From positions 4,590 to 68,589 of the forward strand of contig JBFXGO010000004.1 of the NCBI GenBank assembly GCA_050239825.1: 64,000 nt of DNA, given 5' to 3'. The position numbers and the translations under genes were made by a program. Within the stretch, counting starts at the first letter, position 1. Every line of letters begins with the position of its first letter. The notes under the pieces are model-generated. The model ran no database searches. It was given only the letters and a program-made list of their open reading frames with translations, and was not told the DNA's origin. Positions 1 to 64,000 of this stretch are shown here, piece after piece. This stretch comes from a bacterium. Lineage in GTDB: Bacteria > Hydrothermota > 32-111.

Positions 1-691
1 AGTCAGAGAGCTGATTCTTCTTCTTTGATTTTTCTCTGCTTAAGAAATAAACGCCAAGATAGAGAGTCAACATAGAGTAATTATATAATATATCTTCTAC
101 AGGAATAGTCAGAAACCTTGCCCCCAGTATCGCAGATTCACCATATAGAACAACAGGAATTGATGTGAGTATATAGTTGAATATGAAGAAAAGAATCATT
201 GTTGCGGCAATGAAGAGCCAGTAGTAGATTGATGAGATAAGAGCATAGAAGCATCTGACTGACATGAAGAGAGTGAATGCCGTCACAAGAAGCACTGTTG
301 AAGTGTAGGATTTGTCTATAAGGATGAACCCCAAAAGGCACAGTATGCACGACAACACATACAAAAACAATTTCGGCACCTTAACCTTTCTCTCAAATAC
401 AAAATGTCTTATGACCTCGTAGGAGAACATTGTCGCATAGAGAACAACTACAAAAAACAGAATCTCCTCCAGAGGAAGGCTGAAGATCCTTAAACTTCCC
501 ACATAAAGTTCATTGAAACTCCAGTCGCCCCGGGACGCGGCAACAGAGTCCCACACTATGAAAGGAATTCCGACTGAGATGAAAGTTATAAGAAGAGACA
601 AATACTGCGTATAAAATTTTATCTGCTTCTCAAATGACAGAAGAAGAGGAAAAATAATAATAAGAGAGTCTATCAGAAGATATCTGCTCAT
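1..691 (-). CDS. Lycopene cyclase domain protein (CrtYcd-like), 3' end runs off window start
   Basis: Reverse-strand frame open from ATG at 689-691 to position 1, so it is missing from the ORF track. The translation MSRYLLIDSLIIIFPLL... is a polytopic membrane protein with two copies of the PxEE(I/D)LFF motif (LPLEEILFF, IPVEDILYN) typical of the lycopene cyclase domain. Its ATGA start/stop overlaps the next gene. Confidence 0.6.
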   Translation of the reverse strand, partial: MSRYLLIDSLIIIFPLLLSFEKQIKFYTQYLSLLITFISVGIPFIVWDSVAASRGDWSFNELYVGSLRIFSLPLEEILFFVVVLYATMFSYEVIRHFVFERKVKVPKLFLYVLSCILCLLGFILIDKSYTSTVLLVTAFTLFMSVRCFYALISSIYYWLFIAATMILFFIFNYILTSIPVVLYGESAILGARFLTIPVEDILYNYSMLTLYLGVYFLSREKSKKKNQLSD

Positions 692-1254
692 TCGGACGCC
701 TTTTTCAGCAATGCCTTTGTCTTTTTATCAATTCTATCCGTGGATACAATGAAACTTATCATATCTGTCTGTATCTTTTTAGGAACGAAAGAATAATCTT
801 TTTTCAACAGAAATTCAGAAACATACTCCGAGTCTTCTCTTCGTCTCTCTTTAACATTGAAAAAATCAGGAAGAAAATGGTAAAAAGAGAATCTGAGGAA
901 ACGAATTTCAAAACACTCCGGGAACAAAGATACGGCTGATTCAATTTTTGATATTCCCTGATTGACATATTTGACTTTGTTATATACATTTGCATCATAT
1001 TTTTCCTTCAACCCTATGAGGCATGCATAGTAAGAAAGAATTATCGGATTGTATTTTTTTGTATCCGAAGAGTATCGGCTTTTTATATAATTCAAAAGAG
1101 ATTCAACGCTGTCGGGCGTTTCTACCGCAACATAATAACTCTCCCTGATGTGCGAAAGGGCTGTTGTATCAATATTTGTTTTATAGGGAGAAGATTCGCC
1201 TGCGGCTGTAAACAGAGACAGAAGAAATGAAATTAAAATGAAAATTCTTTTCAT
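688..1254 (-). CDS. Secreted hypothetical protein (signal peptide)
   Basis: 188 aa with an N-terminal hydrophobic signal-like segment MKRIFILISFLLSLFTAAG. No recognisable domain. Embedded between crtB and the cyclase-domain gene. Confidence 0.45.
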   Translation of the reverse strand: MKRIFILISFLLSLFTAAGESSPYKTNIDTTALSHIRESYYVAVETPDSVESLLNYIKSRYSSDTKKYNPIILSYYACLIGLKEKYDANVYNKVKYVNQGISKIESAVSLFPECFEIRFLRFSFYHFLPDFFNVKERRREDSEYVSEFLLKKDYSFVPKKIQTDMISFIVSTDRIDKKTKALLKKASE

Positions 1255-2105
1255 CAGTAAATATCTATGACATTAAGAAATGTGCGGAACAGTATTCTGA
1301 ATATCGAAGGTTTTACCTTTTTTCTGTAAATGATAAAGGGGTCCTTGTAAATCTCTTCCGCTGTGTATTTGTACATATCAGAAGCGGTTCTTATAGGGAC
1401 CAGAAGAAACTTAGGAATATATGAGAATCCGGACTCTCCCATTCTCTGCCATTCAAAATACCTTTTGATTTCATCTCTCATCATCTCGATGAATTCCTTT
1501 TTCTTTGTCTTTGCCTCTGAAAGCTCAAGGGATTTTAAATTGTATCTGTTCAGTATCTCTTTTGGTATGTAATGTCTTCCTAGAGCGAGGTCTTCCTTGA
1601 TGTCCCTGAGGAAATTGATATACTGCATCGCTCTTCCGAGCATTTTTGCAGATTTTTCATGTCCCTCTTTCAAACACAGAAGCCTGCCCATCATCAGACC
1701 GATTACTTCAGCGGATCCGTACATATAAAGAATTGCTTCATCCATACTGTCGTATGAATGTTTATTTATATCAGATTCCATTGACTCAAGAAACGAATCA
1801 ACCCACTCCTTCTTTATGTCTATTCTTTTCATCATCAAAACAAATGATTCAATCACAACATCATCAACAGTTTTTCCGGAATACCTCTCCTCGTATTTTC
1901 TCTTGAATGAATAGAAGCCTTCTTTGTCCTGAGGCACGGCATCCACAAGATTATCCGCTTTTCTGACAAACGAATAGAGAATGAAGACATTATTCCTTAT
2001 TTTTGAAGGAAAAAATATTGATGAGTAGAAATAGGTGCGCGACCCCTTTTTGAACAAATCGTAAATCTGGGAATCAACCATATATCCTCGCGATGTAATC
2101 GACAA
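1254..2105 (-). CDS. crtB: Phytoene/squalene synthase family (CrtB-like)
   Basis: 283 aa with the trans-isoprenyl diphosphate synthase head-to-head fold: YxxGSAEVIGLMMGRLL and LGRAMQYINFLRDIKEDLALGRHYIP. The stop overlaps the next gene's start. Confidence 0.8.
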   Translation of the reverse strand: MSITSRGYMVDSQIYDLFKKGSRTYFYSSIFFPSKIRNNVFILYSFVRKADNLVDAVPQDKEGFYSFKRKYEERYSGKTVDDVVIESFVLMMKRIDIKKEWVDSFLESMESDINKHSYDSMDEAILYMYGSAEVIGLMMGRLLCLKEGHEKSAKMLGRAMQYINFLRDIKEDLALGRHYIPKEILNRYNLKSLELSEAKTKKKEFIEMMRDEIKRYFEWQRMGESGFSYIPKFLLVPIRTASDMYKYTAEEIYKDPFIIYRKKVKPSIFRILFRTFLNVIDIY

Positions 2106-2790
2106 GAACTTTGCTTGAAATTGTCACCATAGGTATTCCTATGCCGGGATGCGTGTAATGACCGGTATAGAAGTGGTTGTCAACCTTTTTGCTTTTGTAT
2201 GGCAAACGGAATATGGCGGTCTGCATAAGCGCGTGTGACAGACCGAGCGCTGTGCCTTTGTATGAATTGTATTCTCTCTTGAAATCGTTTATTGAAAAAA
2301 TCTCTTTTATCCTGATATGTTTCTCAAAATCAAATTTCATGGTCTTTGACATGTGTTTTATGATTTTTTCTGAGTACTCCTTCCGTATTGAATCATTATC
2401 CTCTATTCCAGATGCTATCGGCACAAGTACAAATACATTTTCACAACCTTCCGGCGCAGTGCTGTCTGTTTTGGAAGTTGCTGAAACATAGTATGATGGA
2501 TTCTCAGGCATTGAAGGATTTCTGAAAATAGTATCAAAATAATCCTTCCAGTTCTCTGCAAGATAAAGATTATGATGTAATATCGTATCGACTTTCTTGT
2601 CGGTGCCTATGTAAAGCAGAAAAGCAGAGGGTCCCATATCAAATGTAAATCCGTCTTTTTTTAAAAGCTGGGAGCGGCCTCCGGTTTGGCTGTTCTTATC
2701 TATAACCTTGACAGAGTATCCTCTCTTTGCGGCAAGTGCGGCGGCTGAAAGCCCTCCATAATCTGCTCCGATTATTATTCTTTTTTTCAT
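2074..2790 (-). CDS. Phytoene desaturase (CrtI)-like, internally truncated (238 aa vs ~490 aa)
   Basis: The N-terminal FAD-binding motif MKKRIIIGADYGGLSAAALAAKRGYSVKVIDKNSQTGGR...GFTFDMGP joins directly to the CrtI C-terminal region (NPSYYVSATSKTDSTAPEGC...YTGHYTHPGIGIPMV). The roughly 250-aa central substrate-binding domain is absent, yet the frame stays open. Confidence 0.6.
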   Translation of the reverse strand: MKKRIIIGADYGGLSAAALAAKRGYSVKVIDKNSQTGGRSQLLKKDGFTFDMGPSAFLLYIGTDKKVDTILHHNLYLAENWKDYFDTIFRNPSMPENPSYYVSATSKTDSTAPEGCENVFVLVPIASGIEDNDSIRKEYSEKIIKHMSKTMKFDFEKHIRIKEIFSINDFKREYNSYKGTALGLSHALMQTAIFRLPYKSKKVDNHFYTGHYTHPGIGIPMVTISSKVLVDYIARIYG

Positions 2791-2810
2791 GTCTCATCTC
2801 CCTTATGCAG

Positions 2811-3266
2811 TCATTTTTTTCCGAGTTGTATAAGCTCAACATTTGCCTGTCTGAGTATCTCTTCTGCATTCTTATCCGGATAACCATCTTTGATGTATAT
2901 TCTCTTAATTCCTGAATTTATTATCATCTTGGCGCATATGAAGCATGGCTGGTTTGTCACATACATGTCCGCTCCTTCAATATTTATTCCCAGCTTTGCC
3001 GCCTGAATTATTGCATTTTGCTCCGCATGCACCGCTCTTGACAGCTCCATTCTCTCTCCGGAAGGAACATTAAGCTTCTCCCTCATGCATCCTCCAATCT
3101 CATCGCAGTGAGGAGTCCCTTTGGGAGGCCCATTGTATCCCGTCGAAAGAATATGTCTGTCCTTTACAATTATGGCTCCAACCTTTCGTCTGAGACATGT
3201 GGCTCTTGTCGAAACAAGCAATGCTATCTCCATGAAGTATTCTTCCCAAGAGGGTCTAGTCGCCAT
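2811..3266 (-). CDS. dCMP deaminase (cytidine/deoxycytidylate deaminase family)
   Basis: 151 aa with zinc-binding motifs HAEQNAI and PCFICAKMI. Confidence 0.85.
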
Positions 3267-4146
3267 TTCTCTCTCCTTGTACTTTTAAAATTAACTCATA
3301 AATATCAATCAAACCGCTGTTTTTACAGGCGTCTTCCAATGCTGAATCGGAGAATATTTCAAGATACTTCTCTGTTTCATAATTTAGCATCAGTCTATGG
3401 TTCGTAGAAAAACCGCTGTGGAATGAACCTACACGCATCAGTTTTGAGGTATCGGCTGAAATAGTATAATACCTGACAAGATTTATTTTATCTCTCTCAT
3501 CTGCTTTTTCAGAGAGTACTGAATCCGGAGAAAAGGCAATTTTTGCCATTAGATTTACAATCTTTTCATCCACAGATGCATTATTCCTTTTTAAAAGCTG
3601 TGTGAAAAATCTTTTGCCGAGCTTGGTTTGATTGAAATTATCCTTATCTGCCATTTCAGTTAAAGCAGTTAGAGCCTGTACTATAACATAATCTGAAGCA
3701 TCCTTTGATTCCGTTATCCTCACTATTTCATCAAAGTCGTATTCCCAGCCTCGGTTTGACGCCATTCTTATGAATGAAACATACTGACTGCTCTTAAGAG
3801 GTTTTTCATAGTCAGTGAAAAAGCACAAAGATTCCTTTTCGAAAATTCTGAATCCATAGTATGCATCAATATTTTTTTCTTTAAGAACTTGCTTAAGAAT
3901 TTGTTTATCATGAATTTTTGAAAGAACTCTGATTCCGACTGCCCTCTTGACCCAATCATCAGATTTCAGCCAATCGGTTAAAAGGTTTGTTGTTTCAATT
4001 TTGTATTCATTTACAAGAATAGAATCAGAGTAAATTTGAATTGAATCTTCATATATACCAAGCTTGCCTACAAGTTCGGTGAAACTCTCCGCGGAGATTA
4101 AGGCGAAGATTGCAATAAATATCGCAGATAAATTAATCTTTGTCAA
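3256..4146 (-). CDS. Secreted hypothetical protein
   Basis: 296 aa with an N-terminal signal-like segment and no recognisable catalytic motif. Confidence 0.45.
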
Positions 4147-5707
4147 TCAGAACCCCCATCTTTGTCTTTACTTCAGATTTTGCCTCAGCTCTGTTGAATG
4201 AATCAATACCCCTCATGTCGAAGAGCATTCCGTAGGAAAAGGTTCCCCTGTCCGGATTTGCCCACCCCTGACAATCTTCCTTATCGGTCCTGTATATATC
4301 ATCTCCGGCAAAATCAATCAAAACCCCAGCGCCGTTTGCATTGCCCGCACCCTGAGAGAGCCAATTGCTGTAATAGAGGTCATCACCCGAATAATCTGAG
4401 AGCATGCCGAATGAGAAATCATGTCCGCATCCCTGTGATACACCCCATGAATGGTAGAGGTCTCTGCCTTCCCTGTCGAAGAGAAGACCCACTGTAAAGT
4501 GCGTTCCGGCTCCCTGCGAATACCTTCTGCTCCTGTAAATGTCATTGCCGCGCGTGTCGTAAAGTATTCCAAGTCCATGCCAGTACGACGAACCCTGCAC
4601 AAAATATTCTCCGGAGTAGATATCATCACCGCAGTCGTCAACTATCATTCCAACTCCGCCGGATGCAATGTCCCTCACTCCATAGCCGAAGCCCTGCGAA
4701 AGATGACTGTGGTACCCCTCTTCTCTATGGTCATTCATGCCGAGAACTGAAAGATATGAATCATTTCCTTTGATGTCATAAATTATACCCGCTCCTTTTG
4801 TGAAGCCAAAGCCCTGCGATAATCCATTTGAAATGTACTCGTCATTACCTCCCCTGTCAAGAACAAATCCCAATCCATTGAAACCGGCCCCGATTGAGCA
4901 GTAAGATGAAGAGTATCTGTCATTGCCATCCCTGTCATCTATAAACCCTGCTCCATTTATTCCGCACCCGATGTCATATCCCTTTCCCTGATACTCGTCA
5001 TTGCCGGACAGATCGACAATCCCTGACAATCCGCCGTTTCCGCCTGCAAGAGAGTGCTCTTCAAAAGCCATGTAAACATCATCGCCCCCCAAATCAATTA
5101 TCAGTTTATTTCCTTTGTACAGATGATATGTATCGGCATCTGACGACCCGATTATGATATCAAAATAATCTTTGTATTCATCTTTAAGTTTCATGCAAAG
5201 AGATAATATGGAGGAATCATCAAGAGATATTATATAATCAATTGCTTCAAGCATCGAATAGAAGAGTTTTTCTTCGGCGCTCTCTCTTGACGCGGCGTTT
5301 AGAAAGAATCTAACCTGAGAATAGTAGGCGGAATCCGAAATCAAAGTATCCGAGAGGAAATTCATGCTGTTAAATGCTTCTTTTGTCTTTAAAAAGCTGA
5401 AATCAGGTTTTGAAATCTTCTTCTTTGAAGTTTCTCTCTTATCTGCATACTTATAGAATCTGCCGGAATGCAATTCTCTTATTTTTGATAACAAAATTTC
5501 GGTTTCAAATTCCGACTTCTCCGGATTCGCCAACAGAAAACTGCAAAGAGCCATAGAGTATGCATCCTGTTCAAAACTTCTCATATCCACCCCAATGTCA
5601 TTTGTTTTCAGACACATGTACGAAAATCCCTCTATCAATGCTTTTTCATTGGCATAAGAGAAGAGAAATGCCAGAAACAGAAAGATAAAACTAATTTTCC
5701 TCATCAA
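4133..5707 (-). CDS. Secreted beta-solenoid-like repeat protein (about 10 degenerate 23-24-aa GNDxY...SQGxG repeats)
   Basis: 524 aa with a signal peptide. The C-terminal 300 aa is built from tandem units such as DLSGNDEYQGKGYDIGCGINGAGFIDDRDGNDRYSSSYCSIGAGFNGLGFVLDRGGNDEY. Confidence 0.55.
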   Translation of the reverse strand: MMRKISFIFLFLAFLFSYANEKALIEGFSYMCLKTNDIGVDMRSFEQDAYSMALCSFLLANPEKSEFETEILLSKIRELHSGRFYKYADKRETSKKKISKPDFSFLKTKEAFNSMNFLSDTLISDSAYYSQVRFFLNAASRESAEEKLFYSMLEAIDYIISLDDSSILSLCMKLKDEYKDYFDIIIGSSDADTYHLYKGNKLIIDLGGDDVYMAFEEHSLAGGNGGLSGIVDLSGNDEYQGKGYDIGCGINGAGFIDDRDGNDRYSSSYCSIGAGFNGLGFVLDRGGNDEYISNGLSQGFGFTKGAGIIYDIKGNDSYLSVLGMNDHREEGYHSHLSQGFGYGVRDIASGGVGMIVDDCGDDIYSGEYFVQGSSYWHGLGILYDTRGNDIYRSRRYSQGAGTHFTVGLLFDREGRDLYHSWGVSQGCGHDFSFGMLSDYSGDDLYYSNWLSQGAGNANGAGVLIDFAGDDIYRTDKEDCQGWANPDRGTFSYGMLFDMRGIDSFNRAEAKSEVKTKMGVLIDKD

Positions 5708-5942
5708 GCAACTCCTCCACCCTCTTGATATCAGGCATCCCTATGAAGGCTACTTCATCGTTTATAATAGTCACAGGCACCGAGGAGACTTCAAACTCAT
5801 CCATAAGGTTCATCCCTTTGTCGCTGTCGACATCTATTATTTCAAGCTCCACAGGAATCTTTCTGACCGTATATTTCCAGAATTTTTCGACCTCTTTGCA
5901 TTCATGAGACCATCTGCCGACAAGAACTATTATTTTCATCAA
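5691..5942 (-). CDS. Small thioredoxin/glutaredoxin-fold protein (monothiol SxxC)
   Basis: 83 aa. IIVLVGRWSHECKEV carries the redox motif in the usual thioredoxin-fold position, but the first Cys is replaced by Ser. Confidence 0.45.
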   Translation of the reverse strand: MMKIIVLVGRWSHECKEVEKFWKYTVRKIPVELEIIDVDSDKGMNLMDEFEVSSVPVTIINDEVAFIGMPDIKRVEELLDEEN

Positions 5943-5945
5943 GTA

Positions 5946-6962
5946 TTACTCCAGTTCGATAGTATTCATTACTGTTTTTGTCTCCATGAGCTTGAAATAT
6001 TTTCTCTCTCCCGGGAGAAAAATATGTCCGTCGAGAAAGTAAAGCTTTCCGTTGGCTTTAATCAGATACATGATGAACGGACCGCCATACTGATTTTTAT
6101 CGTTCGCATAGGTTCCTTTTATTTCCAGAGCGGGATATCCCTTGAATGATGTCTCGCTCTTTTCAAGTTTGACAAACTGCGTATCTATTCTGTCTCCTTC
6201 AAAATGTTTCTTTCCTATCAAATCGCGCATCTCTGTCATCCACTGAAATCTGAAATTGGATGTGTCGTTAAAAGTCATCATTGTGACTATTCTGTCGGGG
6301 TATCGGGCTATTATGGAATAACAGTTGAGGTTCTTGTCGAAAAATGCCGTTTGATAATCGGACGGGGCTTTTATCCTGATACCTGTTTTTTCATAAATCT
6401 CTGTGCTAAGTCTCTTGTTTTCTCCCGCAAAATAAACCATCATGTCAAGAGAACGGGCGGTGTTATCCATGAAGAATTTGCTTATAAGCTCTTTGCGTTT
6501 TTTTATTGCATTATTCAGCTCATCCTCTGAGACACCTGCAATTATGAAAATATTCTGCCCTTTTGCAAATCCGTCAAAGATTGTGAAGAAGAGAGCTCCC
6601 TCCTCTTTTATCTGTTTCAGATCCTCCTGTGAAAGAAATGAATTGATTATCTGCGAATACTCATCGTTTCTGTTGATGTTTGTGATAAAGATTATGTTTT
6701 TCTCCCTCTTGTAAATATAAAGTTTATCAAGAGAGACAAAGACAGTGTAAAAGACCGATTCCCTTGCAGGCATCGTCACTTCCATGGTAAGTGCATCAAG
6801 AAGATTTTTTTCAACAGATGAATAGACAGTGTTTGATGCGCATATTGCTATCTCCTCGATTTTGCCTATGGCAGACTCCTTCATCTTTGATTTTGTGCAT
6901 GAGGAAAATACAAAAGGAATAAGAAATATCAAAACAAAAAAAGCATCAATCGATCTCTTCAC
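5946..6962 (-). CDS. Lipoprotein, hypothetical (downstream of recG)
   Basis: 338 aa. The signal peptide ends in a lipobox-like FSSC. No enzymatic motifs. Confidence 0.5.
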   Translation of the reverse strand: MKRSIDAFFVLIFLIPFVFSSCTKSKMKESAIGKIEEIAICASNTVYSSVEKNLLDALTMEVTMPARESVFYTVFVSLDKLYIYKREKNIIFITNINRNDEYSQIINSFLSQEDLKQIKEEGALFFTIFDGFAKGQNIFIIAGVSEDELNNAIKKRKELISKFFMDNTARSLDMMVYFAGENKRLSTEIYEKTGIRIKAPSDYQTAFFDKNLNCYSIIARYPDRIVTMMTFNDTSNFRFQWMTEMRDLIGKKHFEGDRIDTQFVKLEKSETSFKGYPALEIKGTYANDKNQYGGPFIMYLIKANGKLYFLDGHIFLPGERKYFKLMETKTVMNTIELE

Positions 6963-8994
6963 TGTTTCTCCTTGTTAAATTGATTTTAACACATCTGTTA
7001 TCCTCTTTCAACAGGTTTTTATCTGAGGACATCAAAGAAGACGCGTCTGAAAATGCAACTTTCATAAGCTGGAAATCATCAAACCAATCTGCATACTTGA
7101 ATCTGGGTATTCCGCTCTGCATGCTCCCCCATGCCTCTCCCATGCCCCTCATCCTCAAATCCATCTCAGCAATTTCAAATCCGTCATTTGTTTTGGCTAT
7201 TGTTTTAAGTCTCACTATTCCGTCTTCGCTCACCTTGTCGCCTGATACAAGGAAACAATATGATTGCTTCTCTCCTCTGCCCACTCTTCCCCGTAGCTGA
7301 TGAAGCTGTGAGAGTCCAAACCTTTCCGCAGACAAAATAACCATAACAGTCGCGTTTGTGACATCTATGCCGACTTCAATGACGGTTGTTCCTACAAGCA
7401 CATCAATTTCACCCCTGTTTAGCATCTCCATAACATCAGTCTTCTCTTCCTGAGAGAGTCGCGAGTGTATTTTTCCGACTCTTGCCCTTAAAAGGTATTT
7501 CTTCTTGACCTCTTCATACACTCTCTCTACGGATTTCATATCAGCCTCTCCGCCGATGTCAATAGCCGGACAAACAATGAAACAGCTCTCTTTGGCGTCA
7601 ATTCTCTTTTCTATAAACTGGTACATCTTCATCTGGGCTTTATTGGAGACCCATTTTGTCTTAATGGTTTTTTGCTGTTTCGGTTTCTCTTTTATCTCCG
7701 TAATATCCATCTCTCCGTAAACTGCAAGAGAGAGTGAGCGTGGAATCGGCGTGGCTGTCATCACAAGATAGTCCGCAACAATGCCCTTGTTTCTCAGTTT
7801 CGACCTGTGAACCACTCCGAATCTGTGCTGTTCGTCTATTATTACCAGTTTTAAATCTTTGAAGCGCACTTCATCCTCTATCAGAGCATGAGTTCCAATA
7901 ACTACATCGACATCCCCTCTCTCGATATCCAAGAGCCCTCTGTCTCTCTCTTTAACGGATGATGTGACAAGTCTGATTCTGACTTTCAATTGTGAAAAAA
8001 GTTTTGAAAGAACTGAAAAATGCTGCTGCGCAAGTATCTCGGTCGGAGCCATGAGGACAGACTGATATCCGCTCTCAACTGCAGTCAGCATAGCCATTGC
8101 CGCAATAAGAGTCTTTCCTGATCCCACATCTCCCATTAAAAGCCTATTCATAGGCACTCTGCTTTGCATGTCTCTCTTAATCATTTGAAATGCGTTCTTC
8201 TGGTCATCGGTCAATGTAAAACTCAAGCCCTCAAGAAGTTTTTTCACAAGGAGAGATTCGGCGACATAGTTGAAATCTCCGATGATATTGTTTTTTTCCT
8301 TCCTTACTGCCACCTTCATTCCTGCGTAGAAGAGCTCCGAGTACTTCATTCTTTCAAGAGCTTTCTCCACTTCTTCGCTCTTAGAAGGATAGTGCATTGC
8401 TCTGACTGCATCAGAAATTTTCATCAATCCTCTTTTTAAAATAAGTTCGGAAGGAATATCCTCTTCTATATTTGCGGAATATGAATCAACAGACCACTTG
8501 ATAACTTTCCTCAGCCATCTCTGCGACATATCTTTTGTCAAATGGTAAACAGGCACAATTCTGCCTGTATGAATGAGTTCAACATCCTCTTCGGGAAATT
8601 TCTCATACTCAGGATGCAGCATCTCCATCAGCGCCCGTCTGATGGAGACCTTTCCGCTGAGAACGATAATATCTCCCTGCTTTATTGCTCCGTTGAGATA
8701 CGGATTGTTGAACCACTTTGCAGTCACATATCCGCTCTCAGTCTTGATTACGGCAGTAAAGAGCGTTTTTCTGCTTCTAAGAAAAGTCATGCCTGATTGC
8801 AGAACCTCTCCCACCAATGTCAGGTATTCCCCGTCTCTGACCTCCCTCTTTTTAGTCAGTTCTCTGTTAACATACTTGAACGGGGGATAGGTCATAAGGT
8901 CATATATCGTGCTTATGCCAATCTTTGAAAGCAGTTCTGCCATTTTTGGACCTACGCCTTTGGCAAACTGCACTGAATCAAACATTGATGTCAT
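6946..8994 (-). CDS. recG: ATP-dependent DNA helicase RecG
   Basis: 682 aa with Walker A LMGDVGSGKT and DEQH box IIDEQHRFGV, plus the wedge-domain N-terminus typical of RecG. Confidence 0.9.
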   Translation of the reverse strand: MTSMFDSVQFAKGVGPKMAELLSKIGISTIYDLMTYPPFKYVNRELTKKREVRDGEYLTLVGEVLQSGMTFLRSRKTLFTAVIKTESGYVTAKWFNNPYLNGAIKQGDIIVLSGKVSIRRALMEMLHPEYEKFPEEDVELIHTGRIVPVYHLTKDMSQRWLRKVIKWSVDSYSANIEEDIPSELILKRGLMKISDAVRAMHYPSKSEEVEKALERMKYSELFYAGMKVAVRKEKNNIIGDFNYVAESLLVKKLLEGLSFTLTDDQKNAFQMIKRDMQSRVPMNRLLMGDVGSGKTLIAAMAMLTAVESGYQSVLMAPTEILAQQHFSVLSKLFSQLKVRIRLVTSSVKERDRGLLDIERGDVDVVIGTHALIEDEVRFKDLKLVIIDEQHRFGVVHRSKLRNKGIVADYLVMTATPIPRSLSLAVYGEMDITEIKEKPKQQKTIKTKWVSNKAQMKMYQFIEKRIDAKESCFIVCPAIDIGGEADMKSVERVYEEVKKKYLLRARVGKIHSRLSQEEKTDVMEMLNRGEIDVLVGTTVIEVGIDVTNATVMVILSAERFGLSQLHQLRGRVGRGEKQSYCFLVSGDKVSEDGIVRLKTIAKTNDGFEIAEMDLRMRGMGEAWGSMQSGIPRFKYADWFDDFQLMKVAFSDASSLMSSDKNLLKEDNRCVKINLTRRNSEEID

Positions 8995-9554
8995 TTTGTC
9001 TCTCTCATGAGAAGAATGTTCTGTGACTTGAAGCCGAGAATCCTGTAAATCCCAAATATGTCGGGAATCTGAATTGTTATCTTATAAAGATTGTAATCTT
9101 TGTCAAATGCCACCATTGATGTATCCTCTCTTCCATCCCTGATGCTCACATTATAAATGAAGATTGTCTCCTCAACCATATTCATATAACCCTTTGATTC
9201 TATTCTTCTTTTGTACCCTAGTCCCGTCTCAGTTCCGCTGTAAAACCAGGAGGTCTTCTCTGCAAAGGGAAGAACCATCCTTATTCTGCGCGGTGAGTAT
9301 GTCAGGTTGGCGCTTATGAGTCCGATTTTAATGAACCGCTTTCTAAGATAGAATGTGTCATTTATGATGGTGAAATCCTCAGAGTATGTGAGATTCTTAT
9401 CCTGCGCCTTTATTGAAAACTCAGATGGTCTGCTCAGCACAACAATATCAAACACCTTTCCGCTTTCCGCCTCTTTCATTTTGAAACTATCAATCCCCAT
9501 GGGAAGACTTCCGATATTCGTGAGATAAAATGAAAGAATTAATAGTTGCAACAT
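8991..9554 (-). CDS. Hypothetical protein (possible LolA-like/lipoprotein)
   Basis: 187 aa, N-terminal hydrophobic segment. Stop/start overlap with recG. Confidence 0.4.
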   Translation of the reverse strand: MLQLLILSFYLTNIGSLPMGIDSFKMKEAESGKVFDIVVLSRPSEFSIKAQDKNLTYSEDFTIINDTFYLRKRFIKIGLISANLTYSPRRIRMVLPFAEKTSWFYSGTETGLGYKRRIESKGYMNMVEETIFIYNVSIRDGREDTSMVAFDKDYNLYKITIQIPDIFGIYRILGFKSQNILLMRETK

Positions 9555-9659
9555 ATAAATATTTTACAAGACAACAGGCAAATGTCAAGCATGTAACAGC
9601 GACCTTTTGAAAACAATAAATCTGTCATGATGCAAATTGAAATGCGCAACTCCCTGCTA

Positions 9660-9688
9660 TTGACTTTTTTGCGATTATCCATATAATA
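9660..9688 (+). promoter_or_regulatory. Sigma-70-like promoter (TTGACT-17-ATAATA) for the lipoprotein gene
   Basis: TTGACT at 9660-9665, a 17-nt spacer, ATAATA at 9683-9688, about 30 nt upstream of AGGAGG plus the GTG start. Confidence 0.35.
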
Positions 9689-9717
9689 CGCTGAAAAATA
9701 AAAATAGGAGGTTTTTA

Positions 9718-10401
9718 GTGAAAAGGTTTCTATTAACATTGACTGTCTTTTTGGTCATATTCTCATTCGGATGCTCCAAGAAAGCCGCATCCATTGACGG
9801 AGATTATACTTACAAGGCAGATTTTTCAACAAAGAGGATGTTCAAGGATGTTCTCAATGTTAACGACGGAGACACAACATTTGTTTCAGGAAATGTAAAT
9901 CTCGTTTGGAAGACAAAGGACGAGGTCAAAGGCAACATGATTACAATTGAAAGCTCATTTGGCGATGACACTACATGGTCGGATGCAAAGGGACTTGAGG
10001 TTCAGACCTCAGGCAGTTATTCAGAGGAGCTTAAAGAGGCAGGAGTATATTCATACAAACTCTCTCTTGACAACACTTTGATGCACACATACAAAATAAG
10101 TGTTCCTGCAATAACAATACTCTCTCCAGTTCCTTCGGATACTACTCTTAATGGAAAAGAGACAAACATTGAGTTTAACAGAGTTGACAAGGCAGAGAAG
10201 TATCTTGTATTTGTAAGAGGTTACAAGGGAGATTCCATCTGGGCAGTTGAGACATCCGATTCACAGATAAAATATGCAGGCGCGCCTCTTGAATACGGAA
10301 TGGTCTATTCGGTGACAGTATCAACCACCATTCTCTGTGATTCATTGAACAGCGTCGGCGTTTCATCCACAAATCAGTTTGTTATAAAGAAAGCTGAATA
10401 A
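9718..10401 (+). CDS. Lipoprotein, hypothetical (GTG start)
   Basis: 227 aa. The signal peptide has lipobox FSFGC. AGGAGG lies 7 nt upstream of the GTG. Confidence 0.55.
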   Translation: MKRFLLTLTVFLVIFSFGCSKKAASIDGDYTYKADFSTKRMFKDVLNVNDGDTTFVSGNVNLVWKTKDEVKGNMITIESSFGDDTTWSDAKGLEVQTSGSYSEELKEAGVYSYKLSLDNTLMHTYKISVPAITILSPVPSDTTLNGKETNIEFNRVDKAEKYLVFVRGYKGDSIWAVETSDSQIKYAGAPLEYGMVYSVTVSTTILCDSLNSVGVSSTNQFVIKKAE

Positions 10402-10422
10402 ATTACCGAAATTTTCCGGATA

Positions 10423-10457
10423 AAAAGAGAGGGGCATAAAGCCCCTCTCTTTTATTA
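10423..10457. terminator. Bidirectional rho-independent terminator between convergent genes
   Basis: aaaaagagaggggc-ataaa-gcccctctctttt forms a perfect 10-bp GC-rich stem flanked by A/T runs on both sides. Confidence 0.6.
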
Positions 10458-11378
10458 TATACCTCCGTTAATTTCATCAACAGTTTCACACGGCTCGATA
10501 TGCACTATTATGTCAGTCTTATCTCCATACTTCATTCTTAACTGATTTTCCACATTATTGGCAATCTCATGAGACCTTTTTACTGTCATGTCTGGCTCAA
10601 CCTCTATATGAATATCTATTGAATAGTCGTTTCCAATTCGTCTTGTGCGTATCTCATGAGGGTTCTTTACTCCGCTTGTGCTTCTTATTAGTTCAAGTAT
10701 CTCTGCCTCCACCTCTTTTGAGAGAGCTTGGTCGAGAAGGTCCCCTGCGCTTGCCTTTGTTATGTTAACAGCCACTTTAATAATGAAAAAACTCACAATA
10801 ACGGCGGCTATCGGGTCGCACACCAGCCATTTTTCACCGAGAAACACGGCGCATCCGATTCCCACGAGAGTGCCTACTGACGAGAGAGCATCCGACCTGT
10901 GATGCCATGCATTGGCAATCACAGCCTGACTGTTTATCTTTTTTCCGACATGCGCTGTGTATCTGTAAAGCAGTTCTTTGAAAATTATCGATATGAGAGC
11001 GGCCAAAAAAGCTATGATGCTCGGTTTGTCAAACTCCCCGCCTGAGGCGATTTTTATTATGTTCTTAAATCCGGAAAACATAATAAAGAATCCGACAAGA
11101 AGAAGCAGAATGCCGATTATGACAGCGGACAGGGTCTCATACTTTGCATGACCGTATTCGTGGTCTTCATCGGCGGGTTTTTTGACAAAGCTGAATCCGA
11201 ACAAGACAACTATATCTGTCGCAAAATCAGATAAAGAATGTATGGCATCAGCCACCATTGCTCCGCTTCGGCCGAAAATTCCAGCCGCAAACTTAAATCC
11301 GGTTAGAATCAAATTGACAAAAAATCCTATCCATGTCACTCTGATTGCATAATCCTCTCGTTTCATTATACTCTCCAT
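10455..11378 (-). CDS. Cation diffusion facilitator (CDF) family metal efflux transporter
   Basis: 307 aa. The TM region carries HSLSDFATD and HxxSD motifs, and a C-terminal cytoplasmic domain is present. Confidence 0.85.
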   Translation of the reverse strand: MESIMKREDYAIRVTWIGFFVNLILTGFKFAAGIFGRSGAMVADAIHSLSDFATDIVVLFGFSFVKKPADEDHEYGHAKYETLSAVIIGILLLLVGFFIMFSGFKNIIKIASGGEFDKPSIIAFLAALISIIFKELLYRYTAHVGKKINSQAVIANAWHHRSDALSSVGTLVGIGCAVFLGEKWLVCDPIAAVIVSFFIIKVAVNITKASAGDLLDQALSKEVEAEILELIRSTSGVKNPHEIRTRRIGNDYSIDIHIEVEPDMTVKRSHEIANNVENQLRMKYGDKTDIIVHIEPCETVDEINGGI

Positions 11379-11470
11379 TATATTTAATGATTTCTCTTTT
11401 TTTCAAGATATATTTTGCACTATATGCCATTTTTTCATCTTGTCAAGATAAATATTAATTCGTTTTTATA

Positions 11471-11499
11471 TTGACATCTATCCATTATGATATTAAAAT
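11471..11499 (+). promoter_or_regulatory. Sigma-70-like promoter (TTGACA-17-TAAAAT) upstream of htrA
   Basis: TTGACA at 11471-11476, a 17-nt spacer, then TAAAAT. It lies about 30 nt upstream of GGAGG plus the GTG start at 11530. Confidence 0.35.
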
Positions 11500-11529
11500 A
11501 TAAGATTATAAAATCAACAAGGAGGTTTT

Positions 11530-12987
11530 GTGAAGCGTCTGTTGACTATAACTGTAATTGTCGCACTTTTATTTGCGTGCGGCATAATTTCTGCAACTCT
11601 TGTGCAGAAAGCCAACTGCCAGACAGAGACAGTTAAAATCAATGGCACTAATGGTGCGGCTCTGACCCTCCCTTCATTCAGGGAACTGGCAAAGAATGTG
11701 ACGCCCGCAGTGGTTCACATCACAGCCGAGAGCAGCGTGAAAGTGTCGCCGTTTTTCCCTTTTGATGACCCTTTCTTCCGCGACTTTTTCAAAGATATGC
11801 CTGAGTATGAGAATAAGAATACTTCAATGGGCACAGGATTCATCTTTGATAAAAACGGAAGCATAGTTACAAACTACCATGTCATAAAGAATGCCAAGAA
11901 AATAACCATAAGACTACTTGACGAGCGCGAATTCTCAGAAGATGAGATTGAGATAGTCGGAACTGACGAGAGAACCGACATTGCAGTCATAAAAATAAAA
12001 AAGGTATCGGATATGCCTTATCTGGAATTTGGAGATTCCGATGAGATGGAGGTGGGAGACTGGGTTATGGCTGTGGGCAATCCGTTCGGATTTGACGGCA
12101 CAGTCACAGTAGGAGTCATATCAGCTAAGAACCGCTCCAACATTGCGCTTTCAGGCGGACCAATGTATCAGGATTTTATACAGACAGATGCATCGATAAA
12201 TCCTGGCAACAGCGGCGGGCCTCTGGTTGATTTGAACGGCCATGTTATAGCTGTAAATTCCGCCATTGCATCACCCTCAGGCGGAAATGTGGGGATAGGA
12301 TTCGGTATTCCCTCCAACATGGTTGTCATGGTTATAAATCAGTTGAAAGAGAACGGAGTGGTATCGAGAGGATACCTTGGGATAGTTCCTCAGGAGCTGA
12401 CTAAAGATCTAAAAACAAAATTCGGCATGGACGCCAAAGAGACCGGGGTTCTTGTTGCGCAGGTGGAAGCAGAGACTCCTGCATCCAAAGCAGGATTAAA
12501 GGAGGGCGACATAATACTCCAGTTCAACGGAAAGAAGATTGAGAGTGTAAACAAATTCAGAATAGCCGTAGCCGAAACCCCGGCAGGAAAGAGGGTGGAG
12601 ATTCTCATTTTAAGAGACAAAGAAAAGAAGACTCTCACTGCAGAGATAGGGAAGCTTGAAGAGGAAACAGTTGCAAACAATGATGAAAAGAATGCGAAGC
12701 CGGGAGAATGGCTCGGAATGACAGTCGAGTCTTTAACGGATGAAAACATCTCAAAATATTCGGTTGCCGTAAAAGATGGAGTAGTCATTACCGCAATAGC
12801 CAAAGATTCTCCTCTTATTGACGCAGGCGTTAGAGTGGGAGATGTCATAACAAAGATTGAATCCTTTAAAATAAAAAATATGTCTGATTTTAGTAGCGCG
12901 AAGAAAAAATATGAAAAGAATAATGATGTACTTCTGACTGTCAAGAGAGGCAACACTTCAATCTGGGTGGTTGTAAAGGCAAAATAA
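11530..12987 (+). CDS. htrA: Periplasmic serine endoprotease DegP/HtrA family (protease + 2 PDZ)
   Basis: 485 aa. Catalytic triad context TNYHV...D...GNSGGPLVDLNGHVIAVNSAI, followed by two PDZ-like segments. Signal peptide present; GTG start. Confidence 0.9.
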   Translation: MKRLLTITVIVALLFACGIISATLVQKANCQTETVKINGTNGAALTLPSFRELAKNVTPAVVHITAESSVKVSPFFPFDDPFFRDFFKDMPEYENKNTSMGTGFIFDKNGSIVTNYHVIKNAKKITIRLLDEREFSEDEIEIVGTDERTDIAVIKIKKVSDMPYLEFGDSDEMEVGDWVMAVGNPFGFDGTVTVGVISAKNRSNIALSGGPMYQDFIQTDASINPGNSGGPLVDLNGHVIAVNSAIASPSGGNVGIGFGIPSNMVVMVINQLKENGVVSRGYLGIVPQELTKDLKTKFGMDAKETGVLVAQVEAETPASKAGLKEGDIILQFNGKKIESVNKFRIAVAETPAGKRVEILILRDKEKKTLTAEIGKLEEETVANNDEKNAKPGEWLGMTVESLTDENISKYSVAVKDGVVITAIAKDSPLIDAGVRVGDVITKIESFKIKNMSDFSSAKKKYEKNNDVLLTVKRGNTSIWVVVKAK

Positions 12988-12997
12988 GGAGAAAACA

Positions 12998-13837
12998 ATA
13001 AATTTCAGGGATTCAAGCGACAAATCGCTTCAAATTTATTTAAAAGAGATCAGGCGATTCCCTCTCCTCACACCGCAGGAGGAGAGGGAGTATGCCGTAA
13101 AAATACAAAAAGGTGACAGAAAAGCCCTTGAGAAACTTGTTCAGGGAAATCTGAGATTTGTGGTAAATGTCGCGAAGGAATATCAGGGAAAGGGCCTCTC
13201 CCTTTCAGAACTGATAAATGAGGGCAACTACGGGCTTATGAAGGCGGCGCAAAAATTTGAAGTCTCGAAAAATGTCAAGTTTATATCCTATGCAGTGTGG
13301 TGGATAAGACAATCCATTATGAAGGCCGTGCTTGAAAACAACAGCAATATAAGAGTCCCTCTCTCTCAGAGAGGCAAGATGAACCTTGTGGGACGCACGC
13401 GTCATGAGATGCTGAATACAAACGGCGAAATGCCCACATTCAAGGAAGTAGCAGACAGAATTGGATTATCCGAAAACGAGGTTCAGCAGATAGTAAACCT
13501 CACAAAGACAGAGGTCTCTCTAAATGAACCAATCTCGTCAGATGAAAGTCTCTACCTTTCCGATACTATATCTCAGAATTCGGAAGAGTCGCCGGAAGAG
13601 ACTCTCTTCAGAAAAAGATATAAGGAGACTCTCAAAGCACAGCTTGACAAGCTGTCAGAGCGTGAATCATTCATACTTAAAAAATACTTCGGACTTGATG
13701 ATTTCAGGCCGCACACGCTTGAAGAGCTCGGAGATGAGCTTCAAATATCAAGGGAGAGGGTTAGACAGATAAAAGACCGCGCTGTAAACAAATTGAAGGA
13801 CCTGACAAAAAATATACTGGAGCCGTACAATGAATAG
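12998..13837 (+). CDS. Short sigma-70 family factor (Bacteroidetes/FCB sigma-A type); start codon uncertain
   Basis: Regions 2-4 are clear: NLRFVVNVAKEYQGKGLSLSELINEGNYGLMKAAQKFE, YAVWWIRQSI, and a C-terminal HTH LEELGDELQISRERVRQI. The conserved region 1.2 (YLKEIRRFPLLTPQEEREYAVKIQKGD) is encoded in-frame upstream of the ORF-track start at 13160. The only in-frame start candidate is ATA at 12998, six nt after AAGGAG. Confidence 0.7.
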   Translation: MNFRDSSDKSLQIYLKEIRRFPLLTPQEEREYAVKIQKGDRKALEKLVQGNLRFVVNVAKEYQGKGLSLSELINEGNYGLMKAAQKFEVSKNVKFISYAVWWIRQSIMKAVLENNSNIRVPLSQRGKMNLVGRTRHEMLNTNGEMPTFKEVADRIGLSENEVQQIVNLTKTEVSLNEPISSDESLYLSDTISQNSEESPEETLFRKRYKETLKAQLDKLSERESFILKKYFGLDDFRPHTLEELGDELQISRERVRQIKDRAVNKLKDLTKNILEPYNE

Positions 13838-14714
13838 ATTCTTTTCAAGAAGGAAAGTAAGAGTATCTGTAATTCCACACTCATCAGAAGATACAAAAAA
13901 CTCTAAATTTTTCTTTGTTTTGATTCCCATACTCTTTCTGCTTCTCTTTTCTCTGGTGGTATACCTACTCTTGATGTCAGCTTTGAATTTTAAAAATATC
14001 AGCAAATATGCGGCTGTGAAAAAAACCAATGAAGAGGTCAAGCTGCTCTCTATAAAAGATGACGAACTCAAAGAGAAGATGGGTGAGATTGATTATGGCG
14101 TCAAGAACCTCAAATCGCGGATGACTGAAATAATACCAGTTTACAAATATCTATCCGGGATAGTCAAGACAGACAACGAAGATTTGAGATTGACATCGAA
14201 TCTTGATTCCCTTTTGATTATGACAGAGTACCTTAGCTCTGTGATGGACACTTCAGTTAAAAGACTGTCGGAAAACAAAAAATTTTCCACAGTTCCCTCC
14301 CTTGTGCCTGTCAATGGCTGGGTTCTTAGAGGATATGGCAGGGTCAGCGACCCTTACACTCAAACAATAAAAATGTCAACCGGAATTCTTTTCGTATCGG
14401 AGACTGAGGAGAAGGTCTTTGCTACTGCTGATGGAGAAGTTTCATTTGTTGGACAAAAAGATAAATTAGGAAGCACAATTTTCATAAATCATGCAGGGTA
14501 CCAGACTCAATACTCTCATCTTTCAAACATAATTGTTTCAATCGGATCAAAAGTCAAGAAGGGTCAGCATATAGGATTTGCGGGAAAGACTGGAAAGACT
14601 CTATCTTCATCGCTGTTTTATAAAATTATGAGAGATGATTCAGTGATAGACCCTGCATCATCATTTCAGATACCTGTTTATAACCTTTACGACACTTTGA
14701 TGATAAACTTATAG
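13830..14714 (+). CDS. Degenerate LytM/M23 domain protein (EnvC/NlpD-like, catalytic His residues missing)
   Basis: 294 aa with one TM segment and a coiled-coil region. The C-terminal M23 fold (GxxxFINHAGYQTQYSHLS...GFAGKTG) lacks the HxxxD and HxH zinc ligands. Confidence 0.65.
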   Translation: MNRFFSRRKVRVSVIPHSSEDTKNSKFFFVLIPILFLLLFSLVVYLLLMSALNFKNISKYAAVKKTNEEVKLLSIKDDELKEKMGEIDYGVKNLKSRMTEIIPVYKYLSGIVKTDNEDLRLTSNLDSLLIMTEYLSSVMDTSVKRLSENKKFSTVPSLVPVNGWVLRGYGRVSDPYTQTIKMSTGILFVSETEEKVFATADGEVSFVGQKDKLGSTIFINHAGYQTQYSHLSNIIVSIGSKVKKGQHIGFAGKTGKTLSSSLFYKIMRDDSVIDPASSFQIPVYNLYDTLMINL

Positions 14715-16381
14715 ACATAGTATGACCTTAGAACCCTTTTCACATAATTCTTTGTCTCAATGAACGGCACCGATTCAAGGTGAAGCTCCCAATCAGCATA
14801 TACTCTCTTCCATTTTTTGACATTTCCTTTTCCGGCGTTGTACGACATTATCCCTTCGGCCGGGTTGTTTGGAAAATCCTTCATATACACCGATAAATGG
14901 TGCGCTCCTGCGTCGATGTTTTTTTCTATATCAAAAAAATCATTGTCTTTATAATACTCGGAGTATGTGAAATCCATCAACTGCATTATCCCCTTTGCTC
15001 CCGCTGATGAAACTGCGGAAGGATTGAATGAGCTCTCCTCCCTTGCCATTGCAAGAAGAAGAGGAAGCTCGACATTGTACTTTTTTGACGCTCTTCTGAA
15101 CAGTTCTATATAAGGGACAGGGTACATAACTTCAATAAAGTTTAATGAAACATCAGATGCAGGAAGATTCTCTGCAAAATATATCGCAAGATTGTGTATT
15201 TTTAAAGAGTCTGTCAGAAGCGCGGCATCTCTTCTTGAGATTTTTTCTGAAGCTGTTATTCTGAATATAAATTTGCTGAAATACTCTTCTCTTCCGGTAT
15301 TCTTGAAACTTCCATATAGCTCGAGAATATCTGAATCAAAACTATCTTTGATCTCTTCAACTGCAAATGTTTTATTCAGATACAGGAATGAGCGGATCGC
15401 ATAAAGATTCTTCGGAAACTCTCTTGAGAGTCTTTGAAGAATTTCCTCGCCCTCCTCTGTTTTCTTCATCTGCAGAAGTAGTTTTGCCTTATGGTACATG
15501 AATGGGGCGCTTAAACCGGGATAGTTGAGAAGAATGGAATCAGACAGTTGGCTCACCTTGCTGTTGTTCTTCAGCAAAGCGGTTATTCGCAGTACCGCCT
15601 CCTCATCCTCCGCTTTTATATAGGATTTAAGAGCTTTTTCGAGTTCCCCTGAATCTTCATAGCTTCTTCCAAGATAGTATTCCAGTGATTTGTTTCTCAG
15701 AGAATCCGAGACAAATATTGAGTATTTTATTTTGTATTTTTTTTCTGTCCTGATAAAAAGATTTAAATTGTAATTTATAAGAGATTTTATTTTAACTGTG
15801 TCTCCTGTGACAACAGCGGCCATGAACCGGACTTCGGGAAAAGGAGATAAAGAGTCAAAATATTTTTCATTTTCCTTTCCCTTCATATTAGCTAGAAGGA
15901 ATTCAATCGTTTCTTCCTTGGACATGAAGTCTTTTGCTTTCGAGTATAGTTTTCTTGAATAATCGTCATTCGGATGTTTGTTTATGAATTCAATCATACT
16001 CCTCAAAGAGTTTGTGTTCACCCTCTTTCTGTCGTATGTTTTGCTTTCAATTTTATATCCCAGTCTTCTGAAGTGTGAGATGAAGAGTGTGTCGTTCGAA
16101 AATGAAATTGATCTTTTTACAGCTTGTTCAAAATCATTTTCATATTCCTTAAAAAGTATCTTTGCCTCTTTGATATTTTCGTTGTCTGCAAGTTCACTTA
16201 ACAGGATCTCCCTTAGAACAAGTCTTAGTTCTTTACTCTTGACAGAATCCGCCATATTTGCGGATTTGACAGGATTGTCAAGAAAAATCCTGGTGAATAA
16301 CACATCAGACTCCGATAGGGAGCTTGAATGCAGAGACATAGACAAAGAAATTATTATAAGAAGAATCAGATGCATAGGCAA
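14687..16381 (-). CDS. Soluble lytic murein transglycosylase (Slt family)
   Basis: 564 aa. The C-terminal SLT domain LLAMAREESSFNPSAVSSAGAKGIMQLM carries the catalytic Glu, and the N-terminal region is superhelical. Confidence 0.8.
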   Translation of the reverse strand: MPMHLILLIIISLSMSLHSSSLSESDVLFTRIFLDNPVKSANMADSVKSKELRLVLREILLSELADNENIKEAKILFKEYENDFEQAVKRSISFSNDTLFISHFRRLGYKIESKTYDRKRVNTNSLRSMIEFINKHPNDDYSRKLYSKAKDFMSKEETIEFLLANMKGKENEKYFDSLSPFPEVRFMAAVVTGDTVKIKSLINYNLNLFIRTEKKYKIKYSIFVSDSLRNKSLEYYLGRSYEDSGELEKALKSYIKAEDEEAVLRITALLKNNSKVSQLSDSILLNYPGLSAPFMYHKAKLLLQMKKTEEGEEILQRLSREFPKNLYAIRSFLYLNKTFAVEEIKDSFDSDILELYGSFKNTGREEYFSKFIFRITASEKISRRDAALLTDSLKIHNLAIYFAENLPASDVSLNFIEVMYPVPYIELFRRASKKYNVELPLLLAMAREESSFNPSAVSSAGAKGIMQLMDFTYSEYYKDNDFFDIEKNIDAGAHHLSVYMKDFPNNPAEGIMSYNAGKGNVKKWKRVYADWELHLESVPFIETKNYVKRVLRSYYVYKFIIKVS

Positions 16382-17169
16382 CCCTTGAACACAGGAGTCA
16401 CCTTCCCTTCCAGAAAAACATTGCTGTAATTATTATCATAATAAACTTTGAGAATCTCTTTTGAACGGGTTTTAAGTTTCACGGATTCTTTTCTGCCAAA
16501 GAGCATTCCGTATATCAAGGCAGACGCCACAGAACCTGTTCCGCAGGCGAGAGTCTCATTTTCCACGCCCCTCTCGTATGTGCGTATATAGAGAAGATCT
16601 CCTTTTTTACTTACAAAATCAATATTGGCGCCTTCCGGAGAGAATTCATCTGAATGCCTCAGCTCCCTGCCCAAATTGAAGACATCCGTATTTTCAATAT
16701 CTTTTACAAAAACCACAAAATGGGGGACTCCTGTATTTATGAATGAACCCTCGATAATACCTTTTTTTGTGCGCACCTTCATATTTTTCTTCAATGAGTG
16801 CGGTCTCTGCAGCTGTAACTTTACTACATTATTTTTTTTTATGACTGCCTTATGAAAAGCTTTTCTGGATTCAAAGGTAACTGTATTCTTTTTTACCGCG
16901 CCGATCAGCTTCGCAAAGAGAACTATTGACCTTCCGCCGTTTCCGCACATATCCGCCTCTCTGCCGTCGCTGTTGAAATAGACCATTTTAAAATCAAGGT
17001 TTTTTTTAGACTCTTCAAGAAGAATAAGTCCGTCAGCCCCCACCCCGGTGCCTCTTCGGCATATCATTTCAATGTACATTCGAGGCGGCCTCTTAAGGCC
17101 GCCTCTGTTATCAACCATTATGAAATCATTGCCGCTGCCTGAAATCTTGTAGAATTCCTTAATCTTCAT
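16366..17169 (-). CDS. dapF: Diaminopimelate epimerase
   Basis: 267 aa with motifs GSGNDF, NSDGREADMCGNG and ETLACGTG. Confidence 0.85.
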   Translation of the reverse strand: MKIKEFYKISGSGNDFIMVDNRGGLKRPPRMYIEMICRRGTGVGADGLILLEESKKNLDFKMVYFNSDGREADMCGNGGRSIVLFAKLIGAVKKNTVTFESRKAFHKAVIKKNNVVKLQLQRPHSLKKNMKVRTKKGIIEGSFINTGVPHFVVFVKDIENTDVFNLGRELRHSDEFSPEGANIDFVSKKGDLLYIRTYERGVENETLACGTGSVASALIYGMLFGRKESVKLKTRSKEILKVYYDNNYSNVFLEGKVTPVFKGCLCI

Positions 17170-17542
17170 AAGAAGCTATTGCCTCCATCTCAATCTCCGC
17201 ATTTTTAGGAAGAGCGGAGACTCCCACAGCGCTTCTGGCAGGCGGATTTTCATCAAAATACTCTTTATACACCGAATTGACTCTTGAGAATAATGACATA
17301 TCCTTTAGAAAAATGTTCACCTTCACAAGATGATTCATGCTCAAATGCTCTTCACTCAGCAGAGCTTTGATGTTTTCCATGACTCTCTTGGTCATCTCCT
17401 CAATTTCTCCGCTTATGATATCTCCTGAAGAAGGGTCAATCGGAAGCGTCCCTGATATAAAAAGCAGATTGCCCGACCTTATAGCCTGAGAGTATGGTCC
17501 TGCGGGCTTGCCTGCATTTTTTGTCTGAATGACTCTCTTCAT
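17159..17542 (-). CDS. ridA: RidA/YjgF family reactive-intermediate deaminase
   Basis: 127 aa with the typical GPYSQAI...NIFL...ARSAVGVSALP signature. Confidence 0.85.
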   Translation of the reverse strand: MKRVIQTKNAGKPAGPYSQAIRSGNLLFISGTLPIDPSSGDIISGEIEEMTKRVMENIKALLSEEHLSMNHLVKVNIFLKDMSLFSRVNSVYKEYFDENPPARSAVGVSALPKNAEIEMEAIASYED

Positions 17543-18465
17543 TCGGCACCAAGCAGACGGAGCATGACTGCCTTCTGTGCATGAAGGCGATTCTCCGCTT
17601 CGTCGAATACAACAGAATTTTTTGAATCTATCACATCATCAGTCACCTCTTCTCCTCTGTGAGCAGGAAGACAATGCATGAAGAGAGAATCTTTTTTTGC
17701 GGTTTTAAAGAGTTTCATATTTACCTGATACGGTTTGAATGCCTTTGCTCTCGCCTCTTTTTCGGTTTCTTCTCCCATTGATGCCCACACATCCGTATAA
17801 ATTACATCCGCATTTTTTGCAGCTTCAAACGGATCATTTGTTATCACTATCTTTGCTCCGCTCTTCCTGGCAAGCTCTCTGCTCTTCTGGACATAGTATT
17901 CATCCGGTTCATAACCCTTTGCCACCCCTATATAGAAGTCGGCTCCCATAAGAGATGAGATGAGCATCAGAGAGTGGCTCATGTTGTTTCCTGCTCCGAG
18001 AAAGGCAAATTTAAGTTTGCTTGTTCTTCCTATATGCTCATCGATTGTGAGAAAATCCGCAAGAACCTGGCACGGATGTTCGGCATCCGACAGAGCATTT
18101 ATTACAGGCACTTTTGAATATTTCGCCAGATCAACTATGGACTTATGCGAAAAAGTGCGCGCCATTATTATATTTACCATCCTGTCAAGATTTCTTGCTA
18201 TATCCGGCACACTCTCCCTTGATCCCAAGGAGATGTCCTTCGGTCCGAGGTATATGGCATGCCCTCCAAGCTGCGTGAATCCTGTCTCAAAGCTTACCCT
18301 TGTCCTGAGTGAGGGCTTCTCAAATATCATCGCCAAAGTCATCTGATTAAAGCAATCTCTGTATTTTCCCTTTTTAACTTCTTTCTTGACCTTCTTTGCT
18401 ATTTTAAAGAGATCTAAAACCTCTTTCTGCGATAGATCAAGAATCGACACCAAATCCTTTTTCAA
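17539..18465 (-). CDS. argF: Ornithine carbamoyltransferase
   Basis: 308 aa with the carbamoyl-phosphate site SLRTR, HPCQ, ornithine site DVWASMG and HCLP. Confidence 0.85.
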   Translation of the reverse strand: MKKDLVSILDLSQKEVLDLFKIAKKVKKEVKKGKYRDCFNQMTLAMIFEKPSLRTRVSFETGFTQLGGHAIYLGPKDISLGSRESVPDIARNLDRMVNIIMARTFSHKSIVDLAKYSKVPVINALSDAEHPCQVLADFLTIDEHIGRTSKLKFAFLGAGNNMSHSLMLISSLMGADFYIGVAKGYEPDEYYVQKSRELARKSGAKIVITNDPFEAAKNADVIYTDVWASMGEETEKEARAKAFKPYQVNMKLFKTAKKDSLFMHCLPAHRGEEVTDDVIDSKNSVVFDEAENRLHAQKAVMLRLLGAE

Positions 18466-18477
18466 AAGTACCTCCTT

Positions 18478-18963
18478 TTACTGTATTTCGAATTTTACCG
18501 CCTTAAAATCTTCTATGAGTTTTTCTGAAATGTCCAATGAAAGTTTGGCTGTCTGCTCAACTATCTTTTTTGCCTCCTCCAATTTCACCTCTTCGATTCT
18601 CTTAATCCTCAGGAGTAGCGCCAGGTTTTTCTCAATGCCTAAAGTAAAACCGTTCAAATACATATTGCTCTCAAGGAGAGCCCTGTAAAATGGCAGAATA
18701 TTCTTCTCGGGAAGAAATACAATGGGGGAAATTACTTTAAGATAGATTTTTTCGTCCTCGCTTTTGAAAACATATATGTAAACATAGACAGTTCCAATAT
18801 TGACCATCCATCCGAGAGTATCCTTGCCCTCCATCTCGATTTTCGATTCGTCATGCGATGTCCCTAGGGCTGAGAGAAGCTCTCCGATAAGCATCGATGC
18901 TTCGTCAATCGTGTCGATTTTATCCGATGCAAAGAATGTCTTAAAAAGATTGTTCAATGTCAT
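18478..18963 (-). CDS. YbjN-like hypothetical protein
   Basis: 161 aa. Size and pattern resemble YbjN-domain proteins. Weak call. Confidence 0.35.
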   Translation of the reverse strand: MTLNNLFKTFFASDKIDTIDEASMLIGELLSALGTSHDESKIEMEGKDTLGWMVNIGTVYVYIYVFKSEDEKIYLKVISPIVFLPEKNILPFYRALLESNMYLNGFTLGIEKNLALLLRIKRIEEVKLEEAKKIVEQTAKLSLDISEKLIEDFKAVKFEIQ

Positions 18964-19739
18964 CTGTTCTCCGTAAGCTTATGGCCGCAGAAGGCGCACC
19001 ATCTGCTCTTTTTTAGATTTGTTTTTCCGCATGCCTCGCACTTGTTTGTCTTCTTCTTGTGTTTGTGTTCAATTTCCGGAAGAATTGTTCCGCACTTTAA
19101 GCACCATTTTTCATCCGATTCGGTGTAAGCTCCGCAGTTGGAGCAGTATCTGCTGTTTTCAATCGCTTTGAATTTAAGAAGAGACTCTTTTACAAGAGGC
19201 ATTATGTCAGAAACTGGAATGGCGAATCCTATTCCCGAAGCGTCGGCTATTTTAAGAGTGTTTATGCCTATAACATTACCCTTCATGTCCAACAAAGGAC
19301 CGCCGCTGTTGCCCGGATTTATCGCCACATCCGTTTGAATGTATTTGATATCCTGAATCTCCCTGTCTACCGCCGAAATTATCCCTTTGGTGACCGTATT
19401 TTCATACCCGAAAGGATTCCCATATGCTATAACAGAGTCCCCAATCGCGTATGTCTTTGTCAAAGGCATCTTTGCCTGAACTATTTTTTTTTCTGTATCT
19501 ATCTTTATAAAAGCAATGTCCCTCGCAAAGTAGGAGAGAAGGACTTTTCCTTCTATGGTCTCCTTGTCAAACAAAGTAACCGTGCATGTCTTGAAGCTTC
19601 CAACCACATGAGAATTTGTTATAACTATTCCGCGTCTATCCGCTATAAATCCAGTTCCTATGCTCTCCTCAGTCTGTATTGTCACGATGAATCTGCGGAC
19701 TCTTCTTATGAGCGAAGAAACGGAATCAGATTTTGCCAT
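18960..19739 (-). CDS. Trypsin-like serine protease domain fused to a C-terminal double zinc ribbon
   Basis: 259 aa. An S1C-type protease core (GTGFIAD...TNSHVV, GNSGGPLLDMKGNVIGIN) is followed by CSNCG...CLKCG...CEACG...CAFCG with no PDZ domain. Confidence 0.7.
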   Translation of the reverse strand: MAKSDSVSSLIRRVRRFIVTIQTEESIGTGFIADRRGIVITNSHVVGSFKTCTVTLFDKETIEGKVLLSYFARDIAFIKIDTEKKIVQAKMPLTKTYAIGDSVIAYGNPFGYENTVTKGIISAVDREIQDIKYIQTDVAINPGNSGGPLLDMKGNVIGINTLKIADASGIGFAIPVSDIMPLVKESLLKFKAIENSRYCSNCGAYTESDEKWCLKCGTILPEIEHKHKKKTNKCEACGKTNLKKSRWCAFCGHKLTENR

Positions 19740-21000
19740 TCCTTTTCAGTTCCTTTTTGAATTCTTCCGCCGCTTCATTAAGAGCATCCTTCGGGCTTTT
19801 GCCTCCCTTGACTGCATACTCCAGAGCATTGCCGAGCAGTTTCCTTCCTATATACCATTCTTTGTCCTGTGGCTCCATATATGCGTATTCAAGCTGTTTA
19901 TAGACTTCCCTGAGTCCTTCATATTTTTCAAACTGTTCCCTCAAAACAAAAGATTCCATTGAACTTTTCCTCACAGGAAGGTATCCTGTCCTCTGCGACC
20001 AGAGGGCCTGCATTTCGGTTGAAGTGAAAAATTCTATAAAGGCGTAGGCGGCAGACTGCTTCTCCTTGGATGATTTGTTGAAGATTGCCACATTAGTGCC
20101 TGAAATAAGCACCGCGTCCTTATCTCCGCTCGGCAGAGGCGCCATTCCCAGTCTGAATGGCGGTTTTGCATCCATTATAAACGATAAAGAGACGCATGAA
20201 CCGTAAATTGTGCTCACCTTCTGTGAAAGAAAATCATCCTGATGCTGATAACCGGTGGTTGTGTATCCGCTCTTATCATCAATAACCATTTGCCTGTCTA
20301 TCTCAATAGCTTTTATCCCTGCATCCGAATTAAATAACGGCTTCAATGATGCATCTGTAAGCTCTCCTCCGAACTGGAGAAGCCTGCATTCGAACATCCA
20401 CACATTTATATTGAATGCGGTTCCGTGGAAATCAGTCTCTCCGTCTTTGTTTGTGTCAAAAGTCATTTTTTTCATAGCCTCAAGAAAAGCGTCCCAGGTA
20501 TCCGGAAACTTTTCGTATCCGTTTTTTTTGAAGACATCGGCATTATAGAAATAGGCGGGTACGGACTTATTGAATGGCATTGTCACAAGCTTGCCGTTAA
20601 ATGTGTTGTCCTTAATAAACACTTCATAGATATCCTTTTTTACATCCTCTATGCTCAGCGAATCCATCAGATCCTCTATGGGAGTGAGAATTCCAGAAGC
20701 GACAAATTCACTTGTCCATGATTCATAGACCTGTGACATCACCGGAGGATTAGAAATTGATGCCATTAGTTTTGTAGAAAGAGCCTCATATGTCCCGACT
20801 GATATCAGCTCAATTTTGATTTTTGGGTTCAGAGCATTGAATGAATCGGCAATCATATCAAGAGCCTCTCCCGAAGGTCCTCCCATGACATGCCAGAATG
20901 TCACGATTGTGACATCTTTGTCTTTTCCGGCATCGCACCCTGCGAAGAGAACCGCCATTATAATCAAAATCAATACAAGTCTTTTCATTTCACACTCCAT
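19726..21000 (-). CDS. ABC transporter substrate-binding lipoprotein (family 1, sugar-type)
   Basis: 424 aa. Lipobox LFAGC, the overall SBP_bac_1-like composition, and size support the call. Confidence 0.65.
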   Translation of the reverse strand: MECEMKRLVLILIIMAVLFAGCDAGKDKDVTIVTFWHVMGGPSGEALDMIADSFNALNPKIKIELISVGTYEALSTKLMASISNPPVMSQVYESWTSEFVASGILTPIEDLMDSLSIEDVKKDIYEVFIKDNTFNGKLVTMPFNKSVPAYFYNADVFKKNGYEKFPDTWDAFLEAMKKMTFDTNKDGETDFHGTAFNINVWMFECRLLQFGGELTDASLKPLFNSDAGIKAIEIDRQMVIDDKSGYTTTGYQHQDDFLSQKVSTIYGSCVSLSFIMDAKPPFRLGMAPLPSGDKDAVLISGTNVAIFNKSSKEKQSAAYAFIEFFTSTEMQALWSQRTGYLPVRKSSMESFVLREQFEKYEGLREVYKQLEYAYMEPQDKEWYIGRKLLGNALEYAVKGGKSPKDALNEAAEEFKKELKRNGKI

Positions 21001-21002
21001 TT

Positions 21003-22064
21003 TTATTCGTTCAGAGGTTTTAAAACATAACCGTTATCTGTGTTCAAATAAAAGTATTTTTCAGAAGTCTCCTTCTTCATCCAGTTCAATTCCACCAGTT
21101 TGTTCAAATTAGCGGGGAATTCCCTATATTTCAGAAAATAGACCCTGAGCATATAATCTATGTTTTCAAGTTCATAGGCTTCCGTCGCCTGATATCTGAC
21201 CTTTCCCATTGTCTCCATTCTCTTTATAACAGGCATCATGAGTATTCCGACTGCGGATATAAGCATTACCGCGAAAAGAAGTACGCTCCAGGAGAGTATC
21301 AACTTTCCGTTTATCTTCTTTTCGTCCCTGCTCTTGCTCTTTGTTTCAACAGCGGCGGTTTTTTTTGTTTTGACTATCAAATTCATCTTCAAAAGATTGT
21401 AGACCGCCTGGTAGGTGAGAAATTTTCCCAGACCGCTCGTTCTTATAAGTTCTTCAAGGGATTTATCCGGTGATATAATCTGAATGAGCCTCTCTTCTTC
21501 AGGTCCAAGATTGGCTGGTATCGCAGCATTATCGGCAGTTTTGAAATAAATGTCCGTATTCGGAAGGAGAAGCTGAATGTTGGGCCATTCGTCGATTCTT
21601 CTCATCCCCTCCATCATCAAAGCCTGAGTGTTTATCTTTATCTGTATGGTTGAATTGGGATACATTATTACATCTTCAATAAACTCATACTCTCCCTCGT
21701 ACCACGTAAAGAGTTCGTCAAAAATTTCCTGAATCTTGAATTGTATTATTTCAGACCATTGCTCCTGAGTGATATGCTTCTCTTCAAATAAAATCTTTTC
21801 AAGCGGAAGCCGTGTTTCTCTATTGATATCTAGAACTTTTCCGAATGATTCTTGAGATATCTTTCCGCTGTTTACAAGATACTCCTTTATCAACTCCTGC
21901 ATGCCTGCCCTATGATATACGGCCGCATTGACACTGCCTTTTATGAATCCCACTTCTATCTTGTCCGTTTTATTCGAAAGCGACAAAACGCCGTTCTTCT
22001 CGGTTTGAGCTATGAACCCGATAATATTCGGCAGGTCATCCTTTGAGCGAATTTCACCTTTCAT
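21003..22064 (-). CDS. DUF4388-like N-terminal domain protein with C-terminal TM anchor
   Basis: 353 aa. The N-terminus (LPNIIGFIAQTEKNGVLSL...GFIKGSVNAAVY...AGMQELI) matches the DUF4388 PilZ-like pattern. A single C-terminal TM helix follows. Confidence 0.45.
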   Translation of the reverse strand: MKGEIRSKDDLPNIIGFIAQTEKNGVLSLSNKTDKIEVGFIKGSVNAAVYHRAGMQELIKEYLVNSGKISQESFGKVLDINRETRLPLEKILFEEKHITQEQWSEIIQFKIQEIFDELFTWYEGEYEFIEDVIMYPNSTIQIKINTQALMMEGMRRIDEWPNIQLLLPNTDIYFKTADNAAIPANLGPEEERLIQIISPDKSLEELIRTSGLGKFLTYQAVYNLLKMNLIVKTKKTAAVETKSKSRDEKKINGKLILSWSVLLFAVMLISAVGILMMPVIKRMETMGKVRYQATEAYELENIDYMLRVYFLKYREFPANLNKLVELNWMKKETSEKYFYLNTDNGYVLKPLNE

Positions 22065-24136
22065 TTTTCTTCCTTTGTTATTATGAAACTTATAAAATAA
22101 AATATAATTATGATACCCAGAAAAATATATCCGTATTCGAAATGGATACCTTTCAACAGATTGGGATTTTTGCTTATGAATATTTTGTCTGAAAAAATAA
22201 GAAGAGCCAAAGCAGATGTTAGAGTCACAAGAACATGCCCCTTGAAAGTGCTTCCCTCAAGAACTTTGCTAAAGCCGGGAAATACGAGAGAGGCGAACCT
22301 GCGCTTTTTGAAGAAAGCTTTTTTCCTGAGTCTTATCAGACTTTCAAATTTTCTTGCTTTGAATACATCCGAAAGGGTCTCTGAAAGCGAGAGATAATCC
22401 TCTTCACATATATACGATTCGCTGTACCTCTTTCTGTCTCCATCTGAGATGGGTTTTCCGCAGGTGTGGCATCTCTCTATCTTTAATTTCTTTTTGAAGA
22501 CAAACGATAAAATAAGTCCGAGAAGAGCGGTCAGAAGAGCAATAAAAGATATCAGATTTATACCGACACCCATCATAACCGGAGAATCCAAGACCTTCTT
22601 TGTTTTTAAAAATTCATCCCACACGAACCTTTCCGGAATATTACAGTCTATTATTTCTGTGTTGTAGTACTTATCTTCGGAATTCTCTATATAAGGGGTT
22701 ATCAAATCATAATTAAGCTCCTTTGCCTTTCTCACATAATCATCGGATACTGTAAGCTCCATCTTCTTAAGGTATATCTGCCCGAGATTGTAATAGGGGT
22801 GCGCAAGCTTGGGAGAGGCCTCAATCGCCTTTTCATAGTTTTCAATGGCTTTTTCATAGTATCCTTTCAGATACATTATATTGCCGATGTTATTATAAAG
22901 TTCGGCGAAGCCGTCCTTCTTAAGCAGAATTTTATTATACTCCTCTTCAGCCTTTTCAAAATATCCACCCTTCTTGTACAATTTCGCTTTTGCATACAAA
23001 AGAGGAGTATTGAAAGGCTGCTCTTCTATGAGAGAGTTTATCTTGTTTAGAAGTTTGATATCCCAATAGGTATTGTCTGCTTTTATCATCACGCTCACAT
23101 TGTCATTAGGATTCATCATGGATAAAACTTTGTTCTCCACATTGAAGAATTGAGGCGTCAATGAAACAATGAGCATCATGAACAACAGGGTTGATTTTTC
23201 TTTTTTATCTGCAAAAAGAAATGTCAGGAGAGAAACAAAAAACAGCCATATCACGGGATTGAATTGCAGCAGTATCGGAAATATCAGAACGGCAAGACCG
23301 AGAAATAACTTCTGTCTTTCATCAAGAGGAAGTTTTACATGTCTTTTGAAGAAATAAAAATATTTGTCAGCCACTCTGAAAAACATCATAATTGTCATAA
23401 CAAAAAACACAGTGAGAATAAGGTATCTGAAGAATTTGACTATATTATATATAAAGACAAATTTATTGAAGCTTTCCGACAATTGTTCCTTCATCATTTT
23501 AAATGAATATCCGATATACTCAAACCTTCGTTCGCGAAGAACAAGATTGAACAGATTTTCTATAATCTGGGGATTATACGGGTCAAGTTTGTTTGCCAGT
23601 ATCAGATATTCAGCCGCTCTGTCTATATTCTTGGCTGAGTATTCGTCGAGAGCCGACAGATTGAGGTATAGAGCTACTTCGGGTAGAGCGACAGCTCCTA
23701 TTTTGTACTTGATGTTTTCGAACTGCTCTATCTCTCTCTCCATTGCATATTTAATGAGATGTTTGGAATATATCTGATAAAGCCTCAGGTGAACCGTATA
23801 GTCGATGCCTGCAAGGTCGCTTGCTTTGTTGAAATAGTATGAAGCTGAATCGGTATTTTTAGAATAATGAAAGGTGAATCCATATGCGACAAAGTAAAAC
23901 GGATTGGTATTGGAATCGCTGATTAATTCTTTGTATTTGGCATTCATCAGCGAAAAGTCAGCATCAGGAATGTATCCTTCGCCGCGTAGTATCTTTCCGT
24001 ACTCGGGATAAAAGTCAAACGCGTCATTCTCAAGGAGTATAACCTGCTTGAAAATATCGCTCACCTCCTGCCCTGCTGATGGAATGAAGCTGAACACCGA
24101 CAGCAGGAGTAAAAGAATAATGCCCGATCTTTTCAT
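22061..24136 (-). CDS. TPR-repeat membrane protein
   Basis: 691 aa with multiple TPR-like motifs (YYNLGQIYLKK, AELYNNIGNIMYLKGYYEKAIENYEKAIE) and several internal TM segments. Confidence 0.6.
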   Translation of the reverse strand: MKRSGIILLLLLSVFSFIPSAGQEVSDIFKQVILLENDAFDFYPEYGKILRGEGYIPDADFSLMNAKYKELISDSNTNPFYFVAYGFTFHYSKNTDSASYYFNKASDLAGIDYTVHLRLYQIYSKHLIKYAMEREIEQFENIKYKIGAVALPEVALYLNLSALDEYSAKNIDRAAEYLILANKLDPYNPQIIENLFNLVLRERRFEYIGYSFKMMKEQLSESFNKFVFIYNIVKFFRYLILTVFFVMTIMMFFRVADKYFYFFKRHVKLPLDERQKLFLGLAVLIFPILLQFNPVIWLFFVSLLTFLFADKKEKSTLLFMMLIVSLTPQFFNVENKVLSMMNPNDNVSVMIKADNTYWDIKLLNKINSLIEEQPFNTPLLYAKAKLYKKGGYFEKAEEEYNKILLKKDGFAELYNNIGNIMYLKGYYEKAIENYEKAIEASPKLAHPYYNLGQIYLKKMELTVSDDYVRKAKELNYDLITPYIENSEDKYYNTEIIDCNIPERFVWDEFLKTKKVLDSPVMMGVGINLISFIALLTALLGLILSFVFKKKLKIERCHTCGKPISDGDRKRYSESYICEEDYLSLSETLSDVFKARKFESLIRLRKKAFFKKRRFASLVFPGFSKVLEGSTFKGHVLVTLTSALALLIFSDKIFISKNPNLLKGIHFEYGYIFLGIIIIFYFISFIITKEEK

Positions 24137-24327
24137 TTTTTAAGAATCGCCGCCGGTATTAAAATGACATATCCCAGCACCAGAAGAACAGGAGAAATCG
24201 TTATGTCGCCTCCGGCCATCAGCACATAACCGAGAAGGATTGATACAAATGCGGCGGCGAAAATCACAAGACTCGTTCTGGAAAATGAGAGTTTCTCTCC
24301 GGATGTGTCTGTTTTTTTGTTTTTCAT
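24133..24327 (-). CDS. Small two-TM membrane protein
   Basis: 64 aa, hydrophobic, with 4-bp overlaps to both neighbours that suggest translational coupling. Confidence 0.4.
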   Translation of the reverse strand: MKNKKTDTSGEKLSFSRTSLVIFAAAFVSILLGYVLMAGGDITISPVLLVLGYVILIPAAILKK

Positions 24328-25973
24328 TATTTCTCCTTTTTAATAAATTCATTGTTTTTTATTTCAAAGACATCAAAATCCATCCTGTTTTTTCTGAAGG
24401 ATATTTTTCCTGAAGCTCCTTCATACGACTCCATTGAATTGAGATAGTTCTGAATTGACTTTCTGTCCGAATATCCATTCTTTATGAGCATTGCAAGAAG
24501 TTTGTATGTGTCATACGCTAATGCGGCGAATCTGTCCGGATCGGTGGAATATTTCCTGAAAAATTTAAGCCTGAAGCTGTTATAGGAATCAGATATGCCG
24601 CTTAATGATTGGGGGGCGACTATTATTGTATTTTTAAGGTAATCCTTCGCAAGTCGTATGAGATTCTCGTTATACATTGCGGAACCGCCCACCAGAAGAG
24701 CGCTTATGTCTTTGAATGCGAGCTGTGTGGAGAGAAGTATTGCATCCTCTGAGGATACGGGAAGGTAAATTGCATCAATTTTCATTTTTTCTATGAGTTC
24801 GATTTTATCAAGAAAATCCTGCGTTCCCGCAGGGTATCCTATTTCAAAAATCACATTGAGTCCCAGCCTCTTTGCCTCCTTCTTGAAAGCTCCCGAGAGC
24901 GTTTTCCCGTAGGAATCATCTGAAAAGAATATCCCGATGTTTTGAAGTGATGAATCCTGGCTCAGATAGTTCGCCGTGAATATCGCCTCTTCGACAAGAG
25001 TCTTATTCACAAGAAAAATGTTTGTATCAAAGCGCAGAATCTCGCCATCAGAGGCGGTCGGCGACAAGACCGGAAGATTTTTCTGTTTGTAAAGATAGGC
25101 TCCGGCAACGATTGTTTCCTGACTAGTCATCGGACCTATAACTGCCACGAATGTATTATCTGCATATATTGAATCAATAAGCTCCATTGTTCTGACAGAA
25201 CTTCCGTCAGTATCAAACATCACTAAGTCAATGCTCTCCTCCTCATTTCCGATAACGCACCCTCTCTTCACCTGTTCGCCTATATAGGCGTTTCCTCCTG
25301 TAAGTTGAAGGAGAAGCGCTATCTTGCATTTTGAGTTTTTATTGTTGTTTATCTCAAATATATATTTTTTTGTGTAATCATTTTCCGGATAGTCTTTTAT
25401 AAGCCTCTGCCTGAAAATATCGCTTTTTTGAACCTCTTCTGATTTTAAAGAGAGCTGATAGAGCCTGAAGAGAATTAATGGATTGAATATGTCAGAATTG
25501 TAATTGTACAGCAGATACTCCAATTCGGAAGAAGAAAGATGTTTTTCAATAACCTTGTTCAGGTTGTCAATCGCCTTTGTCCTTGTTTCGCTATCCTCAT
25601 CAGTAAACATGACTATCTGCATGAGCCAGCCAGCTGCTTCAAAATACGCCTTCTTTTTTATAAAAGTGTTTGATAGCTCGACTCTTATATTATGAGTCTG
25701 GTTGTCTTCGGGATAGAGTTCGGAGAGTTTCTCGGAATACGCGACCTTTTCATCAAATTCCTGCTGGGTGCAGGTCCTTATCAGAGTCAAAAGCGCTGTG
25801 TATGAATTTGAATCTTCGGGAAATTCTTCTACGAACCGGCTTAAAAGCTCTCTGCCTGCATTTATATCTTTCTTTTCCATCAAATTCATTCCGTCTTCAA
25901 AAAGCTGTTTTGAAGACTGACAGAAGAGCAATAGAGAAAAAAACGCAACAACGCTAAATATTTTCAATTTCAT
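24327..25973 (-). CDS. TPR N-domain + type-I periplasmic-binding-fold (LivK-like) protein, LpoA-like architecture
   Basis: 548 aa with a signal peptide and N-terminal TPR-like helices. The C-terminal half matches the Leu/Ile/Val-binding protein fold (KIALLLQLTGGNAYIGEQVKRG...VAVIGPMTSQE...). Confidence 0.5.
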   Translation of the reverse strand: MKLKIFSVVAFFSLLLFCQSSKQLFEDGMNLMEKKDINAGRELLSRFVEEFPEDSNSYTALLTLIRTCTQQEFDEKVAYSEKLSELYPEDNQTHNIRVELSNTFIKKKAYFEAAGWLMQIVMFTDEDSETRTKAIDNLNKVIEKHLSSSELEYLLYNYNSDIFNPLILFRLYQLSLKSEEVQKSDIFRQRLIKDYPENDYTKKYIFEINNNKNSKCKIALLLQLTGGNAYIGEQVKRGCVIGNEEESIDLVMFDTDGSSVRTMELIDSIYADNTFVAVIGPMTSQETIVAGAYLYKQKNLPVLSPTASDGEILRFDTNIFLVNKTLVEEAIFTANYLSQDSSLQNIGIFFSDDSYGKTLSGAFKKEAKRLGLNVIFEIGYPAGTQDFLDKIELIEKMKIDAIYLPVSSEDAILLSTQLAFKDISALLVGGSAMYNENLIRLAKDYLKNTIIVAPQSLSGISDSYNSFRLKFFRKYSTDPDRFAALAYDTYKLLAMLIKNGYSDRKSIQNYLNSMESYEGASGKISFRKNRMDFDVFEIKNNEFIKKEK

Positions 25974-26370
25974 AGGTAAACTTGACCTCCGCGCTCTGCT
26001 TAAGCATTGCTGAAACTGAGCAGTATTTTTCCTGGGAAAGATTTATCGCCTTCTTTACCTTATCTTCATCAAGGTTCACTCCCTTCAGATGATAATGAAG
26101 GGTTATGTTTGTGAATATTTTGGGATGTTCTCCGCGTCTTGTTCCGTCAACTGTTATTTTGAATTCCTTCAATTGCTCCCGCATCTTCACGAGAATAGAG
26201 ACAGTATCCATTGCGGTGCATCCCGCAAGTGAGAGAAGAAGCATCTCCATTGGCTTGAATGAACCTGCCTCCGCCTCAATTGTTTCAGAAGTGGTGTCAA
26301 ATATAAACTTGGATCCGCTGTCGGAGACAGCCGTAAACTTCATTCCCTCAACCCATTTAACTTCTGCCAT
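25954..26370 (-). CDS. OsmC/Ohr family peroxiredoxin-like protein
   Basis: 138 aa with the OsmC signature SLAGCTAMD and a second conserved Cys context. Confidence 0.8.
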   Translation of the reverse strand: MAEVKWVEGMKFTAVSDSGSKFIFDTTSETIEAEAGSFKPMEMLLLSLAGCTAMDTVSILVKMREQLKEFKITVDGTRRGEHPKIFTNITLHYHLKGVNLDEDKVKKAINLSQEKYCSVSAMLKQSAEVKFTYEIENI

Positions 26371-26851
26371 AATCTTCCTTCTCCTTGGTTATGTAAATGT
26401 TGTAATTGAACCTTTCTTCCGGCGAAGCATAGTCAATAATCAAAACTCCGTTTAGATGGTCAAGTTCGTGTTGAAACGCCCGTGCATGAATTCCCTCGAG
26501 ATGCATCGCCTGATATGCACCTGAAGAATCCGTAAATTCAACATCAACCTCTTTCGACCTTTCAACAGGCACATTCAAATTTGGAAATGAGAGACAGCCT
26601 TCAAACTGAGATTCGGTCTCTTTCGATTTGAATTTCAATTCAGGATTTATAAGCACTGTCGGCCTCTCTCCGATGTCGAGCACCATAATTCTTTGTGTAA
26701 TGCCCACCTGATTTGCCGCAAGACCTACTCCATCTTCAAGCTTCATTCCGTTTATCATCTGCTTTATGATGTTCTTGAGTGATTTGTTATTCTTAGCCAC
26801 CTCGTCGGATTTTATCCTCAGAACAGGGTCTGGATACCTTCTGATTTTCAT
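26357..26851 (-). CDS. def: Peptide deformylase
   Basis: 164 aa with motifs GVGLAANQVG, EGCLSFP and HELDHLNG. Confidence 0.9.
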   Translation of the reverse strand: MKIRRYPDPVLRIKSDEVAKNNKSLKNIIKQMINGMKLEDGVGLAANQVGITQRIMVLDIGERPTVLINPELKFKSKETESQFEGCLSFPNLNVPVERSKEVDVEFTDSSGAYQAMHLEGIHARAFQHELDHLNGVLIIDYASPEERFNYNIYITKEKEDYGRS

Positions 26852-26852
26852 T

Positions 26853-28592
26853 TCATTTCTCCGTTTTCAGATGCAATTCCTTAAGCTGTTTATCAGAGAC
26901 AAAATCGGGTGATTCCTCCATCAGCCCCAATCCGTTAAGCGTCTTTGGAAAAGCAATTACATCCTTTATATTATCTCTTTTGAGCATTAGAGAGACCAAT
27001 CTGTCTATTCCGGGAGCAATTCCACCGTGAGGCGGAGCTCCGTATTTAAATGCTTCAAGCAAAAATCCGAACCTGCTCTGAAGTTCTTCATCTGTCATTC
27101 CAACTATCTTCATAATCTCTTTTTGAATTTTCGGATCATGTATCCTTATTGAACCGGAGGCAAGCTCGACGCCGTTTAACACAAGGTCATACAAATCGCC
27201 CCTTGCTTTCAGAGGCTCTGTTGACATAGTGCTTAAGTGTTCTTTTTTGGGCATTGTGAACATATGGTGGCAGGCGACATACCTCTGCTCATTCTCATCA
27301 TACTCAAAGAGGGGAAATTCCACAACCCACACAAAATTAAATTCATCCTTTGTATCGAATTTCTTGATTGAAGCTATCTTGCGTCTAAGCATTCCGAGAT
27401 ATTCAAGGGTTCTCTTCTTTTTTCCGCTCATTGCGAAAAGTATCTTTTCATTGTTCAAAATCTCCTTAGGCAGATACTTCGATAGCGGCCCGGAAACTCC
27501 AGTCTCCGACAATTTCATGTATCCGAGTCCGGTAGCTCCGATTGATTTAACAAACTCAGTGAGTTCGTCAATCTCTTTTCTCGTGAAATCCTGGTCGGAG
27601 AGGATAGCGCCTGTAAACTCTTGCTCTCTGAACACCTGAAATTCACTACTGTGGGCGCTCTCTGTTATATCATTTATTTCAAGTTTGTATCTGAGGTCAG
27701 GTTTATCTGACCCGTACTTTTCCATAGATTCATCATAGGTCATTCTTCTGAAAGGTATTTTAAGCTCTATGCCGAGAGTCTCTTTAAAAATATGCGCCAT
27801 CATCTCTTCAATCACCTGAAGCACATCATCGCTGGACACGAATGACATCTCCATATCCAACTGCGTGAATTCAGGCTGTCTGTCTGCCCTCTGGTCTTCG
27901 TCCCTGAAACATCTCGCTATCTGGAAATACCTGTCAAAACCGGACACCATGAGAATCTGCTTGTATAACTGCGGAGACTGCACAAGAGAATAAAATTTTC
28001 CCGCATGCATCCTCGAAGGCACAAGATAGTCTCTTGCTCCTTCAGGCGTTGATTTTGACATAACCGGGGTCTCTATCTCTATGAAACCGCAGTCTGTGAG
28101 AAAATCCCGTATCGATTTGATAACTTTGGAACGCATTATTAGAGCTGAAGTCATATATTTTCTTCTCAGGTCGAGATACCTGTATTTCAGCCTGAGCTCC
28201 TCTGACGCCTTCACATCCTCTTCTATGACAAATGGCGTGACAGCAGACCTTGATATTACTTCTGTGAAGTGACATTCGACCTCCACCTCTCCGGTTTTCA
28301 TATCTTTGTTTACTACATTTTCCGGTCTGCGTTTTACAATGCCTTTTACTCTAATCACATCTTCGCTTCTCAGAGATTTCATTGTTTCGGAGGAATCTTC
28401 ATTATCGGGGAAGAGCTGCACTATTCCGGAGCGGTCCCTAAGATCGATGAATATGAGATTTCCATGGTCTCTCTTTCTGTTGACCCAACCGCAGAGAGTT
28501 ACTTCACTTCCTTCAAGCCCTGCATCCACTTCTCCGCAAAGGCATGTTCGCATTGCTGTTTTAAGCATCTTTACACCTCTTGATGTATTCAT
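26853..28592 (-). CDS. aspS: Aspartyl-tRNA synthetase
   Basis: 579 aa. An N-terminal OB anticodon-binding domain precedes the class II core (FRDEDQRADRQPEFTQLD, GGIAPGIDR). Confidence 0.9.
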   Translation of the reverse strand: MNTSRGVKMLKTAMRTCLCGEVDAGLEGSEVTLCGWVNRKRDHGNLIFIDLRDRSGIVQLFPDNEDSSETMKSLRSEDVIRVKGIVKRRPENVVNKDMKTGEVEVECHFTEVISRSAVTPFVIEEDVKASEELRLKYRYLDLRRKYMTSALIMRSKVIKSIRDFLTDCGFIEIETPVMSKSTPEGARDYLVPSRMHAGKFYSLVQSPQLYKQILMVSGFDRYFQIARCFRDEDQRADRQPEFTQLDMEMSFVSSDDVLQVIEEMMAHIFKETLGIELKIPFRRMTYDESMEKYGSDKPDLRYKLEINDITESAHSSEFQVFREQEFTGAILSDQDFTRKEIDELTEFVKSIGATGLGYMKLSETGVSGPLSKYLPKEILNNEKILFAMSGKKKRTLEYLGMLRRKIASIKKFDTKDEFNFVWVVEFPLFEYDENEQRYVACHHMFTMPKKEHLSTMSTEPLKARGDLYDLVLNGVELASGSIRIHDPKIQKEIMKIVGMTDEELQSRFGFLLEAFKYGAPPHGGIAPGIDRLVSLMLKRDNIKDVIAFPKTLNGLGLMEESPDFVSDKQLKELHLKTEK

Positions 28593-29838
28593 ATATTTTT
28601 GCCGAATTCAAATCAATTTTTATCTGACTCTGGTCTGATAGATTCTTAATCACCGCCTTATTCTCCCTCATCTCCTCTTCTCCAATTATCACGGCGAATT
28701 TTGCCCTGCCGGATGAGACGGAAAGCTGTCTTTTTATTTTATCCGTTTCAAAAAGCATATCTGCTTTCATTGACATGCGTCTCAGAGACTCCATCACCTC
28801 AAAAGCTTTGTCCGCAGTCTCGCCTCCGAAATGAACTATGAATGCATCGATAATTTCATCTGCTTCAAAATTCTTTTTTATACTTTCAGGTATCGAAAGC
28901 ATAAGCCTTTCAATACCGCCTGCAAAACCGCATGAAGGCATCTCCTGACCGCCCAGTTCTTTGGAAAGCATGTCATACCTTCCGCCTCCGATAAGAGTGG
29001 ACTGAGACCCGAGGGATTCTCCAGTTTCAATAAATTCAAAGACAGTCTTGGTATAATAATCGAGCCCGCGCACTATCATGGGATTTACCGAATACTCTAT
29101 TTTGAAATCATCAAGGCACTGTTTTACATTCTCGAAATCGCTTTTGCATTCTTTGCACAGATGTTCAGTAATTTTCGGGGAATCGAGAGCAACCGCCCTG
29201 CATCCGCTCTCTTTGCAGTCAAGCACCCTCAGAGGATTTGTATTTATTCTCACCCTGCATTGTTCGCAGACATCCGCAGACCTTTCCGAAAAATATTTTT
29301 TTAAAAGAAGAGTGTAGCCGGGTCTGCAATTCCCGCATCCTATTGAGTTAATCTCTATTTTGTAATCCTTTATTTCAAATGCTTTCAATATTTCCTTACC
29401 GAGCATTATAAGTTCGCAGTCGCGCCTGAAATCGGATGAGTTTAGAGTCTCCACTCCGTATTGATAAAACTCCCTGTACCTTCCCTTCTGGGGTCTTTCA
29501 TATCTGAACAGAGGTGTTATGTAGTATAGTTTTTTGACTTCCGCGCCCTGAACATAATTGCTCTCTAGCACCGATCTCATCATTGGCGCAGTCTCTTCGG
29601 GTTTGAGAACATACTCTTTGCCACTCTTCGATGTGATTGTGAACATCTCTTTGTTGACAATGTCTGTCTCATTTCCGACAGCCCTTTTGAACATCTCCAA
29701 AGGCTGAAGTATGGATGTCTGTCCGTAAGAAAATCCGTAAGAGGAGATGACCTGCCTCAGAGTCTCAACCGTATTTCTGAAAAGGTTGGATTGACTGCCA
29801 AGCATATCGTAAGTGCCCTTTACTCTCTCAAACCGCAT
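28561..29838 (-). CDS. hisS: Histidyl-tRNA synthetase
   Basis: 425 aa with class IIa motifs and a C-terminal anticodon-binding domain. The HisS N-terminus is MRFERVKGTYDML. Confidence 0.9.
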   Translation of the reverse strand: MRFERVKGTYDMLGSQSNLFRNTVETLRQVISSYGFSYGQTSILQPLEMFKRAVGNETDIVNKEMFTITSKSGKEYVLKPEETAPMMRSVLESNYVQGAEVKKLYYITPLFRYERPQKGRYREFYQYGVETLNSSDFRRDCELIMLGKEILKAFEIKDYKIEINSIGCGNCRPGYTLLLKKYFSERSADVCEQCRVRINTNPLRVLDCKESGCRAVALDSPKITEHLCKECKSDFENVKQCLDDFKIEYSVNPMIVRGLDYYTKTVFEFIETGESLGSQSTLIGGGRYDMLSKELGGQEMPSCGFAGGIERLMLSIPESIKKNFEADEIIDAFIVHFGGETADKAFEVMESLRRMSMKADMLFETDKIKRQLSVSSGRAKFAVIIGEEEMRENKAVIKNLSDQSQIKIDLNSAKIYEYIKRCKDA

Positions 29839-30343
29839 TTCGCCTCCCCAATTTTAGTTCATATAAAATTAAAAACATCGTCATCAGAGCCATTCCGAAA
29901 CCGTCGGCGAGGAGATCGAAGAATGAGCAGAATCTTGTAGGTGTTAATATCTGATGAAGCTCATCGAAGATTCCTATCAGAATAACAATCATTCCGGCAA
30001 GAATATAGTTCTCCTTGGAATCTCTTTTGCCTCTTGTCTTTTTCAGAGCGTAATAAACCAAAAAAGTAAAGACAAAGTATTCAAACACATGGTAGATTCT
30101 GTCCAGATTTTCAGAAACAAAAACGCAGAGCGAACAACCTCCGCCTCTTCTGTTCAGAAAACTCTTTATCATCAGAAGCACTCTCGACACTATGTTGATG
30201 TTGTCTCCCTTGAAATCAACTTTTACGGAACCCATCACAAAAATTACGACCATCCAAAGAAGTGCCGGAAGCCAATAGATGATTTTTTTTGCCTTAGAGC
30301 TCAATTTCATGCAATCCTTTTGCCAACTGTTTTCCGGCTTCAT
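29828..30343 (-). CDS. VanZ-like membrane protein
   Basis: 171 aa with 4 TM segments and the conserved DELHQ motif. Confidence 0.55.
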   Translation of the reverse strand: MKPENSWQKDCMKLSSKAKKIIYWLPALLWMVVIFVMGSVKVDFKGDNINIVSRVLLMIKSFLNRRGGGCSLCVFVSENLDRIYHVFEYFVFTFLVYYALKKTRGKRDSKENYILAGMIVILIGIFDELHQILTPTRFCSFFDLLADGFGMALMTMFLILYELKLGRRNAV

Positions 30344-30743
30344 CCTCTGTCGTCGAAGAGAGAAGTCTCTGCTTGAACTGTTTGGAAGCGAGAGCCCTGT
30401 ATAGACTTGAAAGGAGGGAGAGATAATCGGATTTCATTTCTTTTGAATAGAGGATAAGAAATATTATTCTTATATTTTCATCTCCCATGGAAAATGACTC
30501 TTTAAGAAGACCGGCGCACAGACACAGGGTTTTTCTTGATGTTTCAGCCCTCGGTACAATAACTTCGTCTGTATAGTATGTGCTGAACATTTTTTCCCTT
30601 GCAGTTATGCTTTTTTCTATTTCTGCGGACTCTTGCTGAGAGTATCCGCGCTTTTCAAGCATCTCTGCAAGAGAAGCAGTCAAATCCGTCGCGGAAAGGA
30701 ATGAGACAGACACAATTGAACTGTAATCCTTCGAATATTGCAT
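30294..30743 (-). CDS. PTS EIIA-Ntr (PtsN)-like domain protein with active-site His replaced by Arg
   Basis: 149 aa. It aligns to PtsN around ITAREKMFSTYY...VIVPRAET, where the canonical sequence is IAIPHGK, and the downstream LLL-type motif is IIFLILYS. Confidence 0.5.
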   Translation of the reverse strand: MQYSKDYSSIVSVSFLSATDLTASLAEMLEKRGYSQQESAEIEKSITAREKMFSTYYTDEVIVPRAETSRKTLCLCAGLLKESFSMGDENIRIIFLILYSKEMKSDYLSLLSSLYRALASKQFKQRLLSSTTEDEAGKQLAKGLHEIEL

Positions 30744-30777
30744 TTTTAATCTGCCTTTTTTGCATCGTTTGTCAGAT

Positions 30778-33240
30778 TCATCTGTTCTCCATATACTGTT
30801 TAAGCATATTGTCCCTCAATTCGAGATTTAGAGAGAGAAAGACCTTTGATGCGCTTTGAAGAAGTAATGATTTCAACTCCTTGTTTTTTCTGTAAATATA
30901 AGTCATATATGCCAATAACTCCGCTTTATACAGCATCTCCTCATTCTTTTCGATTCCAAGAAGCTCATGGGCAAAATCCCTGACTTTGCTCTGTTCCGGC
31001 TCCTTGTTGGCTCTTATAAAATCAAGAACCATTAAATCAAGATTATTGATTATATCATCTTTATTAAAATAATCAAGTTTCAACCACTTAGTGGAGTTTT
31101 TCGCCATTTTAATCTTCCTGTTTTGAAGTACGGCAAAATCGGGAACCGACCTCTTGTCCCTGTAAAAATCAAGAACAAGCTTGTTGTAATATTCGGCATT
31201 ATCCCATTCATACATTCTTATGAAGGCATCTGAAAGATTGTTATAGACAACCATCCTGTAAAAATCATTATCCTTCTCCCTCTCCATCGATAGGAGAGAT
31301 GTGAACATATCAAGAGATTTTGAAAATTCCCCCAGTTTTAGATGTGTGACTGCGAGATTGAGATTGATGCTCCACACTATTGAATTCATACTTGTGAATG
31401 GGAAGATGTCCATAGCTTTGTTGAAGTATTCAAGGGCTTTGAAGAGCTGGTCCTTCTGGTCAAACATATTTCCCATCATCATGTATACCTTTCCAAGGTC
31501 GGCCAAAAAGAGTTCTTTCGCGCATATCTCCTCGCATTTCAAAAAACAATCGACGGCTTCCTTCTCTCTCTGCCTGAACATGTAGTAGTTTGCCAGATTG
31601 GACAGATGCGACACATACTCCTTTTGAGTGAGAACCGTCTGGTCAATATTTTTTACAAACTCCTCAACCATCTCAAATAACTGTTTTCTAATACAGTAAC
31701 TTGTATAGAGTATGTTTGTGTAGGGGTCATCCAGTTTTTCAAGGTCAAGTTCTCCTGCAGTTGAAACAGTCTTCAGAACTTTTGTCTGAGCGCTTATCAC
31801 TGGGTCAGTTATCTTTGCAATCTCCTTTTCCGCAAGCTCGAAATTGGATTCAGCTATCAGTATTCTGGCCTTCAATGAGTGCAGTTCATCACCATCCTCT
31901 CCGGCATTTTTGAGAATTTCCATGGCTTCTTCCATATCTCCGTAATTGTACATGTCGAGAGATGCGGATAATGAGAGCTGTCTGTCTTTGCTCAAAGAGC
32001 ATATTCTCTTTTTTCTTGCAAGTTCAAACATCTTCTTTTGGCATGGCGAATATTTTTTATCATCAGAGAGTGAAAAGAAAATAGGCGGGTAGGAGTAGGT
32101 CAGACAAGAATCTCTTTCAATGAGAATCCCCAAAGAGAGAAGATGCATGACATCTTTGTATAGAGAGGGATTGTCTGCAACCGCAGACATGGATATTTCG
32201 AGTCCGAGTCTGTTCACCCGTTGGAGTGCTTTAACCGTAGAATCGCTTAGAGCAGAGATCTCCTCCTTTGCCGAAAAATCAGTAAGGGTCTCAAATTTGG
32301 CCATTGCCTCCTTTTTGACCGCCATTGAAACCAAAAACGGATTACCCTTGGTTGTCAGCTCCAGATAGTTCAGTGTGAAGAGATTAGCTTTCCTTCCGGC
32401 AAGTTCAAGAAATCTCACAATGTCGTTCTTTGAAAGATTCGACAATGTGTATTCATCGTGCTCTCTCTGTTTGAAAAAGTAAAGGAATTTGTTAAGTTTT
32501 TTATTCCCTTCAATGGTGGCGGGATTGTAAAAAAGTACTGTGACAGAGAATGCGTCATCCTCCCTGAAATTGTCAAGCTCAAGGAATTTTATTCTCTGAA
32601 ATTCACTCTGCAGTTTGTTGAGAAGAGATGTCTTCCCAGATTTAAATCCGCCCTTTATTATCACAGACCTCTCTCCGGCAAGCGACTTCTTTATCTCTCT
32701 CTCCTCCTTGAAAGGCATGTATATTCCGCCGCTCTCTCTCTTTGTATAGAGAGTGGAGCAGTTTTTGCCCCTCTCTTTTGAACAGTACAGAGCAAAATCG
32801 GCATTCTGCATTATGTTTTCAATCTCCTCTATTCCGCCCTCGGCTATTCCGAAGGAGAGTGTCACTGCAACCGACTTATTGACTATAATGAAAGGCCTGG
32901 AAGAAATATACTTTCTAAAATTCTCCATTGCCTCCTTCAATTCAGCGGCGCTTTTGTCAGAGGAGATGAATATAAATTCATCGCCTCCGAATCTTAGCGG
33001 ATAGTCATGTTTTTTGCTGTAGCTTTTGAGAAGACTGCCTATTTCCGTTATTATCTTGTCGCCTGTATAGTGACCGTGCACATCATTTATGTACTTAAAA
33101 TTGTCAATGTCAAAAAAGGCAAGAGAGATTGGCCCGTCAAGTATTGCCTGAGCGTTGAGCATAAATCTTTTGTTGAGTATTCCGGTAAGTTCGTCATAAT
33201 AGACAGGCTCAAATTCCATCCACTGTTTTTCCTGTCCCAT
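30778..33240 (-). CDS. GGDEF (diguanylate cyclase-like) domain fused to P-loop NTPase and TPR-like C-terminal region
   Basis: 820 aa. The N-terminal 170 aa is a GGDEF domain with an intact RFGGDEF and DIDNFKYINDVHGH. Walker A IIKGGFKSGKTSLL follows, then about 450 aa of helical TPR-like repeats. Confidence 0.7.
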   Translation of the reverse strand: MGQEKQWMEFEPVYYDELTGILNKRFMLNAQAILDGPISLAFFDIDNFKYINDVHGHYTGDKIITEIGSLLKSYSKKHDYPLRFGGDEFIFISSDKSAAELKEAMENFRKYISSRPFIIVNKSVAVTLSFGIAEGGIEEIENIMQNADFALYCSKERGKNCSTLYTKRESGGIYMPFKEEREIKKSLAGERSVIIKGGFKSGKTSLLNKLQSEFQRIKFLELDNFREDDAFSVTVLFYNPATIEGNKKLNKFLYFFKQREHDEYTLSNLSKNDIVRFLELAGRKANLFTLNYLELTTKGNPFLVSMAVKKEAMAKFETLTDFSAKEEISALSDSTVKALQRVNRLGLEISMSAVADNPSLYKDVMHLLSLGILIERDSCLTYSYPPIFFSLSDDKKYSPCQKKMFELARKKRICSLSKDRQLSLSASLDMYNYGDMEEAMEILKNAGEDGDELHSLKARILIAESNFELAEKEIAKITDPVISAQTKVLKTVSTAGELDLEKLDDPYTNILYTSYCIRKQLFEMVEEFVKNIDQTVLTQKEYVSHLSNLANYYMFRQREKEAVDCFLKCEEICAKELFLADLGKVYMMMGNMFDQKDQLFKALEYFNKAMDIFPFTSMNSIVWSINLNLAVTHLKLGEFSKSLDMFTSLLSMEREKDNDFYRMVVYNNLSDAFIRMYEWDNAEYYNKLVLDFYRDKRSVPDFAVLQNRKIKMAKNSTKWLKLDYFNKDDIINNLDLMVLDFIRANKEPEQSKVRDFAHELLGIEKNEEMLYKAELLAYMTYIYRKNKELKSLLLQSASKVFLSLNLELRDNMLKQYMENR

Positions 33241-33296
33241 AAAAACATTATAGAGGGTATAGGCAAAAAATCAATATACTCTTTCAGAAGGCGGCG

Positions 33297-33595
33297 GGGG
33301 GTGAAATTTGTGAAAATCAAATGGATGGAAGAAATAGTTTATCTCGATTGGCAACAATTCCACTGTTTCATCAGGACACATAATAGAAGCATCATAGAGA
33401 TGAAATTTTGGGATCTTGTTTTCAAAAAGAACCATATTAATCACATAAAACAGACACTGTTAAAGAATTGAAGAACTAAGAAAAAACATTGGAAATTTGA
33501 CTTTTAATACACAGTTAAAAGCAAAACTAAAGAATCATAACGATAAAATTCGGAACTTCAAAACATTTTCACAAATTTCACCCCCCGCCGCCTTT
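33297..33595. repeat. 28-30-bp perfect inverted repeat pair flanking ~240 bp (MITE-like/large stem-loop)
   Basis: aaggcggcggggggtgaaatttgtgaaaat at 33299-33328 is exactly complementary to attttcacaaatttcaccccccgccgcctt at 33566-33595. The pair sits in a 360-bp intergenic gap between two minus-strand genes. Confidence 0.7.
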
Positions 33596-33599
33596 TTTG

Positions 33600-35276
33600 T
33601 TATTTTATCTGGTTAAGATAAAAGAAAAGTGCGTTTTTTGATGAGAAAATATCATCTGCTCTAAGAGAGACATTGCCGGTGGATGAGTAAAATTCCAGAG
33701 AGAGAAGGTCTCCCTTCTTCAGAGAAAGCACTCCCGCGCAGTTGAGGGTAGAGTATCCTTCAAAATTTTCCTGCAGAGTCACAACCGAATTGAGTTTTTC
33801 CTCCTCTTTTTTGTTTTTAACAAGACGCAATGCCGCTTTGCATGAGGAATCAGGCGTTCCGATTTTCTTTACGGATGCCGTGTATCCTGCATAGTAAATG
33901 CCGTCATAATTGACGGTAATCACTCCTGTCTTTTTATCCCAAGAAAAGAGTGAGTCTCCTCTGAATGTCTTTCTTTCAGAAAATACAATTGATGTGAATT
34001 TGCCGTTTGAAAAAACATCCGAAGCTGTCCATTCGGCCGCTCCGGCAAAAGTGCTGATGCTACCCATCATAGAGAGAGTGTCCGGCTTCATTGACTTCCT
34101 CACTATGATGGAATTGGCGCTGTCTTCAAAAATCGAAAAATCGCTTATTTTATCTCCATCCGCAATTCCCCATCTGACAGGAGAGTTTGTACCTATATTG
34201 TACTTCATAAGAAGCGGAGACCCGGGAAAATTGAGGAATGATTTCATGAAGATATTCCCCTCTCCCATGATGTCATTCTTTGACATTGACAGCCGCCCTC
34301 CGCTGAACTGAATTGAATCTCCGTTCTTCTCCCTTATAAATAGAGCGCCGTCTTTTGATATTTTTGCGTAACCCTCTCCTTCGACAGTCAAATCCCCTTC
34401 AATGCGCCATGGAGTAGTTATTCCGCTGTTTTTCGCACTGCCTGAAAAATATATGGAATCTGTTTTGGTGCGCGTCTTGAAATCACCAGCGAGAACCGTC
34501 TCGTCAGCTCTGAGAACCGAAACAGCCCTACCGTTCATAATGCTTATCTGATTCTGAACATTCAGGTATCCCGTGATATGAAGGTATCTGATGAATGTAA
34601 AGTTATCCGCAAAGTACAATTCCCTTTTCTGTTCATTGCCGTAAATGATGAGCGTGTCTCCCCTCTTATTGTAGCAATTGGATATTATGCCGTAAAAATT
34701 CTTGCCCACTCCCTTTCCCTGCGTCCAAACAAGATATCCTGTTGAAGGCCAGTTGAAATCCTCCGTAATCTCTGAAGCAAATATATCGGAGAATGCGACA
34801 TCCTTTGTCGATCTCATGCTCTCTATCATATTGTGAAAGAAACCCATGTATGCCATGTATCCGGTGTTTTCGAGCGACTTGAACGAGAGATTTTGCAGGG
34901 TAAGATAAATACTGTCGGCTTTGTTTATAAAGACTGTGTTTGAAAGGCTTGCATTGCAGGCGCTGTTGACTCCGCAAATGGAAATAAACCTGAACGGAGT
35001 ATCTATGTATACGGATTCTGCTTCAAGATTTCCGTAAATCAAAATGCTGATTGTGTCCAGCTTATTCTTTCTGCAATGGTCAAGAACCTGATTTATAGAT
35101 GAAAACTCGGCTCCCTGATAAGAGACATTGAATGATTTATAGTATCTGAAATCAATGCTGTCTTTAAGAAGTTCATAAAATTTCGGCATGTATGACTGCA
35201 GGTCCGGCTGAAACGATTGTGAAAACAAGAACAGCGAAACGACTGTTAAAATAATTACTAAAGCGCTTTTTTTCAT
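33600..35276 (-). CDS. Secreted hypothetical protein
   Basis: 558 aa with a signal peptide, a beta-rich composition and no recognisable catalytic motif. Confidence 0.45.
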   Translation of the reverse strand: MKKSALVIILTVVSLFLFSQSFQPDLQSYMPKFYELLKDSIDFRYYKSFNVSYQGAEFSSINQVLDHCRKNKLDTISILIYGNLEAESVYIDTPFRFISICGVNSACNASLSNTVFINKADSIYLTLQNLSFKSLENTGYMAYMGFFHNMIESMRSTKDVAFSDIFASEITEDFNWPSTGYLVWTQGKGVGKNFYGIISNCYNKRGDTLIIYGNEQKRELYFADNFTFIRYLHITGYLNVQNQISIMNGRAVSVLRADETVLAGDFKTRTKTDSIYFSGSAKNSGITTPWRIEGDLTVEGEGYAKISKDGALFIREKNGDSIQFSGGRLSMSKNDIMGEGNIFMKSFLNFPGSPLLMKYNIGTNSPVRWGIADGDKISDFSIFEDSANSIIVRKSMKPDTLSMMGSISTFAGAAEWTASDVFSNGKFTSIVFSERKTFRGDSLFSWDKKTGVITVNYDGIYYAGYTASVKKIGTPDSSCKAALRLVKNKKEEEKLNSVVTLQENFEGYSTLNCAGVLSLKKGDLLSLEFYSSTGNVSLRADDIFSSKNALFFYLNQIK

Positions 35277-36370
35277 TTCTGCTCCATTTTGGTTTGAATC
35301 CCGACTCTTAAAATAAATCCGATGGTGTCTATTGAAATTTCGTTTTCGGGAAAATCCGATTCACTTAGATTCTTCATTAAAAGAGCGGCGGAGTTCAATG
35401 TATCAATTTCTATACCGCTATTTCTAACCTGCTTGAATGAGTAGACTCTGCCGGTTTTAAATGAACCGTCGGAATTCAGCTCTATACTTAGAAGCGGAGC
35501 CAAACCGGTTACTCCGCTTATGTTTATTCCCGCGTATGTCAGAAAGTTACCCAGAGAGTATGCTATTATCCTGTCTTTATAAAGCTCTATTCCGCGCGGC
35601 ACATGGGGTCCGTGTCCTATCACCGCATCAGCGCCGGCATCGATTGCTTCCCGGCAGAACCTGTATATATTGCCCCTCAGCTCTCCGTACATATACTCAA
35701 CCTCGTCTTTTACATGACACGAATTTTTTCCCTCGCTGCCCCCGTGAAAAGTCACTATCACTATGTAATTTGAGTCGCTCAACTGCCTTATCATCTGCAT
35801 GGGCTTCCCGGCATCAAGGATGCTGTTCATGCCTGAATAGGATGAAAATCCGATTACGGCAATCTTCATTGAGTCTTTTTCAAAGAAAGCGTTCTGTCCT
35901 GACAATCCGGTGTATTTGATGCCCAGAGAGTCAAGCACCCTCATTGTGGATTTCACTCCGCCTTCTCCAAAATCCCTAATATGATTGTTTGCAATGTTCA
36001 GAACATTGAATCCCGCATTTTTAAGGTTGATTCCGAGTTTTTCAGGAGTCTTGAAAGCGTAGGTCTTGCCCTCAACTATTTTTTTTACGAGAACCCCTTC
36101 ATCGCAGAGAGCGCATTCAAGATTGCCCATGACAATATCTCCCTCTTTTAAAAGACTCTCAGCCGGAGAGAAGAGGAATCTGCCATTATCCTGCGGCAGG
36201 TTATCTGAAGGATATGTGTTTCCCATAACAATATCTCCCACTGCTGTGATAAGTATTGTTTTGGGTACTATCTCATTTTTTGCGGCTTCGGGGGTTTTTG
36301 ACTGGGCCAAAATAATGGCCGCAGATGCAAGAGCCAGAAGAAACGCACAGATTAATATGATTCTTTTCAT
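35273..36370 (-). CDS. CapA/PgsA-family metallophosphatase-fold protein
   Basis: 365 aa with a signal peptide and motifs GDIVMGNLE, ANNHIRDFG, HGGSEG and GHGPHVPRG. Confidence 0.75.
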   Translation of the reverse strand: MKRIILICAFLLALASAAIILAQSKTPEAAKNEIVPKTILITAVGDIVMGNTYPSDNLPQDNGRFLFSPAESLLKEGDIVMGNLECALCDEGVLVKKIVEGKTYAFKTPEKLGINLKNAGFNVLNIANNHIRDFGEGGVKSTMRVLDSLGIKYTGLSGQNAFFEKDSMKIAVIGFSSYSGMNSILDAGKPMQMIRQLSDSNYIVIVTFHGGSEGKNSCHVKDEVEYMYGELRGNIYRFCREAIDAGADAVIGHGPHVPRGIELYKDRIIAYSLGNFLTYAGINISGVTGLAPLLSIELNSDGSFKTGRVYSFKQVRNSGIEIDTLNSAALLMKNLSESDFPENEISIDTIGFILRVGIQTKMEQK

Positions 36371-36373
36371 GGC

Positions 36374-36856
36374 TTAAAGAGTCTTGAATTCCACTTCATC
36401 TTTCTTTACAAGGGCATATGACATCCTGAAATTCATAACAGATGACAAAGCTCCGGGATTGACTATCCGTTTGTTGTTTTTCTTTTTGTTCTCTCTCACA
36501 TGGGTGTGGCCGTAAAAAATATATTTTGTCTTCGAATCCTCAATATACTCTTCAGTAAAGAAAGGTTCGTGCATTATCGCAATATGGCCGAAATCTTCTA
36601 CGAATATTTCATAGGGAGGATTTGAAAAATCAAAATCAATTGATTTCAGGAACGATGCTGAAGAAAGGTCTAAGACATCATTGTTTCCCTTCACCACATA
36701 CTTTTCGCATTTTAATATTTTAAGAGGCTCCAGTATAGTAAAATCAGTCACATCTCCAAGGTGTATCAAAGCCAAAAGCTTGACATTTTCATATTCTTTT
36801 GCAAGTCTTTTGATGCAATTCTCATTGTTATGCGTATCTGAAATGAGAAGTATCAA
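36374..36856 (-). CDS. YfcE/MJ0936-type metallophosphoesterase
   Basis: 160 aa with motifs LISDTHN, GDV, GNND and GHTH. Confidence 0.75.
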   Translation of the reverse strand: MILLISDTHNNENCIKRLAKEYENVKLLALIHLGDVTDFTILEPLKILKCEKYVVKGNNDVLDLSSASFLKSIDFDFSNPPYEIFVEDFGHIAIMHEPFFTEEYIEDSKTKYIFYGHTHVRENKKKNNKRIVNPGALSSVMNFRMSYALVKKDEVEFKTL

Positions 36857-37635
36857 AGCAAACTCCTTGCAATAGTGAATATGCCCAGTGCGGCGAGATA
36901 GTACGAAAAATAGTGAAATTTGTTTGATTTGAGAACTCTGTAGAGAAAGAGAACCGAAAAATATCCGAAAACAAATGCGCTCAAGAATCCGATGAGAATC
37001 GCAAAGTCGAATAGAGGCTTTGTGTCAAGAAGCTCTTTTAGAAATGCGCCGAGTATCAGCGGCATAGCCATAAAAAATGAAAAGTCGCATGCATCCTCCC
37101 TGTCAATTCCCAGCATTATCCCCGAGGAGATGGTAGTGCCTGAGCGTGAAATACCGGGAAATAGAGCAATAATCTGCGCTATTCCTATAAAAAGAGCAGA
37201 CTTGAACTCTATTTTTTTGCTCTTATTGAAAAACTTCGTTGCAAAGAGCATGACTGCCGTAATCAAAAAAAATATTCCGACAAACCTCATATCGGAAAAT
37301 GTTTTTTCTATCAGCTCGTCAAAGATAAGTGCAAAAACAACTGCGGGAATGATGCCCGCAATGATATATCCTCCGTATCTGAGATTCTTCTTCGGATTCT
37401 CTGATTTGTCTGAAATTTCGCGTATCATGCCTTTAATAAGAGAAATTATTTTTTTCCTCATGAAGAGCATAACTGCAAAAAGAGTTCCCAGATGCAGCAC
37501 AACTTCAAAAAAGAGATTATCCGAAGGTATCTTCAAAATGCTGTTTGCCAGTGCAAGATGACCTGAAGAGGAGACAGGGAGAAACTCTGTCAAACCCTGA
37601 ATCGCTCCGAGGAATGCTGCTGTCAATGAATTCAT
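36853..37635 (-). CDS. uppP: Undecaprenyl-diphosphate phosphatase
   Basis: 260 aa. The BacA/UppP signatures LPVSSSGH and SRSGTTIS are present within an 8-TM topology. Confidence 0.9.
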   Translation of the reverse strand: MNSLTAAFLGAIQGLTEFLPVSSSGHLALANSILKIPSDNLFFEVVLHLGTLFAVMLFMRKKIISLIKGMIREISDKSENPKKNLRYGGYIIAGIIPAVVFALIFDELIEKTFSDMRFVGIFFLITAVMLFATKFFNKSKKIEFKSALFIGIAQIIALFPGISRSGTTISSGIMLGIDREDACDFSFFMAMPLILGAFLKELLDTKPLFDFAILIGFLSAFVFGYFSVLFLYRVLKSNKFHYFSYYLAALGIFTIARSLL

Positions 37636-38483
37636 GCGGCTCCCATCATGATGGCGGTAAGACCGACAATCATGTCGTATTTTATATAATTGTTGACGAA
37701 CCTCTTTGTTTTAATGTCGTCAAAGATGTAAAAAATTATAAGAAGCACTATAAGCACAATGTCCACTCCGAAAAAAGTTATGAAGAAGTACCATTTGTTG
37801 TATGTTCCGTTAAAGTAAGGTATGAATGTTATAACAATGAGAGAGAGAAAAACCACTGCGGCTATGAAGAATGATTTTGTCTTTCCGATTATTATAGGCA
37901 TTGTCTTCATTCCCGCATACTCGTCTCCATCAACATCCTCAATGTCCTTCGTTATCTCTCTTCCGAGATTCATTAAGAAGGAGAATATTGCCGGGAATAT
38001 TCCCTTTGTAAAATCCCCGCCTGCCTCGGCTCCGAAAATGAAGAGTATCCCTGTAAGGAGAGATATGGTAAGGTTTCCTATGAATGGAAGGCGTTTGAAT
38101 GACCAAGAGTAAAGAAAGAGCAGCACTGCGGATATAAGGGCGATTACAAATCCGATTTTTGATATGAATGCGGAGATTACTATGCCTGAAATTAAAAAGA
38201 CAAATACAAGGACGAACATGTGCCTGAGGTTGAAATCCATTGCTATAAGCGGACGGGATGGCTTGTTGATCTTGTCAGTCTCTATGTCAAACAGGTCATT
38301 CACAATGTTGCCTCCGGCAAAGACCAAAAAAACTGTCACTACCGAGAGTGTGAGTTTGATATAATCAGGATCCCTCGTTGCTATGAACGCGGAAATTATA
38401 ACCGAAAGCACCCCCATCAGGCAGTTGTTGAGCCTGATGAGGTACATAAAACCTATGAATTTACTGTTTTGGCTTTGCTTCAT
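37632..38483 (-). CDS. UbiA-family prenyltransferase
   Basis: 283 aa polytopic protein with NDLFDIETDKINKPSRP (first Asp-rich motif) and a second D-rich motif. It is translationally coupled to uppP. Confidence 0.75.
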   Translation of the reverse strand: MKQSQNSKFIGFMYLIRLNNCLMGVLSVIISAFIATRDPDYIKLTLSVVTVFLVFAGGNIVNDLFDIETDKINKPSRPLIAMDFNLRHMFVLVFVFLISGIVISAFISKIGFVIALISAVLLFLYSWSFKRLPFIGNLTISLLTGILFIFGAEAGGDFTKGIFPAIFSFLMNLGREITKDIEDVDGDEYAGMKTMPIIIGKTKSFFIAAVVFLSLIVITFIPYFNGTYNKWYFFITFFGVDIVLIVLLIIFYIFDDIKTKRFVNNYIKYDMIVGLTAIMMGAA

Positions 38484-39375
38484 CCTTGAAAATCTCTTTG
38501 ATTGATCCTAATGACGAAAGTATTCCTGTTGCTTCAAAGGGAAGGAAAATCTTTGTCGCATTTCCATTGGCCATCTTCTCAAGAGCTTCAAGATACTTTA
38601 TAGCAATGACATCCTCTGTCGCCTTTCCCTGATGAATTGCTTCAAAGACAGTCTTTATGGCGCGCGCCTGGCCATCAGCTATCAGGATAGCCGACTGCTG
38701 TTCACCCTCCGCTTTCCTTATTGCATACTCCTTCTCTCCTTCGGCTTTCAGTATATTTGATTGTTTGTCTCCCTCTGCAAGAAGTATGACCGAACGCTTC
38801 TCTCTCTCTGCTTTCATCTGTTTTGTCATCGCTTCCTGAATTTCGTCGGGAGGATTTATGTTCTTTAGTTCAACTCTGTTGACCTTGACTCCCCACTTGT
38901 CTGTGGCTTCATCAAGTATCTTCTGAAGTTCGCTGTTTATCTTTGTTCTTGATACGAGTGTTTCGTCAAGAGTCAAATCTCCTATCACATTTCTGAGAGT
39001 CGTTATGGTAAGCTTCTCTATCGCCATGACAAGATTGCTAATCTCATAGACTGCCTTATAAGGGTCGTTTATCTGATAGTAGATAACTGAATCGATGAGC
39101 ATTGTGACATTGTCCTTTGTTATCACCGGCTGGGGATTAAAATCAAGCACCTGCTCTCTCAAATCTATTCTTACCACATATTTGTGTCCGAATATCACAG
39201 CCCTCAAGGAATCAATTATCGGCCATACTATGTGAATGCCTGATGAAATTGTTTTGTGATATTTTCCCAGTCTTTCAACTATAGCCACCTCTGCCTGTCT
39301 GATTATTATTATGCCCTTTAAGGCAAAGATCAGAACGGCAACAACTACGAGAATTAAAAATATCGACATATTCAC
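38461..39375 (-). CDS. SPFH/band-7 (stomatin/HflKC-like) protein
   Basis: 304 aa with an N-terminal TM anchor and an SPFH core followed by a coiled coil (AEREKRSVILLAEGDKQSNILKAEGEKEYAI). Confidence 0.8.
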   Translation of the reverse strand: MNMSIFLILVVVAVLIFALKGIIIIRQAEVAIVERLGKYHKTISSGIHIVWPIIDSLRAVIFGHKYVVRIDLREQVLDFNPQPVITKDNVTMLIDSVIYYQINDPYKAVYEISNLVMAIEKLTITTLRNVIGDLTLDETLVSRTKINSELQKILDEATDKWGVKVNRVELKNINPPDEIQEAMTKQMKAEREKRSVILLAEGDKQSNILKAEGEKEYAIRKAEGEQQSAILIADGQARAIKTVFEAIHQGKATEDVIAIKYLEALEKMANGNATKIFLPFEATGILSSLGSIKEIFKDEAKPKQ

Positions 39376-40799
39376 TCCTTTGTGAAGACTTTTTTTCCTC
39401 TTTTGAATGTCATGACTATCCGGGGATTCTTAGCTGGAATTTTTTCAATCGGAGAGTCAAAGACTGTCATATCCGCAAAGTATCCTTTTTCAAGCTTTCC
39501 AAAATTTTTCCCTTCATTCATTATTTCTGCGCTTCCCTCAGTATAGCACTTAAGAGATATGGAAGGTTTCATTCTCTGATTTTCAAATTGAGCCTTTGCG
39601 AGAGATTCAATGCCGTATACAGGCGAAGGGGGCATGCAATCGGAGCCGAATCCGAGAGGAATTGATTTTTCATATATTTCAGAGACGACATTGTTGAATT
39701 CATAATATTTCTTATCCAGCCTCTCTTCATACATCTGTCCCTTCATAGCCCAGTTGCCTATAAAATTGGGTTGCATAGAGAGCATCAGGGATTGTTTTCT
39801 GACTCTGTCAATCTGTTCTCGCGCCGCAAGTTCAAAATGCTCTATCCTGTCATTCTTTCTACCTACAAGATTTTTCAAAGAATACTCTATCGCCTCATCC
39901 CCTATCGCGTGAACTGCAAGCTGGTAGCTGTTCTTTTCCGCAGTTGCAAAAGCTTTTCTGAAATCTGTTCTTTTGAGAACGATCTCTCCCTTCTCTTTTG
40001 TATTTTTGTAAGGAATAGTCAAGGCGGCCGTGCGTCCGCCGATTGACCCGTCAGTGAAAAGTTTGAGCCCTTTCAGTTTGACATTTTTTCTATCTTTCCA
40101 CCCCTGAAGATTCTCCGCCAACATTGCGGGATAGTAGAAGAAAACATCAAGCTTTAGGTTTCGGGAATCGTAAATATCAAAAGAATCATATGTCGCCATA
40201 TCTCCTATTGAAGTTATGCCGAGAGAGAAAAACATGTTCTGAGCTTCCGACAGAGCTCTTTGCATATCCGCCTTTGCCGGTTTGAGCACAGTGTTCAGAG
40301 AGAGAACAATCCCCTCCCGAGCTATTCCGCTCCTATTGTCAAAATTGCCATTAAGCTGATTTTTAAGGAGTCTGACTGCCTCTTCATTGAGCACCGCAAT
40401 ATGACCACAGACTCTTCTTACAATTACCGGTTTTTTCAAATTCATTGCATCAAGCATCGCCTTTGAAGGAAATTTGTTTTTTTTGAATTTTGTTTCGTCA
40501 AACCCCTCTGCAATAATATACTCTGAGTTTAAATTTTCACGCGCATACTTCTCAATTCGCAGATATATTTCCTCTTCGGATTTCACTCCTGAGAGATTGC
40601 ACCGTATAAGATTCAGTCCGTACCAGAGAAGATGAGTATGCGCATCAATAAACCCGGGGTAAATATATTTGTCTGAAAGGTCTATTGTCTCGATATTCTT
40701 TTCCGAAGAATCTTTGATAAAAGCGATTCTCTCCCTCTCTATTCCTATGAAGCGGAAAAATCTGCCGCCTGAGAGAACATTTGCTTTTATCTGATACAT
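39372..40799 (-). CDS. Amidohydrolase family (YtcJ-like metal-dependent hydrolase)
   Basis: 475 aa. YPGFIDAHTHL metal-binding motif at the N-terminus, and HAIGD and GSDCMP motifs C-terminally. Confidence 0.75.
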   Translation of the reverse strand: MYQIKANVLSGGRFFRFIGIERERIAFIKDSSEKNIETIDLSDKYIYPGFIDAHTHLLWYGLNLIRCNLSGVKSEEEIYLRIEKYARENLNSEYIIAEGFDETKFKKNKFPSKAMLDAMNLKKPVIVRRVCGHIAVLNEEAVRLLKNQLNGNFDNRSGIAREGIVLSLNTVLKPAKADMQRALSEAQNMFFSLGITSIGDMATYDSFDIYDSRNLKLDVFFYYPAMLAENLQGWKDRKNVKLKGLKLFTDGSIGGRTAALTIPYKNTKEKGEIVLKRTDFRKAFATAEKNSYQLAVHAIGDEAIEYSLKNLVGRKNDRIEHFELAAREQIDRVRKQSLMLSMQPNFIGNWAMKGQMYEERLDKKYYEFNNVVSEIYEKSIPLGFGSDCMPPSPVYGIESLAKAQFENQRMKPSISLKCYTEGSAEIMNEGKNFGKLEKGYFADMTVFDSPIEKIPAKNPRIVMTFKRGKKVFTKE

Positions 40800-42538
40800 C
40801 AGCTTCCAATATCCAAGAACGGCTTCAGAATCTCCGCCCTGTTCTTGTGACCCAGTTTTTCAAGAGCCTTTGCCTCTATCTGCCTGACTCTTTCTCTTGT
40901 GACATCCAGTATTTCGCCCACCTCTTCAAGGGTGCGCGGATAGCCGTCCTGCAGGCCGAACCTGAGCTTTAGAACAGTCTGCTGTCTCGGAGTCAGATCG
41001 GACAGAACCATATCAAGCCTCTCCCTGAGCATGGAAAGCATCGCATGGTACTGCGGAGATTTTTGATCCACATCTTCTATGAAGTCGCAGAATATTGATT
41101 CATCGCTGTCACCTATGGGTTTGTCGAGTGATATGGTTTCCTGAGCAATTTTGTAAACGCTCTTTATTTTATCAAGTGGTATATTGAGCCTCTCTGCGAC
41201 ATCCTCTTCTGTCGGTTCTCTTCCAAATTCCTGCATGAGAGCCCTGGTGGCTTTAACCACCTTATGCATCACCTCTATCATGTGGACAGGCACTCTTATT
41301 GTGCGCGCCTGGTCGGCTATTGCTCTTGTTATTGACTGTCTTATCCACCATGTCGCGTAAGTTGAAAATTTGTAGCCCTTCTGATAATCGAATTTTTCCA
41401 CTGCCTTCATCAGACCGGCATTTCCCTCCTGTATAAGGTCCATGAATTCAAGGCCCCTGTTTGTATATCTCTTCGCTATTGAAATCACAAGCCTCACATT
41501 TGCGCGAATCATCTTTTGTTTTGCGTCATTTAAAGTGACCTCGAATTTTGTGAGGTTCTTTATTATTTCATCGAATTTCTCATTGTCACAACCTATCTCA
41601 GATTCCATCTTTTTTATGCATGATTGAATGTACTCTATCTCTCTTTTTACATTTATGAAATCCTCTCTCTTGATGTTTCTCTTCTTGTATTTGATAGGCA
41701 CATTTCCCTTTGCATCGCAAATACGCATTATATCATTTATAGATGTGTCGAATCTTTTTTCTATGAGTTTGAATTTTTGGTTTTGCATGCACAGATCTTT
41801 GTGCAGAATTTTGTAGGATTTTATCATGTCATTGAGCTGCACCGAATTCACCTGCATCTCTTGAACCTTATCAATAAGATTGGAGTAGATTTTTTCCATC
41901 TTTTTGTCGCGTTTTTCTCTTTCGGATTTCTTCAGTCGTGAGTAGCCCACCTTTTCTTCCTTTATTTTCTGAATGTCTTTCTTAATGTCGTCAAAGAGTT
42001 TTTTTAGCTTCTGATATTTTTTCTTCTGCGAAAGTTCGTTTGATATATTCGGATCCTCTATGTGAAAGTACTGGTCAATCGACTCCTCTTCATCTATGAC
42101 TTTGTCGTAGAATTCCTGCACTCTGTCAAATGTCTTGTCAATCATGAACAGATTTGAGATTATGCCTCTTCGTCCCTCTTCCATAACTCTCGATATAGTC
42201 ACTTCCATATCCTTTGAGAGCAGTTCAATGGATTTCATCTCTTGCAGATACATTCTGACGGGGTCATCATACTTTATCCTTTCATAGAGGTCGGATTTCT
42301 TTTCCGCCTCTATTCTGTGAGTGGGCTCAGGCATCTGCTTCTCATTGTCATCTTCTATCAGCGCTATGCCCATCGTCTGCAGACGCGTTATGAGGCTGTC
42401 AATTTCATCAACCTCAAAATCTTCTGGCAGGAGGCTGTTGAGCTTGTGATACGGCAATTCTCCATTCACCACAGCTTTTTTAATGATAGTGTTGATTATA
42501 TTTTCAATATCGCCTGTCTTCTTGGCATCAAGAGCCAT
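40799..42538 (-). CDS. rpoD: RNA polymerase primary sigma factor RpoD (full length, with region 1.1 and a non-conserved acidic insert)
   Basis: 579 aa with [52 protein letters not shown] and a C-terminal 4.2 HTH. Confidence 0.9.
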
Positions 42539-42539
42539 T

Positions 42540-44246
42540 TTACCTCCCTCCTTTTATTTTCTTGACCATCAGAACTCTCATGTGCATCAGTCTGTCCTTT
42601 TCCTCTTCATCAGAGGCATTCTTTATTTTTATGTCAATCTCTTCAATGCGCTTCAAAATTCTTTTCTCTTTTACTATTCCGAGAATCTCGTTTATTTTCT
42701 TCTCATCCGGTTTATGCTCAAGATAATAGGTCATCCTTTTGATTATATAATCTTTCAAATATTTTATTTTATCATTTTTAATGAATAAGTCAATATTCTC
42801 ATCCCTTGTGTCCAAGGAATTGCAGATAGAGATGAATGTTCCTTTCAGTGGCAAATCCAAAAAATCAGTCTCCTCAACTTCAAAACAGAGCTTTTTACAA
42901 AGCCCCCTATCAGAGAGCATTATTGCTATGATTTCATGATATATATTTGGTTTTTCCGCATCTTTTTCCTCTTTGACTGACTGCTCGGATTTCACTCCGG
43001 GTTTCAGAAATTTTTCTGAAATCCTGAGTCGCTCCACGACTCCCTTTGTATAGAGATTCCTTGTAACATCATCTTCAATATTTTTAACCGCATCAATTAC
43101 AAAATTTACAAAGTGCTTCTTTGAGAGCATCTCATCCTCTTCCTTCTCCTTAAAATACTCCTCTGCGAACCAAATAAAATCTTTTCTTCCACTCTCAATA
43201 TGCGCGAAATCGATTTTATCGCCCAGCTTTTTTACAAGCTCATCCGGGTCCTTCACGGTTTTGTCCGAGAAGACGCTCACAATCAGACCCTCCTTAAGCA
43301 GTATTGGAATAGACCTCATTGTTGCATTCCTTCCGGCTTCGTCCGTGTCATACATTAAAATGACCTTTTCGCACGCTTTTTTGATGATCTTTGCCTGTTC
43401 AGCAGTGCAAGCAGTTCCAAGCTGAGCCGCCGCATTCCTCACTCCTGCTCTGAAGAGAGAGATAAAATCCATGTATCCTTCAACAAGAATCATTGAATTT
43501 TTCTGCGATACCGCCTGTCTGCTCAGATGGAGCCCATACAAAAAATTACCTTTTTTAAAGACCGGAGTCTCCTGAGTATTGAGATATTTCGGATTATCAT
43601 CTTTGAGAACCCTGCCGCCGAATCCTATGACATTTCCGGAGTTTGAGAAAATTGGAAACATGATTCTGTTGAAGAAGACATCCCTCATGTTTCCATACTG
43701 GTCTTTGTGGATGAGGCCGGCTTTGACAAAATCATCGTACTTAAATCTTTTTTCTTTAAGGTGGTTTATAAGAGAATTTGAACTGTCGGAGAAGCCAAGC
43801 TTGAATGTTTCTATTTCCGGAAGGTCAAGCATCCTCTGCTTCAGGTAATCTCTTGCCTGTGAATTATCCATGAGTGATTTTTTATAATGATTCATCGCTA
43901 TCTCATTCGCCTCATATATTGTGCTTGTCACACCCCTCTCGCCCGACCTTTTATACTGGGAAAGGTCTATGCCTGATTTTTTTGCCAATATCTCGATTGC
44001 GTCATTGAAATCTACATGTTCAATCTCCATGATGAATGAGATTACATCTCCGCTCTTCGAACAGCCGAAGCAGTGATAGAAACCCTTTGTTGAGTTGACT
44101 ATGAAAGAGGGCGTCTTCTCCGAATGGAATGGACATAACCCTTTGAGCGAACTTCCCGACCTCTTAAGAGAAACATATTCAGATACAATGTTCTCTATCG
44201 GATTGGATTCTTTTATTTTGAATACGAGGTCTTCAAGATTGAACAT
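42540..44246 (-). CDS. dnaG: DNA primase
   Basis: 568 aa. Zinc ribbon [11 protein letters not shown]...CFGC, then the TOPRIM core (EGYMD, D..D). Directly upstream of rpoD as in the classical rpsU-dnaG-rpoD arrangement. Confidence 0.9.
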
Positions 44247-44294
44247 TGGTATAATATAATATATATAAAGTTTTTTTCAAGTCTTTTGTTTGAA

Positions 44295-45830
44295 TCAGTA
44301 TTTGAAAGAGGAATTTCCTATAAATTCCCTCAACACCGAGGTGGGTGGAATGAACTCCATGGATATCGGCTTGAAGAACGAAAGTATGAATTGAAGCCTC
44401 TTTGCATCAAGGTAATGCGGCTTCTCCTCGGTAATCCCGCCAAGCAGGGGTTCGGCAAAGTTTTTTAGCACGGAGAGCTCGTACAACAGAGATGAATTGA
44501 ACATGAAATCGGCAGTCTCCTGAAATGGGAATATATTCTTCTCTTCTCCGCGTCTGACCGAACGCCACATTTCAAGGGTCTGGTCAGCAGAATGGTTTCT
44601 GAACAGATAATCCCTCACGAGCCTCCTGATAAGACGGTTGTCGGTAGTTGATATCCTGTGCGTGCTGTCAATGTTTATCTGAGTTAAAGCGGAAACATAT
44701 ATTTTTGCCTTCTTCTCCTTTGGAACAGATTTTGTCAGTTTATCATTCAAGCCGTGGATTCCTTCGATTATCAAAATCGTGTTTTTTTCAAGTTTAGCTC
44801 TCTTTGTCTCCTTTTTTCTCACTCCCAGAGTGAAATCAAATACCGGAAGCTCCACTTCTCTGTTCTCAATGAGTTCAATCAGATTTTTGTTGAAGAGTTC
44901 AAGGTCGATTGCGTCTATCGATTCATAGTCGAATTCATTGTTTTCATCTTTGGGTGTCTTCTCTCTGTTTACGAAGTAATTGTCAAGCGAGATTCCCGAA
45001 ACGGAAATGCCAAGCACGCGAAGTTGAACCGACAATCTTTTCAGAAATGTAGTCTTTCCGGAAGACGAGGGTCCTGCAATTGAAATGAGTCGTAGGCGGT
45101 TTCTCATTGAATCTATCTGATGGGCTATGTCAACTATCCTTTTCTCATGAAGCGCCTCTGACACCTGAATGAGTTCGGCTATCTCCTGCCTTTCAATTGA
45201 ATCCTGCAGATTTTCGACAGACCTCCAGTTTAGGATCTTAGCCCAGTTTTCGGATTCGTTGAATACATTAAAAAGCTTCTTCTGATCGTTTTTTTCAAAT
45301 GCCCTTCCGCTGAAAATTATTATTCCCGGAGGATAATATTTAATATATGCACCTTCAAGAAGAGAGGTCTTCGGCACAACCGGAGTGAAGAAAAAATCTT
45401 TTGTCCAGTTGAACTGTGCGAAGAATGCTCCATTCACGGATGAATTCTCCAATAGATACTTTTTTTTGCTGTCATCTTCAAATAGGGTGATAAGCTCATC
45501 CCTCTTTTTAAACTTCGCTGTAATCATCTCATCGGATTTTATTATCTCCTGAAGCTTCTCATTCATTTCATCTATAGTTTTTTCACTGATGAGCACCGGT
45601 GAGAATATTTCGCAGTAGAGCCCCCCATTGATAGTGTGTTCGACATTAAGTTCACTATCCGGGAACATCGAATTCATTATTGATTTAACAACCAATATCA
45701 GGGAGTTTTGAAGAACAAGCTTGCCGTACATTGAATCGGAATAAACCGAAGACAAATCCGAATAATCACTCTCGCATGAGAGCGGTATTAGTCTGTCGTT
45801 TTTTCTGTAACATACTGTTTTTCCGTTCAT
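44295..45830 (-). CDS. Long-form uridine kinase/phosphoribulokinase-family P-loop kinase with N-terminal TGS-like extension
   Basis: Walker A IAGPSSSGKTT followed by the uridine kinase fold. The ORF-track start at 45896 would translate through the tRNA (the RVGGSNPPTS artefact), so the start is moved to the ATG at 45828-45830 (MNGKTV...). Confidence 0.65.
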   Translation of the reverse strand: MNGKTVCYRKNDRLIPLSCESDYSDLSSVYSDSMYGKLVLQNSLILVVKSIMNSMFPDSELNVEHTINGGLYCEIFSPVLISEKTIDEMNEKLQEIIKSDEMITAKFKKRDELITLFEDDSKKKYLLENSSVNGAFFAQFNWTKDFFFTPVVPKTSLLEGAYIKYYPPGIIIFSGRAFEKNDQKKLFNVFNESENWAKILNWRSVENLQDSIERQEIAELIQVSEALHEKRIVDIAHQIDSMRNRLRLISIAGPSSSGKTTFLKRLSVQLRVLGISVSGISLDNYFVNREKTPKDENNEFDYESIDAIDLELFNKNLIELIENREVELPVFDFTLGVRKKETKRAKLEKNTILIIEGIHGLNDKLTKSVPKEKKAKIYVSALTQINIDSTHRISTTDNRLIRRLVRDYLFRNHSADQTLEMWRSVRRGEEKNIFPFQETADFMFNSSLLYELSVLKNFAEPLLGGITEEKPHYLDAKRLQFILSFFKPISMEFIPPTSVLREFIGNSSFKY

Positions 45831-45838
45831 AAAATTTA

Positions 45839-45910
45839 AGCTGGTGGGCGGATTTGAACCGCCGACCCGCGCTTTACGAAAGCGCTGCTCTACCACTGAG
45901 CCACACCAGC
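45839..45910 (-). tRNA. tRNA-Thr (anticodon CGU)
   Basis: The reverse complement folds as a cloverleaf: acceptor GCTGGTG/CACCAGC, D-arm GGCTCAGTGGTAGAGC, anticodon stem GCGCT/AGCGC with loop TTCGTAA (anticodon CGT), T-arm GGCGG-TTCAAAT-CCGCC. CCA is not encoded. Confidence 0.8.
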
Positions 45911-46039
45911 AGAGTAGTATATTGTATGAAAAATCCGGGCTGAGTCAAGAGCTCATAGATATTTAATCAATTGCTCTGTTCCCTCTCTCCGCCTCTAAGA
46001 TTAAAATGCTTGTTGGTGAAATGCGGACGGCGCAGTGAG

Positions 46040-46072
46040 GCAAAAAAAAGGCGGCTATAAGCCGCCTTTTTT
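46040..46072 (-). terminator. Rho-independent terminator downstream of the 46086..47144 gene
   Basis: aaaaaaaaggcggc-tata-agccgccttttttga gives a GC stem with a flanking T-run on the minus strand. Confidence 0.55.
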
Positions 46073-46085
46073 GAGAGATATGTTC

Positions 46086-47144
46086 CTATTCCGTCTTTGC
46101 TTCCTCTTTTATTATCTCTATTTTCTTCTCTGCGCTGTTCTTCTGAAAGACGGTTGAGCCGAACCTTGACATCAGAACTCCGCCGAAGGCAAATGTTATT
46201 ATTATATAGTTCTGCATGTATTTCAGAAATCCGAAAAGAGTGTTCAGATAGTTTACATCAGCCCAATTGAGTATGTTGTGAATCAGTGGAATTATGCTGA
46301 AAGCCGCTATTCCGACGAATACGCTCATTATGGGGTTAAGCTCTCTCTTCCACAGTTTTTCTCCAATCCATTTTCCCGTGTAATTAACAACCGTAGCCCA
46401 GCCAAAGAGAAGTCCTGCAAGAAGGGCAAGCACAAAAAGAGGAATGAATGGTATTCCAACAATGCTTATTGCAAGAAGTATTATCGCCGGAATTATGAGA
46501 ACCTCTGTAAGCAAACCCATCAAAAATATGAAGAGGGGGCTCTCAAGTATTGATGATTCAACTCTCTTGTGCTGTTTTACAATCATTATCACAGCCGCGG
46601 CAATGGCGAACATTACTATAAATGCGGCAAGCATGTTGAAAATATCGGTTATGTCAAATCTGTCCCTCTCCATCGTGAACTTGCCTTCTGAATTGTGAGA
46701 GGCCAAAAGCCTGACGATGGCTCCAATGCCGTTTATTTGAATGTTTGTCTTTTCTCCTTTGAAGACTGCCGCCGTGTCAATGTCAGCTCTGCTTCCGAGC
46801 ATGACAAATTCCTGTTCAACCACTGTCAAAGGTCCGATTTTGCCGGTAGAGCCTATAAGAACAAGCTCTCCCTTGATCTGCGCATTCACATCAAATGTGC
46901 CGCCTATGCAAACGACATCACCTTCGACAATTCCATCTACATTTATGTGGCCGCCTATGGTGACAACATCATCATTGAGGGAATCAGCCTCCTCCGGATC
47001 AAAGTCATCAGCTTCCTCGGCTAGAACTGGCTTCTGCTCCATCTGAGGCTTTGCTTCCACCGGACTTTCGGCGACCTGCGCAAATGCTGCAAGCGCGGTG
47101 GAAAGAATAATAACCAGCGCAAGTGTTTTCAAAAATGTCTTCAT
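46086..47144 (-). CDS. Membrane protein with N-terminal bactofilin-like (polymer-forming cytoskeletal) domain; third gene of ECF-sigma module
   Basis: 352 aa with a signal peptide. GGHINVDGIVEGDVVCIGGTFDVNAQIKGELVLIGSTGKIG is a left-handed beta-helix bactofilin-type repeat. The C-terminal 170 aa is polytopic membrane. Confidence 0.5.
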   Translation of the reverse strand: MKTFLKTLALVIILSTALAAFAQVAESPVEAKPQMEQKPVLAEEADDFDPEEADSLNDDVVTIGGHINVDGIVEGDVVCIGGTFDVNAQIKGELVLIGSTGKIGPLTVVEQEFVMLGSRADIDTAAVFKGEKTNIQINGIGAIVRLLASHNSEGKFTMERDRFDITDIFNMLAAFIVMFAIAAAVIMIVKQHKRVESSILESPLFIFLMGLLTEVLIIPAIILLAISIVGIPFIPLFVLALLAGLLFGWATVVNYTGKWIGEKLWKRELNPIMSVFVGIAAFSIIPLIHNILNWADVNYLNTLFGFLKYMQNYIIITFAFGGVLMSRFGSTVFQKNSAEKKIEIIKEEAKTE

Positions 47145-47551
47145 CTATTTCCTCCTTTTTTCTTGTTTTTCTTATGCATTGCAAGGGCGCCTACTGAAAT
47201 TATCAGCATTCCTGCAAGAGGCACGTAAAGATACTCTCCCCTGTAATGTGGAAGTATCTGCGACAGTATATTTAAAGCTCTCGCCAAACCCTGCAAAAAT
47301 GAAATTATCCTGTCGCCCGTAAAATCCCATGTAAATGAGAATATGGCGTTTCTTGAATAGACGATTGTAAAGAGCACGGATGATACAAGATATCCTATTA
47401 TCGGAGCTATCAGAATTCTTGCAGGCCTTTGTTTTATTTTCTTTGCTGCAATCGCCTTCATAACATTCTCTTCGGTGGAATCTATCGCGGGAGTTTCATA
47501 ATCCCTGAATAAATCTTCTATTCCTATCAGTTTTTCATTTTTATCTTTCAT
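47141..47551 (-). CDS. Putative anti-sigma factor (single-pass membrane protein)
   Basis: 136 aa immediately downstream of the ECF sigma gene, translationally coupled, with a cytoplasmic N-terminus plus TM segments. The call rests on position alone. Confidence 0.4.
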   Translation of the reverse strand: MKDKNEKLIGIEDLFRDYETPAIDSTEENVMKAIAAKKIKQRPARILIAPIIGYLVSSVLFTIVYSRNAIFSFTWDFTGDRIISFLQGLARALNILSQILPHYRGEYLYVPLAGMLIISVGALAMHKKNKKKGGNR

Positions 47552-47555
47552 ATTT

Positions 47556-48092
47556 TCACCTCTCGCATTTTTTCATTTCCAGCAGTTCCCGCATCTTTTC
47601 CTTTGCCCTGAACAGCTTAACATTAACTCTGTTTTCAGGAATCTCCATTGCTTCGGCTATTTCTTTATTTGAGAATCCCTCTTTATACTTCATTATAAGG
47701 AGAGTGCGGTCATCCTCTTTCAGCCTCGCCATCGCCTTTTCTAGCGCCTTTTGCTGCTGCATTTCATCCAAACCGTGTAGATTTTTGTTGTCCGGTATTT
47801 CATAATCAAGCTCTTCAATGCTTATTGTTTTCTTTTTTTTCCTTATGTAATCTATCGTGTGGTTTCTCGCAATCTTTATAACCCAAGGCTTGAATTCATG
47901 CTCTTCACTGTATGAGTTCAGATTTTCAAACGCCTTTATGAATGTTTCCTGAGTGAGATCCTTGGTTGTTTCTATGTCAAAGACCATTGAATAGATTATG
48001 CTGTTGACTATTCTTTCGTACTTTCTCAGGAGAAGCGCAAAGAGTTCTTTGTCTCCCGACCTGATTCTTTTGACTGTTGTTTTTTCATCCAT
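47556..48092 (-). CDS. ECF-type RNA polymerase sigma factor (sigma-24 family)
   Basis: 178 aa. Region 2 (LTQETFIKAFENL, ARNHTIDYIR) and a region 4 HTH are present. Confidence 0.85.
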   Translation of the reverse strand: MDEKTTVKRIRSGDKELFALLLRKYERIVNSIIYSMVFDIETTKDLTQETFIKAFENLNSYSEEHEFKPWVIKIARNHTIDYIRKKKKTISIEELDYEIPDNKNLHGLDEMQQQKALEKAMARLKEDDRTLLIMKYKEGFSNKEIAEAMEIPENRVNVKLFRAKEKMRELLEMKKCER

Positions 48093-48247
48093 AATTTGCT
48101 TTCATCTATCCCTACGGGTTAAAAGTTTAAAAATTACATAAATCTTAAGTCATTCTTTGTTTCAGTCAACAACAAAAAAAACATTTTTGTGTTGCATTTT
48201 TACGAAAATTATATATACTTTTATTTATTATAAAAAAAGGAGTTTGG

Positions 48248-49510
48248 ATGAGAATTGAGTGTCCAAAATGTCACAAAAAATATGAAGTTGAGGATATGTA
48301 TATTCCTATAGGCGGAGGACCTGTAAGATGCCCCAATTGCAAAAATATTTTTGGGATCTATGTTGAGCCGATGGATATTCCCATGACAGAGATAATTGAA
48401 GATGACGAACAGCCGGCCGCTTCAGCAGGAACCCCTTTTACCACACCTGAGATAGGAGAGACATCCTTCTCACCGGAATATGCGCCTCAGGAGGAGCAGG
48501 CGAATTCACCTGCAGACAGTGATAACCTCTCCGAGCAGTTGAATGACCTCGGCAGTTTCTCAAGCTCCGTTCCTGAAACAGAGACTGCATTCGCACAGCC
48601 GACGGAAGAGACTCAGAATTTCGGCAATATATCATTTGACCCTGCCAAATCAGCTCCTGTGGAGGAGGCAAAACCCTCATTTTCTCAAAGCATGGATGAT
48701 TTTGGAGTTCCTCCAGCATTTGCTCAGCCTGCTCAACCTAAAACAGCAGAGCCTGCAATGCCTGATTTCGGAGCAAGTCCATTTGCACAGCCAAAACCTG
48801 CCGCTCCTCAAACACAGGACTTTGGAGTCCCTCCAGCATTTGCTCAGCCGACTCAGCCTAAAACAGCAGAGCCTGCAATGCCTGATTTCGGAGCAAGCCC
48901 ATTTGCGCAGCCAAAACCTGCCGCTCCTCAAACACAGGACTTTGGAGTCCCTCCCGCATTTGCTCAGCCGACTCAACCTAAAACAGCAGAGCCTGCAATG
49001 CCTGATTTCGGAGCAAGTCCATTTGCGCAGCCAAAACCTGCCGCTCCTCAAACACAGGACTTTGGAGCAGTGCCTCCAGCATTTGCTCAACAAAAGCCGG
49101 TAGAGCCTGTGACACATGAACCTATGCCTTTTCCTGCTGCAAAACCAGCACCTCAACCCCAGCAATCGGCTCCTGTCGGACATATAAAGCCGGGCGGAGC
49201 AATGTTTGATGTTCTTCTCGCAGGATTCAATCTTCCGCCGAATTTCAGCTCTATGCCTGAAAACATGCAGAAGGTTCATAAAGATGCCGTCAAGCTTGCA
49301 CGACAACTTGCAAAGGACATTCTCCTATACCATAAAGATGAGGTGGAGAAGGGTATGGCAAATGGAAATATCAAAGAGTCTATGAAGGATGAAATTGAAA
49401 AATCTTATAAATTCTATACACAGAGAATTCAACCTGAAATAATTTCAAGCAGCAATTACTTCAATGAAGCATTGAATAAAATTGTAGCAAAAGGACAGAA
49501 GATTTTTTAG
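48248..49510 (+). CDS. MJ0042-type zinc-ribbon protein with Pro/Ala/Gln-rich tandem-repeat linker and helical C-terminal domain
   Basis: 420 aa. N-terminal CPKCHKKYEV...VRCPNCKNIF, then three identical 40-aa repeats, then a C-terminal helical domain of about 110 aa. GGAG lies 7 nt upstream of the ATG. Confidence 0.7.
   Translation: MRIECPKCHKKYEVEDMYIPIGGGPVRCPNCKNIFGIYVEPMDIPMTEIIEDDEQPAASAGTPFTTPEIGETSFSPEYAPQEEQANSPADSDNLSEQLNDLGSFSSSVPETETAFAQPTEETQNFGNISFDPAKSAPVEEAKPSFSQSMDDFGVPPAFAQPAQPKTAEPAMPDFGASPFAQPKPAAPQTQDFGVPPAFAQPTQPKTAEPAMPDFGASPFAQPKPAAPQTQDFGVPPAFAQPTQPKTAEPAMPDFGASPFAQPKPAAPQTQDFGAVPPAFAQQKPVEPVTHEPMPFPAAKPAPQPQQSAPVGHIKPGGAMFDVLLAGFNLPPNFSSMPENMQKVHKDAVKLARQLAKDILLYHKDEVEKGMANGNIKESMKDEIEKSYKFYTQRIQPEIISSSNYFNEALNKIVAKGQKIF
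48701..49060 (+). repeat. Perfect 120-bp tandem direct repeat x3 (in-frame, inside CDS)
   Basis: The unit tttggagt(t/c)cctcc(a/c)gcatttgctcagcc...cctcaaacacaggac occupies 48701-48820, 48821-48940 and 48941-49060 with 3 or fewer mismatches per copy. A degenerate fourth copy follows. Confidence 0.85.
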
Positions 49511-49532
49511 AATTATAGTCCTTAAAATATCG

Positions 49533-49567
49533 ATAAGAGAGGCGCATTAAGCGCCTCTCTTATTTTG
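49533..49567. terminator. Bidirectional rho-independent terminator between convergent genes
   Basis: agagaggcgc-attaa-gcgcctctct is a perfect 10-bp stem with A/T runs on both sides. Confidence 0.6.
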
Positions 49568-50840
49568 CAAGCTCATTCAGCCGCTTCACTGCACAAAAAT
49601 CACCGCACATGGTGCATTCTTTATTTTCTCCTATCTCAGACTCCGATCTGTATCTTGCCGCTTTTAATGGGTCGATTGAATTAATTATCTGTTTGTCCCA
49701 CTCAAGGTTTCTTCTTGCATCTGTCATCTTTCTGTTTTTTCTCAAAGCATACGGCCTCTCTCTTGCAAGGTCTGCGGAGAATGCCGCTATCAGAGACGCA
49801 ACAACTCCCTCCTTTACATCTGCCGGTGTCGGCAGTCGAAGATGCTCCGATGGAGTCACATAGCACAAAAAATCAGCTCCATTATAGGCGGCAATTGCTC
49901 CTCCTATGGCTCCTGCTATGTGGTCGTACCCTGCCGAAATGTCATTGACAAGAGGCCCGAGAACATAAAATGGAACATTGTGGCAGATCCTCTTCATAAG
50001 CTTCACATTCATTTCAATTTGATTCAAAGGAACATGACCCGGACCCTCAACCATAACCTGCACACCTTTGTCTAGAGCCATCTGCGTGAGTTCGCCGAGC
50101 ACTATAAGCTCCTCTATCTGTGCCCTGTCCGAGGCATCAGCGCATGCCCCGGGTCTCATTCCGTCTCCCAATGATATTGTCACATCATACTCGTGTAGTA
50201 TGTCAAGTATTTTATCAAAATGCTCAAAGAGAGGAGATTCTTTACAGTTGTGCTTCATCCAAGCAATTAGAAATGAACCTCCCCTTGATACTACATTCAT
50301 TATTCTTTTTTCATTGAACATCCTGTTCATAGTTGCGATATTAACTCCGGAGTGTATTGTCATGAAATCAACGCCGCTCTTTGCCTGCTCCTCAACCGTC
50401 TTAAGATAGTCGTCTATAGTCATGTCGACAATGTCCTTCTTTTCGTTAGAGAGGTTAAATCCCGTCTCATAGATCGGAACTGTGCCGACCATGACATCGG
50501 ATTCCTCAAGAACTCTCTTCCTTATTATCTTGATTTTACTGCCCAAAGAGAGGTCCATAACGGAGTGCGCTCCGGCATCAATTGCTGTTTTTAGTTTCAA
50601 AATCTCTTCATCAATGTCAATATGATACGGAGAGGAGCCGATATTTGCATTTACTTTTACAGAGAGGCCTTCTCCGATTCCATATATGAATTTTTTCTTT
50701 CTTTTGCTGTTGTTGGGAATAGCTATAATTCCTCTCTTCATTCCTTCAAGTATGAAATTCTCTGACACATTTTCAAAATTCGCCACCTCTTTCATCTCTT
50801 CCGTTATGATATTTTTCAGTGCTTTATCTCTCAGTGTCAT
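49560..50840 (-). CDS. thiC: Phosphomethylpyrimidine synthase
   Basis: 426 aa. The radical-SAM-like C-terminal cluster motif CTMCGDFC is present, and the core is conserved. Confidence 0.9.
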   Translation of the reverse strand: MTLRDKALKNIITEEMKEVANFENVSENFILEGMKRGIIAIPNNSKRKKKFIYGIGEGLSVKVNANIGSSPYHIDIDEEILKLKTAIDAGAHSVMDLSLGSKIKIIRKRVLEESDVMVGTVPIYETGFNLSNEKKDIVDMTIDDYLKTVEEQAKSGVDFMTIHSGVNIATMNRMFNEKRIMNVVSRGGSFLIAWMKHNCKESPLFEHFDKILDILHEYDVTISLGDGMRPGACADASDRAQIEELIVLGELTQMALDKGVQVMVEGPGHVPLNQIEMNVKLMKRICHNVPFYVLGPLVNDISAGYDHIAGAIGGAIAAYNGADFLCYVTPSEHLRLPTPADVKEGVVASLIAAFSADLARERPYALRKNRKMTDARRNLEWDKQIINSIDPLKAARYRSESEIGENKECTMCGDFCAVKRLNELAK

Positions 50841-51876
50841 TTTTTCTCCTTAATATTGATTGTATTTTTTTGATTTCCCTCTCCGGCGAGCCGCTCTCTG
50901 TTATGTAGGAGAGAATTGCGGCATTCATAAAACCTATCTTTAAAACTGCTTTCAGATTGTGCTCTTTTATTCCGCCTATGCATACTGCGGGTACCGAAGA
51001 TTCTTTCAGCATTTTTTCAGCTTCGGAGAGTCCAAGCACCCTGTCTTTTAGAATCTTTGAGTCAGTCGGGAATACGGGTCCTATGCCCACATAATCCGGC
51101 ATCTCTTTCAACGCGCATTTAAGTTGTTTCATATTATGAGTTGATTTTCCTATTATAAGGCCACTCGATTCCCTCCTCGCCGCAAAAACAGGTATGTCGG
51201 TCTGTCCAAGATGCACACCGTCGGCATCTGACAGCAAAGCTATGTCAAGTCTGTCATTAACAATAAAGAGAGTGTCGGAGTTCTTCGTGATTGAGCGTAT
51301 TGCTCTTGCTTTTTTCAGAAGCTCCCTGCCTTCCATAAATTTGTCGCGGAACTGTATGACTCTTATACCATTCTTGACCGCTATTTCGGAGAGTTTTTCG
51401 TATCCGACCTTTGGATTTGTCATGATTATGTAGAGACCCATTTTATCTGCAAACCTTTTTCTTTTCATTGAAATAAAGAGATTTCTTTCAATATCATAGA
51501 GAGAGTATCTCATCTCTTTGAAATTTCCTGTTTTCGAGCCTTCCAATTTTGAAAATTCTTCAAGCGACCTGCATGCCTCCTGGGCTCTGCCGAATGCGCT
51601 TCCAAGGATATCGTCGATTGATGTTCTCTTGTTCATATCAAATGACTGCTCTCGGCCTAAATCCTTTTCACTCTCTCTGAAAGGAAGAGCATACTTTTCA
51701 TAACTTTTCCTGTAATTATCAAACTGAGACCTGAGAAATTTAATTTTCTTTGTTTGTTTTTCATCACTAATATGAAATCTGCATATATCCTCAATCATTC
51801 TCAATGCCTCTGACAGCCGGTTGATATTTACATCAATTATTCTTGGGGACGGTGCTTGTATTTTTGTATTTTTCAT
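50824..51876 (-). CDS. thiE: Thiamine-phosphate synthase (ThiE) with ~140-aa N-terminal extension
   Basis: 350 aa. The C-terminal 210 aa is the ThiE TIM barrel (GLYIIMT..., VIQFRDK, GVHLGQTD, IGGI). The N-terminal 140 aa has no assigned domain. Confidence 0.8.
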   Translation of the reverse strand: MKNTKIQAPSPRIIDVNINRLSEALRMIEDICRFHISDEKQTKKIKFLRSQFDNYRKSYEKYALPFRESEKDLGREQSFDMNKRTSIDDILGSAFGRAQEACRSLEEFSKLEGSKTGNFKEMRYSLYDIERNLFISMKRKRFADKMGLYIIMTNPKVGYEKLSEIAVKNGIRVIQFRDKFMEGRELLKKARAIRSITKNSDTLFIVNDRLDIALLSDADGVHLGQTDIPVFAARRESSGLIIGKSTHNMKQLKCALKEMPDYVGIGPVFPTDSKILKDRVLGLSEAEKMLKESSVPAVCIGGIKEHNLKAVLKIGFMNAAILSYITESGSPEREIKKIQSILRRKNDTER

Positions 51877-51877
51877 A

Positions 51878-52669
51878 CTATCCCCTTCTTATACTCTCCT
51901 TTAAAAGTCCGTATGCTTTCTGCCCTGAAAGAAGCATTCCGCCAAATATAGGACCCATCCTGAATCCTCCGCACACTCCATTTGCGGCCATGCCTGAAAC
52001 AAAGAAATTTTTGTAAATTTCTTTTGTGTTTTCGACTGTCTGTTTCTCTCCTACTTCCGCATTCATCGGCTTCTCTCCTTCAAATTCTCCTGACGGGGTG
52101 TTAAGCCTGACTCCTGCCTTTTTAACCAGAGTATTCGCAAGCTCCGCGGGATGCCCTGTTGAATCCATCACAGTTTTTGAATAGACGGTTATAGGGTCGA
52201 CATGAAGCCCCATATGCTCAACCGGAGTCCAATTTATCACAATTCCGCACACTGAATCATTCTTAAAGACAGTGTCAACAACTTTTACAAGATTGAAGAG
52301 CTTCGCTCCTGAATTCACGGCAGAGTTTATAAGCGCGGAAGTGCACTCAACAGAATCGCATGTAAAGTAATCATCGTTATGCTCCTTCACTCTCACATTG
52401 AACATTTTGAGAACATTTAGAGCCTCTCTCTGCACTACTATTTCATTGAACATCATTCCGCCGCCCCACATGCCGCCTCCGGGAGCAAGTTTCGATTCAT
52501 AGACCGCAACATTAAATCCGTCTTTCGCCAAAAGAGCTGCCGCCACAAGACCTGACGGACCTGCGCCTACTATTGCGGCATCAAGATGCAATGAATCTTT
52601 CAGCTTCTTAAAGTAAGAGTCTATTATCAGTTCGCTCACCTTTGTGTCATCAAGCATTTTAACCTCCAT
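51878..52669 (-). CDS. thi4: Thi4-family thiazole synthase (archaeal/eukaryotic type)
   Basis: 263 aa with FAD/NAD-binding AIVGAGPSGLVAAALLAK and the conserved GMWGGGMMF motif of Thi4. Confidence 0.85.
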   Translation of the reverse strand: MEVKMLDDTKVSELIIDSYFKKLKDSLHLDAAIVGAGPSGLVAAALLAKDGFNVAVYESKLAPGGGMWGGGMMFNEIVVQREALNVLKMFNVRVKEHNDDYFTCDSVECTSALINSAVNSGAKLFNLVKVVDTVFKNDSVCGIVINWTPVEHMGLHVDPITVYSKTVMDSTGHPAELANTLVKKAGVRLNTPSGEFEGEKPMNAEVGEKQTVENTKEIYKNFFVSGMAANGVCGGFRMGPIFGGMLLSGQKAYGLLKESIRRG

Positions 52670-52699
52670 TAAGAATAAAAAAAATCAGGGGAACCTGAT

Positions 52700-52795
52700 T
52701 TTGTAATTTTCCTACGGCAGAATTACCTGCATCAGGTTCAAGGGTCAGCGGAAAAGACCGCTTTCTCAGCCACTTTTAGTAGCTCCCCAAATAGA
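52700..52795 (-). promoter_or_regulatory. TPP (thiamine pyrophosphate) riboswitch controlling thi4-thiE-thiC
   Basis: The minus-strand sequence reads GGGGAGC...GGCUGAGA...GACCCUUGAACCUGAUGCAGGUAAUUCUGCCGUAGGAA. This matches the THI-box consensus CUGAGA...ACCCUUUGAACCUGAUCUGGAUAAUGCCAGCGUAGGGAA. It is followed by the hairpin aaatcaggggaacctgattt before the RBS and start. Confidence 0.85.
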
Positions 52796-52839
52796 TTAAA
52801 CACCATATCAAACATAAAGTCAAGACCCGCATCTTAAAA

Positions 52840-54116
52840 ACGCAATCTGACAGGTAATTCAGTTACGAGTTTCGGGTTGCGGGTTACGAGTTTAAATACA
52901 ATAGGACAGATGATTAAATGACTTGTCTTTACATTTCCGAGGAAAAATTCCAGTACAGCCAGCAAAACAGCCGTGAGCCGTGTGCCATGTGCCTTGAGCT
53001 TAATACGGGGAGTTGAGTAAGATTTTGCCTTTACATTTCCGAATGAGAAGCCTGTCCACAGCGCTCGTCTTTTCAATGCTTCTCATGAGGACAATCAATT
53101 AAATAACTTATTGATACACGAAAGCTACAAGTCGGCGAGGACGCTTCGCGCAGACGCCCATCAAGTGGTTCTCTCCTCGCTCCGCTAACCCATCTTGATA
53201 TAGCGGCGAAGCGGAGTGTGCGAGCCGACGCTATGCCCGCGTGCAGCCAGCAAAACAGCCCTGAGCCGTGTGCCATGTGCCATGAGCTTAATACGGGGAG
53301 TTGAGTAAGATTTTGCCTTTACATTTCCGAATGAGAAGCCTGTCCACAGCGCTCGTCTTTTCAATGCTTCTCATGAGGACAATCAATTAGATAACTTATT
53401 GATACACGAAAGCTACAAGTCGGCGAGGACGCTTCGCGCAGACGCCCATCAAGTGGTTCTCTCCTTGCTCCGCTAACCCATCTTGATATAGCGGCGAAGC
53501 GGAGTGTGCGAGCCGACGCTATGCCCGCGTGCAGCCCCAGTTCAATCTTCAATTATCAATCAACAATAAAATGATAGACCCTTCACGATAGTCATAACCA
53601 CAGAGGCGTTCAGGGTGACACGGTTGAGTAAGATTTTGTCTTTACAATAATCTTCACAAAGTTCTGGTGCAACCCGAGGCGTCTATCATGTGCGTTCGCG
53701 CACATTACACCCTCGCCAATGTGGGGACATTCCTTCGGTGTGTCCCCACTGCAACATTCAATTAATTAACTTATTGATACACGAAAGCTACAAGTCGGCG
53801 AGGACGCTCCGCGAAGACGCCCATCAAGTGGTTCTCTCCTTGCTCCGCTAACCCATCTTGATATAGCGGCGAAGCGGAGTGTGCGAGCCGACGCTATGCC
53901 CGCGTGCAGCCCCAGTTCAATCTTCAATTATCAATCAACAATAAAATGATAGACCCTTCACGATAGTCATAACCATAGAGGCGTTCAGGGTGACACGGTT
54001 GAGTCATAACCATAGAGGCGTTCAGGGTGACACTATTGAGTCATAACCACAGAGGCGTTCAGGGTGACACGGTTGAGTAAGATTTTGTCTTTACAGACTG
54101 GTGTTCAAGCTGACGC
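52840..54116. repeat. Repeat-dense GC-rich non-coding region: nested direct repeats and hairpins
   Basis: A 288-bp unit at 52955-53247 recurs nearly identically at 53243-53535. A third copy of its 142-bp sub-unit lies at 53769-53910. The 37-mer tcataaccayagaggcgttcagggtgacacggttgag occurs once at 53591-53627 and as three tandem copies at 53966-54076. The motif ttgagtaagattttgyctttaca recurs five times. The module ttcagttacgagtttcgggttgcgggttacgagtttaaatacaat lies at 52858-52905. Confidence 0.85.
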
Positions 54117-54869
54117 TTACTCTTCTAACAACCTCAAAATTCCGTTTATAACTGTCAAAGGGTGCACAGGACAACCGGGTATGTATAAATCAATTTTATG
54201 ATTTTTCATAAATTCTCTATTCAATGCATCTGACCCTGAAAAGATTCCACCGCTAATTGCGCATGCTCCTGCCAGTATGATGATTTTAGGTTCAGGCACT
54301 GCTTTGTATGTCTCCTCAAGCGCCTCTGCCATATTCTCACTCACCGGTCCCGTTATTATTATGCCGTCTGCATGGCGCGGGCTTGCCACAATATCCACTC
54401 CGAATCTTCCCATATCAAAATTGACATTTGAACACGCATTAAGTTCCATCTCACATCCATTGCATCCTCCGGCTGAGACTGAGCGAAGTTTCAATGATTT
54501 TTTGAAGATTTTTTTTATGTCGGCTCTTGTTTTAATGGCGTCTCTGAACCTAATCTTATATTCAGTATTTGCCGTCACTATAAGCTTCTCCCTCGAATCG
54601 CATGAAATTCTGTGCTCATCAGTAAATTTCACAATATTCTCCCCGAGCTTTCTTTCGCACTTCCCGCAGAAAGTGCATTTGCCGAGGTCTATCGAGAATG
54701 GCGCATTTAAAATTGCATCGGCAGGGCAGAGACCCTCTATTTCGCTTTTGATTAGATTCTCTTTCTTAATTTCAGGGAATCCCCTGAACATCTCATTGAC
54801 TTTTGCATTTTTAACATCAGGTATAAACTGACGCCCCTGTCTTAATGATATTTTTATGTTTTCAAACAT
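54117..54869 (-). CDS. Complex-I/hydrogenase small-subunit homologue (NuoB/HyfI-like) with N-terminal degenerate ferredoxin segment
   Basis: 250 aa. Proximal [4Fe-4S] ligand motifs GGCNGCEMEL, GACAISGG and PGCPVHP. The N-terminus (CP...CTFCGKC) is a half-degenerate 4Fe-4S ferredoxin motif. Confidence 0.8.
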   Translation of the reverse strand: MFENIKISLRQGRQFIPDVKNAKVNEMFRGFPEIKKENLIKSEIEGLCPADAILNAPFSIDLGKCTFCGKCERKLGENIVKFTDEHRISCDSREKLIVTANTEYKIRFRDAIKTRADIKKIFKKSLKLRSVSAGGCNGCEMELNACSNVNFDMGRFGVDIVASPRHADGIIITGPVSENMAEALEETYKAVPEPKIIILAGACAISGGIFSGSDALNREFMKNHKIDLYIPGCPVHPLTVINGILRLLEE

Positions 54870-54875
54870 AGCACC

Positions 54876-56387
54876 TCACAGATCATTTCCGCAGTATGAA
54901 AGGTTAAAACTCTTGTTGCACAGAGGGAAATCCGATATGCCGTTTCCTCTGACAGAGAGAGCAAGCGCGAACCAGTTGTTGAATGAAGGGTCCTTTATCT
55001 TATATCTTGCCCTGTTCTTTTCATCTGTCACAACTGCATGCACGACCTCTCCCCTCCACCCTTCAATAAGAGATATCAGGAATGTGTTTGATGGAATTTC
55101 CATTTTCTCGGGAACCGACACAGATGGAGAATCACCCAGTACCATAAGAAGTTCATTTATATAATTCATTGACTGCTGCATTTCAAGATACCTCAGATAT
55201 GCCCTCGCAAAAACATCGCCAGTGTCGAGAGAAAGAGGATGAATCGGATACTTCCTGTATGCTCCGAAAGGATGATCGCTCCTTGAATCAATCTTCACTC
55301 CTGATGCGCGCGCCGCCATGCCGACGAAGCCGCATTCTCGCGCCTGCTTTGCCGTTACTGCCCCAGTATTTTCAAGTCTCGAAAGAACCGAGGGCGAATC
55401 AAACATCTCTTCACACAACTGCTCCATATTTTCCCTGACAATATGAAGATTTTTCTTTATCAGATTTCTCTTTTTTTCTGTTATCCTGTAATTATTCTTT
55501 CCAATTCCTATGAATCCCCTTCCGAACCTGCTTCCGCAGATTGCAAGCATTGTGTTTATCACATAAGTCCTATTTGCTCCTGAGACTGCACTCCCTATCA
55601 TGTATGCCACATCATTGGCTATAGCTCCAATATCTCCTATATGAACTGCGATTCTTTCCATCTCAAGAGCTATCGCTCTCTCAAGAAGTTCATCTTCCGT
55701 CGGTTTAATATCGAGAGTTCCTTCAATTATACTGCTGTACGCATAGGCATTTCCAATCACAGTGTCACCCGTAATCGATTCAGCCAATTCCATTTTGTCT
55801 GTAATATTTCCCTTCAAAAAGAGATTTTCAACCCCTCTGTGCTGGTAACCGAGCTGTATTTCGAGATGAATTATCTTTTCTCCTTCGCATAAGAATCTGA
55901 AATGACCGGGTTCAATAACTCCTGCATGAACAGGACCGACTGCGACCTGATGGATTTCATCGCTTGAAATTGTATAAAAGGGGTAATCATAGGTTTTCGC
56001 TTTATTATCAAATTTACAGTGCGGATATCTGACCGGCTTTAGGAAAGGATGCCCCTCCGGGACAATCCCCCACTCTTCAAACAATTCTCTTTCAAACAAA
56101 TTGAATGAAGGATGATAATTCGTAAGTGATTCATACTTCATTCTCTGTTTTTCAAAGAGTGTTGAGACGATGTACATCAAAGAGTTGTTGTCATCGCTCA
56201 TCACTGCATAAACTCTCACGCTTTCTCCCTCTTTCTTTCCGAACAGAAGTATGCACCTCTTTGATTCATCTACAGATTTTTTTAAAAATGAGATAAATTC
56301 GTTTATGTTAAGATCCGGTATTTCTTTTGTGCTTATTTTTAATCCGTTTTTGATTTTGGTTGATTCCATCATTTTCTCCCAATCCAA
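54876..56387 (-). CDS. Fused NuoC-NuoD / hydrogenase large-subunit homologue lacking NiFe-ligating cysteines (Ehr-type)
   Basis: 503 aa. The NuoC-like N-terminus (NLFERELFEEWGIVPEGHPFL) precedes a NuoD/HycE-like core (GPVHAGVIEPGHFRF...LGYQHRGVENL). The L1 position reads SITGDTVIGNAY (no CxxC) and the C-terminus NLSYCGNDL carries one Cys instead of DPCxxC. Confidence 0.8.
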   Translation of the reverse strand: MDWEKMMESTKIKNGLKISTKEIPDLNINEFISFLKKSVDESKRCILLFGKKEGESVRVYAVMSDDNNSLMYIVSTLFEKQRMKYESLTNYHPSFNLFERELFEEWGIVPEGHPFLKPVRYPHCKFDNKAKTYDYPFYTISSDEIHQVAVGPVHAGVIEPGHFRFLCEGEKIIHLEIQLGYQHRGVENLFLKGNITDKMELAESITGDTVIGNAYAYSSIIEGTLDIKPTEDELLERAIALEMERIAVHIGDIGAIANDVAYMIGSAVSGANRTYVINTMLAICGSRFGRGFIGIGKNNYRITEKKRNLIKKNLHIVRENMEQLCEEMFDSPSVLSRLENTGAVTAKQARECGFVGMAARASGVKIDSRSDHPFGAYRKYPIHPLSLDTGDVFARAYLRYLEMQQSMNYINELLMVLGDSPSVSVPEKMEIPSNTFLISLIEGWRGEVVHAVVTDEKNRARYKIKDPSFNNWFALALSVRGNGISDFPLCNKSFNLSYCGNDL

Positions 56388-57772
56388 TGAGCCGCATTTT
56401 CCAGCATCTCCTTAACCGGTTCAGGCATGTAAAATCCAAGCAGGAAACAGACCAGTATAAGAATAATCTGAGGAATATAGCCCGGCAAACTTTCATCTGA
56501 CTTCCCGCTCTTTTCTCCTGAAAAGAGCATGGTTATAACCATCTTCATGAAGCCATAGAATAGTGCCGTCAGAAGAACAAGAATAACTGCGAGTTCCAGA
56601 TACATGCTTTTTTCCAGAAGATTCTTCACAAGCAGAAATTCGCTTAGGAACGAGAGAGAGGATGGTATTCCAAGTATTCCGAGAGCAGATAACAGGAAAA
56701 TGATTCCCGTTTTCTTCATATCATTGAACACATTTCCCGTCTCATCATAATGTTTTGTTTTGTATTTTTCAAGAATATTTCCTGTTGTAAGAAATAAGGA
56801 TGCCTTCATCATTGAATGTCCGAGAAGATGAATCATACCCGCAAGAAGACCCAATCCGCCGCTGCCTAATGACAGGGCTATTATTCCCATATTCTCCACA
56901 GAAGAGTAAGCGAGCATTCTCTTATAGTTCTTAATCCTTAATATGAATACTGTCGAAACGAATATCGAAAGAATGCCCATCACAACAAGCATGGTGCCGG
57001 CAAAATGCTCTGCATTGAATATGTACATCACCTTCAAAACTCTTATGATTCCTATTAGGGCTGTATTTAGAAGAGTCGCCGACAGCATCGCGGAAACGGG
57101 AGACGGGGCTTCAGAGTGCGCGTCGGGAAGCCAGAAATGCAGAGGAGCAAGACCCATTTTTGTTCCAAATCCTATGAGAATGAACAGAAATGATATTTTT
57201 AAAAACAGAGGGGTCACTCCGTCGGTGTAATTGTAAAAATCCGCGAAAAAGAGCGAGTCGGCATGCTTGAATGTTATTGATAAAAATATTATTCCTAAAA
57301 AACCGATAGCTATGCCGATGGAGCATATAAAGACATATTTCCATGCGGCTTCAAGAGAGTGCTTTGTTTTGCTGAAATAAATGAGAGGCGCAGTGAGTAT
57401 TGTCGTCGCTTCAAGAAGAACCCAATAAAGTCCGATGTGCTGAGCCATAAGAGATAGCATCATCAGCAAATCAAATAAAATGAAACACACTGTATATACA
57501 GAGTGCCATGTGTTGTCAGGATTATTTTTCTTTAAAAATTCAACAGAGTAAATTGATGACGCGAAAAAGACAAGCGATAAAACAAATAAAAAGGGTTTGT
57601 TAAGAGAATCAACAGCAATGAACTTTGTCGAAATCTGATTTACAAACAGAATGTAGAGTGTGAATATCAGATTAATCACGCCGTTGACAGCGAGCAGTAC
57701 ATAATCAGCGGACCTTCTCCTTAGAAGAGCCGATGCCGATGCAAACAATAAAGGCAAAATAAAATAGTACAT
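56369..57772 (-). CDS. NuoM/NuoN/HyfF-like antiporter-type membrane subunit
   Basis: 467 aa, about 14 TM segments, with the Mrp/NuoLMN-family conserved core (GLAPLHFWLPDAHSEAPSPVSA). Confidence 0.75.
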   Translation of the reverse strand: MYYFILPLLFASASALLRRRSADYVLLAVNGVINLIFTLYILFVNQISTKFIAVDSLNKPFLFVLSLVFFASSIYSVEFLKKNNPDNTWHSVYTVCFILFDLLMMLSLMAQHIGLYWVLLEATTILTAPLIYFSKTKHSLEAAWKYVFICSIGIAIGFLGIIFLSITFKHADSLFFADFYNYTDGVTPLFLKISFLFILIGFGTKMGLAPLHFWLPDAHSEAPSPVSAMLSATLLNTALIGIIRVLKVMYIFNAEHFAGTMLVVMGILSIFVSTVFILRIKNYKRMLAYSSVENMGIIALSLGSGGLGLLAGMIHLLGHSMMKASLFLTTGNILEKYKTKHYDETGNVFNDMKKTGIIFLLSALGILGIPSSLSFLSEFLLVKNLLEKSMYLELAVILVLLTALFYGFMKMVITMLFSGEKSGKSDESLPGYIPQIILILVCFLLGFYMPEPVKEMLENAAHWIGRK

Positions 57773-58407
57773 CAGTCCCTCAGGTCCGTCAGATTGTCTA
57801 TGTTGTCGTCATTATAACTCTCCTTTATCCTCGAAATAAAAAAGCCTGAAATGAAGACAATCATGAAGAGTTCGAGCAAAACTCCAAGATTCACGATGAG
57901 AGGCATCTCCTTTAAAAGAGAGAGTGAAAACAGAAAGATTCCGTTTTCAAACACCATGTAACCCATTATATGCGTTATCAGCCGTTTCTTTGTAAGTATA
58001 ATGTACATTCCGGCGATTATTGAAGAGAATGCCACACCAAAATGAAATGGATTGGAGTAGCTTAAAAGATCTTTTGTATAAAACGAGAGCAAAAATCCGA
58101 ATGAAAATATAAGTATCATCGCGAGTATTGAGAAGAAACTTGATATAGAAACATCAACATCCCTTGATGCTTCATTCTGATAAACAATTCTTCCGAGTAT
58201 ATATGGAATCAGAATTGTCTTGAAACCGATTGTCTCCAAAAGAATAAATATCAGATTCGGCAGATTTGTCTCTTTCATATTTATAAGCACAATCAGAAAA
58301 AGAATCACACCCTGAGCCGATAGAGCGCCTATATATGCTTTAAGGCGGCTCGTCACCGAAAAGTATATGACTGTTCCCGCGAACAATACAAGCAGGGCAA
58401 AGTACAT
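57772..58407 (-). CDS. HyfE-like small membrane subunit
   Basis: 211 aa with about 6-7 TM segments. Its size and position between the NuoH-like and NuoN-like genes match hydrogenase-4 subunit E. Confidence 0.5.
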   Translation of the reverse strand: MYFALLVLFAGTVIYFSVTSRLKAYIGALSAQGVILFLIVLINMKETNLPNLIFILLETIGFKTILIPYILGRIVYQNEASRDVDVSISSFFSILAMILIFSFGFLLSFYTKDLLSYSNPFHFGVAFSSIIAGMYIILTKKRLITHIMGYMVFENGIFLFSLSLLKEMPLIVNLGVLLELFMIVFISGFFISRIKESYNDDNIDNLTDLRD

Positions 58408-59324
58408 TACACGCCACCTCCGCGCCCCATAAGGACAGATGCTATTATGAAGAGGGCAATTCCAAAGACAAGAAGCAAAAATTGAGAAACATAAATCATT
58501 TTCAATCTTGCCATTATGGATTCAATCGTTCCTACTATAATTGCGGATACTATGCTTACCGCTATAAATCCTCCAAGAGCAAAGAGTACCCCTGACTCCA
58601 TAAATATGACAGAAGAAATCAGAGCTGTGAATATTGTCATTTTGAGATATGTCGCATAATTTATCAGCGCCAAGGAAGGACCCGAGTGGTCGAGAACCAT
58701 AACCTCATGGATCATTGTCAATTCAAGGTGCGTATTCGGATCATCAACAGGCACTCTCTTCCCTTCGGACAGTATCATGACAAAGAATGCCGCAATAGAA
58801 AGCAGAGAGGCCACAATCGTATACGAATTTGTAAAATTGAGAGTCGAAATCATCTTCGAAATTGAAGTGTTTCCAGAGAGGTATATGAATGATGATAGTA
58901 TAATGAATAGGGAAGGTTCAATAAATAGAGCAAATGACGCCTCCCTGCTTGCTCCCATTCCTTCAAAACTCGAACCGGTGTCAAGCGCCGAAAGCAGCAT
59001 GAAAAAATTGCCGATAGTCATTATATATGCAAAGAATAGGAAATCTCCTTCAAATGAAAGAATGGATTTGTTGAACCCATAAGGAACGAACAAAACCGCA
59101 GTGAGCACTGAAGAGACATAAAACACTGGACCTACAGAGAACATAAATGAAACAGTCTCTGAAATCATCTCTCTCTTCTTAAAAAGCTTGATGCAGTCTA
59201 ACATCGGCTGAAAAACCGATGGACCTTTTCTACCAGCCCACAATGACTTGACCCTATTTATAATTCCCGCAAAGAGAAAAGGCATAACGAGAATCATGAT
59301 TAAAGTGGTAAAAATATTCATCAT
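58407..59324 (-). CDS. NuoH/HyfC/HycD-like membrane subunit
   Basis: 305 aa. The N-terminal signature INRVKSLWAGRKGPSVFQPMLDCIKLFKKRE matches the NuoH-family consensus RxxxARxQxRxGPxxxGxxQPxADxxKLxxKE. Confidence 0.75.
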   Translation of the reverse strand: MMNIFTTLIMILVMPFLFAGIINRVKSLWAGRKGPSVFQPMLDCIKLFKKREMISETVSFMFSVGPVFYVSSVLTAVLFVPYGFNKSILSFEGDFLFFAYIMTIGNFFMLLSALDTGSSFEGMGASREASFALFIEPSLFIILSSFIYLSGNTSISKMISTLNFTNSYTIVASLLSIAAFFVMILSEGKRVPVDDPNTHLELTMIHEVMVLDHSGPSLALINYATYLKMTIFTALISSVIFMESGVLFALGGFIAVSIVSAIIVGTIESIMARLKMIYVSQFLLLVFGIALFIIASVLMGRGGGV

Positions 59325-61300
59325 TGCTTAATTATTAATATTAGAAGTGAAATCAACAGAAACAGCAATCCCATAAGAAGATACTGCTGAGTGGAGCCCT
59401 TTTGAATTCCGGAAAATCTGTCAAAGAATCTTTTAAGAAATCCCATTGAGGGTGCTATCAGATACTTTTCAAATACATCCTGCTTCTCTTTTTCCACACT
59501 CATTTTCTTTGGAAAGTACTCCTCTATCTCAGTTTTTGTCCCTCTCTCATTTAAAAGCATTGATGATATATTCCTAAGCGGCTCAGTATAGGATGATGAT
59601 TTGTACTGCACTTCCGGTGTTCCTCTGACATAACCGCAATCCCACACCCTCTCGGCTCTTCCAATTCTGCCCTTAAGCATTAGCCTCCTCAGCATAAAAA
59701 CAACGGAGAAGATCAGAAGAAACAAAAGAGAACTAAAAGAGATATTCGTAAGAATTCTCTTGAAATAGATTAAAACAAGAGAGTGCTCTTCCGGAAATGA
59801 AGAGTGAATAACTTGGCTTAACAGATTAAATGCCAGTTGAGGAAAAAGACCTGTCAGAAGTATCAACGTCGACATAAGAATCATAGAAACAAGAGATACC
59901 TTCATGTCATCTTTTATGTCATGTGCGAACGAACTCCTTGCGGAGCCGAGAAGCATTATGCCAGATGCTTTCGTGAAACAGACGACTGCCATTACTCCGA
60001 CAAAAGCAATCACTGTCATTGCGCATACTGATATCACCGCAAGGGGCATCACGGATGTTCTTACTCCCTCTACTGCCCCAAAATAAATCATGAATTCAGA
60101 TATGAAGCCGCTTAAGAGAGGAAGGCCTGAAATGGCAGCGCTTCCTATTATGAACATGTATGAAGAGTAGGGCATAAGCTTTAACAAACCGCCGAGTCTG
60201 TTGATGTTTCTCGTATGTGTCTTCAAGTATATGTTGCCTGATGAAAAGAAAAGCAGAGGTTTAAAGATAGAATGGTTTAATGAGTGAAGCAAAGCTCCGG
60301 AAAATCCCAATACTGTCATCATCGGATTTTTATAAGCATTTCCCGCAAGCATCAGTCCTATTCCTATGCCAATTATTCCCATGTTTTCAATTGAAGAGTA
60401 AGCAAGAAGTTTCTTTATGTCATTTTCAAACATCGCATACAGTATACCAATAAGAGCTGTCACCGAAGATATTGATAATACCGCAAATATAATAACTTTT
60501 GACGGAGTTTCAAGCATCAGCGAGAATCTGAGTATGCCGAATATTCCCATCTTCAGCATTATTCCCGACATAAACCCGGATATATTTGACACAGATGCAG
60601 GATGAGCTTTCGGAAGCCAATTGTGAAACGGGGCAAACCCCGCCTTAATGCCAAATCCGAAAAACAAAAGAAGAAATGCAACCATCGCTTTCATCGATTT
60701 GTTATTGAGAGAATCTCTGAAAGAGAGCATATTCAAATCACCTGCCATATTAGAAAGAAGCAAAAAACCTGTGAGTATGAAAAGAAAACCTATGTGCATA
60801 TAGACAAAATACTCAAGCCCGGCTCTCCTGACATCCTCTTTGCCTCCCTCAAACATAATTGCCAGAAATGATGTGAGAGACATGACCTCCCACACCATCA
60901 AAAAAGCAAAGATGTTTTGCATAGTCAGAAGCAATACCATGGATAGTATAAGAAAATTGAATGAAAGGTACAAAAGAACAAATTGATTTTTGTTCTGATA
61001 CTCTTTAAGATAATCAATAGAGTAAAGCGATGTGAAAATAGCGCCAAGATAAGTTATTAAAAGGAAGAATGCTGAAAGAGGGTCTATTCTTACAATTATG
61101 TCGCCGACAGGGCTAAATGAGAATAAGAGAGTCTCAGTGGTGCATCCTCTGATGACAGATTCAAGCGCAGGAATCATTCCGATTGTTGAAGAGACAAGAA
61201 TCAGCGCAAACGAATAGAGAGGTTTTTTATTGTTGCTCACTTTCAAGCCGCAGATAGTTCCCACAAAAAGTATGACAGAGGAAATGATATACAACTTCAA
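59321..61300 (-). CDS. NuoL/HyfB-like antiporter-type membrane subunit
   Basis: 659 aa, about 16 TM segments, with the NuoL-family core (GFAPFHNWLPKAHPASVSNISGFMSG). Confidence 0.8.
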   Translation of the reverse strand: MKLYIISSVILFVGTICGLKVSNNKKPLYSFALILVSSTIGMIPALESVIRGCTTETLLFSFSPVGDIIVRIDPLSAFFLLITYLGAIFTSLYSIDYLKEYQNKNQFVLLYLSFNFLILSMVLLLTMQNIFAFLMVWEVMSLTSFLAIMFEGGKEDVRRAGLEYFVYMHIGFLFILTGFLLLSNMAGDLNMLSFRDSLNNKSMKAMVAFLLLFFGFGIKAGFAPFHNWLPKAHPASVSNISGFMSGIMLKMGIFGILRFSLMLETPSKVIIFAVLSISSVTALIGILYAMFENDIKKLLAYSSIENMGIIGIGIGLMLAGNAYKNPMMTVLGFSGALLHSLNHSIFKPLLFFSSGNIYLKTHTRNINRLGGLLKLMPYSSYMFIIGSAAISGLPLLSGFISEFMIYFGAVEGVRTSVMPLAVISVCAMTVIAFVGVMAVVCFTKASGIMLLGSARSSFAHDIKDDMKVSLVSMILMSTLILLTGLFPQLAFNLLSQVIHSSFPEEHSLVLIYFKRILTNISFSSLLFLLIFSVVFMLRRLMLKGRIGRAERVWDCGYVRGTPEVQYKSSSYTEPLRNISSMLLNERGTKTEIEEYFPKKMSVEKEKQDVFEKYLIAPSMGFLKRFFDRFSGIQKGSTQQYLLMGLLFLLISLLILIIKQ

Positions 61301-61998
61301 AATTTCTCCTGCATCAATTGCTTTTCAATTTCAAAGAGAAGTTCGTCTTTGTTCGGTTTTTTGCTGAGAAGTTCCGCAAATTCGCTTCTCTGTATAATGT
61401 AAGAGAGCAAAGAGAGGGTTTTCAAATGGTTTTTATGATTTGATGTTATTATAATAAACAGAGTATGCAGATACTCTTTTTTTTCGCCGTAGACGAAGGG
61501 TGTCTTTAAAAAGCAGACTGCCACAAGAGAATTTTCGGCATCGGTGATTATGGGTTTCTTCGGATGCGGCACAGCAACGCCCTGTCCTATGTAGGTGGGA
61601 ATCATCTCCTCTCTCTCTAATAAAAATGAAAGGAGAAGATTCTTATCCACAGAGTTTGAAAGAGGCAAAAGTGAAATGGCATTCGAGAGGACACTCTTTA
61701 TGTCACTTCCTTCAATATTATAGTAAATTCCGCCGTTTTTTATTAGCTCGGCAAGAAATGCAGGTTTTTCAATATTTTGTAATTTTATGAATTCACTTGT
61801 CAGAGATGCCCTTCTGTTAAGAATCCACTCGCTTATCTCTCCCTTATTAAATCTGTACTGCTTATTTATCATATAGAAAGGAATCTCATTCCTCTTTATG
61901 AGGCCTATGATATCCTTTTCGGATAGTTTGAGTAACAATGATATATCTTTAACTCTTAAATCCATCTTTTTCCTTCTTGGAATTGAAATTATAGACAA
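61297..61998 (-). CDS. HTH (MerR/excisionase-type) + PTS EIIA-Ntr domain regulator, first gene of the Ehr-like operon
   Basis: 233 aa. An N-terminal HTH (LRVKDISLLLKLSEKDIIGLIKRNEIPF) precedes an EIIA type-2 domain with the active-site His intact (GQGVAVPHPKK). An ATGA overlap joins it to the NuoL-like gene. Confidence 0.65.
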   Translation of the reverse strand: MSIISIPRRKKMDLRVKDISLLLKLSEKDIIGLIKRNEIPFYMINKQYRFNKGEISEWILNRRASLTSEFIKLQNIEKPAFLAELIKNGGIYYNIEGSDIKSVLSNAISLLPLSNSVDKNLLLSFLLEREEMIPTYIGQGVAVPHPKKPIITDAENSLVAVCFLKTPFVYGEKKEYLHTLFIIITSNHKNHLKTLSLLSYIIQRSEFAELLSKKPNKDELLFEIEKQLMQEKF

Positions 61999-62029
61999 TT
62001 ATCTATAAATGTCAAGCGACATTGTTTAC

Positions 62030-62165
62030 CAAAAGTGATGTGCGAGACGGCGCTACACCCGAGTGCAGCCACCAAAGCAGCCTTCAATAATAAAAGATAA
62101 TTCAGTTACGAGTTTCGGGTTACGGGTTACGAGTTATGAGTTTAAATACAATATGTATCGAGACT
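62030..62165. repeat. Second copy of the repeat family seen at 52.8-54.1 kb
   Basis: gtgcgagacggcgctacacccgagtgcagcc...ccttcaataataaaagata...taattcagttacgagtttcgggttacgggttacgagttatgagtttaaatacaat is a near-identical set of modules to 53215-53247, 53536-53575 and 52855-52905. Confidence 0.7.
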
Positions 62166-62508
62166 TGTCAAGGAAGTTGTGTAAAGAGGGATTAGTATTC
62201 ATAAGGGAGTTCTCCAAAGAGATTAACGAAGGATTGGCGGAGGTAATATAATTTAGCAATGATTTTAGGATAACCGTTTTTCCATTTAGGTAACGGATAT
62301 AAATATTAATGAAGAGGATGTCTTCGGATTGGAAGAATCCGCCCTTTTGCTATCGCAAAGTACGGTGTGAAATATAATCGTGACCATTACAATACTATTA
62401 TGCAAACTTCTTGACAAAGTGGGCGCAATACAATATGATTAAAATGATTAATAAAAAGGAGATGGTTTTGAAAAAGAAATTAGAAGGAGTATTTAAACAG
62501 GAGGAATT

Positions 62509-64000
62509 GTGAAAAAAGTTATTTTTATTATCATTATTATTGCTTCAGCATTGTTTGTTTTTGCTTCAAATGAGAGACCATTCAGAGAAGAGGATATGCT
62601 TCTTGCTAACTTTGAACAACCGGAAGATTACAATCAACCCAACTGGGCGACAGATAGTTTGAATGTAAGGGGAGTAGGAATTTATCCTTTCTTTGGAGAT
62701 GCATATGATGTTTTCATCGTAGATACATTAGCGTATTCTTGCATGAATAATTATCTAGTAGTGTTAAATGTTAAGAACAAAGCAAATCCTTTTTTGGTAG
62801 GTTATTTTAGTTTACCGGGTTATGCTTATGGTGTCTATGTTTCAGGAGATTATGCGTATGTTGCTGATGAGGATTATGGTTTACAGATAATAGATATCTC
62901 AAATCCTTCAAGCCCAACCCTTGCAGGGAGCTATGATACACCGAGTTATGCTTATAGTGTCTATGTTTCAGGCAGTTATGCCTATGTTGCTGATGAGGGT
63001 TATGGTTTACAGATAATAGATATCTCAAATCCTTCAAGCCCAACCCTAACAGGAAGCTATGATACACCGGATTATGCAAGGGGTGTCTATGTCTCAGGAG
63101 ATTATGCCTATGTTGCTGATGATAGTTCTGGTTTACAGATAATAGATATCTCAAATCCCATAAGCCCAACCCTTGCAGGGAACTATGATACACCGGATCA
63201 TGCATGGGGTGTCTATGTTTCAGGCAGTTATGCCTATGTTGCTGATGGTTATTCTGGTTTACAGATAATAGATATCTCAAATCCTTCAAGCCCAACACTT
63301 GCAGGGAGCTATGATACACCGGGTTATGCATTGGGTGTCTATGTTTCAGGCAGTTATGCCTATGTTGCTGATGCTGATTATGGTTTACAGATAATAGATA
63401 TCTCAAATCCTTCAAGCCCAACCCTTACAGGGAGCTATGAAACACAGGGTTATGCTTATGGTGTCTATGTATCAGGCAGTTATGCCTATGTTGCTGATTA
63501 TGATTATGGTTTACAGGTAATAGATATCTCAAATCCTTCAAGCCCAACCCTTACAGGGAGCTATGATACACCGGGTTATGCATGGGGTGTCTATGTTTCA
63601 GGCAGTTATGCCTATGTTACTGATCGTAATTCAGGTCTACAGATAATCAACATCTCTGACCCCACAAGCCCAACACTTGCAGAGAGCTATGATACACCGG
63701 GGTGGGCTTATGGTGTCTATGTTTCCGGCAGTTATGCCTATGTTGCTGATGATGATTATGGTTTACAGATAATAGATATCTCAAATCCTTCAAGCCCAAC
63801 TCTTGCAGGAAGCTATGATACACCGGGGAATGCTATAGGTGTCTATGTATCAGGCAGTTATGCCTATGTTACTGATCGTAATTCAGGTCTACAGATAATC
63901 AACATCTCTGACCCCACAAGCCCAACACTTACAGGAAACTATGATACACCGGGGATTGCAAGGGGTGTCTATGTTTCAGGAGATTATGCCTATGTTGCTG
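62509..64000 (+). CDS. LVIVD-repeat surface protein (signal peptide; runs off window end)
   Basis: GGAGG lies 7 nt upstream of the GTG. After the signal peptide VKKVIFIIIIIASALFVFA come 13 or more consecutive 40-aa LVIVD units (GVYVSGSYAYVADxDYGLQIIDISNPSSPTLxGSYDTPGxA), nearly identical at the DNA level. Confidence 0.8.
   Translation, partial: MKKVIFIIIIIASALFVFASNERPFREEDMLLANFEQPEDYNQPNWATDSLNVRGVGIYPFFGDAYDVFIVDTLAYSCMNNYLVVLNVKNKANPFLVGYFSLPGYAYGVYVSGDYAYVADEDYGLQIIDISNPSSPTLAGSYDTPSYAYSVYVSGSYAYVADEGYGLQIIDISNPSSPTLTGSYDTPDYARGVYVSGDYAYVADDSSGLQIIDISNPISPTLAGNYDTPDHAWGVYVSGSYAYVADGYSGLQIIDISNPSSPTLAGSYDTPGYALGVYVSGSYAYVADADYGLQIIDISNPSSPTLTGSYETQGYAYGVYVSGSYAYVADYDYGLQVIDISNPSSPTLTGSYDTPGYAWGVYVSGSYAYVTDRNSGLQIINISDPTSPTLAESYDTPGWAYGVYVSGSYAYVADDDYGLQIIDISNPSSPTLAGSYDTPGNAIGVYVSGSYAYVTDRNSGLQIINISDPTSPTLTGNYDTPGIARGVYVSGDYAYVA

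Follow-up and report, generated by a model that had tools for sequence, protein, structure and literature searches.

A short sigma factor gene downstream of htrA that probably initiates at a conserved AUA, AUU or AUC codon

We found that a short sigma-70 family gene located immediately downstream of htrA very probably encodes a functional alternative sigma factor of 279 amino acids, one that is initiated at an AUA codon by means of a strong Shine-Dalgarno sequence (SD), with this type of start used across the clade and presumably limiting synthesis of the protein. The gene was analyzed as part of a 64,000-nucleotide stretch of DNA, referred to here as the window (Table 1). Its reading frame is free of stop codons from position 12977 to its own stop at 13835-13837, and the first canonical start (ATG, GTG or TTG) in that frame is a GTG at codon 55, counting from the ATA. 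The sequence and the Pfam matches both bear out the original prediction: the codons for region 1.2 and for the beginning of region 2 precede this GTG, so that initiation there would cost the protein region 1.2, in its entirety, and part of region 2.1, with region 2 losing its first 8 residues. A scan for SDs before the ORFs of the window found no SD-like core in front of the GTG. This codon is what a mechanical ORF listing picks and is not the real start of the gene.

Table 1. Coordinates of the short sigma gene, its start region, its neighbors and the rpoD locus in the window
Feature	Position	Strand	Remarks
Promoter-like site TTGACA-17-TAAAAT	11471..11499	+	Upstream of htrA; sigma-70-type, 11/12 matches, consensus match alone
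htrA/degP-like periplasmic serine protease gene	11530..12987	+	Trypsin_2 and two PDZ domains; signal-like segment at the N-terminus
TAA closing the sigma frame upstream	12974..12976	+	Within the htrA coding sequence, in a different frame
htrA stop codon TAA	12985..12987	+	13 nt (start to start) before the sigma ATA
SD AAGGAG of the short sigma gene	12986..12991	+	6-nt spacer (AAAACA) to the ATA; overlaps the htrA stop
Proposed initiation codon ATA	12998..13000	+	Homologous codon is ATA, ATT or ATC across the clade
Short sigma-70 family gene	12998..13837	+	279 aa plus stop; regions 1.2, 2, 3 and 4, without region 1.1
Segment encoding region 1.2	13025..13120	+	Residues 10-41; PF00140, 52 bits; wholly 5' of the first canonical start
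GTG, first in-frame canonical start	13160..13162	+	Inside region 2.1; no SD; chosen by mechanical ORF listing
M23 peptidase gene	13830..14714	+	8-nt overlap with the sigma stop; would be third in the operon
Full-length RpoD gene	40799..42538	-	579 aa; regions 1.1, 1.2, 2, 3 and 4; ATG with AAGGAGG SD
dnaG	42540..44246	-	RpoD gene directly downstream

The codon homologous to the ATA was ATA, ATT or ATC (collectively AUH in the mRNA) in every lineage of the clade that we compared. We aligned 13 distinct lineages with 62-90% amino acid identity, obtained from NCBI, ENA, JGI and Logan assemblies: the window itself, L081, L082/83/84/96, L085, L088/89/97, L086/87, L001/L102, L091, L090, L092, L095, L093 and L094. 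The site holds ATA in seven, ATC in four and ATT in two of them, and ATG, GTG or TTG in none. An SD (AAGGAG, AAGGAAGG, GAGG, GGAG or AAAGG) is located 5-7 nt before the AUH in 13 of 13 lineages, and the protein counted from the AUH is 277-280 amino acids long in all of them. In three lineages (L082, L090 and L088) the sigma frame opens just 3-5 codons before the AUH, so there is no space for another start; in L082 only three codons are available (GGA GCA AGA ATA). The original prediction had pointed to the ATA at 12998, 6 nt after AAGGAG, as the initiation site, and had called for orthologues to be aligned at the start position. The alignment bears this out, and among the three options that had been offered (rare AUA or AUU initiation, a pseudogene or a sequencing error) the conserved AUH favors the first.

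Sigma genes outside the clade have canonical starts. A contig search with a single sigma protein as query recovered mostly distant sigma factors of the FCB type, with L001 as the only close relative, and the other 79 loci from that search served as an outgroup control. A canonical start was present upstream of region 1.2 in 79 of these 79 loci. The sister clade, which has 50% identity and the same synteny, uses a TTG. A separate DNA-pattern scan of metagenomes yielded seven loci, only three of which were from the clade. The presence of A, T or C but never G at the third position of the start codon reflects only a few independent substitutions and, taken alone, is weak statistical evidence for selection against AUG. 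We rejected an altered genetic code in which AUA is read as methionine. ATA codons within the short sigma gene align with invariant isoleucines (for example in ELINEGN); ATA therefore decodes conserved isoleucine in the same gene, and the code is standard.

The pattern of an SD followed by ATA exceeds chance, because the short sigma gene was the only real case in a scan of the window. The scan covered 118 ORFs, counted from stop to stop and with 100 or more codons each, and scored as candidates any ATA, ATT, ATC or CTG that has a strong SD and is upstream of the first canonical start. Only five ORFs had such a candidate: three are shadows on the strand opposite real genes, in one the candidate is followed immediately by an ATG codon, and the short sigma gene is the sole real case. 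Among 56 long non-overlapping ORFs, the available canonical start was ATG in 44, GTG in 6 (a count that includes the GTG at 13160) and TTG in 6. A canonical start was available to the other 55, and an SD core was found in 38 of the 56.

The short sigma is, by its sequence, an alternative factor that resembles the primary sigma (σA) of FCB bacteria and the group-2 sigmas, and not the housekeeping RpoD. Regions 1.2, 2, 3 and 4 follow one another as in the four-region sigma-70 proteins of groups 1 and 2, all with scores above the Pfam gathering thresholds (PF00140, residues 10-41; PF04542, 47-111; PF04539, 128-201; PF04545, 216-267). The length of 279 amino acids, the lack of region 1.1 and the 9 residues before region 1.2 fit the layout of the short FCB-type σA, and the identity to primary sigmas of Bacteroidota and Ignavibacteria is 41-47%, versus 38% to the RpoD of the same genome. 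The top NCBIfam match was rpoS_proteo and the match to RpoS structures was approximately 165 bits. The protein falls below the equivalog cutoffs for both RpoD (TIGR02393, RpoD_Cterm; 221.5 bits versus 354) and RpoS (TIGR02394; 244.7 bits versus 378.7). The original prediction had implied that this gene encodes the σA of the cell. That identity is not supported: a full-length RpoD that passes TIGR02393 (366 bits versus the cutoff of 354) is encoded next to dnaG in the same window. The short sigma follows htrA, outside the dnaG-rpoD context, and shares the genome with this group-1-type sigma, which makes it a second factor of the alternative kind and speaks against a primary role for it.

The short sigma gene appears to be part of a conserved operon with htrA and the M23 peptidase gene. 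This gene order is conserved in the clade and in the sister clade, and htrA, which in the window starts with a GTG preceded by an AAGGAGG SD, precedes the sigma gene in every locus of the clade that reaches upstream (the L089 sequence begins at the sigma gene). The promoter-like site upstream of htrA is a candidate for the operon promoter, and a promoter scan found no further plus-strand match before position 13802. An HSP20 gene is also present in the neighborhood of the sister-clade sigma gene. The presence of htrA, together with HSP20 in the sister clade, suggests a stress-related role for the short sigma.

We propose that the short sigma gene would be translated as the second cistron of this operon, with the strong SD (AAGGAG, 6-nt spacer) setting the 30S subunit at the AUA. 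Initiator tRNA would read the AUA with a mismatch at the third position, giving an fMet N-terminus. Selection would have kept AUH, and never AUG, GUG or UUG, across the whole clade, most likely to hold synthesis of the sigma factor to a small fraction of the level from AUG. The low level is expected by analogy to other bacteria: in Escherichia coli, AUA, AUU and AUC yield 1-2% of the expression from AUG (10.1101/063800), and in Staphylococcus aureus, conserved AUA and AUU starts with an extended SD yield approximately 10% of AUG in a medium-dependent manner (PMC13009471). By analogy to infC, S. aureus ccpN and Streptomyces sigR, sigma synthesis would probably be sensitive to IF3 and to growth state. 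Re-initiation at the AUA by ribosomes that have just terminated on htrA may also play a part. Neither infC nor an initiator tRNA gene was found in the window, the IF3 query being an E. coli sequence. A search for a conserved RNA thermometer or switch covering the SD and the start codon found none; the fold in the window had a z of +0.59 relative to shuffled sequences, and folds of the individual lineages lacked a common helix that sequesters the SD. A small hairpin at 13015-13030 is present in some lineages only.

A variant of this explanation, which is compatible with initiation at AUA, is that termination and reinitiation are the main mechanism. Ribosomes would remain bound to the mRNA after finishing htrA and begin again at the AUA, synthesis of the sigma factor would be slaved to translation of htrA, and the weak codon would be tolerated because no de novo recruitment of 30S subunits is needed. 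Several features are consistent with this: in all 13 lineages the htrA stop precedes the AUH by 11-23 nt and is overlapped or closely followed by the SD, the plus strand has no promoter-like site from the htrA promoter up to the sigma gene, and the two genes have remained adjacent even in the sister clade with 50% identity. However, conservation extends to the strong, optimally spaced SD, and this favors placement of the ribosome by the SD over passive reinitiation; moreover, the sister clade has a TTG in the same arrangement. We consider reinitiation rather unlikely as the main mechanism.

It is very unlikely that translation starts at an internal Ile or Met codon of region 1.2 (the ATT at 13034, in QIYLKEI), which would give a protein of 267 amino acids. 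That codon is ATG in TA06-type lineages (L001 and L086), in which gene callers begin there, and the NCBI entry of an orthologue with 90% identity (P0001) begins at an ATA at that position. Yet the ATT has no preceding SD, whereas a strong SD and an AUH are found 10-12 codons further upstream in every lineage, and the Pfam match to region 1.2 begins earlier, at residue 10. In addition, the 11 codons before it are under purifying selection, with pN of 0.04-0.15 versus pS of 0.49-0.97 for codons 2-12 alone.

Even less probable is that the gene makes an N-terminally truncated sigma factor from the GTG at 13160, or that it is a pseudogene decaying after loss of its start codon. The GTG is the first canonical start, and the database entries of many relatives are equally truncated. 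However, the GTG lacks an SD and has no conserved equivalent in the orthologues: relative to the AUH, their first canonical start falls anywhere between codon -10 and codon +80 (in L094 and L095 it is a TTG inside htrA, 10 codons upstream), so the orthologues do not all start at the equivalent of 13160, an outcome that the original prediction had considered. The 54 codons upstream of the GTG are under strong purifying selection, with dN/dS of 0.03-0.11 and synonymous sites near saturation (pS of 0.47-0.85) over codons 2-54, and the ORF is intact, with 277-280 codons, in 13 lineages. The selection refutes the suggestion of a pseudogene, and a truncated product would lack, with regions 1.2 and 2.1, conserved elements of the fold. 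Public annotation truncates or mis-starts the short sigma in every relative examined. Annotated products of 198-245 amino acids lack region 1.2, and other calls begin at a TTG inside htrA or, in one case, at an internal ATA. Annotating the gene anew from the AUH would give a uniform protein of 277-280 amino acids.

We give almost no credence to a sequencing or assembly error that hides a true ATG at or near the start. Its only support is the prior that single-base errors occur. It is refuted because AUH recurs in 13 lineages across many independent assemblies, several lineages having been retrieved identically from 2-4 independent samples or assemblies. The original prediction had placed a lost ATG at the TAA at 12974-12976. 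This triplet is not a degraded ATG: it is within htrA, in another frame, and spans VVK codons that the clade has largely kept and that an ATG there would alter. Similarly far-fetched is recoding, in which frameshifting or stop-codon readthrough would yield HtrA and sigma as one fused protein: L082, L086 and L001 have their htrA stop in the frame of the sigma gene, so that readthrough would join the proteins, but the frame relation between the two genes is 0, 1 or 2 depending on the lineage, so that no single recoding event is conserved, the upstream in-frame stop of the sigma frame varies in position among orthologues, and the signal-like N-terminus of HtrA is incompatible with a cytoplasmic sigma factor.

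Returning to SD-directed initiation at AUH, we tentatively suggest that the AUH abutting the htrA stop may represent lineage-wide translational control of the sigma factor of a stress operon, exerted mainly at the step of the initiation codon, and that this control may act through IF3 and ribosome status, through reinitiation after htrA, or both, and not through an anti-sigma factor or an RNA switch. If this is true, and if the TTG starts found in the sister clade and in Ignavibacteria σA are taken into account, weak initiation would seem to have been selected for over a long time on this whole branch of short sigmas. The co-existence of a classical RpoD, as seen in the genome of the window, with a short sigma that is like FCB σA also bears on the origin of the short primary sigmas of Bacteroidota and Ignavibacteria.

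The arrangement is most readily compared with that of Streptomyces sigR, in which IF3 represses a GTC start (Feeney et al. 2017, PMC5472188). Like sigR, the short sigma gene would encode a stress-associated alternative sigma factor with a lineage-conserved non-canonical start that limits synthesis and, as sigR is, would be part of a small operon with translationally linked partners. They differ in the start codon (GUC in sigR, AUH here) and in the protein, which is an ECF sigma in Streptomyces and a four-region, group-2 or FCB-σA-like sigma here. Unlike sigR, the short sigma gene has no adjacent gene for an anti-sigma factor, its neighbors being htrA and the M23 peptidase gene, and it comes from an uncultured clade of the WOR-3/Stahlbacteria type.

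The short sigma gene also shares its hallmarks with infC (AUU, AUA or AUC) and E. coli pcnB (AUU), in which an AUH start is conserved across species and expression is set by discrimination of IF3 against non-canonical starts. As in genes of the infC, pcnB and ccpN type, no canonical start precedes essential conserved sequence, an SD-spaced AUH is present, and the AUH is conserved in 13 of 13 lineages while adjacent codons diverge (pS of 0.47-0.85). In contrast to infC, which is autoregulatory and whose product is the discriminator itself, the short sigma is a transcription factor, for which the effect of IF3 would be a one-way input. In S. aureus and Bacillus subtilis, ccpN (AUA) and cvfC1 (AUU) are similar in being regulators with a conserved start and a strong or extended SD at the proper spacing (PMC13009471), and in having starts that standard gene callers mis-annotate. 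They belong to other protein families and phyla, and differ from the short sigma gene, which alternates all three isoleucine codons within its clade and has a start that abuts the stop of the upstream cistron.

As a protein, the short sigma is most like the short primary sigmas of FCB bacteria (approximately 285 amino acids, without region 1.1, and recognizing promoters of the -33/-7 type), with the same length, regions 1.2-4 and about 9 residues before region 1.2. However, it is not the sole sigma and probably not the primary one, as an RpoD with region 1.1 is present in the genome, and the FCB outgroup genes have ATG, TTG or GTG starts and not AUH. It also resembles the group-2, RpoS-type sigmas, which have approximately 280-330 amino acids and regions 1.2-4 and co-exist with RpoD. 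Expression of E. coli rpoS is controlled largely at translation, by a leader hairpin that is opened by sRNAs, whereas the control device of the short sigma gene would, by analogy to the AUH genes, be the start codon. The literature that we searched contained no earlier report of an AUH-initiated sigma factor, and sigR with its GTC was the precedent found. The short sigma gene would thus add a case from a deep, uncultured lineage to the very short list of infC, pcnB, ccpN and sigR, and as a second sigma factor beside that of Streptomyces it suggests that control of sigma supply at the level of the start codon is more widespread than has been assumed.

The short sigma-70 family gene downstream of htrA (short sigma; 279 amino acids counted from ATA) has no canonical start codon ahead of its conserved N-terminus. 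Pfam matches, in residues numbered from the ATA, placed region 1.2 at 10-41, region 2 at 47-111, region 3 at 128-201 and region 4 at 216-267. These matches and the coordinates of the start region bear out the original prediction as it was written: region 1.2 and the beginning of region 2 precede the first ATG, GTG or TTG. Translation from the GTG at codon 55 would thus lose region 1.2 together with the opening part of region 2, and no SD-like core was found ahead of this GTG. The idea that the upstream TAA is a degraded ATG was wrong, as the triplet sits within the htrA coding sequence, in a different frame.

Features of the short sigma start region, its operon and the rpoD locus
Feature	Position	Strand	Remarks
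Promoter-like site TTGACA-17-TAAAAT, near-consensus sigma-70, 11/12 matches	11471-11499	+	31 nt upstream of htrA GTG
htrA-like gene	11530..12987	+	stop TAA 12985-12987
In-frame TAA closing the sigma frame upstream	12974-12976	+	direct sequence reading
Open sigma-70 frame	12977 to stop 13835-13837	+	direct sequence reading
SD AAGGAG, perfect, overlapping htrA stop	12986-12991	+	direct sequence reading
ATA, in frame with sigma ORF, 6 nt after AAGGAG	12998-13000	+	direct sequence reading
First in-frame ATG/GTG/TTG (GTG); start given by mechanical ORF list	13160	+	codon 55 from ATA
rpoD, 579 aa, regions 1.1, 1.2, 2, 3 and 4, ATG behind AAGGAGG	40799..42538	-	domain and profile matches
dnaG	42540..44246	-	rpoD directly downstream, the classical primase-rpoD arrangement

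An AUA, AUU or AUC (AUH) codon occupies the start site throughout the clade. The closest relatives found by protein search (62-90% identity) were metagenome-assembled genomes labelled Candidatus Stahlbacteria, candidate division TA06, WOR-3 or "bacterium". We retrieved their DNA and took out the part of the sigma frame that precedes each called start, which gave 13 lineages (the window and loci L081, L082/83/84/96, L085, L088/89/97, L086/87, L001/L102, L091, L090, L092, L095, L093 and L094). The M23 peptidase gene was directly downstream of sigma in all loci, and htrA directly preceded sigma in every locus reaching upstream. All 13 lineages had an in-frame AUH codon 11-23 nt after the htrA stop, an SD (AAGGAG, AAGGAAGG, GAGG/GAGGGG, GGAG or AAAGG) 5-7 nt ahead of it, and a protein of 277-280 amino acids counted from it. 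The codon was ATA in seven lineages, ATC in four and ATT in two, and ATG, GTG or TTG in none. Amino-acid conservation began exactly at AUH (I-N-F-[RK]-D..., I-K-E-[IF]-[SN]-D..., I-A-x-[NF]-[DE]...). Only three codons separate the opening of the L082 frame from AUH (TAA GGA GCA AGA ATA), leaving no room for an alternative start.

Two local features were seen around the start. At 13015-13030 (+) of the window, within the 5' coding region (codons S-D-K-S-L) and 17 nt past the ATA, a terminator-like element was flagged: a 6-bp hairpin (AAGCGACAAATCGCTT) with a T-rich stretch behind it. The hairpin is present in L082, L088, L093 and L094 and broken in L081, L085 and L092. The 90%-identical orthologue at L081 has an out-of-frame mini-ORF, ATG CGA TAA (2960-2968), between SD and ATA, with its ATG 1 nt past the SD and its stop overlapping the ATA; this was not seen in other lineages.

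The missing canonical start was not due to sequencing error, gene decay or recoding. Both of the first two options had been raised in the original prediction. Sequencing error was excluded because, for several lineages, two to four independent samples or pipelines (NCBI, ENA, JGI, Logan) gave the same start region. A pseudogene was excluded by Nei-Gojobori analysis of codons 2-54 (from AUH to the first canonical start of the window) in five lineages: dN/dS was 0.03-0.11, with synonymous sites near saturation (pS 0.47-0.85). Over the 11 codons ahead of the internal Ile of "QIYLKEI", pN was 0.04-0.15 versus a pS of 0.49-0.97. From this substitution pattern we conclude that codons 2-54 are translated and evolve under purifying selection. 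The frame relation of htrA and sigma, which is 0, 1 or 2 depending on the lineage, ruled out any conserved fusion of the two by frameshift or readthrough. ATA codons within the gene align with invariant Ile (e.g., in ELINEGN), indicating a standard genetic code. Nor did the orthologues all start at the equivalent of 13160; the first canonical start ranged from 10 codons upstream of AUH (a TTG in htrA) to 80 downstream, so no downstream start is conserved.

Public annotations of the short sigma were wrong in every relative checked, a demonstration that is new. Annotated lengths (P0001-P0026) were erratic: many proteins were 198-245 amino acids long and lacked region 1.2, several were 267 amino acids long and started with "MYLKEIK" within region 1.2, and a few had 274-289. 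This suggests that gene callers miss the start throughout the clade. The 90%-identical orthologue in NCBI (P0001) was annotated from an internal ATA (L081 3001), and its SD-proximal ATA is at L081 2965. Two "full-length" database proteins, P0008 and P0010, start at a TTG that lacks an SD and lies within the htrA coding region, and L092, a close relative of P0008, has an in-frame stop where that TTG falls. Both loci have an SD and ATC GCN right after the htrA stop, so these TTG calls are artefacts. Gene calls from a TTG within htrA lie at position 1501 of L094 and L095.

Within the window, the short sigma start was singular. The picked starts of 56 long non-overlapping ORFs were ATG in 44, GTG in 6 (including sigma's own GTG 13160) and TTG in 6. 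An SD core was present 3-10 nt upstream in 38 of the 56, and the organism therefore does use SD sequences. Of the 118 stop-to-stop ORFs with 100 codons or more, all of which were scanned, five have ATA, ATT, ATC or CTG behind a strong SD and ahead of the first canonical start: three antisense shadows of real genes, one with ATG at the next codon, and the sigma gene, which is thus the only real gene across 64 kb with such an arrangement. Separately, tRNA-Thr (CGU) at 45839-45910 (-) overlaps position 45896, the GTG listed as the start of ORF 44295..45896 (PRK/uridine kinase domain), and the true start of this ORF must be further downstream.

The AUH start is a derived, clade-specific trait, as the outgroups were all canonical. 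In a genome scan, 79 of 79 more distant Bacteroidota/Ignavibacteria-like (FCB-type) sigma loci (L002-L080) had a canonical start ahead of region 1.2: ATG in Bacteroidota, and TTG in 35 loci, mostly Ignavibacteria ('LKITKQFTNRES'; e.g., L008, L015 and L034). L062, from a different WOR-3 lineage (44%), had an ATG start and another upstream neighbour. The closest sister group (P0028, 50% identity; L103/L104 498-4427) had a TTG start (L104 2501), with the frame opening one codon earlier. From these sequences, the short-sigma family seems to have been already inclined to weak start codons.

The short sigma resembles FCB sigma-A in sequence, yet appears to be a second, alternative sigma in a genome with a long RpoD. 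A local search of the window ORFs found the paralogue, whose score was 527 bits against NF004208, the RpoD equivalog, and 366 bits against TIGR02393 (RpoD_Cterm), which has a cutoff of 354. On TIGR02393, short sigma reached no more than 221 bits; its best match in NCBIfam was rpoS_proteo (245 bits, under the family cutoff), and among solved structures it matched generic SigA and RpoS. Identity over regions 2-4 was 38% with its own RpoD, and short sigma was 41-47% identical to Bacteroidota/Ignavibacteria primary sigmas.

Gene neighbourhood suggests an envelope or heat-stress role. Short sigma has a conserved place after htrA and before genes for two cell-wall hydrolases, M23 and, on the other strand, SLT. 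The sister clade has the order HSP20-htrA-sigma-M23, supporting a stress-operon context. From the promoter-like site upstream of htrA to the end of the sigma gene, no further plus-strand promoter-like site was found, consistent with co-transcription of the two genes. Three equally good sites nearby on the minus strand face a divergent cation-efflux gene. Two ORFs beside the operon, 9718-10401 (+; 227 aa) and 8991-9554 (-; 187 aa), had no Pfam match at E <= 1e-4.

The start site combines a strong SD at optimal spacing, an AUH codon across the clade, no alternative start, and a closely adjoining htrA stop. The initiator tRNA would read AUH with a third-position mismatch, the strong SD may make up for the weak codon, and termination-reinitiation after htrA plausibly contributes. 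No conserved RNA structure was detected across the start. By analogy, output might lie between a few percent and about 10% of that from AUG and vary with IF3 and growth state.

Initiation at AUH behind a strong SD is already known, and there is a precedent for a sigma factor starting at a non-canonical codon. In E. coli, AUA, AUC and AUU yield 1-2% of AUG, and the confirmed non-canonical starts are infC and pcnB only (10.1101/063800). IF3, nutrient state and ppGpp all affect AUA and AUU mRNAs in vitro (PMC5499595). S. aureus infC, cvfC1 and ccpN have conserved AUA/AUU starts, each behind an extended SD, with about 10% of AUG output, and ccpN responds to growth medium (PMC13009471). In the library searched, we found no paper on an AUH-initiated sigma factor. 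The new aspects are the sigma family, four-region and alternative and resembling FCB sigma-A; the lineage, from an uncultured clade of the WOR-3/Stahlbacteria type; and the use of all three Ile codons in alternation, none of the 13 lineages having a canonical codon. Streptomyces sigR shares with the short sigma a non-canonical start in a sigma factor, but its codon is a conserved, IF3-repressed GTC rather than AUH; the sigR regulon is de-regulated once a canonical start replaces it (PMC5472188).

Follow-up and report, generated by a model that had tools for sequence, protein, structure and literature searches.

A string of co-directional genes in an uncultivated WOR-3 bacterium encodes, side by side, a diguanylate cyclase of STAND-type architecture and an EIIA-like protein that cannot be phosphorylated (EIIA*). 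With fair confidence, we read the first as a soluble cyclase that is activated by oligomerisation and the second as a protein that acts through binding alone, both belonging to a WOR-3 gene string in which they have become neighbours through the absence of hslVU.

All features described here lie on the minus strand of the window, that is, the whole 64-kb stretch of DNA analysed. The 820-residue cyclase, with its GGDEF domain, degenerate STAND module and TPR sensor (dgc, 30778..33240), was assigned from its open reading frame together with Pfam, NCBIfam and structure models, and the 149-residue EIIA* (30294..30743) from its open reading frame and a Pfam match to the PTS_EIIA_2 fold (E 1.6e-14). 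The stop codon of dgc and the ATG of EIIA* are separated by 34 nt, in agreement with the preliminary description of this DNA, which had also called the cyclase giant, a label for which 820 residues are too few. Next comes the gene for a VanZ-like membrane protein (29828..30343; Pfam VanZ and NF037970). It probably starts not where it was called but at Met12, an in-frame ATG 11 codons further in (position 30310), and would then overlap the 3' end of EIIA* by 17 nt. The rest of the string (25954..29838, from open reading frames and Pfam) consists of hisS (28561..29838), aspS (26853..28592), def (26357..26851) and osmC (25954..26370).

An intact GGDEF domain, presumably controlled from its C-terminal side

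The N-terminal domain of the cyclase (aa 14-165; 32746..33201) matches the Pfam GGDEF family (PF00990) over residues 14-160, with an E value of 1.1e-28 and 100.4 bits against a cut-off of 23.8, and scores similarly well with TIGR00254 (E 4.3e-31; 107.9 bits against 37.4). Its RFGGDEF signature is intact at aa 83-89 (R83-F-G-G-D-E-F89), and alignment to PleD (1w25) places D44, N52, D61 and K155 at the positions of PleD D327, N335, D344 and K442. Every catalytic residue is invariant across 10 lineages, and this is the best-conserved domain of the family. The profile scores and the PleD alignment bear out the earlier view of an apparently catalytic domain, which, judged by its residues, should be catalytically competent. 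The I-site reads K76-K-H-D79, KxxD rather than RxxD; the latter, a common but not a defining feature of diguanylate cyclases, occurs in P0002 and P0003 alone and is missing in the deep lineages.

Since the GGDEF domain begins at about residue 14, with neither stalk nor sensor preceding it, its regulation must originate on the C-terminal side. There, profile matches and the structure model delimit a TPR-like alpha-solenoid sensor region (aa 396-820; 30781..32055), in which TPR families cover residues 430-700 (TPR_12, 2.6e-11), as expected of the long array proposed earlier. This region resembles domain III of MalT, the sensor of PH0952 and the RRNPP peptide sensors. MalT is the archetypal bacterial STAND protein with a TPR-like sensor, and PH0952 likewise combines STAND and TPR elements; the effector of MalT is, however, a C-terminal LuxR helix-turn-helix and its ATPase motifs are intact, whereas the cyclase described here carries an enzyme as an N-terminal effector.

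The intervening region is a compact STAND module

The region between catalytic domain and sensor (aa 190-395; 32056..32673) is predicted to form a compact nucleotide-binding oligomerisation module (NOD), composed of a nucleotide-binding domain (NBD, 190-268), a helical domain (HD, 269-330) and a winged helix (WHD, 331-395). Modelling, which the preliminary description had proposed for residues 170-450, predicts this tripartite STAND fold with high confidence (the alignments behind the structure models being shallow, with 6 and 10 sequences), and the structural neighbours of the module include Avs3, Avs4, Avs5 and plant and animal NLRs. The Walker A P-loop, G197-GFKSGK-T204 (32629..32652), lies within GGFKSGKTS at residues 197-205 and matches GxxxxGK[ST]; across the 10 lineages G197, G202 and K203 are invariant, while position 204 is T or S in eight, N in P0006 and H in P0125. 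Secondary structure places the Walker-B position at the end of strand beta-3, N239-P240 (32521..32526), where the sequence reads VLFY-N239-P240, with Asn in place of the usual Asp. Nine of the 10 lineages have Asn here and only P0124 has Asp, the proline that follows being invariant. In the HD, the STAND 'GxP' motif is present as G299-N300-P301 (TTKGNPFLV; 32338..32346). In all, G197, G202, K203, P240, E263, N291, G299, N300 and G346 are invariant among lineages with overall identities of 25-30%.

This layout has precedents: GGDEF-AAA_16-TPR_MalT and GGDEF-AAA_16-HEAT proteins are found in other metagenomic lineages, among them P0011 (MCK5117342.1, Candidatus Aegiribacteria), P0022, P0090, P0013 and P0017, all uncharacterised and annotated just as 'diguanylate cyclase'. 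These canonical proteins share the overall plan of the window's cyclase, with the GGDEF domain starting at about residue 10, the P-loop at about residue 200, an HD with GNP[LF], a winged helix and a repeat sensor. A profile-profile comparison of the two sets of NODs gives a match over 129 columns (E 1.9e-5) that spans HD and WHD. TTKGNPFLV aligns with the canonical GGNPLF motif, and the 'LxxLsxxE' element that follows strand beta-4, here L-S-N-L-S-K-N-D, aligns with its canonical counterpart, so that 'LSNLSxxxIVRFLE' and 'GNP[FL]' are common to both. The fold model and these shared motifs support the proposed STAND-like order of effector, NOD and repeats.

The two groups differ in the NBD. Canonical members are 1050-1430 aa long, score above the threshold for AAA_16 and carry a normal Walker B (LDN/IDD) about 115 aa from Walker A, whereas proteins of the window's family, of about 800 aa, fail every Pfam STAND model, have Asn at Walker B and lack the insert. 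The spacing between the Walker motifs is only about 35 aa (against about 115 aa in P0011), and the unusually small NBD is modelled with four strands only. Among the Pfam STAND models (AAA_16, NB-ARC, NACHT, nSTAND) none reached its cut-off, the best being nSTAND3 with 13.9 bits against 27.2, confined to the P-loop; a PDB profile search likewise returned P-loop matches and nothing beyond. Among 1.84e9 representatives, the middle region forms only 6 clusters at 50% identity.

A comparable arrangement is known from the mycobacterial proteins Rv0386, Rv1358 and Rv2488c, in which a class III adenylyl cyclase is followed by a STAND ATPase, TPRs and LuxR (bioRxiv 10.1101/2024.03.06.583649). Like the window's cyclase, they join an N-terminal nucleotide cyclase that depends on dimerisation to a MalT-type STAND module and TPRs, and GGDEF and class III cyclases are described as having a common fold (Pei and Grishin 2001, as cited in PMC7159879). 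They differ in their product (cAMP/cGMP), C-terminal HTH output, canonical ATPase and unrelated lineage.

EIIA* has lost both active-site histidines

EIIA* matches PTS_EIIA_2 (PF00359) with 54.6 bits against a cut-off of 27, over positions 15-141 of the 144 in the profile. When EIIA* is aligned with HMMER to IIA-Mtl (1a3a) and PtsN (1a6j, 2a0j), the phospho-histidine of 'aVPHg/aIPHg' (IIA-Mtl His65, PtsN His73) aligns with Arg65 of 'VIVPRAE', encoded by AGG at 30549..30551, which confirms the replacement noted earlier. The second active-site histidine (PtsN His120) aligns with Tyr107 (30423..30425) and is Tyr in all EIIA* sequences, while the Arg of the 'RE(K)' motif is kept as Arg49. EIIA* thus shares fold and Arg49 with PtsN and the mannitol and fructose EIIAs but differs from them at both histidines and in its neighbours, hslU and vanZ. 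Nine distinct orthologues have R (six), K (two) or S (one) at the phospho-histidine position and never H, so that a pseudo-EIIA, rather than a sequencing error, accounts for the substitution; by this comparison the loss is old and long-standing.

The 'PtsN-type' label given earlier does not hold, EIIA* being no nearer PtsN (TIGR01419; 33.7 bits, cut-off 138.7) than the Fru/Mtl EIIAs (TIGR00848; 34.0 bits, cut-off 103.5); PRK10896 scores 15.6 bits against a cut-off of 221. We rejected an identity as PtsN/EIIA-Ntr because of Arg65 at the His73 position and these equivalog scores far below cut-off, and an identity as a sugar-PTS EIIA (Mtl/Fru) because of the same Arg, the sub-threshold TIGR00848 score and neighbours that are hslU or the cyclase plus vanZ rather than EIIB/EIIC. 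Genes for rpoN, hpf, ptsO, ptsP, EI-Ntr, NPr and other PTS components are absent from the 64-kb window, and rpoN, hpf, ptsO, EI-Ntr and NPr also from the related loci.

With both histidines gone for good, EIIA* can act only by binding something. EIIA-Ntr itself is described as acting by binding to other proteins, GlmS and SsrB among them (PMC5024086, PMC6456747). As the residue at the His site is basic in eight of nine orthologues and lies beside conserved Arg49, the pocket could hold a phosphate-bearing ligand.

The two genes belong to a conserved WOR-3 string

A survey of orthologue neighbourhoods shows that cyclase and EIIA* do co-occur, within a conserved, WOR-3-specific string that in deeper lineages reads dgc-hslV-hslU-EIIA*-vanZ-hisS-aspS-def-osmC. 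In every deeper lineage hslV is the next gene after the cyclase, and EIIA* follows hslU wherever the contig continues, the two hsl genes forming a spacer of about 1.9 kb. The order hisS-aspS-def-osmC recurs in L003, L006, L089, L093 and L094, and synteny extends over at least 12 genes. Neither hslV nor hslU occurs anywhere in the 64-kb window, and it is because hslVU is missing from this locus that dgc and EIIA* are neighbours in the window's clade. Direct adjacency is limited to this one clade (62-73% identity) and is derived. The pairing proposed in the preliminary description therefore stands as co-occurrence in a conserved co-directional string, but not as an ancestral or widespread adjacency.

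This gene order raises the possibility, which we hold to be modest, that the cyclase is truly partnered by HslV(U), and EIIA* by the VanZ-like protein, HslU or both; c-di-GMP production would then be tied to HslVU proteolysis or the load of unfolded protein, and EIIA* would serve the VanZ-like membrane protein as its regulatory subunit in the cytoplasm. In all five deep lineages and in L093 and L094, hslV starts 1-4 nt inside the cyclase gene or directly after its stop codon, and the GGAGG ribosome-binding site of hslV sits within the cyclase's conserved C-terminal Met-Glu-Glu codons. Upstream flanks vary (polA, guaB or a 558-aa gene), which makes the cyclase the left edge of the conserved block. 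The hslU stop and EIIA* start overlap by 4 nt in five loci (L006, L089, L093, L094 and L095), and wherever a gene is called directly after EIIA* (10 loci), it is a vanZ that overlaps or abuts it; in L096 the next called gene is about 480 nt downstream. Translational coupling, however, speaks for co-expression and not for interaction, the window's clade retains cyclase and EIIA* though hslVU has gone from the locus, and L087/L088 have hslV but neither hslU nor EIIA*. We know of no link between c-di-GMP and HslVU.

Somewhat less likely still is a dedicated two-protein pair, in which EIIA* would regulate c-di-GMP synthesis by docking on the TPRs or the NOD, or would itself be the receiver of the c-di-GMP signal, for which the basic residue beside Arg49 would offer a candidate pocket. 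Both families are equally narrow, being limited to WOR-3 (6 clusters for the cyclase; only 7 for EIIA*, whose profile found them in 5.8e9 proteins, all in like genomic context). The two genes are co-stranded in the tightly packed string at all but one locus long enough to hold both, and share 4 nt of coding sequence in L001 and L002. Against this, adjacency is confined to one clade, with hslV and hslU intervening in deeper lineages; L087/L088 have the cyclase and hslV, yet no EIIA* was found within 8 kb of the cyclase; and the canonical P0011 lies in an unrelated neighbourhood, with no hslV and no EIIA. The presence of unrelated housekeeping genes (hisS, aspS, def) in this long syntenic string further suggests that the linkage may be inherited rather than functional.

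Candidate mechanism of activation

STAND proteins such as MalT, Apaf-1, NLRs and Avs signal through ligand-induced oligomerisation of their NOD, and diguanylate cyclases such as PleD and WspR require dimerisation of the GGDEF domain for activity. Since each c-di-GMP needs two GTP-loaded GGDEF domains to meet, association of the NODs would switch synthesis on, and we infer that ligand-driven oligomerisation is the most likely mechanism. In this scheme, the NOD would be set free when the TPR solenoid binds a ligand or partner; it would then self-associate and bring two or more GGDEF domains together. The NOD would hold a nucleotide, probably without hydrolysing it: the P-loop lysine is kept while the Walker B acid is lost, so that the nucleotide probably serves as a cofactor or conformational latch and not in a hydrolysis cycle. 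The NTPase assignment made earlier thus survives as a P-loop in a STAND fold, whereas a working hydrolase is unlikely on the motif evidence. GKN and GKH at Walker A in two lineages indicate that nucleotide binding itself may be lost in part of the family.

These same features could also mean that the NOD is a relic without a switching role, its P-loop kept for structure only, and that the cyclase is constitutive or simply scaffolded by its TPRs. The Asn at Walker B, the Walker A Ser/Thr lost twice, the strongly shortened NBD, NOD identities of only 24-28% among deep lineages and the lack of a Pfam STAND match above threshold would all fit such decay; we consider it improbable, given that nine NOD residues, K203 among them, stay invariant despite low overall identity, that the tripartite fold is confidently predicted, and that a relic would not be expected to retain the P-loop lysine and the GNP motif.

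A single module of dgc, hslV, hslU, EIIA* and vanZ, in which the TPRs would sense a proteostasis or envelope cue and EIIA*, through its Arg/Lys65 and Arg49 pocket, would be a receptor for c-di-GMP or another nucleotide and relay to HslU, the VanZ-like protein or both, is a distinctly long shot. Finally, an anti-phage or conflict system, with an Avs/NLR-like STAND sensor and a GGDEF effector making a cyclic dinucleotide alarm, is suggested by the structural neighbours and by the fact that GGDEF domains, if rarely, generate the signal in NTP-dependent conflict systems (PMC7159879), but is very improbable. The locus has unremarkable GC content and belongs to a string of vertically inherited housekeeping genes (dnaG, rpoD, uppP, hisS, aspS, def) that keep their order across deep lineages. 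Genes for nucleases, pore-formers or other effectors are absent, as are signs of mobile elements; no match to a defence system came up, PADLOC giving one generic TPR match only, and neither phage-triggered activation nor variable presence in defence islands was seen.

Implications

With 6 clusters at 50% identity, all from uncultivated WOR-3, the practical value of this family is limited. If activation by oligomerisation is correct, the cyclase would be a minimal natural case in which a second-messenger synthase is driven by induced oligomerisation in the manner of STAND proteins, and its NOD, seemingly past hydrolysis, would bear on how much of an NTPase cycle a STAND switch needs. EIIA* represents a PTS_EIIA_2 fold that has been retained purely for binding, away from any recognisable PTS; were the string a single module, the EIIA fold would have been repurposed as a second-messenger receptor and c-di-GMP would be linked to HslVU. 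The deep and tight linkage of cyclase and hslV is in itself a testable lead toward a connection between c-di-GMP and ATP-dependent proteolysis. For WOR-3, a phylum known solely from metagenomes, the mechanism we favour would provide a cytoplasmic, ligand-gated route to c-di-GMP.

Domain organization of the cyclase

The cyclase gene (30778..33240, minus strand) encodes an 820-residue protein with a GGDEF domain at residues 14–160 (Pfam E-value 1.1e-28; TIGR00254 4.3e-31) and matches to several TPR families within residues 430–700. The gene for EIIA*, a 149-residue protein of the PTS_EIIA_2 fold (30294..30743, minus strand), follows after an intergenic gap of 34 nt, and the GGDEF–P-loop–TPR protein with an EIIA-like ORF downstream given in the preliminary description was therefore recovered as claimed, in coordinates, strand and domain matches. 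Alignment to PleD and DosC shows that the GGDEF signature is intact (R83-FGGDEF89) and that PleD residues D327, N335, D344 and K442 correspond to D44, N52, D61 and K155 of the cyclase, while the I-site position reads K76-x-x-D79, not RxxD. Inspection of the translated sequence revealed no signal peptide, transmembrane segment or N-terminal stalk ahead of the GGDEF domain, which is accompanied by neither another regulatory domain nor a conserved I-site.

Within the middle region, sequence models recognized the P-loop alone (nSTAND3 at 13.9 bits, AAA_14, VirB11 and similar families), whether by Pfam, by a PDB profile search or by hhalign against single canonical proteins. An exhaustive search of 1.84 billion representatives with residues 165–425 as a profile retrieved just six clusters at 50% identity (P0001, P0006 and P0122–P0125), all of about 800 residues and sharing one common architecture. 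The AlphaFold2 model of residues 172–432, built from an alignment of ten sequences (pLDDT 86.6, pTM 0.83), predicts three parts: a small, NBD-like α/β P-loop domain (strands 192–196, 218–221, 234–238 and 261–265), a helical bundle and a winged helix, with the Walker B position placed at the end of strand β3. When the family profile was compared by hhalign with an alignment of ten canonical NODs (the nucleotide-binding, helical and winged-helix module of STAND proteins), 129 columns covering the helical and winged-helix domains were matched (E-value 1.9e-5, probability 78%). The family motifs EYTLSNLSKNDIVRFLE and TTKGNPFLV have counterparts in the longer protein P0011 (LRLEIDKMTVEETRNMI and QSGGNPLFLREL), and both elements are present in canonical GGDEF–AAA_16 proteins. 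Taken together, the structure model and the hhalign comparison establish the predicted STAND origin of the middle region, as had been proposed from the sequence, with the correction that its motifs are degenerate.

The Walker B Asp position is Asn239 in 9/10 lineages and Asp in the remaining one, with an invariant Pro next to it; the Walker A Ser/Thr is replaced by Asn in P0006 and by His in P0125; and the spacing between the two motifs is ~35 residues, compared with ~115 in P0011. At 25–30% overall identity, the P-loop Gly and Lys, E263, N291, G299-N300 and G346 are nevertheless invariant. The simplest reading is that the NOD would still bind something at its P-loop, without hydrolysis, and with Asn at Walker B it looks more like a nucleotide-bound latch than like an ATPase timer.

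Relatives of the architecture

The homology search also returned longer relatives (1050–1430 residues) with an N-terminal GGDEF domain, an AAA_16 domain above cut-off, and then either TPR_MalT repeats (P0011 from Candidatus Aegiribacteria, P0022 and P0090) or HEAT repeats (P0013, P0017, P0024, P0038, P0043, P0063 and P0101). The existence of such proteins in other lineages weakens the earlier impression of an unrecognized architecture. In the literature on GGDEF with STAND or AAA_16 domains, and on WOR-3 and c-di-GMP, we found no account of the window's architecture or of its gene pairing, and the canonical GGDEF–AAA_16–repeat proteins appear to be unstudied. The best-characterized analogues are the mycobacterial class III cyclase–STAND–TPR–LuxR proteins, such as Rv0386. 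The window family is a compact, motif-degenerate offshoot of the GGDEF–AAA_16–repeat design.

EIIA* has lost its phospho-accepting histidine

PTS_EIIA_2 matches EIIA* almost end to end (E-value 1.6e-14), but the protein scores no better against the PtsN family model (33.7 bits; cut-off 138.7) than against that of FruA (34.0 bits; cut-off 103.5); because it is equally distant from both, the label 'PtsN-type' is no better than 'Fru/Mtl-type'. In HMMER alignments with IIA-Mtl (1a3a) and PtsN (1a6j, 2a0j), the phospho-accepting His falls on Arg65 of VIVPRAE (codon AGG, 30549..30551, minus strand). A single-sequence search found only EIIA* itself, and a profile built from six orthologues was needed, which retrieved only seven clusters among 5.8 billion proteins. 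In nine distinct EIIA* sequences the phospho-His position (His65/73) is occupied by Arg (six), Lys (two) or Ser (one), and Tyr107 in every case replaces the second active-site His (PtsN His120), while Arg49 of the 'RE' motif is mostly kept. The absence of this His from nine independent orthologues rules out an error in sequencing its codon. The description of EIIA* as phosphorylation-dead therefore stands, and its loss of phosphorylatability is, judging from these orthologues, ancient and fixed. None of the PTS genes (EI, HPr, HprK, EIIB/C), nor rpoN, lies within the 64-kb window. EIIA* can act only by binding.

Gene order around the cyclase and EIIA*

For the neighbourhood survey, taxonomy was taken from cluster names and neighbourhoods from exact-protein look-ups; a contig scan with the family alignment picked up generic GGDEF patterns, returning 80 unrelated diguanylate cyclases and zero family members. 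The lineage is that of candidate division WOR-3: RpoD from the window falls into one cluster with a WOR-3 RpoD at ≥90% identity, and both P0122 and its HslV carry WOR-3 names.

Within the window's own clade (L001–L005, 62–73% identity) the EIIA* gene comes directly after the cyclase gene, with a 4-nt overlap in L001 and L002 and a 78-nt gap in L003–L005. In all deeper lineages, however, the cyclase is directly followed by the protease gene hslV with a 1–4-nt overlap (L006, L087/88, L089, L090, L091/92 and L093), and the hslV ribosome-binding site (GGAGG) is contained in the codons for the conserved Met-Glu-Glu at the end of the cyclase; in L094, where the contig start truncates the cyclase gene, hslV begins 1 nt past its stop. 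On contigs that continue, the order is hslV-hslU-EIIA*-vanZ-hisS-aspS-def-osmC-lppC, with a 4-nt overlap between the end of hslU and the start of EIIA*, and with vanZ overlapping or abutting EIIA* (L006, L089, L093, L094 and L095). Synteny with the window continues downstream through an lppC-like gene, a 690-residue TPR protein, DUF4388 and a solute-binding protein. Upstream, the flanks vary by lineage (polA, guaB or a 558-residue protein gene), so the conserved block starts, at its left end, with the cyclase.

One lineage, L087/88, departs from this order: it shows no EIIA* within 8 kb, and hslV is followed not by hslU but by genes for a kinase (HisKA/HATPase) and a response regulator of the sigma-54 type (L087 3211–6447, L088 2668–5904), so that hslV is apparently orphaned beside the cyclase. 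The WOR-3 HslV N-terminus reads M-x-(x)-(I)-R/N-S-T-T-I-(L/F)-G-V, with 3–5 residues before Thr-Thr (L006 2519–3049, L087 3211–3750, L089 7406–7936, L090 2416–2946, L091 10391–10930). Canonical HslV exposes a catalytic N-terminal Thr, and the WOR-3 sequences suggest either a short propeptide or another start codon.

The cyclase and EIIA* genes have long belonged to a single co-directional string. The idea of a dedicated pair is weakened, though, as their adjacency is confined to one clade and arises because hslVU is absent from that position; tblastn detected neither hslV nor hslU in the window. Since the string also holds unrelated housekeeping genes, linkage alone is no proof of functional partnership. 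The tightest conserved junctions (cyclase–hslV, hslU–EIIA* and EIIA*–vanZ) lend some weight to a reading in which EIIA* partners HslU and/or VanZ and the cyclase is tied to HslV, which we consider conceivable but hold tentatively. That EIIA* binds the cyclase itself is doubtful: the two genes share the string in most lineages, but so do the housekeeping genes, and P0011 is encoded in an unrelated neighbourhood.

The promoter and terminator scan predicted no terminator-like hairpin in the 34-nt gap. It adds little otherwise, because its 29 promoter-like matches barely exceed the 19.5 expected from shuffled sequence. One sigma-70-like match (33247–33274, minus strand; 10/12, TTGATT, 16 nt, TATAAT) ends just 7 nt before the start codon of the cyclase (ATG, 33240); it would imply a near-leaderless transcript and may be a chance match. 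The vanZ ORF as called (29828–30343, minus strand) starts at 30343 and overlaps EIIA* by 50 nt; the in-frame ATG at 30310 is the more likely start, giving a 17-nt overlap, and most orthologous loci overlap by 4–17 nt. The 558-residue protein (33600–35276, minus strand) has no family match except a weakly C1q/BclA_C-like C-terminus (E-value about 0.01); its gene is kept in L001 and L002, where it sits beside a PGA_cap gene immediately upstream of the cyclase, but not in deeper lineages.

Other features of the window

A TPP riboswitch (70.7 bits; 52692–52799, minus strand) lies upstream of a thi4, thiD2/thiE, thiC operon (49560–52669, minus strand). Between this operon and a cluster of Oxidored_q6, fused 30-kDa/49-kDa complex-I-like, Proton_antipo_M and NADHdh genes (54117–61300, minus strand), which is similar to a membrane-bound [NiFe]-hydrogenase of group 4 or an Mrp-type module, is a non-coding, GC-richer repeat region (52950–54100). 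It contains a 288-nt unit present twice at 98% identity (52953–53528), with a third copy at 62% (53616–53903), and a 37-nt unit, AGTCATAACCAYAGAGGCGTTCAGGGTGACACGGTTG, in ~3 copies at 53965–54078 and another at 53590. The region has no Rfam match and its layout is not CRISPR-like.

A model for the cyclase

Synthesis of c-di-GMP by GGDEF proteins needs two GTP-loaded domains to meet, as established for PleD and WspR, and the NODs of STAND proteins self-associate when ligand binds their repeat sensor. For these reasons, and because neither another regulatory domain nor a conserved I-site is present, we think that the protein is probably a ligand-gated, oligomerization-activated diguanylate cyclase. 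A ligand at the TPR sensor would drive self-association of the NOD, whose Asn-bearing Walker B would make it the nucleotide-bound latch, and GTP-loaded GGDEF domains would then meet and make c-di-GMP. Two other readings are less likely. That the NOD, for all its invariant P-loop residues, is a relic seems improbable, and a defence system was rejected as very improbable given the housekeeping context, the vertically inherited genes and the finding of nothing specific by PADLOC.

The window's cyclase is, then, a rare, motif-degenerate variant, restricted to one phylum, of a GGDEF–STAND–repeat design that already exists but is unstudied, and the most striking feature of the WOR-3 string is the translational coupling of this cyclase to hslV.

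Follow-up and report, generated by a model that had tools for sequence, protein, structure and literature searches.

A perfect 30-bp inverted repeat encloses a short stretch of non-coding DNA at positions 33288-33594 of the 64,000-nucleotide sequence analysed here (the whole of which is called the window below), between two genes of the same orientation. The repeat itself is confirmed as an observation. The 307-bp element that it delimits is a real, MITE-like foldback insertion with no demonstrated function, it belongs to known kinds of element, and it is present as a single copy in the 64-kb window. As to its origin, we lean tentatively, with rather less than even confidence, towards a lineage-specific non-coding foldback insertion of the MITE type, that is, a non-autonomous transposable element or the relic of one, whose enzyme would be encoded elsewhere.

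The repeat search divides the element into three parts.

33288-33317, no strand: left arm, proximal to the promoter on the gene (minus) strand, AAGGCGGCGGGGGGTGAAATTTGTGAAAAT, complementary to 33565-33594 at 30 of 30 positions.
33318-33564, no strand: interior, 247 nt, AT-rich, with no credible gene or structured RNA.
33565-33594, no strand: right arm, exact reverse complement of the left one and distal to the GGDEF gene; 5 nt separate it from the preceding stop codon, that of the 558-aa gene.

This pair is the sole long perfect inverted repeat within the 64-kb window. A search of the window with the arm at up to three mismatches returned the two arm sites only, and none of 100 dinucleotide-preserving shuffles gave a match. 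The first-pass annotation, which described a perfect inverted repeat of 28-30 bp and judged it to be far beyond chance, was therefore right in both respects. Its boundaries and some of its measures need correction: the interval given there, 33297-33595, misses the first 9 nt of the left arm and includes 1 nt beyond the right arm, and the spacer, put at about 240 bp, measures 247 nt. It also called both the interior and the genome AT-rich, which holds for the interior (29.6% GC), while the window, at 40.7% GC, points to a genome that is moderately AT-rich only.

The arm contains 13 G versus 2 C, and its best internal dyad is 4 bp long (ATTT/AAAT). The right arm is preceded by an A-run on the gene strand and followed by TTTTTTGTTATTTT on the plus strand. 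The predicted folding energy of the full element, -94.8 kcal/mol versus -37.9 kcal/mol for the interior alone, is due to the arms alone; the predicted fold of the interior (33318-33564) is no better than that of its shuffles (z = -0.67). The interior has less internal symmetry than its shuffles have on average, and thus it is not a decayed long palindrome.

The element is intergenic, and the features on either side of it are all on the minus strand.

33600-35276, minus strand: upstream gene, 558 aa, lineage-specific and without a Pfam domain, the last of a co-oriented gene run.
33247-33274, minus strand: promoter of the GGDEF-TPR gene, sigma-70-type, TTGATT-16-TATAAT, 6 nt to the ATG, a 10/12 match; outside the element, 13 nt from the left arm.
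30778-33240, minus strand: downstream gene, 820 aa, with a GGDEF diguanylate-cyclase domain (PF00990, 1.1e-28) and TPR repeats; orthologues P0008-P0011.

Between the start of the GGDEF-TPR gene and the left arm there are 47 nt, and 5 nt separate the right arm from the stop codon of the upstream 558-aa gene. The layout TTGATT-16-TATAAT, with the ATG after 6 nt, also occurs in L010, L027, L028, and L003, that is, in five lineages when the window is counted, and the promoter is considered real because it recurs at the same 6-nt distance from the ATG in those four other lineages. The GGDEF-TPR mRNA is probably leaderless. Since the conserved promoter lies outside the element, the latter is an add-on and not part of the GGDEF control region. 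A terminator scan called no site between the 558-aa gene and the GGDEF gene on either strand. The window is a housekeeping region; among its genes, almost all of which lie on the minus strand, are dnaG, rpoD, hisS, aspS, def, recG, thi genes, and NADH-dehydrogenase-like genes. The Rfam matches at gathering level across the whole window are one TPP riboswitch and one tRNA, both located elsewhere.

To describe the coding content of the gap, all ORFs of at least 20 aa were listed, and the three longest inside it were scanned against Pfam and NCBIfam. The ORFs inside the element, of up to 57 aa, have no Pfam or NCBIfam support. Three interior features deserve separate mention.

33310-33471, plus strand: 53-codon ORF with a Shine-Dalgarno-like GGGGGGTGA and a GTG start in the left arm; rejected as a gene.
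33359-33399, minus strand: stretch collinear with the real -10 box, the ATG, and the first GGDEF codons; a marginal similarity.
33534-33561, minus strand: promoter-like TTGAAG-16-TATGAT at the edge of the interior by the distal arm; 9/12, a weak match at chance level in this AT-rich DNA.

No homologue of the 53-codon ORF was found among 5.8 billion proteins or 1.84 billion cluster representatives, and the earlier statement that the interior holds no ORF of note agrees with the lack of any match in Pfam, NCBIfam, or the protein collections. The ORF at 33007-33471 (plus strand), which the same annotation regarded as spurious, is rejected as a whole, being mostly antisense to the Pfam-supported GGDEF domain and having no homologue for its part inside the element. 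A known structured RNA was rejected as well: the Rfam search of 32800-34000 at E up to 10 gave only chance-level snoRNA and lncRNA matches far below the gathering scores, no covariance model matched near any family threshold, and the interior folds like its shuffles.

The promoter-like site at 33534-33561 reads towards the GGDEF gene, and its position relative to the arm resembles, by eye, that of the real promoter relative to a GC-rich module of lineage L028 described below. Four promoter-like sites were found versus 1.6 expected, and the two interior ones, both 9/12, face the GGDEF gene. The alignment score of 33359-33399 was equalled by 10 of 1000 dinucleotide shuffles (p about 0.01); by its sequence, this stretch may be a decayed local duplicate of the promoter and the 5' coding sequence. 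The interior has no similarity elsewhere in the window, in the loci of relatives, or in plasmids or phages.

For comparison with relatives, five homologue clusters besides the window were available for the 558-aa protein and five for the GGDEF protein. In L010/L009, whose GGDEF protein is 73% identical, the gap between the two genes is 54 nt; in L027, where the GGDEF protein is 70% and the 558-aa protein 67% identical, it is 66 nt. Both lack the element, and the gaps of L010 and L027 contain no arm-like sequence. Outside the element, the distance from the stop codon to the -35 box is 5 + 13 = 18 nt in the window versus 19 nt in L010. The same gap in L003-L006 is occupied by an IS630-type IS (DDE_3, 32-nt imperfect TIRs, TA flanks), with TIRs unrelated to the 30-bp arms, and by an extra ALGX-like gene. 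In L011 an array of GCTGGTAY octamers follows the stop codon, and small hairpins unrelated to the stem of the window are found directly after the same stop codon in relatives. The comparison of orthologous gaps suggested by the first-pass annotation thus fits an insertion, the element being absent from L010/L009 and L027; with relatives at 67-73% protein identity, an exact empty site is not definable. The absence of the element from the gaps of relatives, together with the turnover of the spacer, supports the word insertion. Judged from these sequences, the 307-bp element is specific to the lineage of the window, and the spacer is a site of recurrent insertion and turnover.

A partial counterpart of the arm was detected in L028, a Logan contig; its GGDEF protein shares 63% identity with that of the window and 92% with that of L003. 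The contig starts 77 nt upstream of the ATG, and here CCAAAAGGCTCGGGGGATAAAATTTCTG abuts the -35 box of the same promoter. It is the only approximate match to the arm, at an edit distance of 8/30, in a Sellers scan with up to 8 edits of 255 kb of the relatives' loci on two strands; none of 20,000 shuffles of the 77-nt region reached an edit distance of 8. The module has the polarity of the distal arm in the window, with its GC-rich end away from the promoter and an A-run before it. It is missing in L003, and likewise in the nearest relatives of the window. The L028 contig starts 31 nt, which we take to be the k of the assembler, upstream of the point where the similarity to L003 resumes, and this start would fit a repeat boundary.

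Several properties of the element are those of MITEs. It has perfect terminal inverted repeats (30/30), it is small, AT-rich, and gene-free (307 bp, 29.6% GC, no supported ORF or RNA), and it shows presence/absence polymorphism, being absent from L010/L009 and L027 at 67-73% protein identity. A length of 307 bp with perfect arms and an AT-rich interior is also the size and build sought by MITE finders (PMC10969869). A flanking target-site duplication was not found: the sequences just outside the 30-bp arms share no direct repeat at any length from 2 to 12 nt. The earlier MITE reading is thus retained as regards the inverted repeats, small size, AT-richness, non-coding interior, and absence in relatives, and not as regards the duplication. 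Because this defining duplication was searched for without success, we file the element as MITE-like only, not as a MITE.

No transposase was found among the 49 ORFs that cover the window when they were compared with Pfam, as had been claimed at first reading, and no recombinase domain was detected by Pfam in ORFs of at least 150 aa across the 64 kb. A cognate IS with matching ends is absent from the 64-kb window, and the TIRs of the IS630-type elements of relatives are unrelated. Similarly, the 64-kb window contains no second copy of the element (arm at up to three mismatches; blastn-short of the element and of the interior against the window and all loci), and no other hairpin-ended element was seen in the window or in the loci of relatives. 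The 20-mer GGCGGGGGGTGAAATTTGTG had no match in 185,579 species-representative genomes, JGI metagenomes, and IMG/VR viral contigs, collections in which the source locus itself is absent. The 20-mer GGGGTGAAATTTGTGAAAAT gave 6 + 3 single matches in the same collections, in unrelated taxa and with similarity that does not extend; all nine are unrelated chance matches. The junction 24-mers of the element had no match in viral contigs, and blastn of the element against plasmids and phages yielded chance matches only.

A target duplication could nevertheless be concealed within the arms. Within each arm, the character of the sequence shifts at a short palindrome, AAGGCGGCGGGGGGTG-AAATTT-GTGAAAAT, and AATT is the only direct repeat of at least 4 bp that abuts a shortened inverted repeat. 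This leads to a sub-hypothesis with the following candidate parts.

33305-33308, no strand: AATT, left copy of the candidate target duplication, inside the arm, palindromic.
33309-33573, no strand: putative alternative mobile unit of 265 bp, with TG…CA ends and 9-bp terminal repeats TGTGAAAAT…ATTTTCACA.
33574-33577, no strand: AATT, right copy of the candidate target duplication.

The outer 17 bp of each arm (33288-33304 and 33578-33594) would then once have formed, as its two halves, a native GC-rich hairpin downstream of the stop codon, reconstructed as AAGGCGGCGGGGGGTGA/TCACCCCCCGCCGCCTT with an AATT loop. With a predicted folding energy of -39.5 kcal/mol (z = -8.4), this hairpin begins 5 nt past the stop codon of the 558-aa gene, with an A-run on one side and a T-run on the other strand; no stem like it was found elsewhere in the window. 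The inner 265-bp unit would have landed in the AATT loop and duplicated AATT. Because AATT is palindromic, the stem, the duplication, and the terminal repeat would together look like a single perfect inverted repeat of 30 bp, and no duplication would be visible beyond it. This parse would account for the terminator-like outer arm, the missing outside duplication, and the perfect arms at the same time. It is not unique, since AT or AAATTT would be equally possible duplications, and it would leave just 9 bp of terminal repeat, with no similarity further inward.

The favoured MITE-type insertion would have moved in trans. Read-through from upstream would produce an RNA with a 30-bp perfect stem, worth about -57 kcal/mol beyond the folding of the interior, and RNase III could cleave this stem, or the stem could shield or stabilise the 3' end of the upstream transcript, in the manner of Correia elements (PMC2649163). 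The mobility of the element, its hairpin-loop target, and these RNA consequences are what we infer from its structure; most likely, no effect of the element is under selection. Several observations weigh against the MITE-type reading. No duplication flanks the 30-bp arms, there is no second copy in 64 kb and no transposase in the window, and the "empty site" is an absence only, in relatives of 67-73% protein identity. If part of the interior is indeed a degraded duplicate of the nearby promoter and 5' coding sequence (p about 0.01), its origin would be local rather than foreign, and a simple insertion does not predict the arm-like module of L028, which is oriented like the distal arm and placed directly against the promoter.

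The same structure could be an invertible segment, an explanation that was not considered in the first-pass annotation and that fits inverted repeats without a flanking duplication at least as well. The arms would be the sites of an unlinked site-specific recombinase, and the 247-bp interior would flip, resulting in phase-variable c-di-GMP signalling; we regard this as somewhat unlikely. A flip would alter the transcription that enters the GGDEF-TPR gene, as read-through or as an extra contribution, or the antisense transcription that enters the upstream gene. Perfect inverted repeats without flanking duplication around a short intergenic segment, immediately upstream of a gene, are what such a switch looks like, and repeated recombination would keep the arms identical. 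The size is also typical, with an interior below 300 bp, as more than 75% of 10,983 invertons identified by PhaseFinder are shorter than 300 bases (PMC11602134). In C. difficile, the c-di-GMP enzymes PdcB and PdcC are phase-variable under the control of an unlinked recombinase (pdcB, pdcC; PMC9286219), so the lack of a recombinase domain in ORFs of at least 150 aa over 64 kb does not exclude a switch here. The two interior promoter-like sites that point to the GGDEF gene would suit an inverton, but they are at chance level (9/12; 4 versus 1.6 expected), and the conserved promoter between the repeats and the ATG means that the switch alone could not turn the gene off. Neither strand carries an orientation-specific terminator. 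Moreover, the arms lack the dyad-symmetric half-sites that are usual, although not universal, in the core sites of tyrosine and serine recombinases (the best dyad is 4 bp). Both assemblies discussed below show one orientation, which is a weak argument, as a single sample is the probable source of the two and an assembler gives out the majority form. The fuller proposal, a working switch with an unlinked recombinase that gates transcription into the leaderless GGDEF-TPR gene, with the L028 module as a remnant or precursor of a recombination site, appears rather unlikely.

A local origin is unlikely in our estimation. The repeat would be a local inverted duplication or quasi-palindrome that arose when template switching or gene conversion recently copied one arm, native intergenic sequence beside the promoter, in inverted orientation. 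The interior would be local sequence as well, old and decayed; the whole would be neither mobile nor invertible, and any effect would be incidental or at the RNA level. In agreement with this, CCAAAAGGCTCGGGGGATAAAATTTCTG of L028, the sole approximate arm match (8/30 edits), lies directly against the -35 box and shares the polarity and the preceding A-run of the distal arm; the stretch 33359-33399 aligns with the real -10 box, the ATG, and the 5' coding sequence (p about 0.01); and the distal arm has a promoter-like site after it, in the same arrangement as the module and the real promoter in L028. However, these interior similarities are marginal, and the 30/30 identity of the arms needs a very recent event or ongoing homogenisation. 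No microhomology that would mark a template switch can be read from the sequence. The GC-rich module is missing in L003, whose GGDEF protein is 92% identical to that of L028, and in the nearest relatives of the window, and this patchy occurrence suggests that it is gained or lost fast, as mobile DNA would be. Far less probable is a self-contained small gene on the plus strand, starting at 33310 in the left arm, whose mRNA would close on itself and hide the start, like the mRNAs of type I toxins, with the right arm and the T-run forming the 3' end. GGGGGGTGA and, 5 nt further, a GTG open the 53-codon ORF; in L013 and L015, two of the nine matched genomes, GGGGTGAAATTTGTG can be read by eye as a ribosome-binding site with a GTG start; TTTTTTGTTATTTT follows the right arm on the plus strand; and about 8 nt before the left arm there is a TATACT box. 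Yet this box has no acceptable -35 and the scan calls no plus-strand promoter there, the mirror-image start in the other arm opens a frame of only 4 codons, and the ORF has no homologue in Pfam, NCBIfam, the 5.8 billion proteins, or the 1.84 billion representatives. A type I toxin-antitoxin-like gene was rejected: the ORF and the pairing are possible, but the peptide is non-hydrophobic and has no homologue. Scarcely credible, finally, is a chimeric fold-back join produced by a k-mer assembler, even though the arm length of 30 equals k-1 for assemblies with k = 31 and the locus is supported by one sample only. A second assembly (Logan, run SRR27751817) is identical in this region, including the orientation of the interior, the two agreeing base for base over a compared stretch of 480 bases with the element in it. 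About 18 kb of the window lies past one end of the Logan contig, and about 4.5 kb of the Logan contig lies past the start of the window; they are thus separate assemblies, and an assembler artefact is unlikely. The gene order is normal on both sides of the element and matches that of relatives.

Among known systems, Correia elements (CREEs) and other MITEs resemble the element in being small, non-coding, and intergenic, in having terminal inverted repeats, and in lying near a promoter where they can be co-transcribed; MITEs are also polymorphic between relatives, as the element is. CREEs are about 100-155 bp long, are flanked by TA duplications, and occur in hundreds of copies. In contrast, the element of the window is 307 bp long, has no flanking duplication, is known in one copy, and shows no similarity to catalogued elements. 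The paired ends of Correia elements can form a long RNA stem that RNase III can bind and then cleave or protect (PMC2649163).

Under the favoured MITE-type reading with a hairpin-loop target, a second likeness is to IS and their derivatives that target palindromes (IS1397, ISKpn1, and IS621, among others), with a TG…CA unit, a 4-bp duplication, and a GC-rich extragenic hairpin after a stop codon. Members of the IS3 family typically have TG…CA ends and duplications of 3-5 bp. IS elements of five families, including the IS3 members IS1397 and ISKpn1, target extragenic palindromes (PMC1525189). Unlike these, the element of the window has no transposase and has only 9-bp terminal repeats; and unlike the hairpins of the REP family, its hairpin is single and reconstructed, with no similar one elsewhere in the window.

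Known invertons, such as those of C. difficile pdcB/pdcC, flgB, and cwpV and the invertible promoters of Bacteroides, likewise have inverted repeats around less than 300 bp upstream of a gene. The pdcB/pdcC switches share with the locus of the window an enzyme of c-di-GMP metabolism as their target, and the recombinase may be unlinked (PMC9286219; PMC11602134). Unlike known invertons, the locus of the window is known from assembled sequence in one orientation, has its own promoter downstream of the repeats, and has no dyad core. The outer arms also resemble Rho-independent terminators, with an A-run, a stem of 12 nt of G+C, and a plus-strand T-run, 5 nt after a stop codon; they differ in a "loop" of 247 nt (279 nt if the GC-rich part alone pairs) and in having the T-run on the non-coding strand. 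An intrinsic terminator was rejected, with its 247-nt loop, a U-run on the plus strand only, and no call by the scan. The fallback offered in the first-pass annotation, a giant regulatory hairpin or terminator, was likewise not borne out, as no terminator-like site was called and the interior folds at chance level (z = -0.67).

If the element is of the MITE type, it matters little, as one more small mobile element that is mainly useful as a strain marker, although it would show that a target duplication can hide in an apparent long inverted repeat after insertion into a hairpin loop. To our knowledge, no phase variation is known in this uncultivated lineage; if the locus is an inverton, such switches would extend to a poorly known lineage, and a c-di-GMP synthase would join the short list of phase-variable signalling enzymes. 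Whichever reading holds, the spacer between these two genes has been rebuilt in almost every lineage examined, its states being a minimal gap, a small hairpin, an octamer array, an IS630-type IS with an extra gene, a GC-rich module, and the 307-bp element.

The promoter of the GGDEF-TPR gene, TTGATT-16/17-TATAAT, ends exactly 6 nt upstream of the ATG in all five lineages:

Promoter and start region of the GGDEF-TPR gene
33238-33274, window
3262-3305, relative's locus L010
3860-3895, relative's locus L027
44-80, L028
9368-9404, relative's locus L003

The first ~30 coding nucleotides are near-identical between lineages at the DNA level, compared with an overall protein identity of 60-73 %. This suggests that the GGDEF-TPR mRNA is leaderless and that its 5' end is constrained.

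In the stretch 1-48 of the Logan contig SRR22315503_738245 (L028), the -35 box of the orthologous promoter is adjoined by a GC-rich module, which resembles one arm of the inverted repeat bounding the 307-bp element of the window. The contig begins 31 nt ahead of the point where similarity to L003 resumes, and its first 15 nt form the palindrome AATTTC-TCT-GAAATT. The module may be where a repeated element ends, or one of the two halves of a long palindrome.

The spacer that holds the 307-bp element is occupied in L003 (6681-7817), and also in L004-L006, by an insertion sequence of the IS630 family, located immediately past the 558/560-aa gene's stop codon. This insertion sequence encodes a 354-aa transposase with HTH and DDE_3 domains, has terminal inverted repeats of 32 nt (78 % identity) with TA bordering both outer ends, and is followed by an extra ALGX-like gene. 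In the JGI contig Ga0172375_10096097 (L011, 2469-2590), tandem GCTGGTAY octamers lie directly 3' of the stop codon of the 558-aa orthologue, and the contig stops inside this array; the sister locus L027 has one related unit forming a short hairpin, and nothing more.

Elsewhere in the window, two long in-frame tandem repeats were found, as well as a tRNA gene and a TPP riboswitch, these last two being ordinary features:

45839-45910, minus strand, tRNA gene
48701-49089, 120-nt unit, 3.2 copies, in-frame, inside the zinc-ribbon protein gene 48248-49510
52692-52799, TPP riboswitch, located upstream of thi4/thiE/thiC
62814-64000, 126-nt unit, 9.4 copies with 86 % matches, in-frame, in an ORF continuing past the window end

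A non-coding 1.3-kb block of higher GC content (52840-54100) separates the thi operon and its riboswitch from NADH-dehydrogenase-like genes and contains two kinds of repeat:

52953-53903, 288-nt unit, two copies 98 % identical and a third at 62 %
53965-54078, 37-nt unit AGTCATAACCAYAGAGGCGTTCAGGGTGACACGGTTG, 3.1 copies

The 37-nt unit also occurs as a solo copy at 53590. The block has no Rfam match, E <= 1 included, and lacks a convincing ORF. It could be a repeat element, or an undescribed RNA arranged in tandem copies.

Follow-up and report, generated by a model that had tools for sequence, protein, structure and literature searches.

The 1.3-kb intergenic block that lies between the promoter of a thi operon and the 3′ end of an Ehr/Hyf-like operon is probably (we estimate a probability of about 0.7) a local pile-up of lineage-specific, non-coding, modular and mostly palindromic interspersed repeats that resemble BIME, BOX and ERIC elements. 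The block belongs to a 64,000-nucleotide stretch of DNA, hereafter the window, from an uncultured bacterium whose nearest named relatives are TA06 and WOR-3 (65% identity in AspRS). The repeat family is previously undescribed; its kind is already known, and it does not represent a new type of system.

Modular architecture of the block

The direct repeats of the block were all recovered by repeat search, blastn and Tandem Repeats Finder, and their module assignment is given in Table 1. The original prediction, made from the sequence alone, was accurate for the tandem duplication of a 288-bp unit (period 288 nt, 52956-53536, 2.0 copies, 98% matches), whose two copies differ at 5 positions; the copies of C differ at 2-3. 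It was equally so for the third copy of a 142-bp sub-unit, detected by blastn and repeat search as a 142-158-bp module at 53754-53911 with 96.8% identity to 53091-53248, and for the head-to-tail triplication of a 37-mer (period 37 nt, 53965-54078, 3.1 copies). A 56-bp module followed by the 37-mer had also been said to recur. By blastn and repeat search the pair, which we call D+E, is indeed used twice (53536-53626 and 53911-54001), but its first member measures 54 bp. In turn, the 23-mer proposed to end five modules, here called T, has four exact copies (0 expected in shuffles) spaced by 288, 323 and 449 nt, while the supposed fifth is an 11-nt truncated form, TTGTCTTTACA. The description of the block as GC-rich in an AT-rich genome was overstated because 57-58% GC is reached by modules A and C only; the block as a whole has 48.6%, compared with 40.7% in the window. 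The sharp, re-used module boundaries, rightly considered beyond the reach of slippage alone, are those of a non-coding repeat element. No Pfam domain was found in six ORFs internal to the block or in one ORF of the second locus described below. The overlapping ORFs had been dismissed as spurious, and rightly so, because the minus-strand ORFs lack Pfam matches and homologous copies of C are separated by 1-nt indels.

Table 1. Position of the block, its modules, its flanks and the second family locus in the window.
Feature	Position	Strand	Remarks
Whole block	52824..54116	.	Bounded by the NuoB-like stop codon and the -35 box of the thi promoter; extra DNA compared with the closest relative
Module L	52852..52903	+	7-nt tandem repeats (GTTACGA/GTTTCGG/GTTGCGG/GTTACGA), then GAGTTTAAATACAAT; second copy at 62095-62153
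Truncated T	52923..52933	+	11 nt, TTGTCTTTACA; followed by a truncated B start (TTTCCGA); sequence reading
C-tail remnant	52953-52960		GTACAGCC, 5′ of A copy 1
A copy 1	52961..53012	+	GC-rich, 7-nt periodicity (GTGAGCC/GTGTGCC/ATGTGCC/TTGAGCT)
T copy 1	53013..53035	+	TTGAGTAAGATTTTGCCTTTACA; imperfect dyad GTAAGA-ttttg-(T/C)CTTTAC; exact pattern match; weak hairpin
B hairpin copy 1	53036..53105	+	9-bp stem ATGAGAAGC/GCTTCTCAT, CAAT-ended loop, AT-rich linker CAATCAATTAAATAA
C copy 1	53106..53247	+	142-nt irregular hairpin; conserved 5′ CTTATTGA, 3′ tail ...GTGCAGCC
A copy 2	53248..53300	+	
T copy 2	53301..53323	+	
B hairpin copy 2	53324..53393	+	
C copy 2	53394..53535	+	
D copy 1	53536..53589	+	AT-rich 54-mer; 3′ end GATAGACCCTTCACGAT homologous to the X-module start of Ga0172375
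E, single	53590..53626	+	37-mer; overlaps the start of T by its final 3 nt; a homologue lies before T in L005, L008
T copy 3	53624..53646	+	TTGT variant
B′	53647..53768	+	Variant B-type module; 5′ part ATAATCTTCACAAAGTTCTGGTGCAACCCGAGG common to L002, L013, L008/L010
C copy 3	53769..53910	+	
D copy 2	53911..53964	+	Identical to copy 1
E x3	53965..54075	+	37-mers head-to-tail, copies slightly different
T copy 4	54073..54095	+	Right array end; convergent NuoB-like gene has its stop codon 21 nt away
Flank: thi promoter	within 52692..52823	-	TTGACT 52823-52818, 17-nt spacer, TTTAAT 52800-52795; conserved in STE_119
Flank: TPP riboswitch	52692-52799	-	Rfam RF00059, 70.7 bits
Flank: NuoB-like gene	54117..54869	-	Last gene of the Ehr/Hyf-like operon; Oxidored_q6; Pfam PF01058
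Second family locus	62039..62153	+	Diverged C 3′ tail and A start 62039-62082, then L 62095-62153

Across the family the modules keep the order T-B(type)-[H]-C-X-T, with alternatives at the B and X positions and with E present once or three times. The unit begins with T, a 23-mer with a small dyad (GTAAGAttttgTCTTTAC), which is followed by a B-type hairpin of variable stem sequence and constant architecture. An optional hairpin, H (GGGGACA...TGTCCCC), may come after B, and an AT-rich linker is next. C is an irregular hairpin of 140-190 nt whose tail ends in ...CAGCC. The X segment is variable and consists either of 7-8-nt tandem repeats or of a long, sometimes terminator-like hairpin, and the next T ends the unit.

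Stable stem-loops are formed by C, B, B2, B′ and the X hairpins. In the alignment of C, which comprises 30 pairs, 94.9% of cells are paired, compared with 26-41% when the partners are slid, and 7 pairs have changed on both sides in a compensatory manner. The stems of B, B2 and B3 are wholly different from one another and are compensated between genomes; an example is the stem GTGAGACGC/GCGTCTCAC in the B homologues of metagenome Ga0172375. B′ forms two stable hairpins, one of them of H type (fold z = -4.1 on the + strand and -3.3 on the - strand), and for the X module of contig L018 the fold z is -5.7 on one strand and -7.5 on the opposite one. Folding of A, D and E is no more stable than that of shuffled sequences. 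Folding energies have no consistent strand preference, and the choice of a functional strand by folding energy was dropped given this inconsistency.

Dispersal of the family and variation at the orthologous site

Copies of the element are extragenic and dispersed within one lineage: two loci are present in the window, and others are found in another metagenome and in other genomes. At the second locus of the window, module L is 85% identical to that of the block and has one heptamer more; a related module is also found in STE_119 (L002:130-228). A 20-mer of T is present in 11 contigs of metagenome Ga0172375, always amid reshuffled homologous modules, and copies were also detected in STE_119 and in a third lineage. 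The neighbours of the related loci are unrelated chromosomal genes that encode RsgA, Fe-ADH, a cupin, an M23 peptidase, TetR, a Ser/Thr kinase, EamA, a carbamoyltransferase, an aminotransferase, a DAG kinase, an ABC transporter and RNase P RNA. At no fewer than 8 loci the T-side end lies between -14 and +36 nt relative to the 3′ terminus of a gene that reads towards the element, and the units are mostly oriented against the neighbouring gene. Truncated fragments (a lone C tail, a shortened T, B′ without its 3′ arm) are frequent.

Presence/absence polymorphism was detected at orthologous sites. In the closest relative MAG, STE_119 (GCA_028698175.1), the order NuoB-like gene, TPP riboswitch, thi4 is kept and the NuoB-like protein is 73% identical. 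The distance from the stop codon to the conserved TTGACT -35 box is, however, 27 nt (contig L019) versus ~1.29 kb in the window; the whole intergenic region of STE_119 has 195 bp, contains the promoter and the riboswitch only, and harbors no T at the site. In a third lineage, represented by three samples and with a NuoB-like protein 71% identical, a C module in reverse complement lies 12 nt past the same stop codon. Therefore, judging from these sequences, the block is a lineage-specific insertion or expansion, with gain and loss not polarised since the three lineages are approximately equidistant. The short spacer of the relative, the dispersed copies and the contig breaks fit the suggestion of a mobile or recombining element contained in the original prediction. 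The dispersal of the family was missed at that stage, as was its BIME/BOX-like character, which can be defined in function-independent terms.

Alternative explanations

One alternative assigns a leading role to T, which is kept at 21 of 23 nt in the genome whose NuoB-like protein is 73% identical. Its conservation is far higher than that of the other modules and exceeds that of coding sequence, which points to a specific function or to recognition and away from neutral junk. T could be what a conserved protein (a recombinase of Y1/HUH or other type, or an RNA-binding partner) recognises. In that case the T-bounded units (B + C + X) would be what moves or is expressed in an undescribed non-coding element system specific to the lineage related to TA06 and WOR-3. 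If so, each insertion would add a T, giving rise to head-to-tail arrays and to a 23-mer conserved above coding sequence, and only if T defined a new mobilisation or RNA system would we be facing a new category of biology. A recombinase or a Y1-type transposase with T as its recognition sequence may move the modules. Conservation ends abruptly after TTTAC(A), and the foot of a hairpin lies at a distance of 3-7 nt, a boundary that may recall the ‘TTAC + subterminal hairpin’ end of IS608-type elements. No transposase, integrase or reverse transcriptase was found among the annotated ORFs of the window (its 16-33 kb portion covered by synteny with contig L027 only) or beside the related loci, and a RAYT-like Y1 transposase is absent from the annotated ORFs of the 64 kb and of the short related contigs. 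Terminal inverted repeats and target-site duplications were not identified either; these negatives, like the conservation of T, count against the interspersed-repeat reading. We view the proposal that T is such a recognition site as tentative and rather unlikely. The array edges show a doubtful similarity, GACAGGT/GACTGGT. A MITE was rejected, as the block contains no inverted repeat pairs and the unit ends lack terminal inverted repeats.

The internal arrangement of the block might also be in part an assembly artefact, with the short-read assembler threading a path through dispersed, near-identical modules and yielding a wrong copy number, a wrong order or both. A second assembly of this sample, made independently (Logan SRR27751817), speaks on both sides. 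It confirms the two edges of the block: contig L001 spans from the gene to T copy 4, up to ~54075, and contig L030 spans from the thi operon to module L, up to ~52915. Its contigs break at both edges, however, and therefore the order and copy number over 52916-54075 come from a single assembly. Breaks in the source-sample Logan contigs fall at T and in or next to module L, and contig L031 ends at the start of module L in the second locus. Related contigs also break within elements (eight element-internal ends in 7 of the 11 T-bearing contigs of Ga0172375), and the modules are multi-copy and longer than typical k-mers. Since both junctions with unique DNA are confirmed and both flanks are syntenic in the relative, the presence of an element at the site is real. 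As for its interior, the differences between copies have fixed places (5 of 288, and three variants of E), a pattern that a simple graph loop would not produce, and comparable multi-unit arrangements are found within single contigs (L009 and L015) of another metagenome. A partly artefactual interior is unlikely.

The original prediction also considered a structured-RNA locus or a tandemly amplified sRNA gene. The block would then be a tandem array of structured ncRNA genes of ~290-450 nt, each composed of T (as promoter or processing signal), B, C and a 3′ end, and the dispersed copies would be paralogues. The extreme conservation of T and the alternation of conserved blocks with stems that keep their pairing by compensatory changes are compatible with this idea. 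So is the presence, right before the next T, of a terminator-like H hairpin with a U-run in many Ga0172375 units, as well as the lone T-B′ of STE_119 flanked by two intrinsic terminators. In the alignment of C, G-U cells outnumber A-C cells on the + strand (12 vs 5, with few independent events), which weakly suggests that + is the functional strand. The T at 53624 forms TTGAGT-16-AATAAT with the start of B′, which also fits. Other observations are hard to reconcile with RNA genes. No usable sigma-70 promoter exists in T before B or B2, where the -10 position falls in variable sequence, and only 13 nt separate TTGAGT from TACAnT in an organism with canonical RpoD and canonical promoters. A promoter/terminator scan of the block gave counts no higher than in shuffles: a single, weak candidate promoter was seen (53624-53651), and neither strand of 52840-54116 has a terminator-like site. 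The strand preference of folding energies is inconsistent, fragments are frequent, and units are mostly oriented against the neighbouring gene. Furthermore, when the block, the complete window and ten loci of related sequence were scanned with Rfam 15, the only detections were the TPP riboswitch, tRNA-Thr and RNase P RNA (contig L014), and no match overlapped a module at E<=1. The RNA interpretation found no positive support, and we deem it improbable. A tandem sRNA gene array in the strict sense was discarded as the units lack a promoter and a terminator of their own. B′ was considered as a conserved ‘master’ sRNA with T as promoter; this reading was abandoned because the intact form (B3, found in L008/L010) is an ordinary B-type hairpin of 12 bp, whose 3′ arm is missing from the B′ copies.

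A site-specific recombination cassette array of the integron/CALIN kind, in which non-coding units are inserted serially and T provides the crossover site through GTTGAGT (a GTTRRRY-like core), is very improbable. It is true that T is found on both sides of units (in L009 and in the window), that G/TTGAGT matches the attC R′ consensus GTTRRRY by sequence, that an X hairpin with bulged bases pairs with the GTTGA preceding the T dyad, and that GTTG|AGT is the exact point at which E joins E or T. However, the would-be cassettes have no ORFs, the A-T and E-T units lack a RYYYAAC partner at an attC-like distance, and conservation reaches 16 nt past the supposed core. The mosaic has junctions at B|C and C|X too, not at T alone; T is absent from the spacer of the relative; no tyrosine recombinase was found among the annotated ORFs of the window or beside the related loci; and the elements are scattered singly among housekeeping genes instead of forming one array.

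In agreement with the original prediction, the block is not a CRISPR array, an attC array or a group II intron, nor, probably, is it an enterobacterial REP by sequence. The T copies are unevenly spaced (288, 323 and 449 nt) and the would-be CRISPR spacers are themselves repeats. An integron attC array or CALIN was rejected for want of cassette ORFs, of a RYYYAAC partner in the A-T or E-T units and of an integrase annotated in the window. A type III toxin-antitoxin module of ToxI type was also discarded: the three 37-mers lead into T and then into the 3′ end of the convergent NuoB-like gene, with no adjacent ORF.

Relationship to known repeat families and possible history

Comparison of the modules with Rfam, plasmid, phage and viral sequences yielded no match, and neither did a literature search for the T and C sequences. 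Homology to REP/PU or to boxA/B/C is not expected across phyla. Membership in the BIME/BOX kind was judged by organisation, not by sequence, and the family probably has no sequence similarity to REP or BOX.

Like the BIMEs of Enterobacteria, made of REP/PU palindromes and short motifs, the family is an extragenic mosaic of conserved motifs in a constrained order. It contains small imperfect palindromes (T and H) that cluster, is usually located after gene 3′ ends, varies in cluster size and causes assembly breaks. Unlike BIMEs, it has larger modules (140-190 nt in the case of C) and includes 7-8-nt tandem repeats, its T copies are direct instead of alternating, and no association with RAYT, IHF or gyrase is demonstrated for the window family. 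In turn, the BOX repeats of S. pneumoniae and S. suis (boxA-boxB(n)-boxC; boxE/boxF of 115-133 nt) are composite, contain a variable number of internal modules, form stem-loops, are over-represented downstream of genes and appear in clusters (PMC3049150). The counterpart of such internal variation is the presence of one or three copies of E and of one to three whole units; stem-loops, enrichment downstream of genes, spurious ORFs through repeats and clustering of different repeat types are shared as well. The differences are the phylum, the absence of IS-like terminal inverted repeats in the window family, and a larger number of module types with alternatives at one position (B/B2/B3; A/D-E/X).

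Module C recalls ERIC/IRU and Correia/NEMIS elements, as it is an imperfect palindrome of 140-190 nt with conserved ends, its internal segment is replaced or expanded in subfamilies, and it is probably co-transcribed with neighbouring genes. In contrast to those elements, C is never free-standing with terminal inverted repeats and a TA duplication but always lies within a T...C...T mosaic or is truncated. Compensated hairpins, lack of terminal inverted repeats and target-site duplications, and higher-order tandem clusters are traits shared with REPIN/RAYT and IS200/IS605-derived elements, and REP clusters or tandem arrays can exceed 700 bp (PMC3116915). Unlike in REPINs, the H hairpins are found in both orientations with no regular inverted doublet demonstrated, and a Y1 transposase is absent from the sequences examined here. 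Lastly, module L, module A and the CAGCTTAC-type segment recall the cyanobacterial STRR heptanucleotide repeats in being short intergenic 7-8-nt tandem repeats present at several loci; the repeat sequences differ, however, and in the window family such repeats belong to a larger mosaic.

Under the preferred reading, a pile-up of interspersed repeats, the element may have landed, or may have been kept, in a spacer of 27 nt that parted the Ehr-like operon from the thi promoter. We infer that it grew as its direct repeats recombined with one another by unequal homologous exchange, which would have produced the 288-bp duplication and the re-used C-D-E-T, and that the 37-mer triplication arose by slippage. 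If REP/BIME, ERIC and BOX are a guide, the array is most likely a passive passenger. Transcripts of the Ehr-like operon would run on into it and so gain a long structured 3′ tail, whose hairpins could alter mRNA decay or read-through into the thi leader.

A rich mosaic family of intergenic repeats is thus documented in a poorly known, uncultured lineage. The repeats explain why assemblies of these organisms are fragmented at particular intergenic spacers, and the module set (T, the B types, C, H, X and L) can be used as models for masking and annotating repeats in MAGs and for hunting a mobilising enzyme. At the locus studied here, a structured insert of 1.3 kb separates a respiratory-complex-like operon from a riboswitch-controlled thiamine operon, and both read-through and mRNA stability could be affected.

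Repeat architecture of the block

The window is ordinary chromosome, with genes that include those for RpoD (regions 1.1-4), DnaG, AspRS and RecG; the closest named relatives of its AspRS belong to TA06 and WOR-3 bacteria (65% identity). No transposase, integrase, reverse transcriptase or Cas gene was found in the window, where the 16-33 kb part was judged only by synteny with contig L027. Two minus-strand features flank the non-coding block: the final gene of an Ehr/Hyf-like operon, whose genes encode the Pfam domains Oxidored_q6, Complex1_49kDa, Proton_antipo_M and NADHdh, and a TPP riboswitch (RF00059, 70.7 bits) that heads thi4-thiE-thiC. Elsewhere in the window, mechanical ORF 44295-45896 has its 5' end inside a tRNA-Thr(CGT) gene, so the true start of this PRK-family gene must be further downstream.

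The 288-nt, 142-nt, 54-mer/37-mer and 23-mer repeats of the block are real. Tandem Repeats Finder, together with a repeat search and sensitive self-blastn, recovered the tandem duplication, the third copy of its sub-unit, the re-used pair of a module (a 54-mer) and a 37-mer, and the head-to-tail triplication of the latter, all of them proposed in the original prediction. The 23-mer TTGAGTAAGATTTTGYCTTTACA, which had been thought to end five modules, has four exact occurrences (shuffles expect 0), and the fifth is a truncated copy. There are 5 differences between the two 288-nt units and 2-3 between the C copies, and all three E units are distinct. The supposed GC-richness of the block is only moderate: 48.6% versus 40.7% in the window, with 57-58% reached by modules A and C only.

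The assembled order is L-t-A-T-B-C-A-T-B-C-D-E-T-B'-C-D-E-E-E-T, for which independent confirmation covers two junctions only. Concerning a possible assembly artefact, both block junctions were thus confirmed, but contigs of an independent (Logan) assembly of the same sample (SRR27751817) stop at T4 and beside the truncated T, and also where L begins at locus 2. The NuoB-like gene converges on the block, and its stop codon lies 21 nt beyond the end of the final T.

Modules of the block and positions of repeats and related features in the window
Feature	Window coordinates	Description
Block	52824-54116	non-coding repeat array
L		7-nt tandem repeats
T		23-mer
A		module
B and B'		hairpins
C		142-nt module
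D		module
E		37-mer
288-nt period	52956-53536	2.0 copies, 98% matches
37-nt period	53965-54078	3.1 copies
142-158-nt module, third copy	53754-53911	96.8% identical to 53091-53248
E+T, 57 nt	53590 and 54039	two occurrences
Truncated T	52923	11 nt, TTGTCTTTACA
Locus 2, C tail and start of A	62039-62082	diverged C tail
Locus 2, second L	62095-62153
Inverted repeat, 30 nt	33288-33317 and 33565-33594	perfect, AAGGCGGCGGGGGGTGAAATTTGTGAAAAT
126-nt unit	62688-63995	~10 tandem copies (42 aa)
120-nt unit	48698-49067	three tandem units, 95% identical
Inverted match, 80 nt	12178-12257 and 19261-19340	76%
tRNA-Thr(CGT)	45839-45910	minus strand

Other repeats are present in the window. The 30-nt inverted repeat surrounds a 247-nt AT-rich segment within the intergenic region 33241-33599 (the orthologous genes on L027 are only 88 bp apart), and the whole resembles an inserted MITE-like element or a segment that can invert. 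The 126-nt units, with the motif YAYVADxxYGLQIIDIS, which by eye we take to be LVIVD-like, are coding and unrelated to the block; they form part of an ORF with its start at 62509 (+) that continues past the window edge. The 120-nt units lie within ORF 48248-49510 (+). The 80-nt match joins the trypsin-PDZ protease gene 11530-12987 and ORF 18960-19739, whose syntenic gene on L027 also has a trypsin domain; it is probably paralogous coding sequence on opposite strands.

Dispersed copies and the same site in relatives

Copies beyond the block, which the original prediction had proposed to count, were found at locus 2, upstream of the regulator gene of the Ehr/Hyf-like operon, and in other genomes. 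When a 20-mer of T was scanned against 241 million metagenome records, 14 loci were detected, 11 of them from the single metagenome Ga0172375. Contigs L006, L012 and L017 have the 20-mer alone in common and look like chance matches.

In the 11 Ga0172375 contigs, T is set in homologous, reshuffled modules. Directly after T comes a B-type hairpin, of which there are three types (B, B2 and B3/B') with unrelated stem sequences and a common layout: the stem foot lies 3-7 nt past TTTACA, and the loop ends in CAAT(G). An optional H hairpin (GGGGACA...TGTCCCC) follows, then an AT-rich linker with the 3' end CTTATTGA, and then C, which exists in subtypes of ~140 nt and ~190 nt plus one short form with H in place of the centre, and whose tail ends in ...CAGCC. 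The X segment after C is variable, with 7-8-nt tandem repeats in some units and, in others, GATAGGTCCTTCACGA plus a long hairpin that is sometimes terminator-like, or an E-like segment. The unit is closed by GTTG, and the next T begins. Lone C tails, truncated T and truncated B are frequent fragments.

Eight contig ends, from 7 of the 11 Ga0172375 contigs, fall inside an element; contig breaks at elements are the behaviour of multi-copy repeats in short-read assemblies. On either side of the elements there are unrelated housekeeping genes and, in one case, an RNase P RNA (L014, 2855-3020; class A, 139 bits, truncated where the contig ends) that begins ~60 nt from the element. In at least 8 loci the distance between the T-side end and the stop codon of the approaching gene is -14 to +36 nt; therefore, the usual site is the start of the 3' untranslated region, on the strand opposite T.

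The closest relative found, MAG STE_119 (GCA_028698175.1; NuoB-like protein 73% identical), shares this gene order, in which the riboswitch and thi4 come after the NuoB-like gene. Its intergenic region measures 195 bp in all, and the stop codon is 27 nt from the conserved TTGACT-17-TTTAAT promoter, compared with ~1.29 kb from stop codon to thi promoter in the window. Hence, the whole block is extra DNA. In three independent samples of a third lineage (71% identity), a reverse-complement C lies 12 nt past the same stop codon, and the contigs end at this module. The site is clearly polymorphic for these elements, but as the three lineages are about equidistant, gain versus loss cannot be polarised. 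STE_119 also carries a single T-B' copy, with intrinsic terminators on both sides, and an L-like module; the family therefore existed before these lineages diverged. On the STE_119 contig L002, ~10 copies of an 8-nt tandem repeat (6047-6131; AAAAGTAA type on the T strand) are found between the end of one gene and the terminator 5' to the single T-B'.

Module L consists of GGTWCGA-type repeats followed by GAGTTWAAATACAA, and in two genomes it lies upstream of same-strand canonical promoters: ~260 nt upstream of TTGACA-17-TATGAT at locus 2, and ~75 nt upstream of TTGACA-17-TATCAT for the L-like module at L002 130-228. An upstream regulatory role of L is possible.

Structure and conservation of the modules

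Alignment of seven C copies defines an irregular hairpin of 30 pairs, in which 94.9% of cells are paired, compared with 26-41% after a shift of the partners by 1-3 columns. Both sides have changed in 7 pairs; among the changes, four pairs in a row are exchanged as a block between subfamilies, and U-A replaces A-U within the ATCAWG/CWTGAT helix. The B stem is likewise compensated (ATGAGAAGC/GCTTCTCAT in the window versus GTGAGACGC/GCGTCTCAC in Ga0172375), while the stems of B2 and B3 have wholly different sequences. On each strand, B' folds far better than shuffles (z -4.1 and -3.3), unlike A, D and E. Folding energies gave no consistent strand preference. The C alignment has 12 G-U versus 5 A-C cells on the + strand, a weak hint, from few independent events, in favour of that strand. 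The conserved pairing fits single-stranded DNA, or RNA of either strand.

T is conserved far above the other modules and above coding sequence. Within it lies the imperfect dyad GTAAGA-ttttg-TCTTTAC, which forms a weak hairpin (-2 kcal/mol), and the GTTGA immediately 5' of this dyad is the 3' arm of the X hairpin. Conservation ends abruptly past TTTACA, a few nt from the hairpin foot, an end reminiscent of those at which IS200/IS605-type or RAYT-mobilised elements are recognised. This conservation and its sharp end suggest that T has a protein partner; none was found in the limited sequence at hand.

Nature and origin of the block

Altogether, the block most likely belongs to a new family of interspersed intergenic repeats that are modular and mostly palindromic, in agreement with the proposal of a novel, mobile or recombining repeat element. 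Its organisation resembles that of BIMEs, in which REP palindromes and other motifs form a mosaic, of long imperfect palindromes of the ERIC type, and of BOX elements. The latter are composite, with a variable number of internal modules, form stem-loops, are enriched 3' of genes, cluster with other repeats and yield spurious ORFs (PMC3049150). REP clusters can form tandem arrays of several hundred bp (PMC3116915). No match to the block was found among viral contigs, plasmids and phages, nor by sequence in the literature, and the block has no terminal inverted repeats.

The conservation of T would also suit a separate system, of mobilisation or of RNA, in which T-bounded units have a protein partner of their own, a reading that we consider unlikely. 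The other half of the original prediction, an array of structured-RNA or sRNA genes, was not supported and retains a low probability: no module matched an Rfam family at E<=1, the block has one weak promoter-like and no terminator-like site, not above shuffles, and T supplies no -10 box before B or B2 in an organism that uses canonical sigma-70 promoters. The internal ORFs, already suspected to be spurious repeat translations, have no Pfam match, and C homologues show single-nucleotide indels. An attC array, likewise doubted from the outset, is suggested by GTTGAGT, which matches the R' consensus, and is opposed by mosaic junctions at B|C and C|X and by the lack of cassette ORFs, of an integrase and of a partner box in the A-T/E-T units. 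As anticipated, a CRISPR array is excluded by the spacing of T (288, 323 and 449 nt) and by 'spacers' that are themselves repeated; a toxin-linked 37-mer array would need the adjacent toxin ORF, which is absent.

As a member of this interspersed family, the element would have settled in the tiny spacer between the Ehr-like operon and the thi promoter, and unequal homologous recombination among the direct repeats within it would then have extended it. Such recombination would account for the 98% identical 288-nt duplication and for the re-used C-D-E-T segment (3 differences in 233 nt); the triplication of E may have arisen by slippage. As no terminator separates the Ehr-like operon from the block, the two are probably co-transcribed, and the block would extend the Ehr-like mRNA at its 3' end by a long structured segment. 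In and beside L, just upstream of the thi promoter, a hairpin with UUUUU after it (z = -3.7, minus strand) may, speculatively, stop this read-through.
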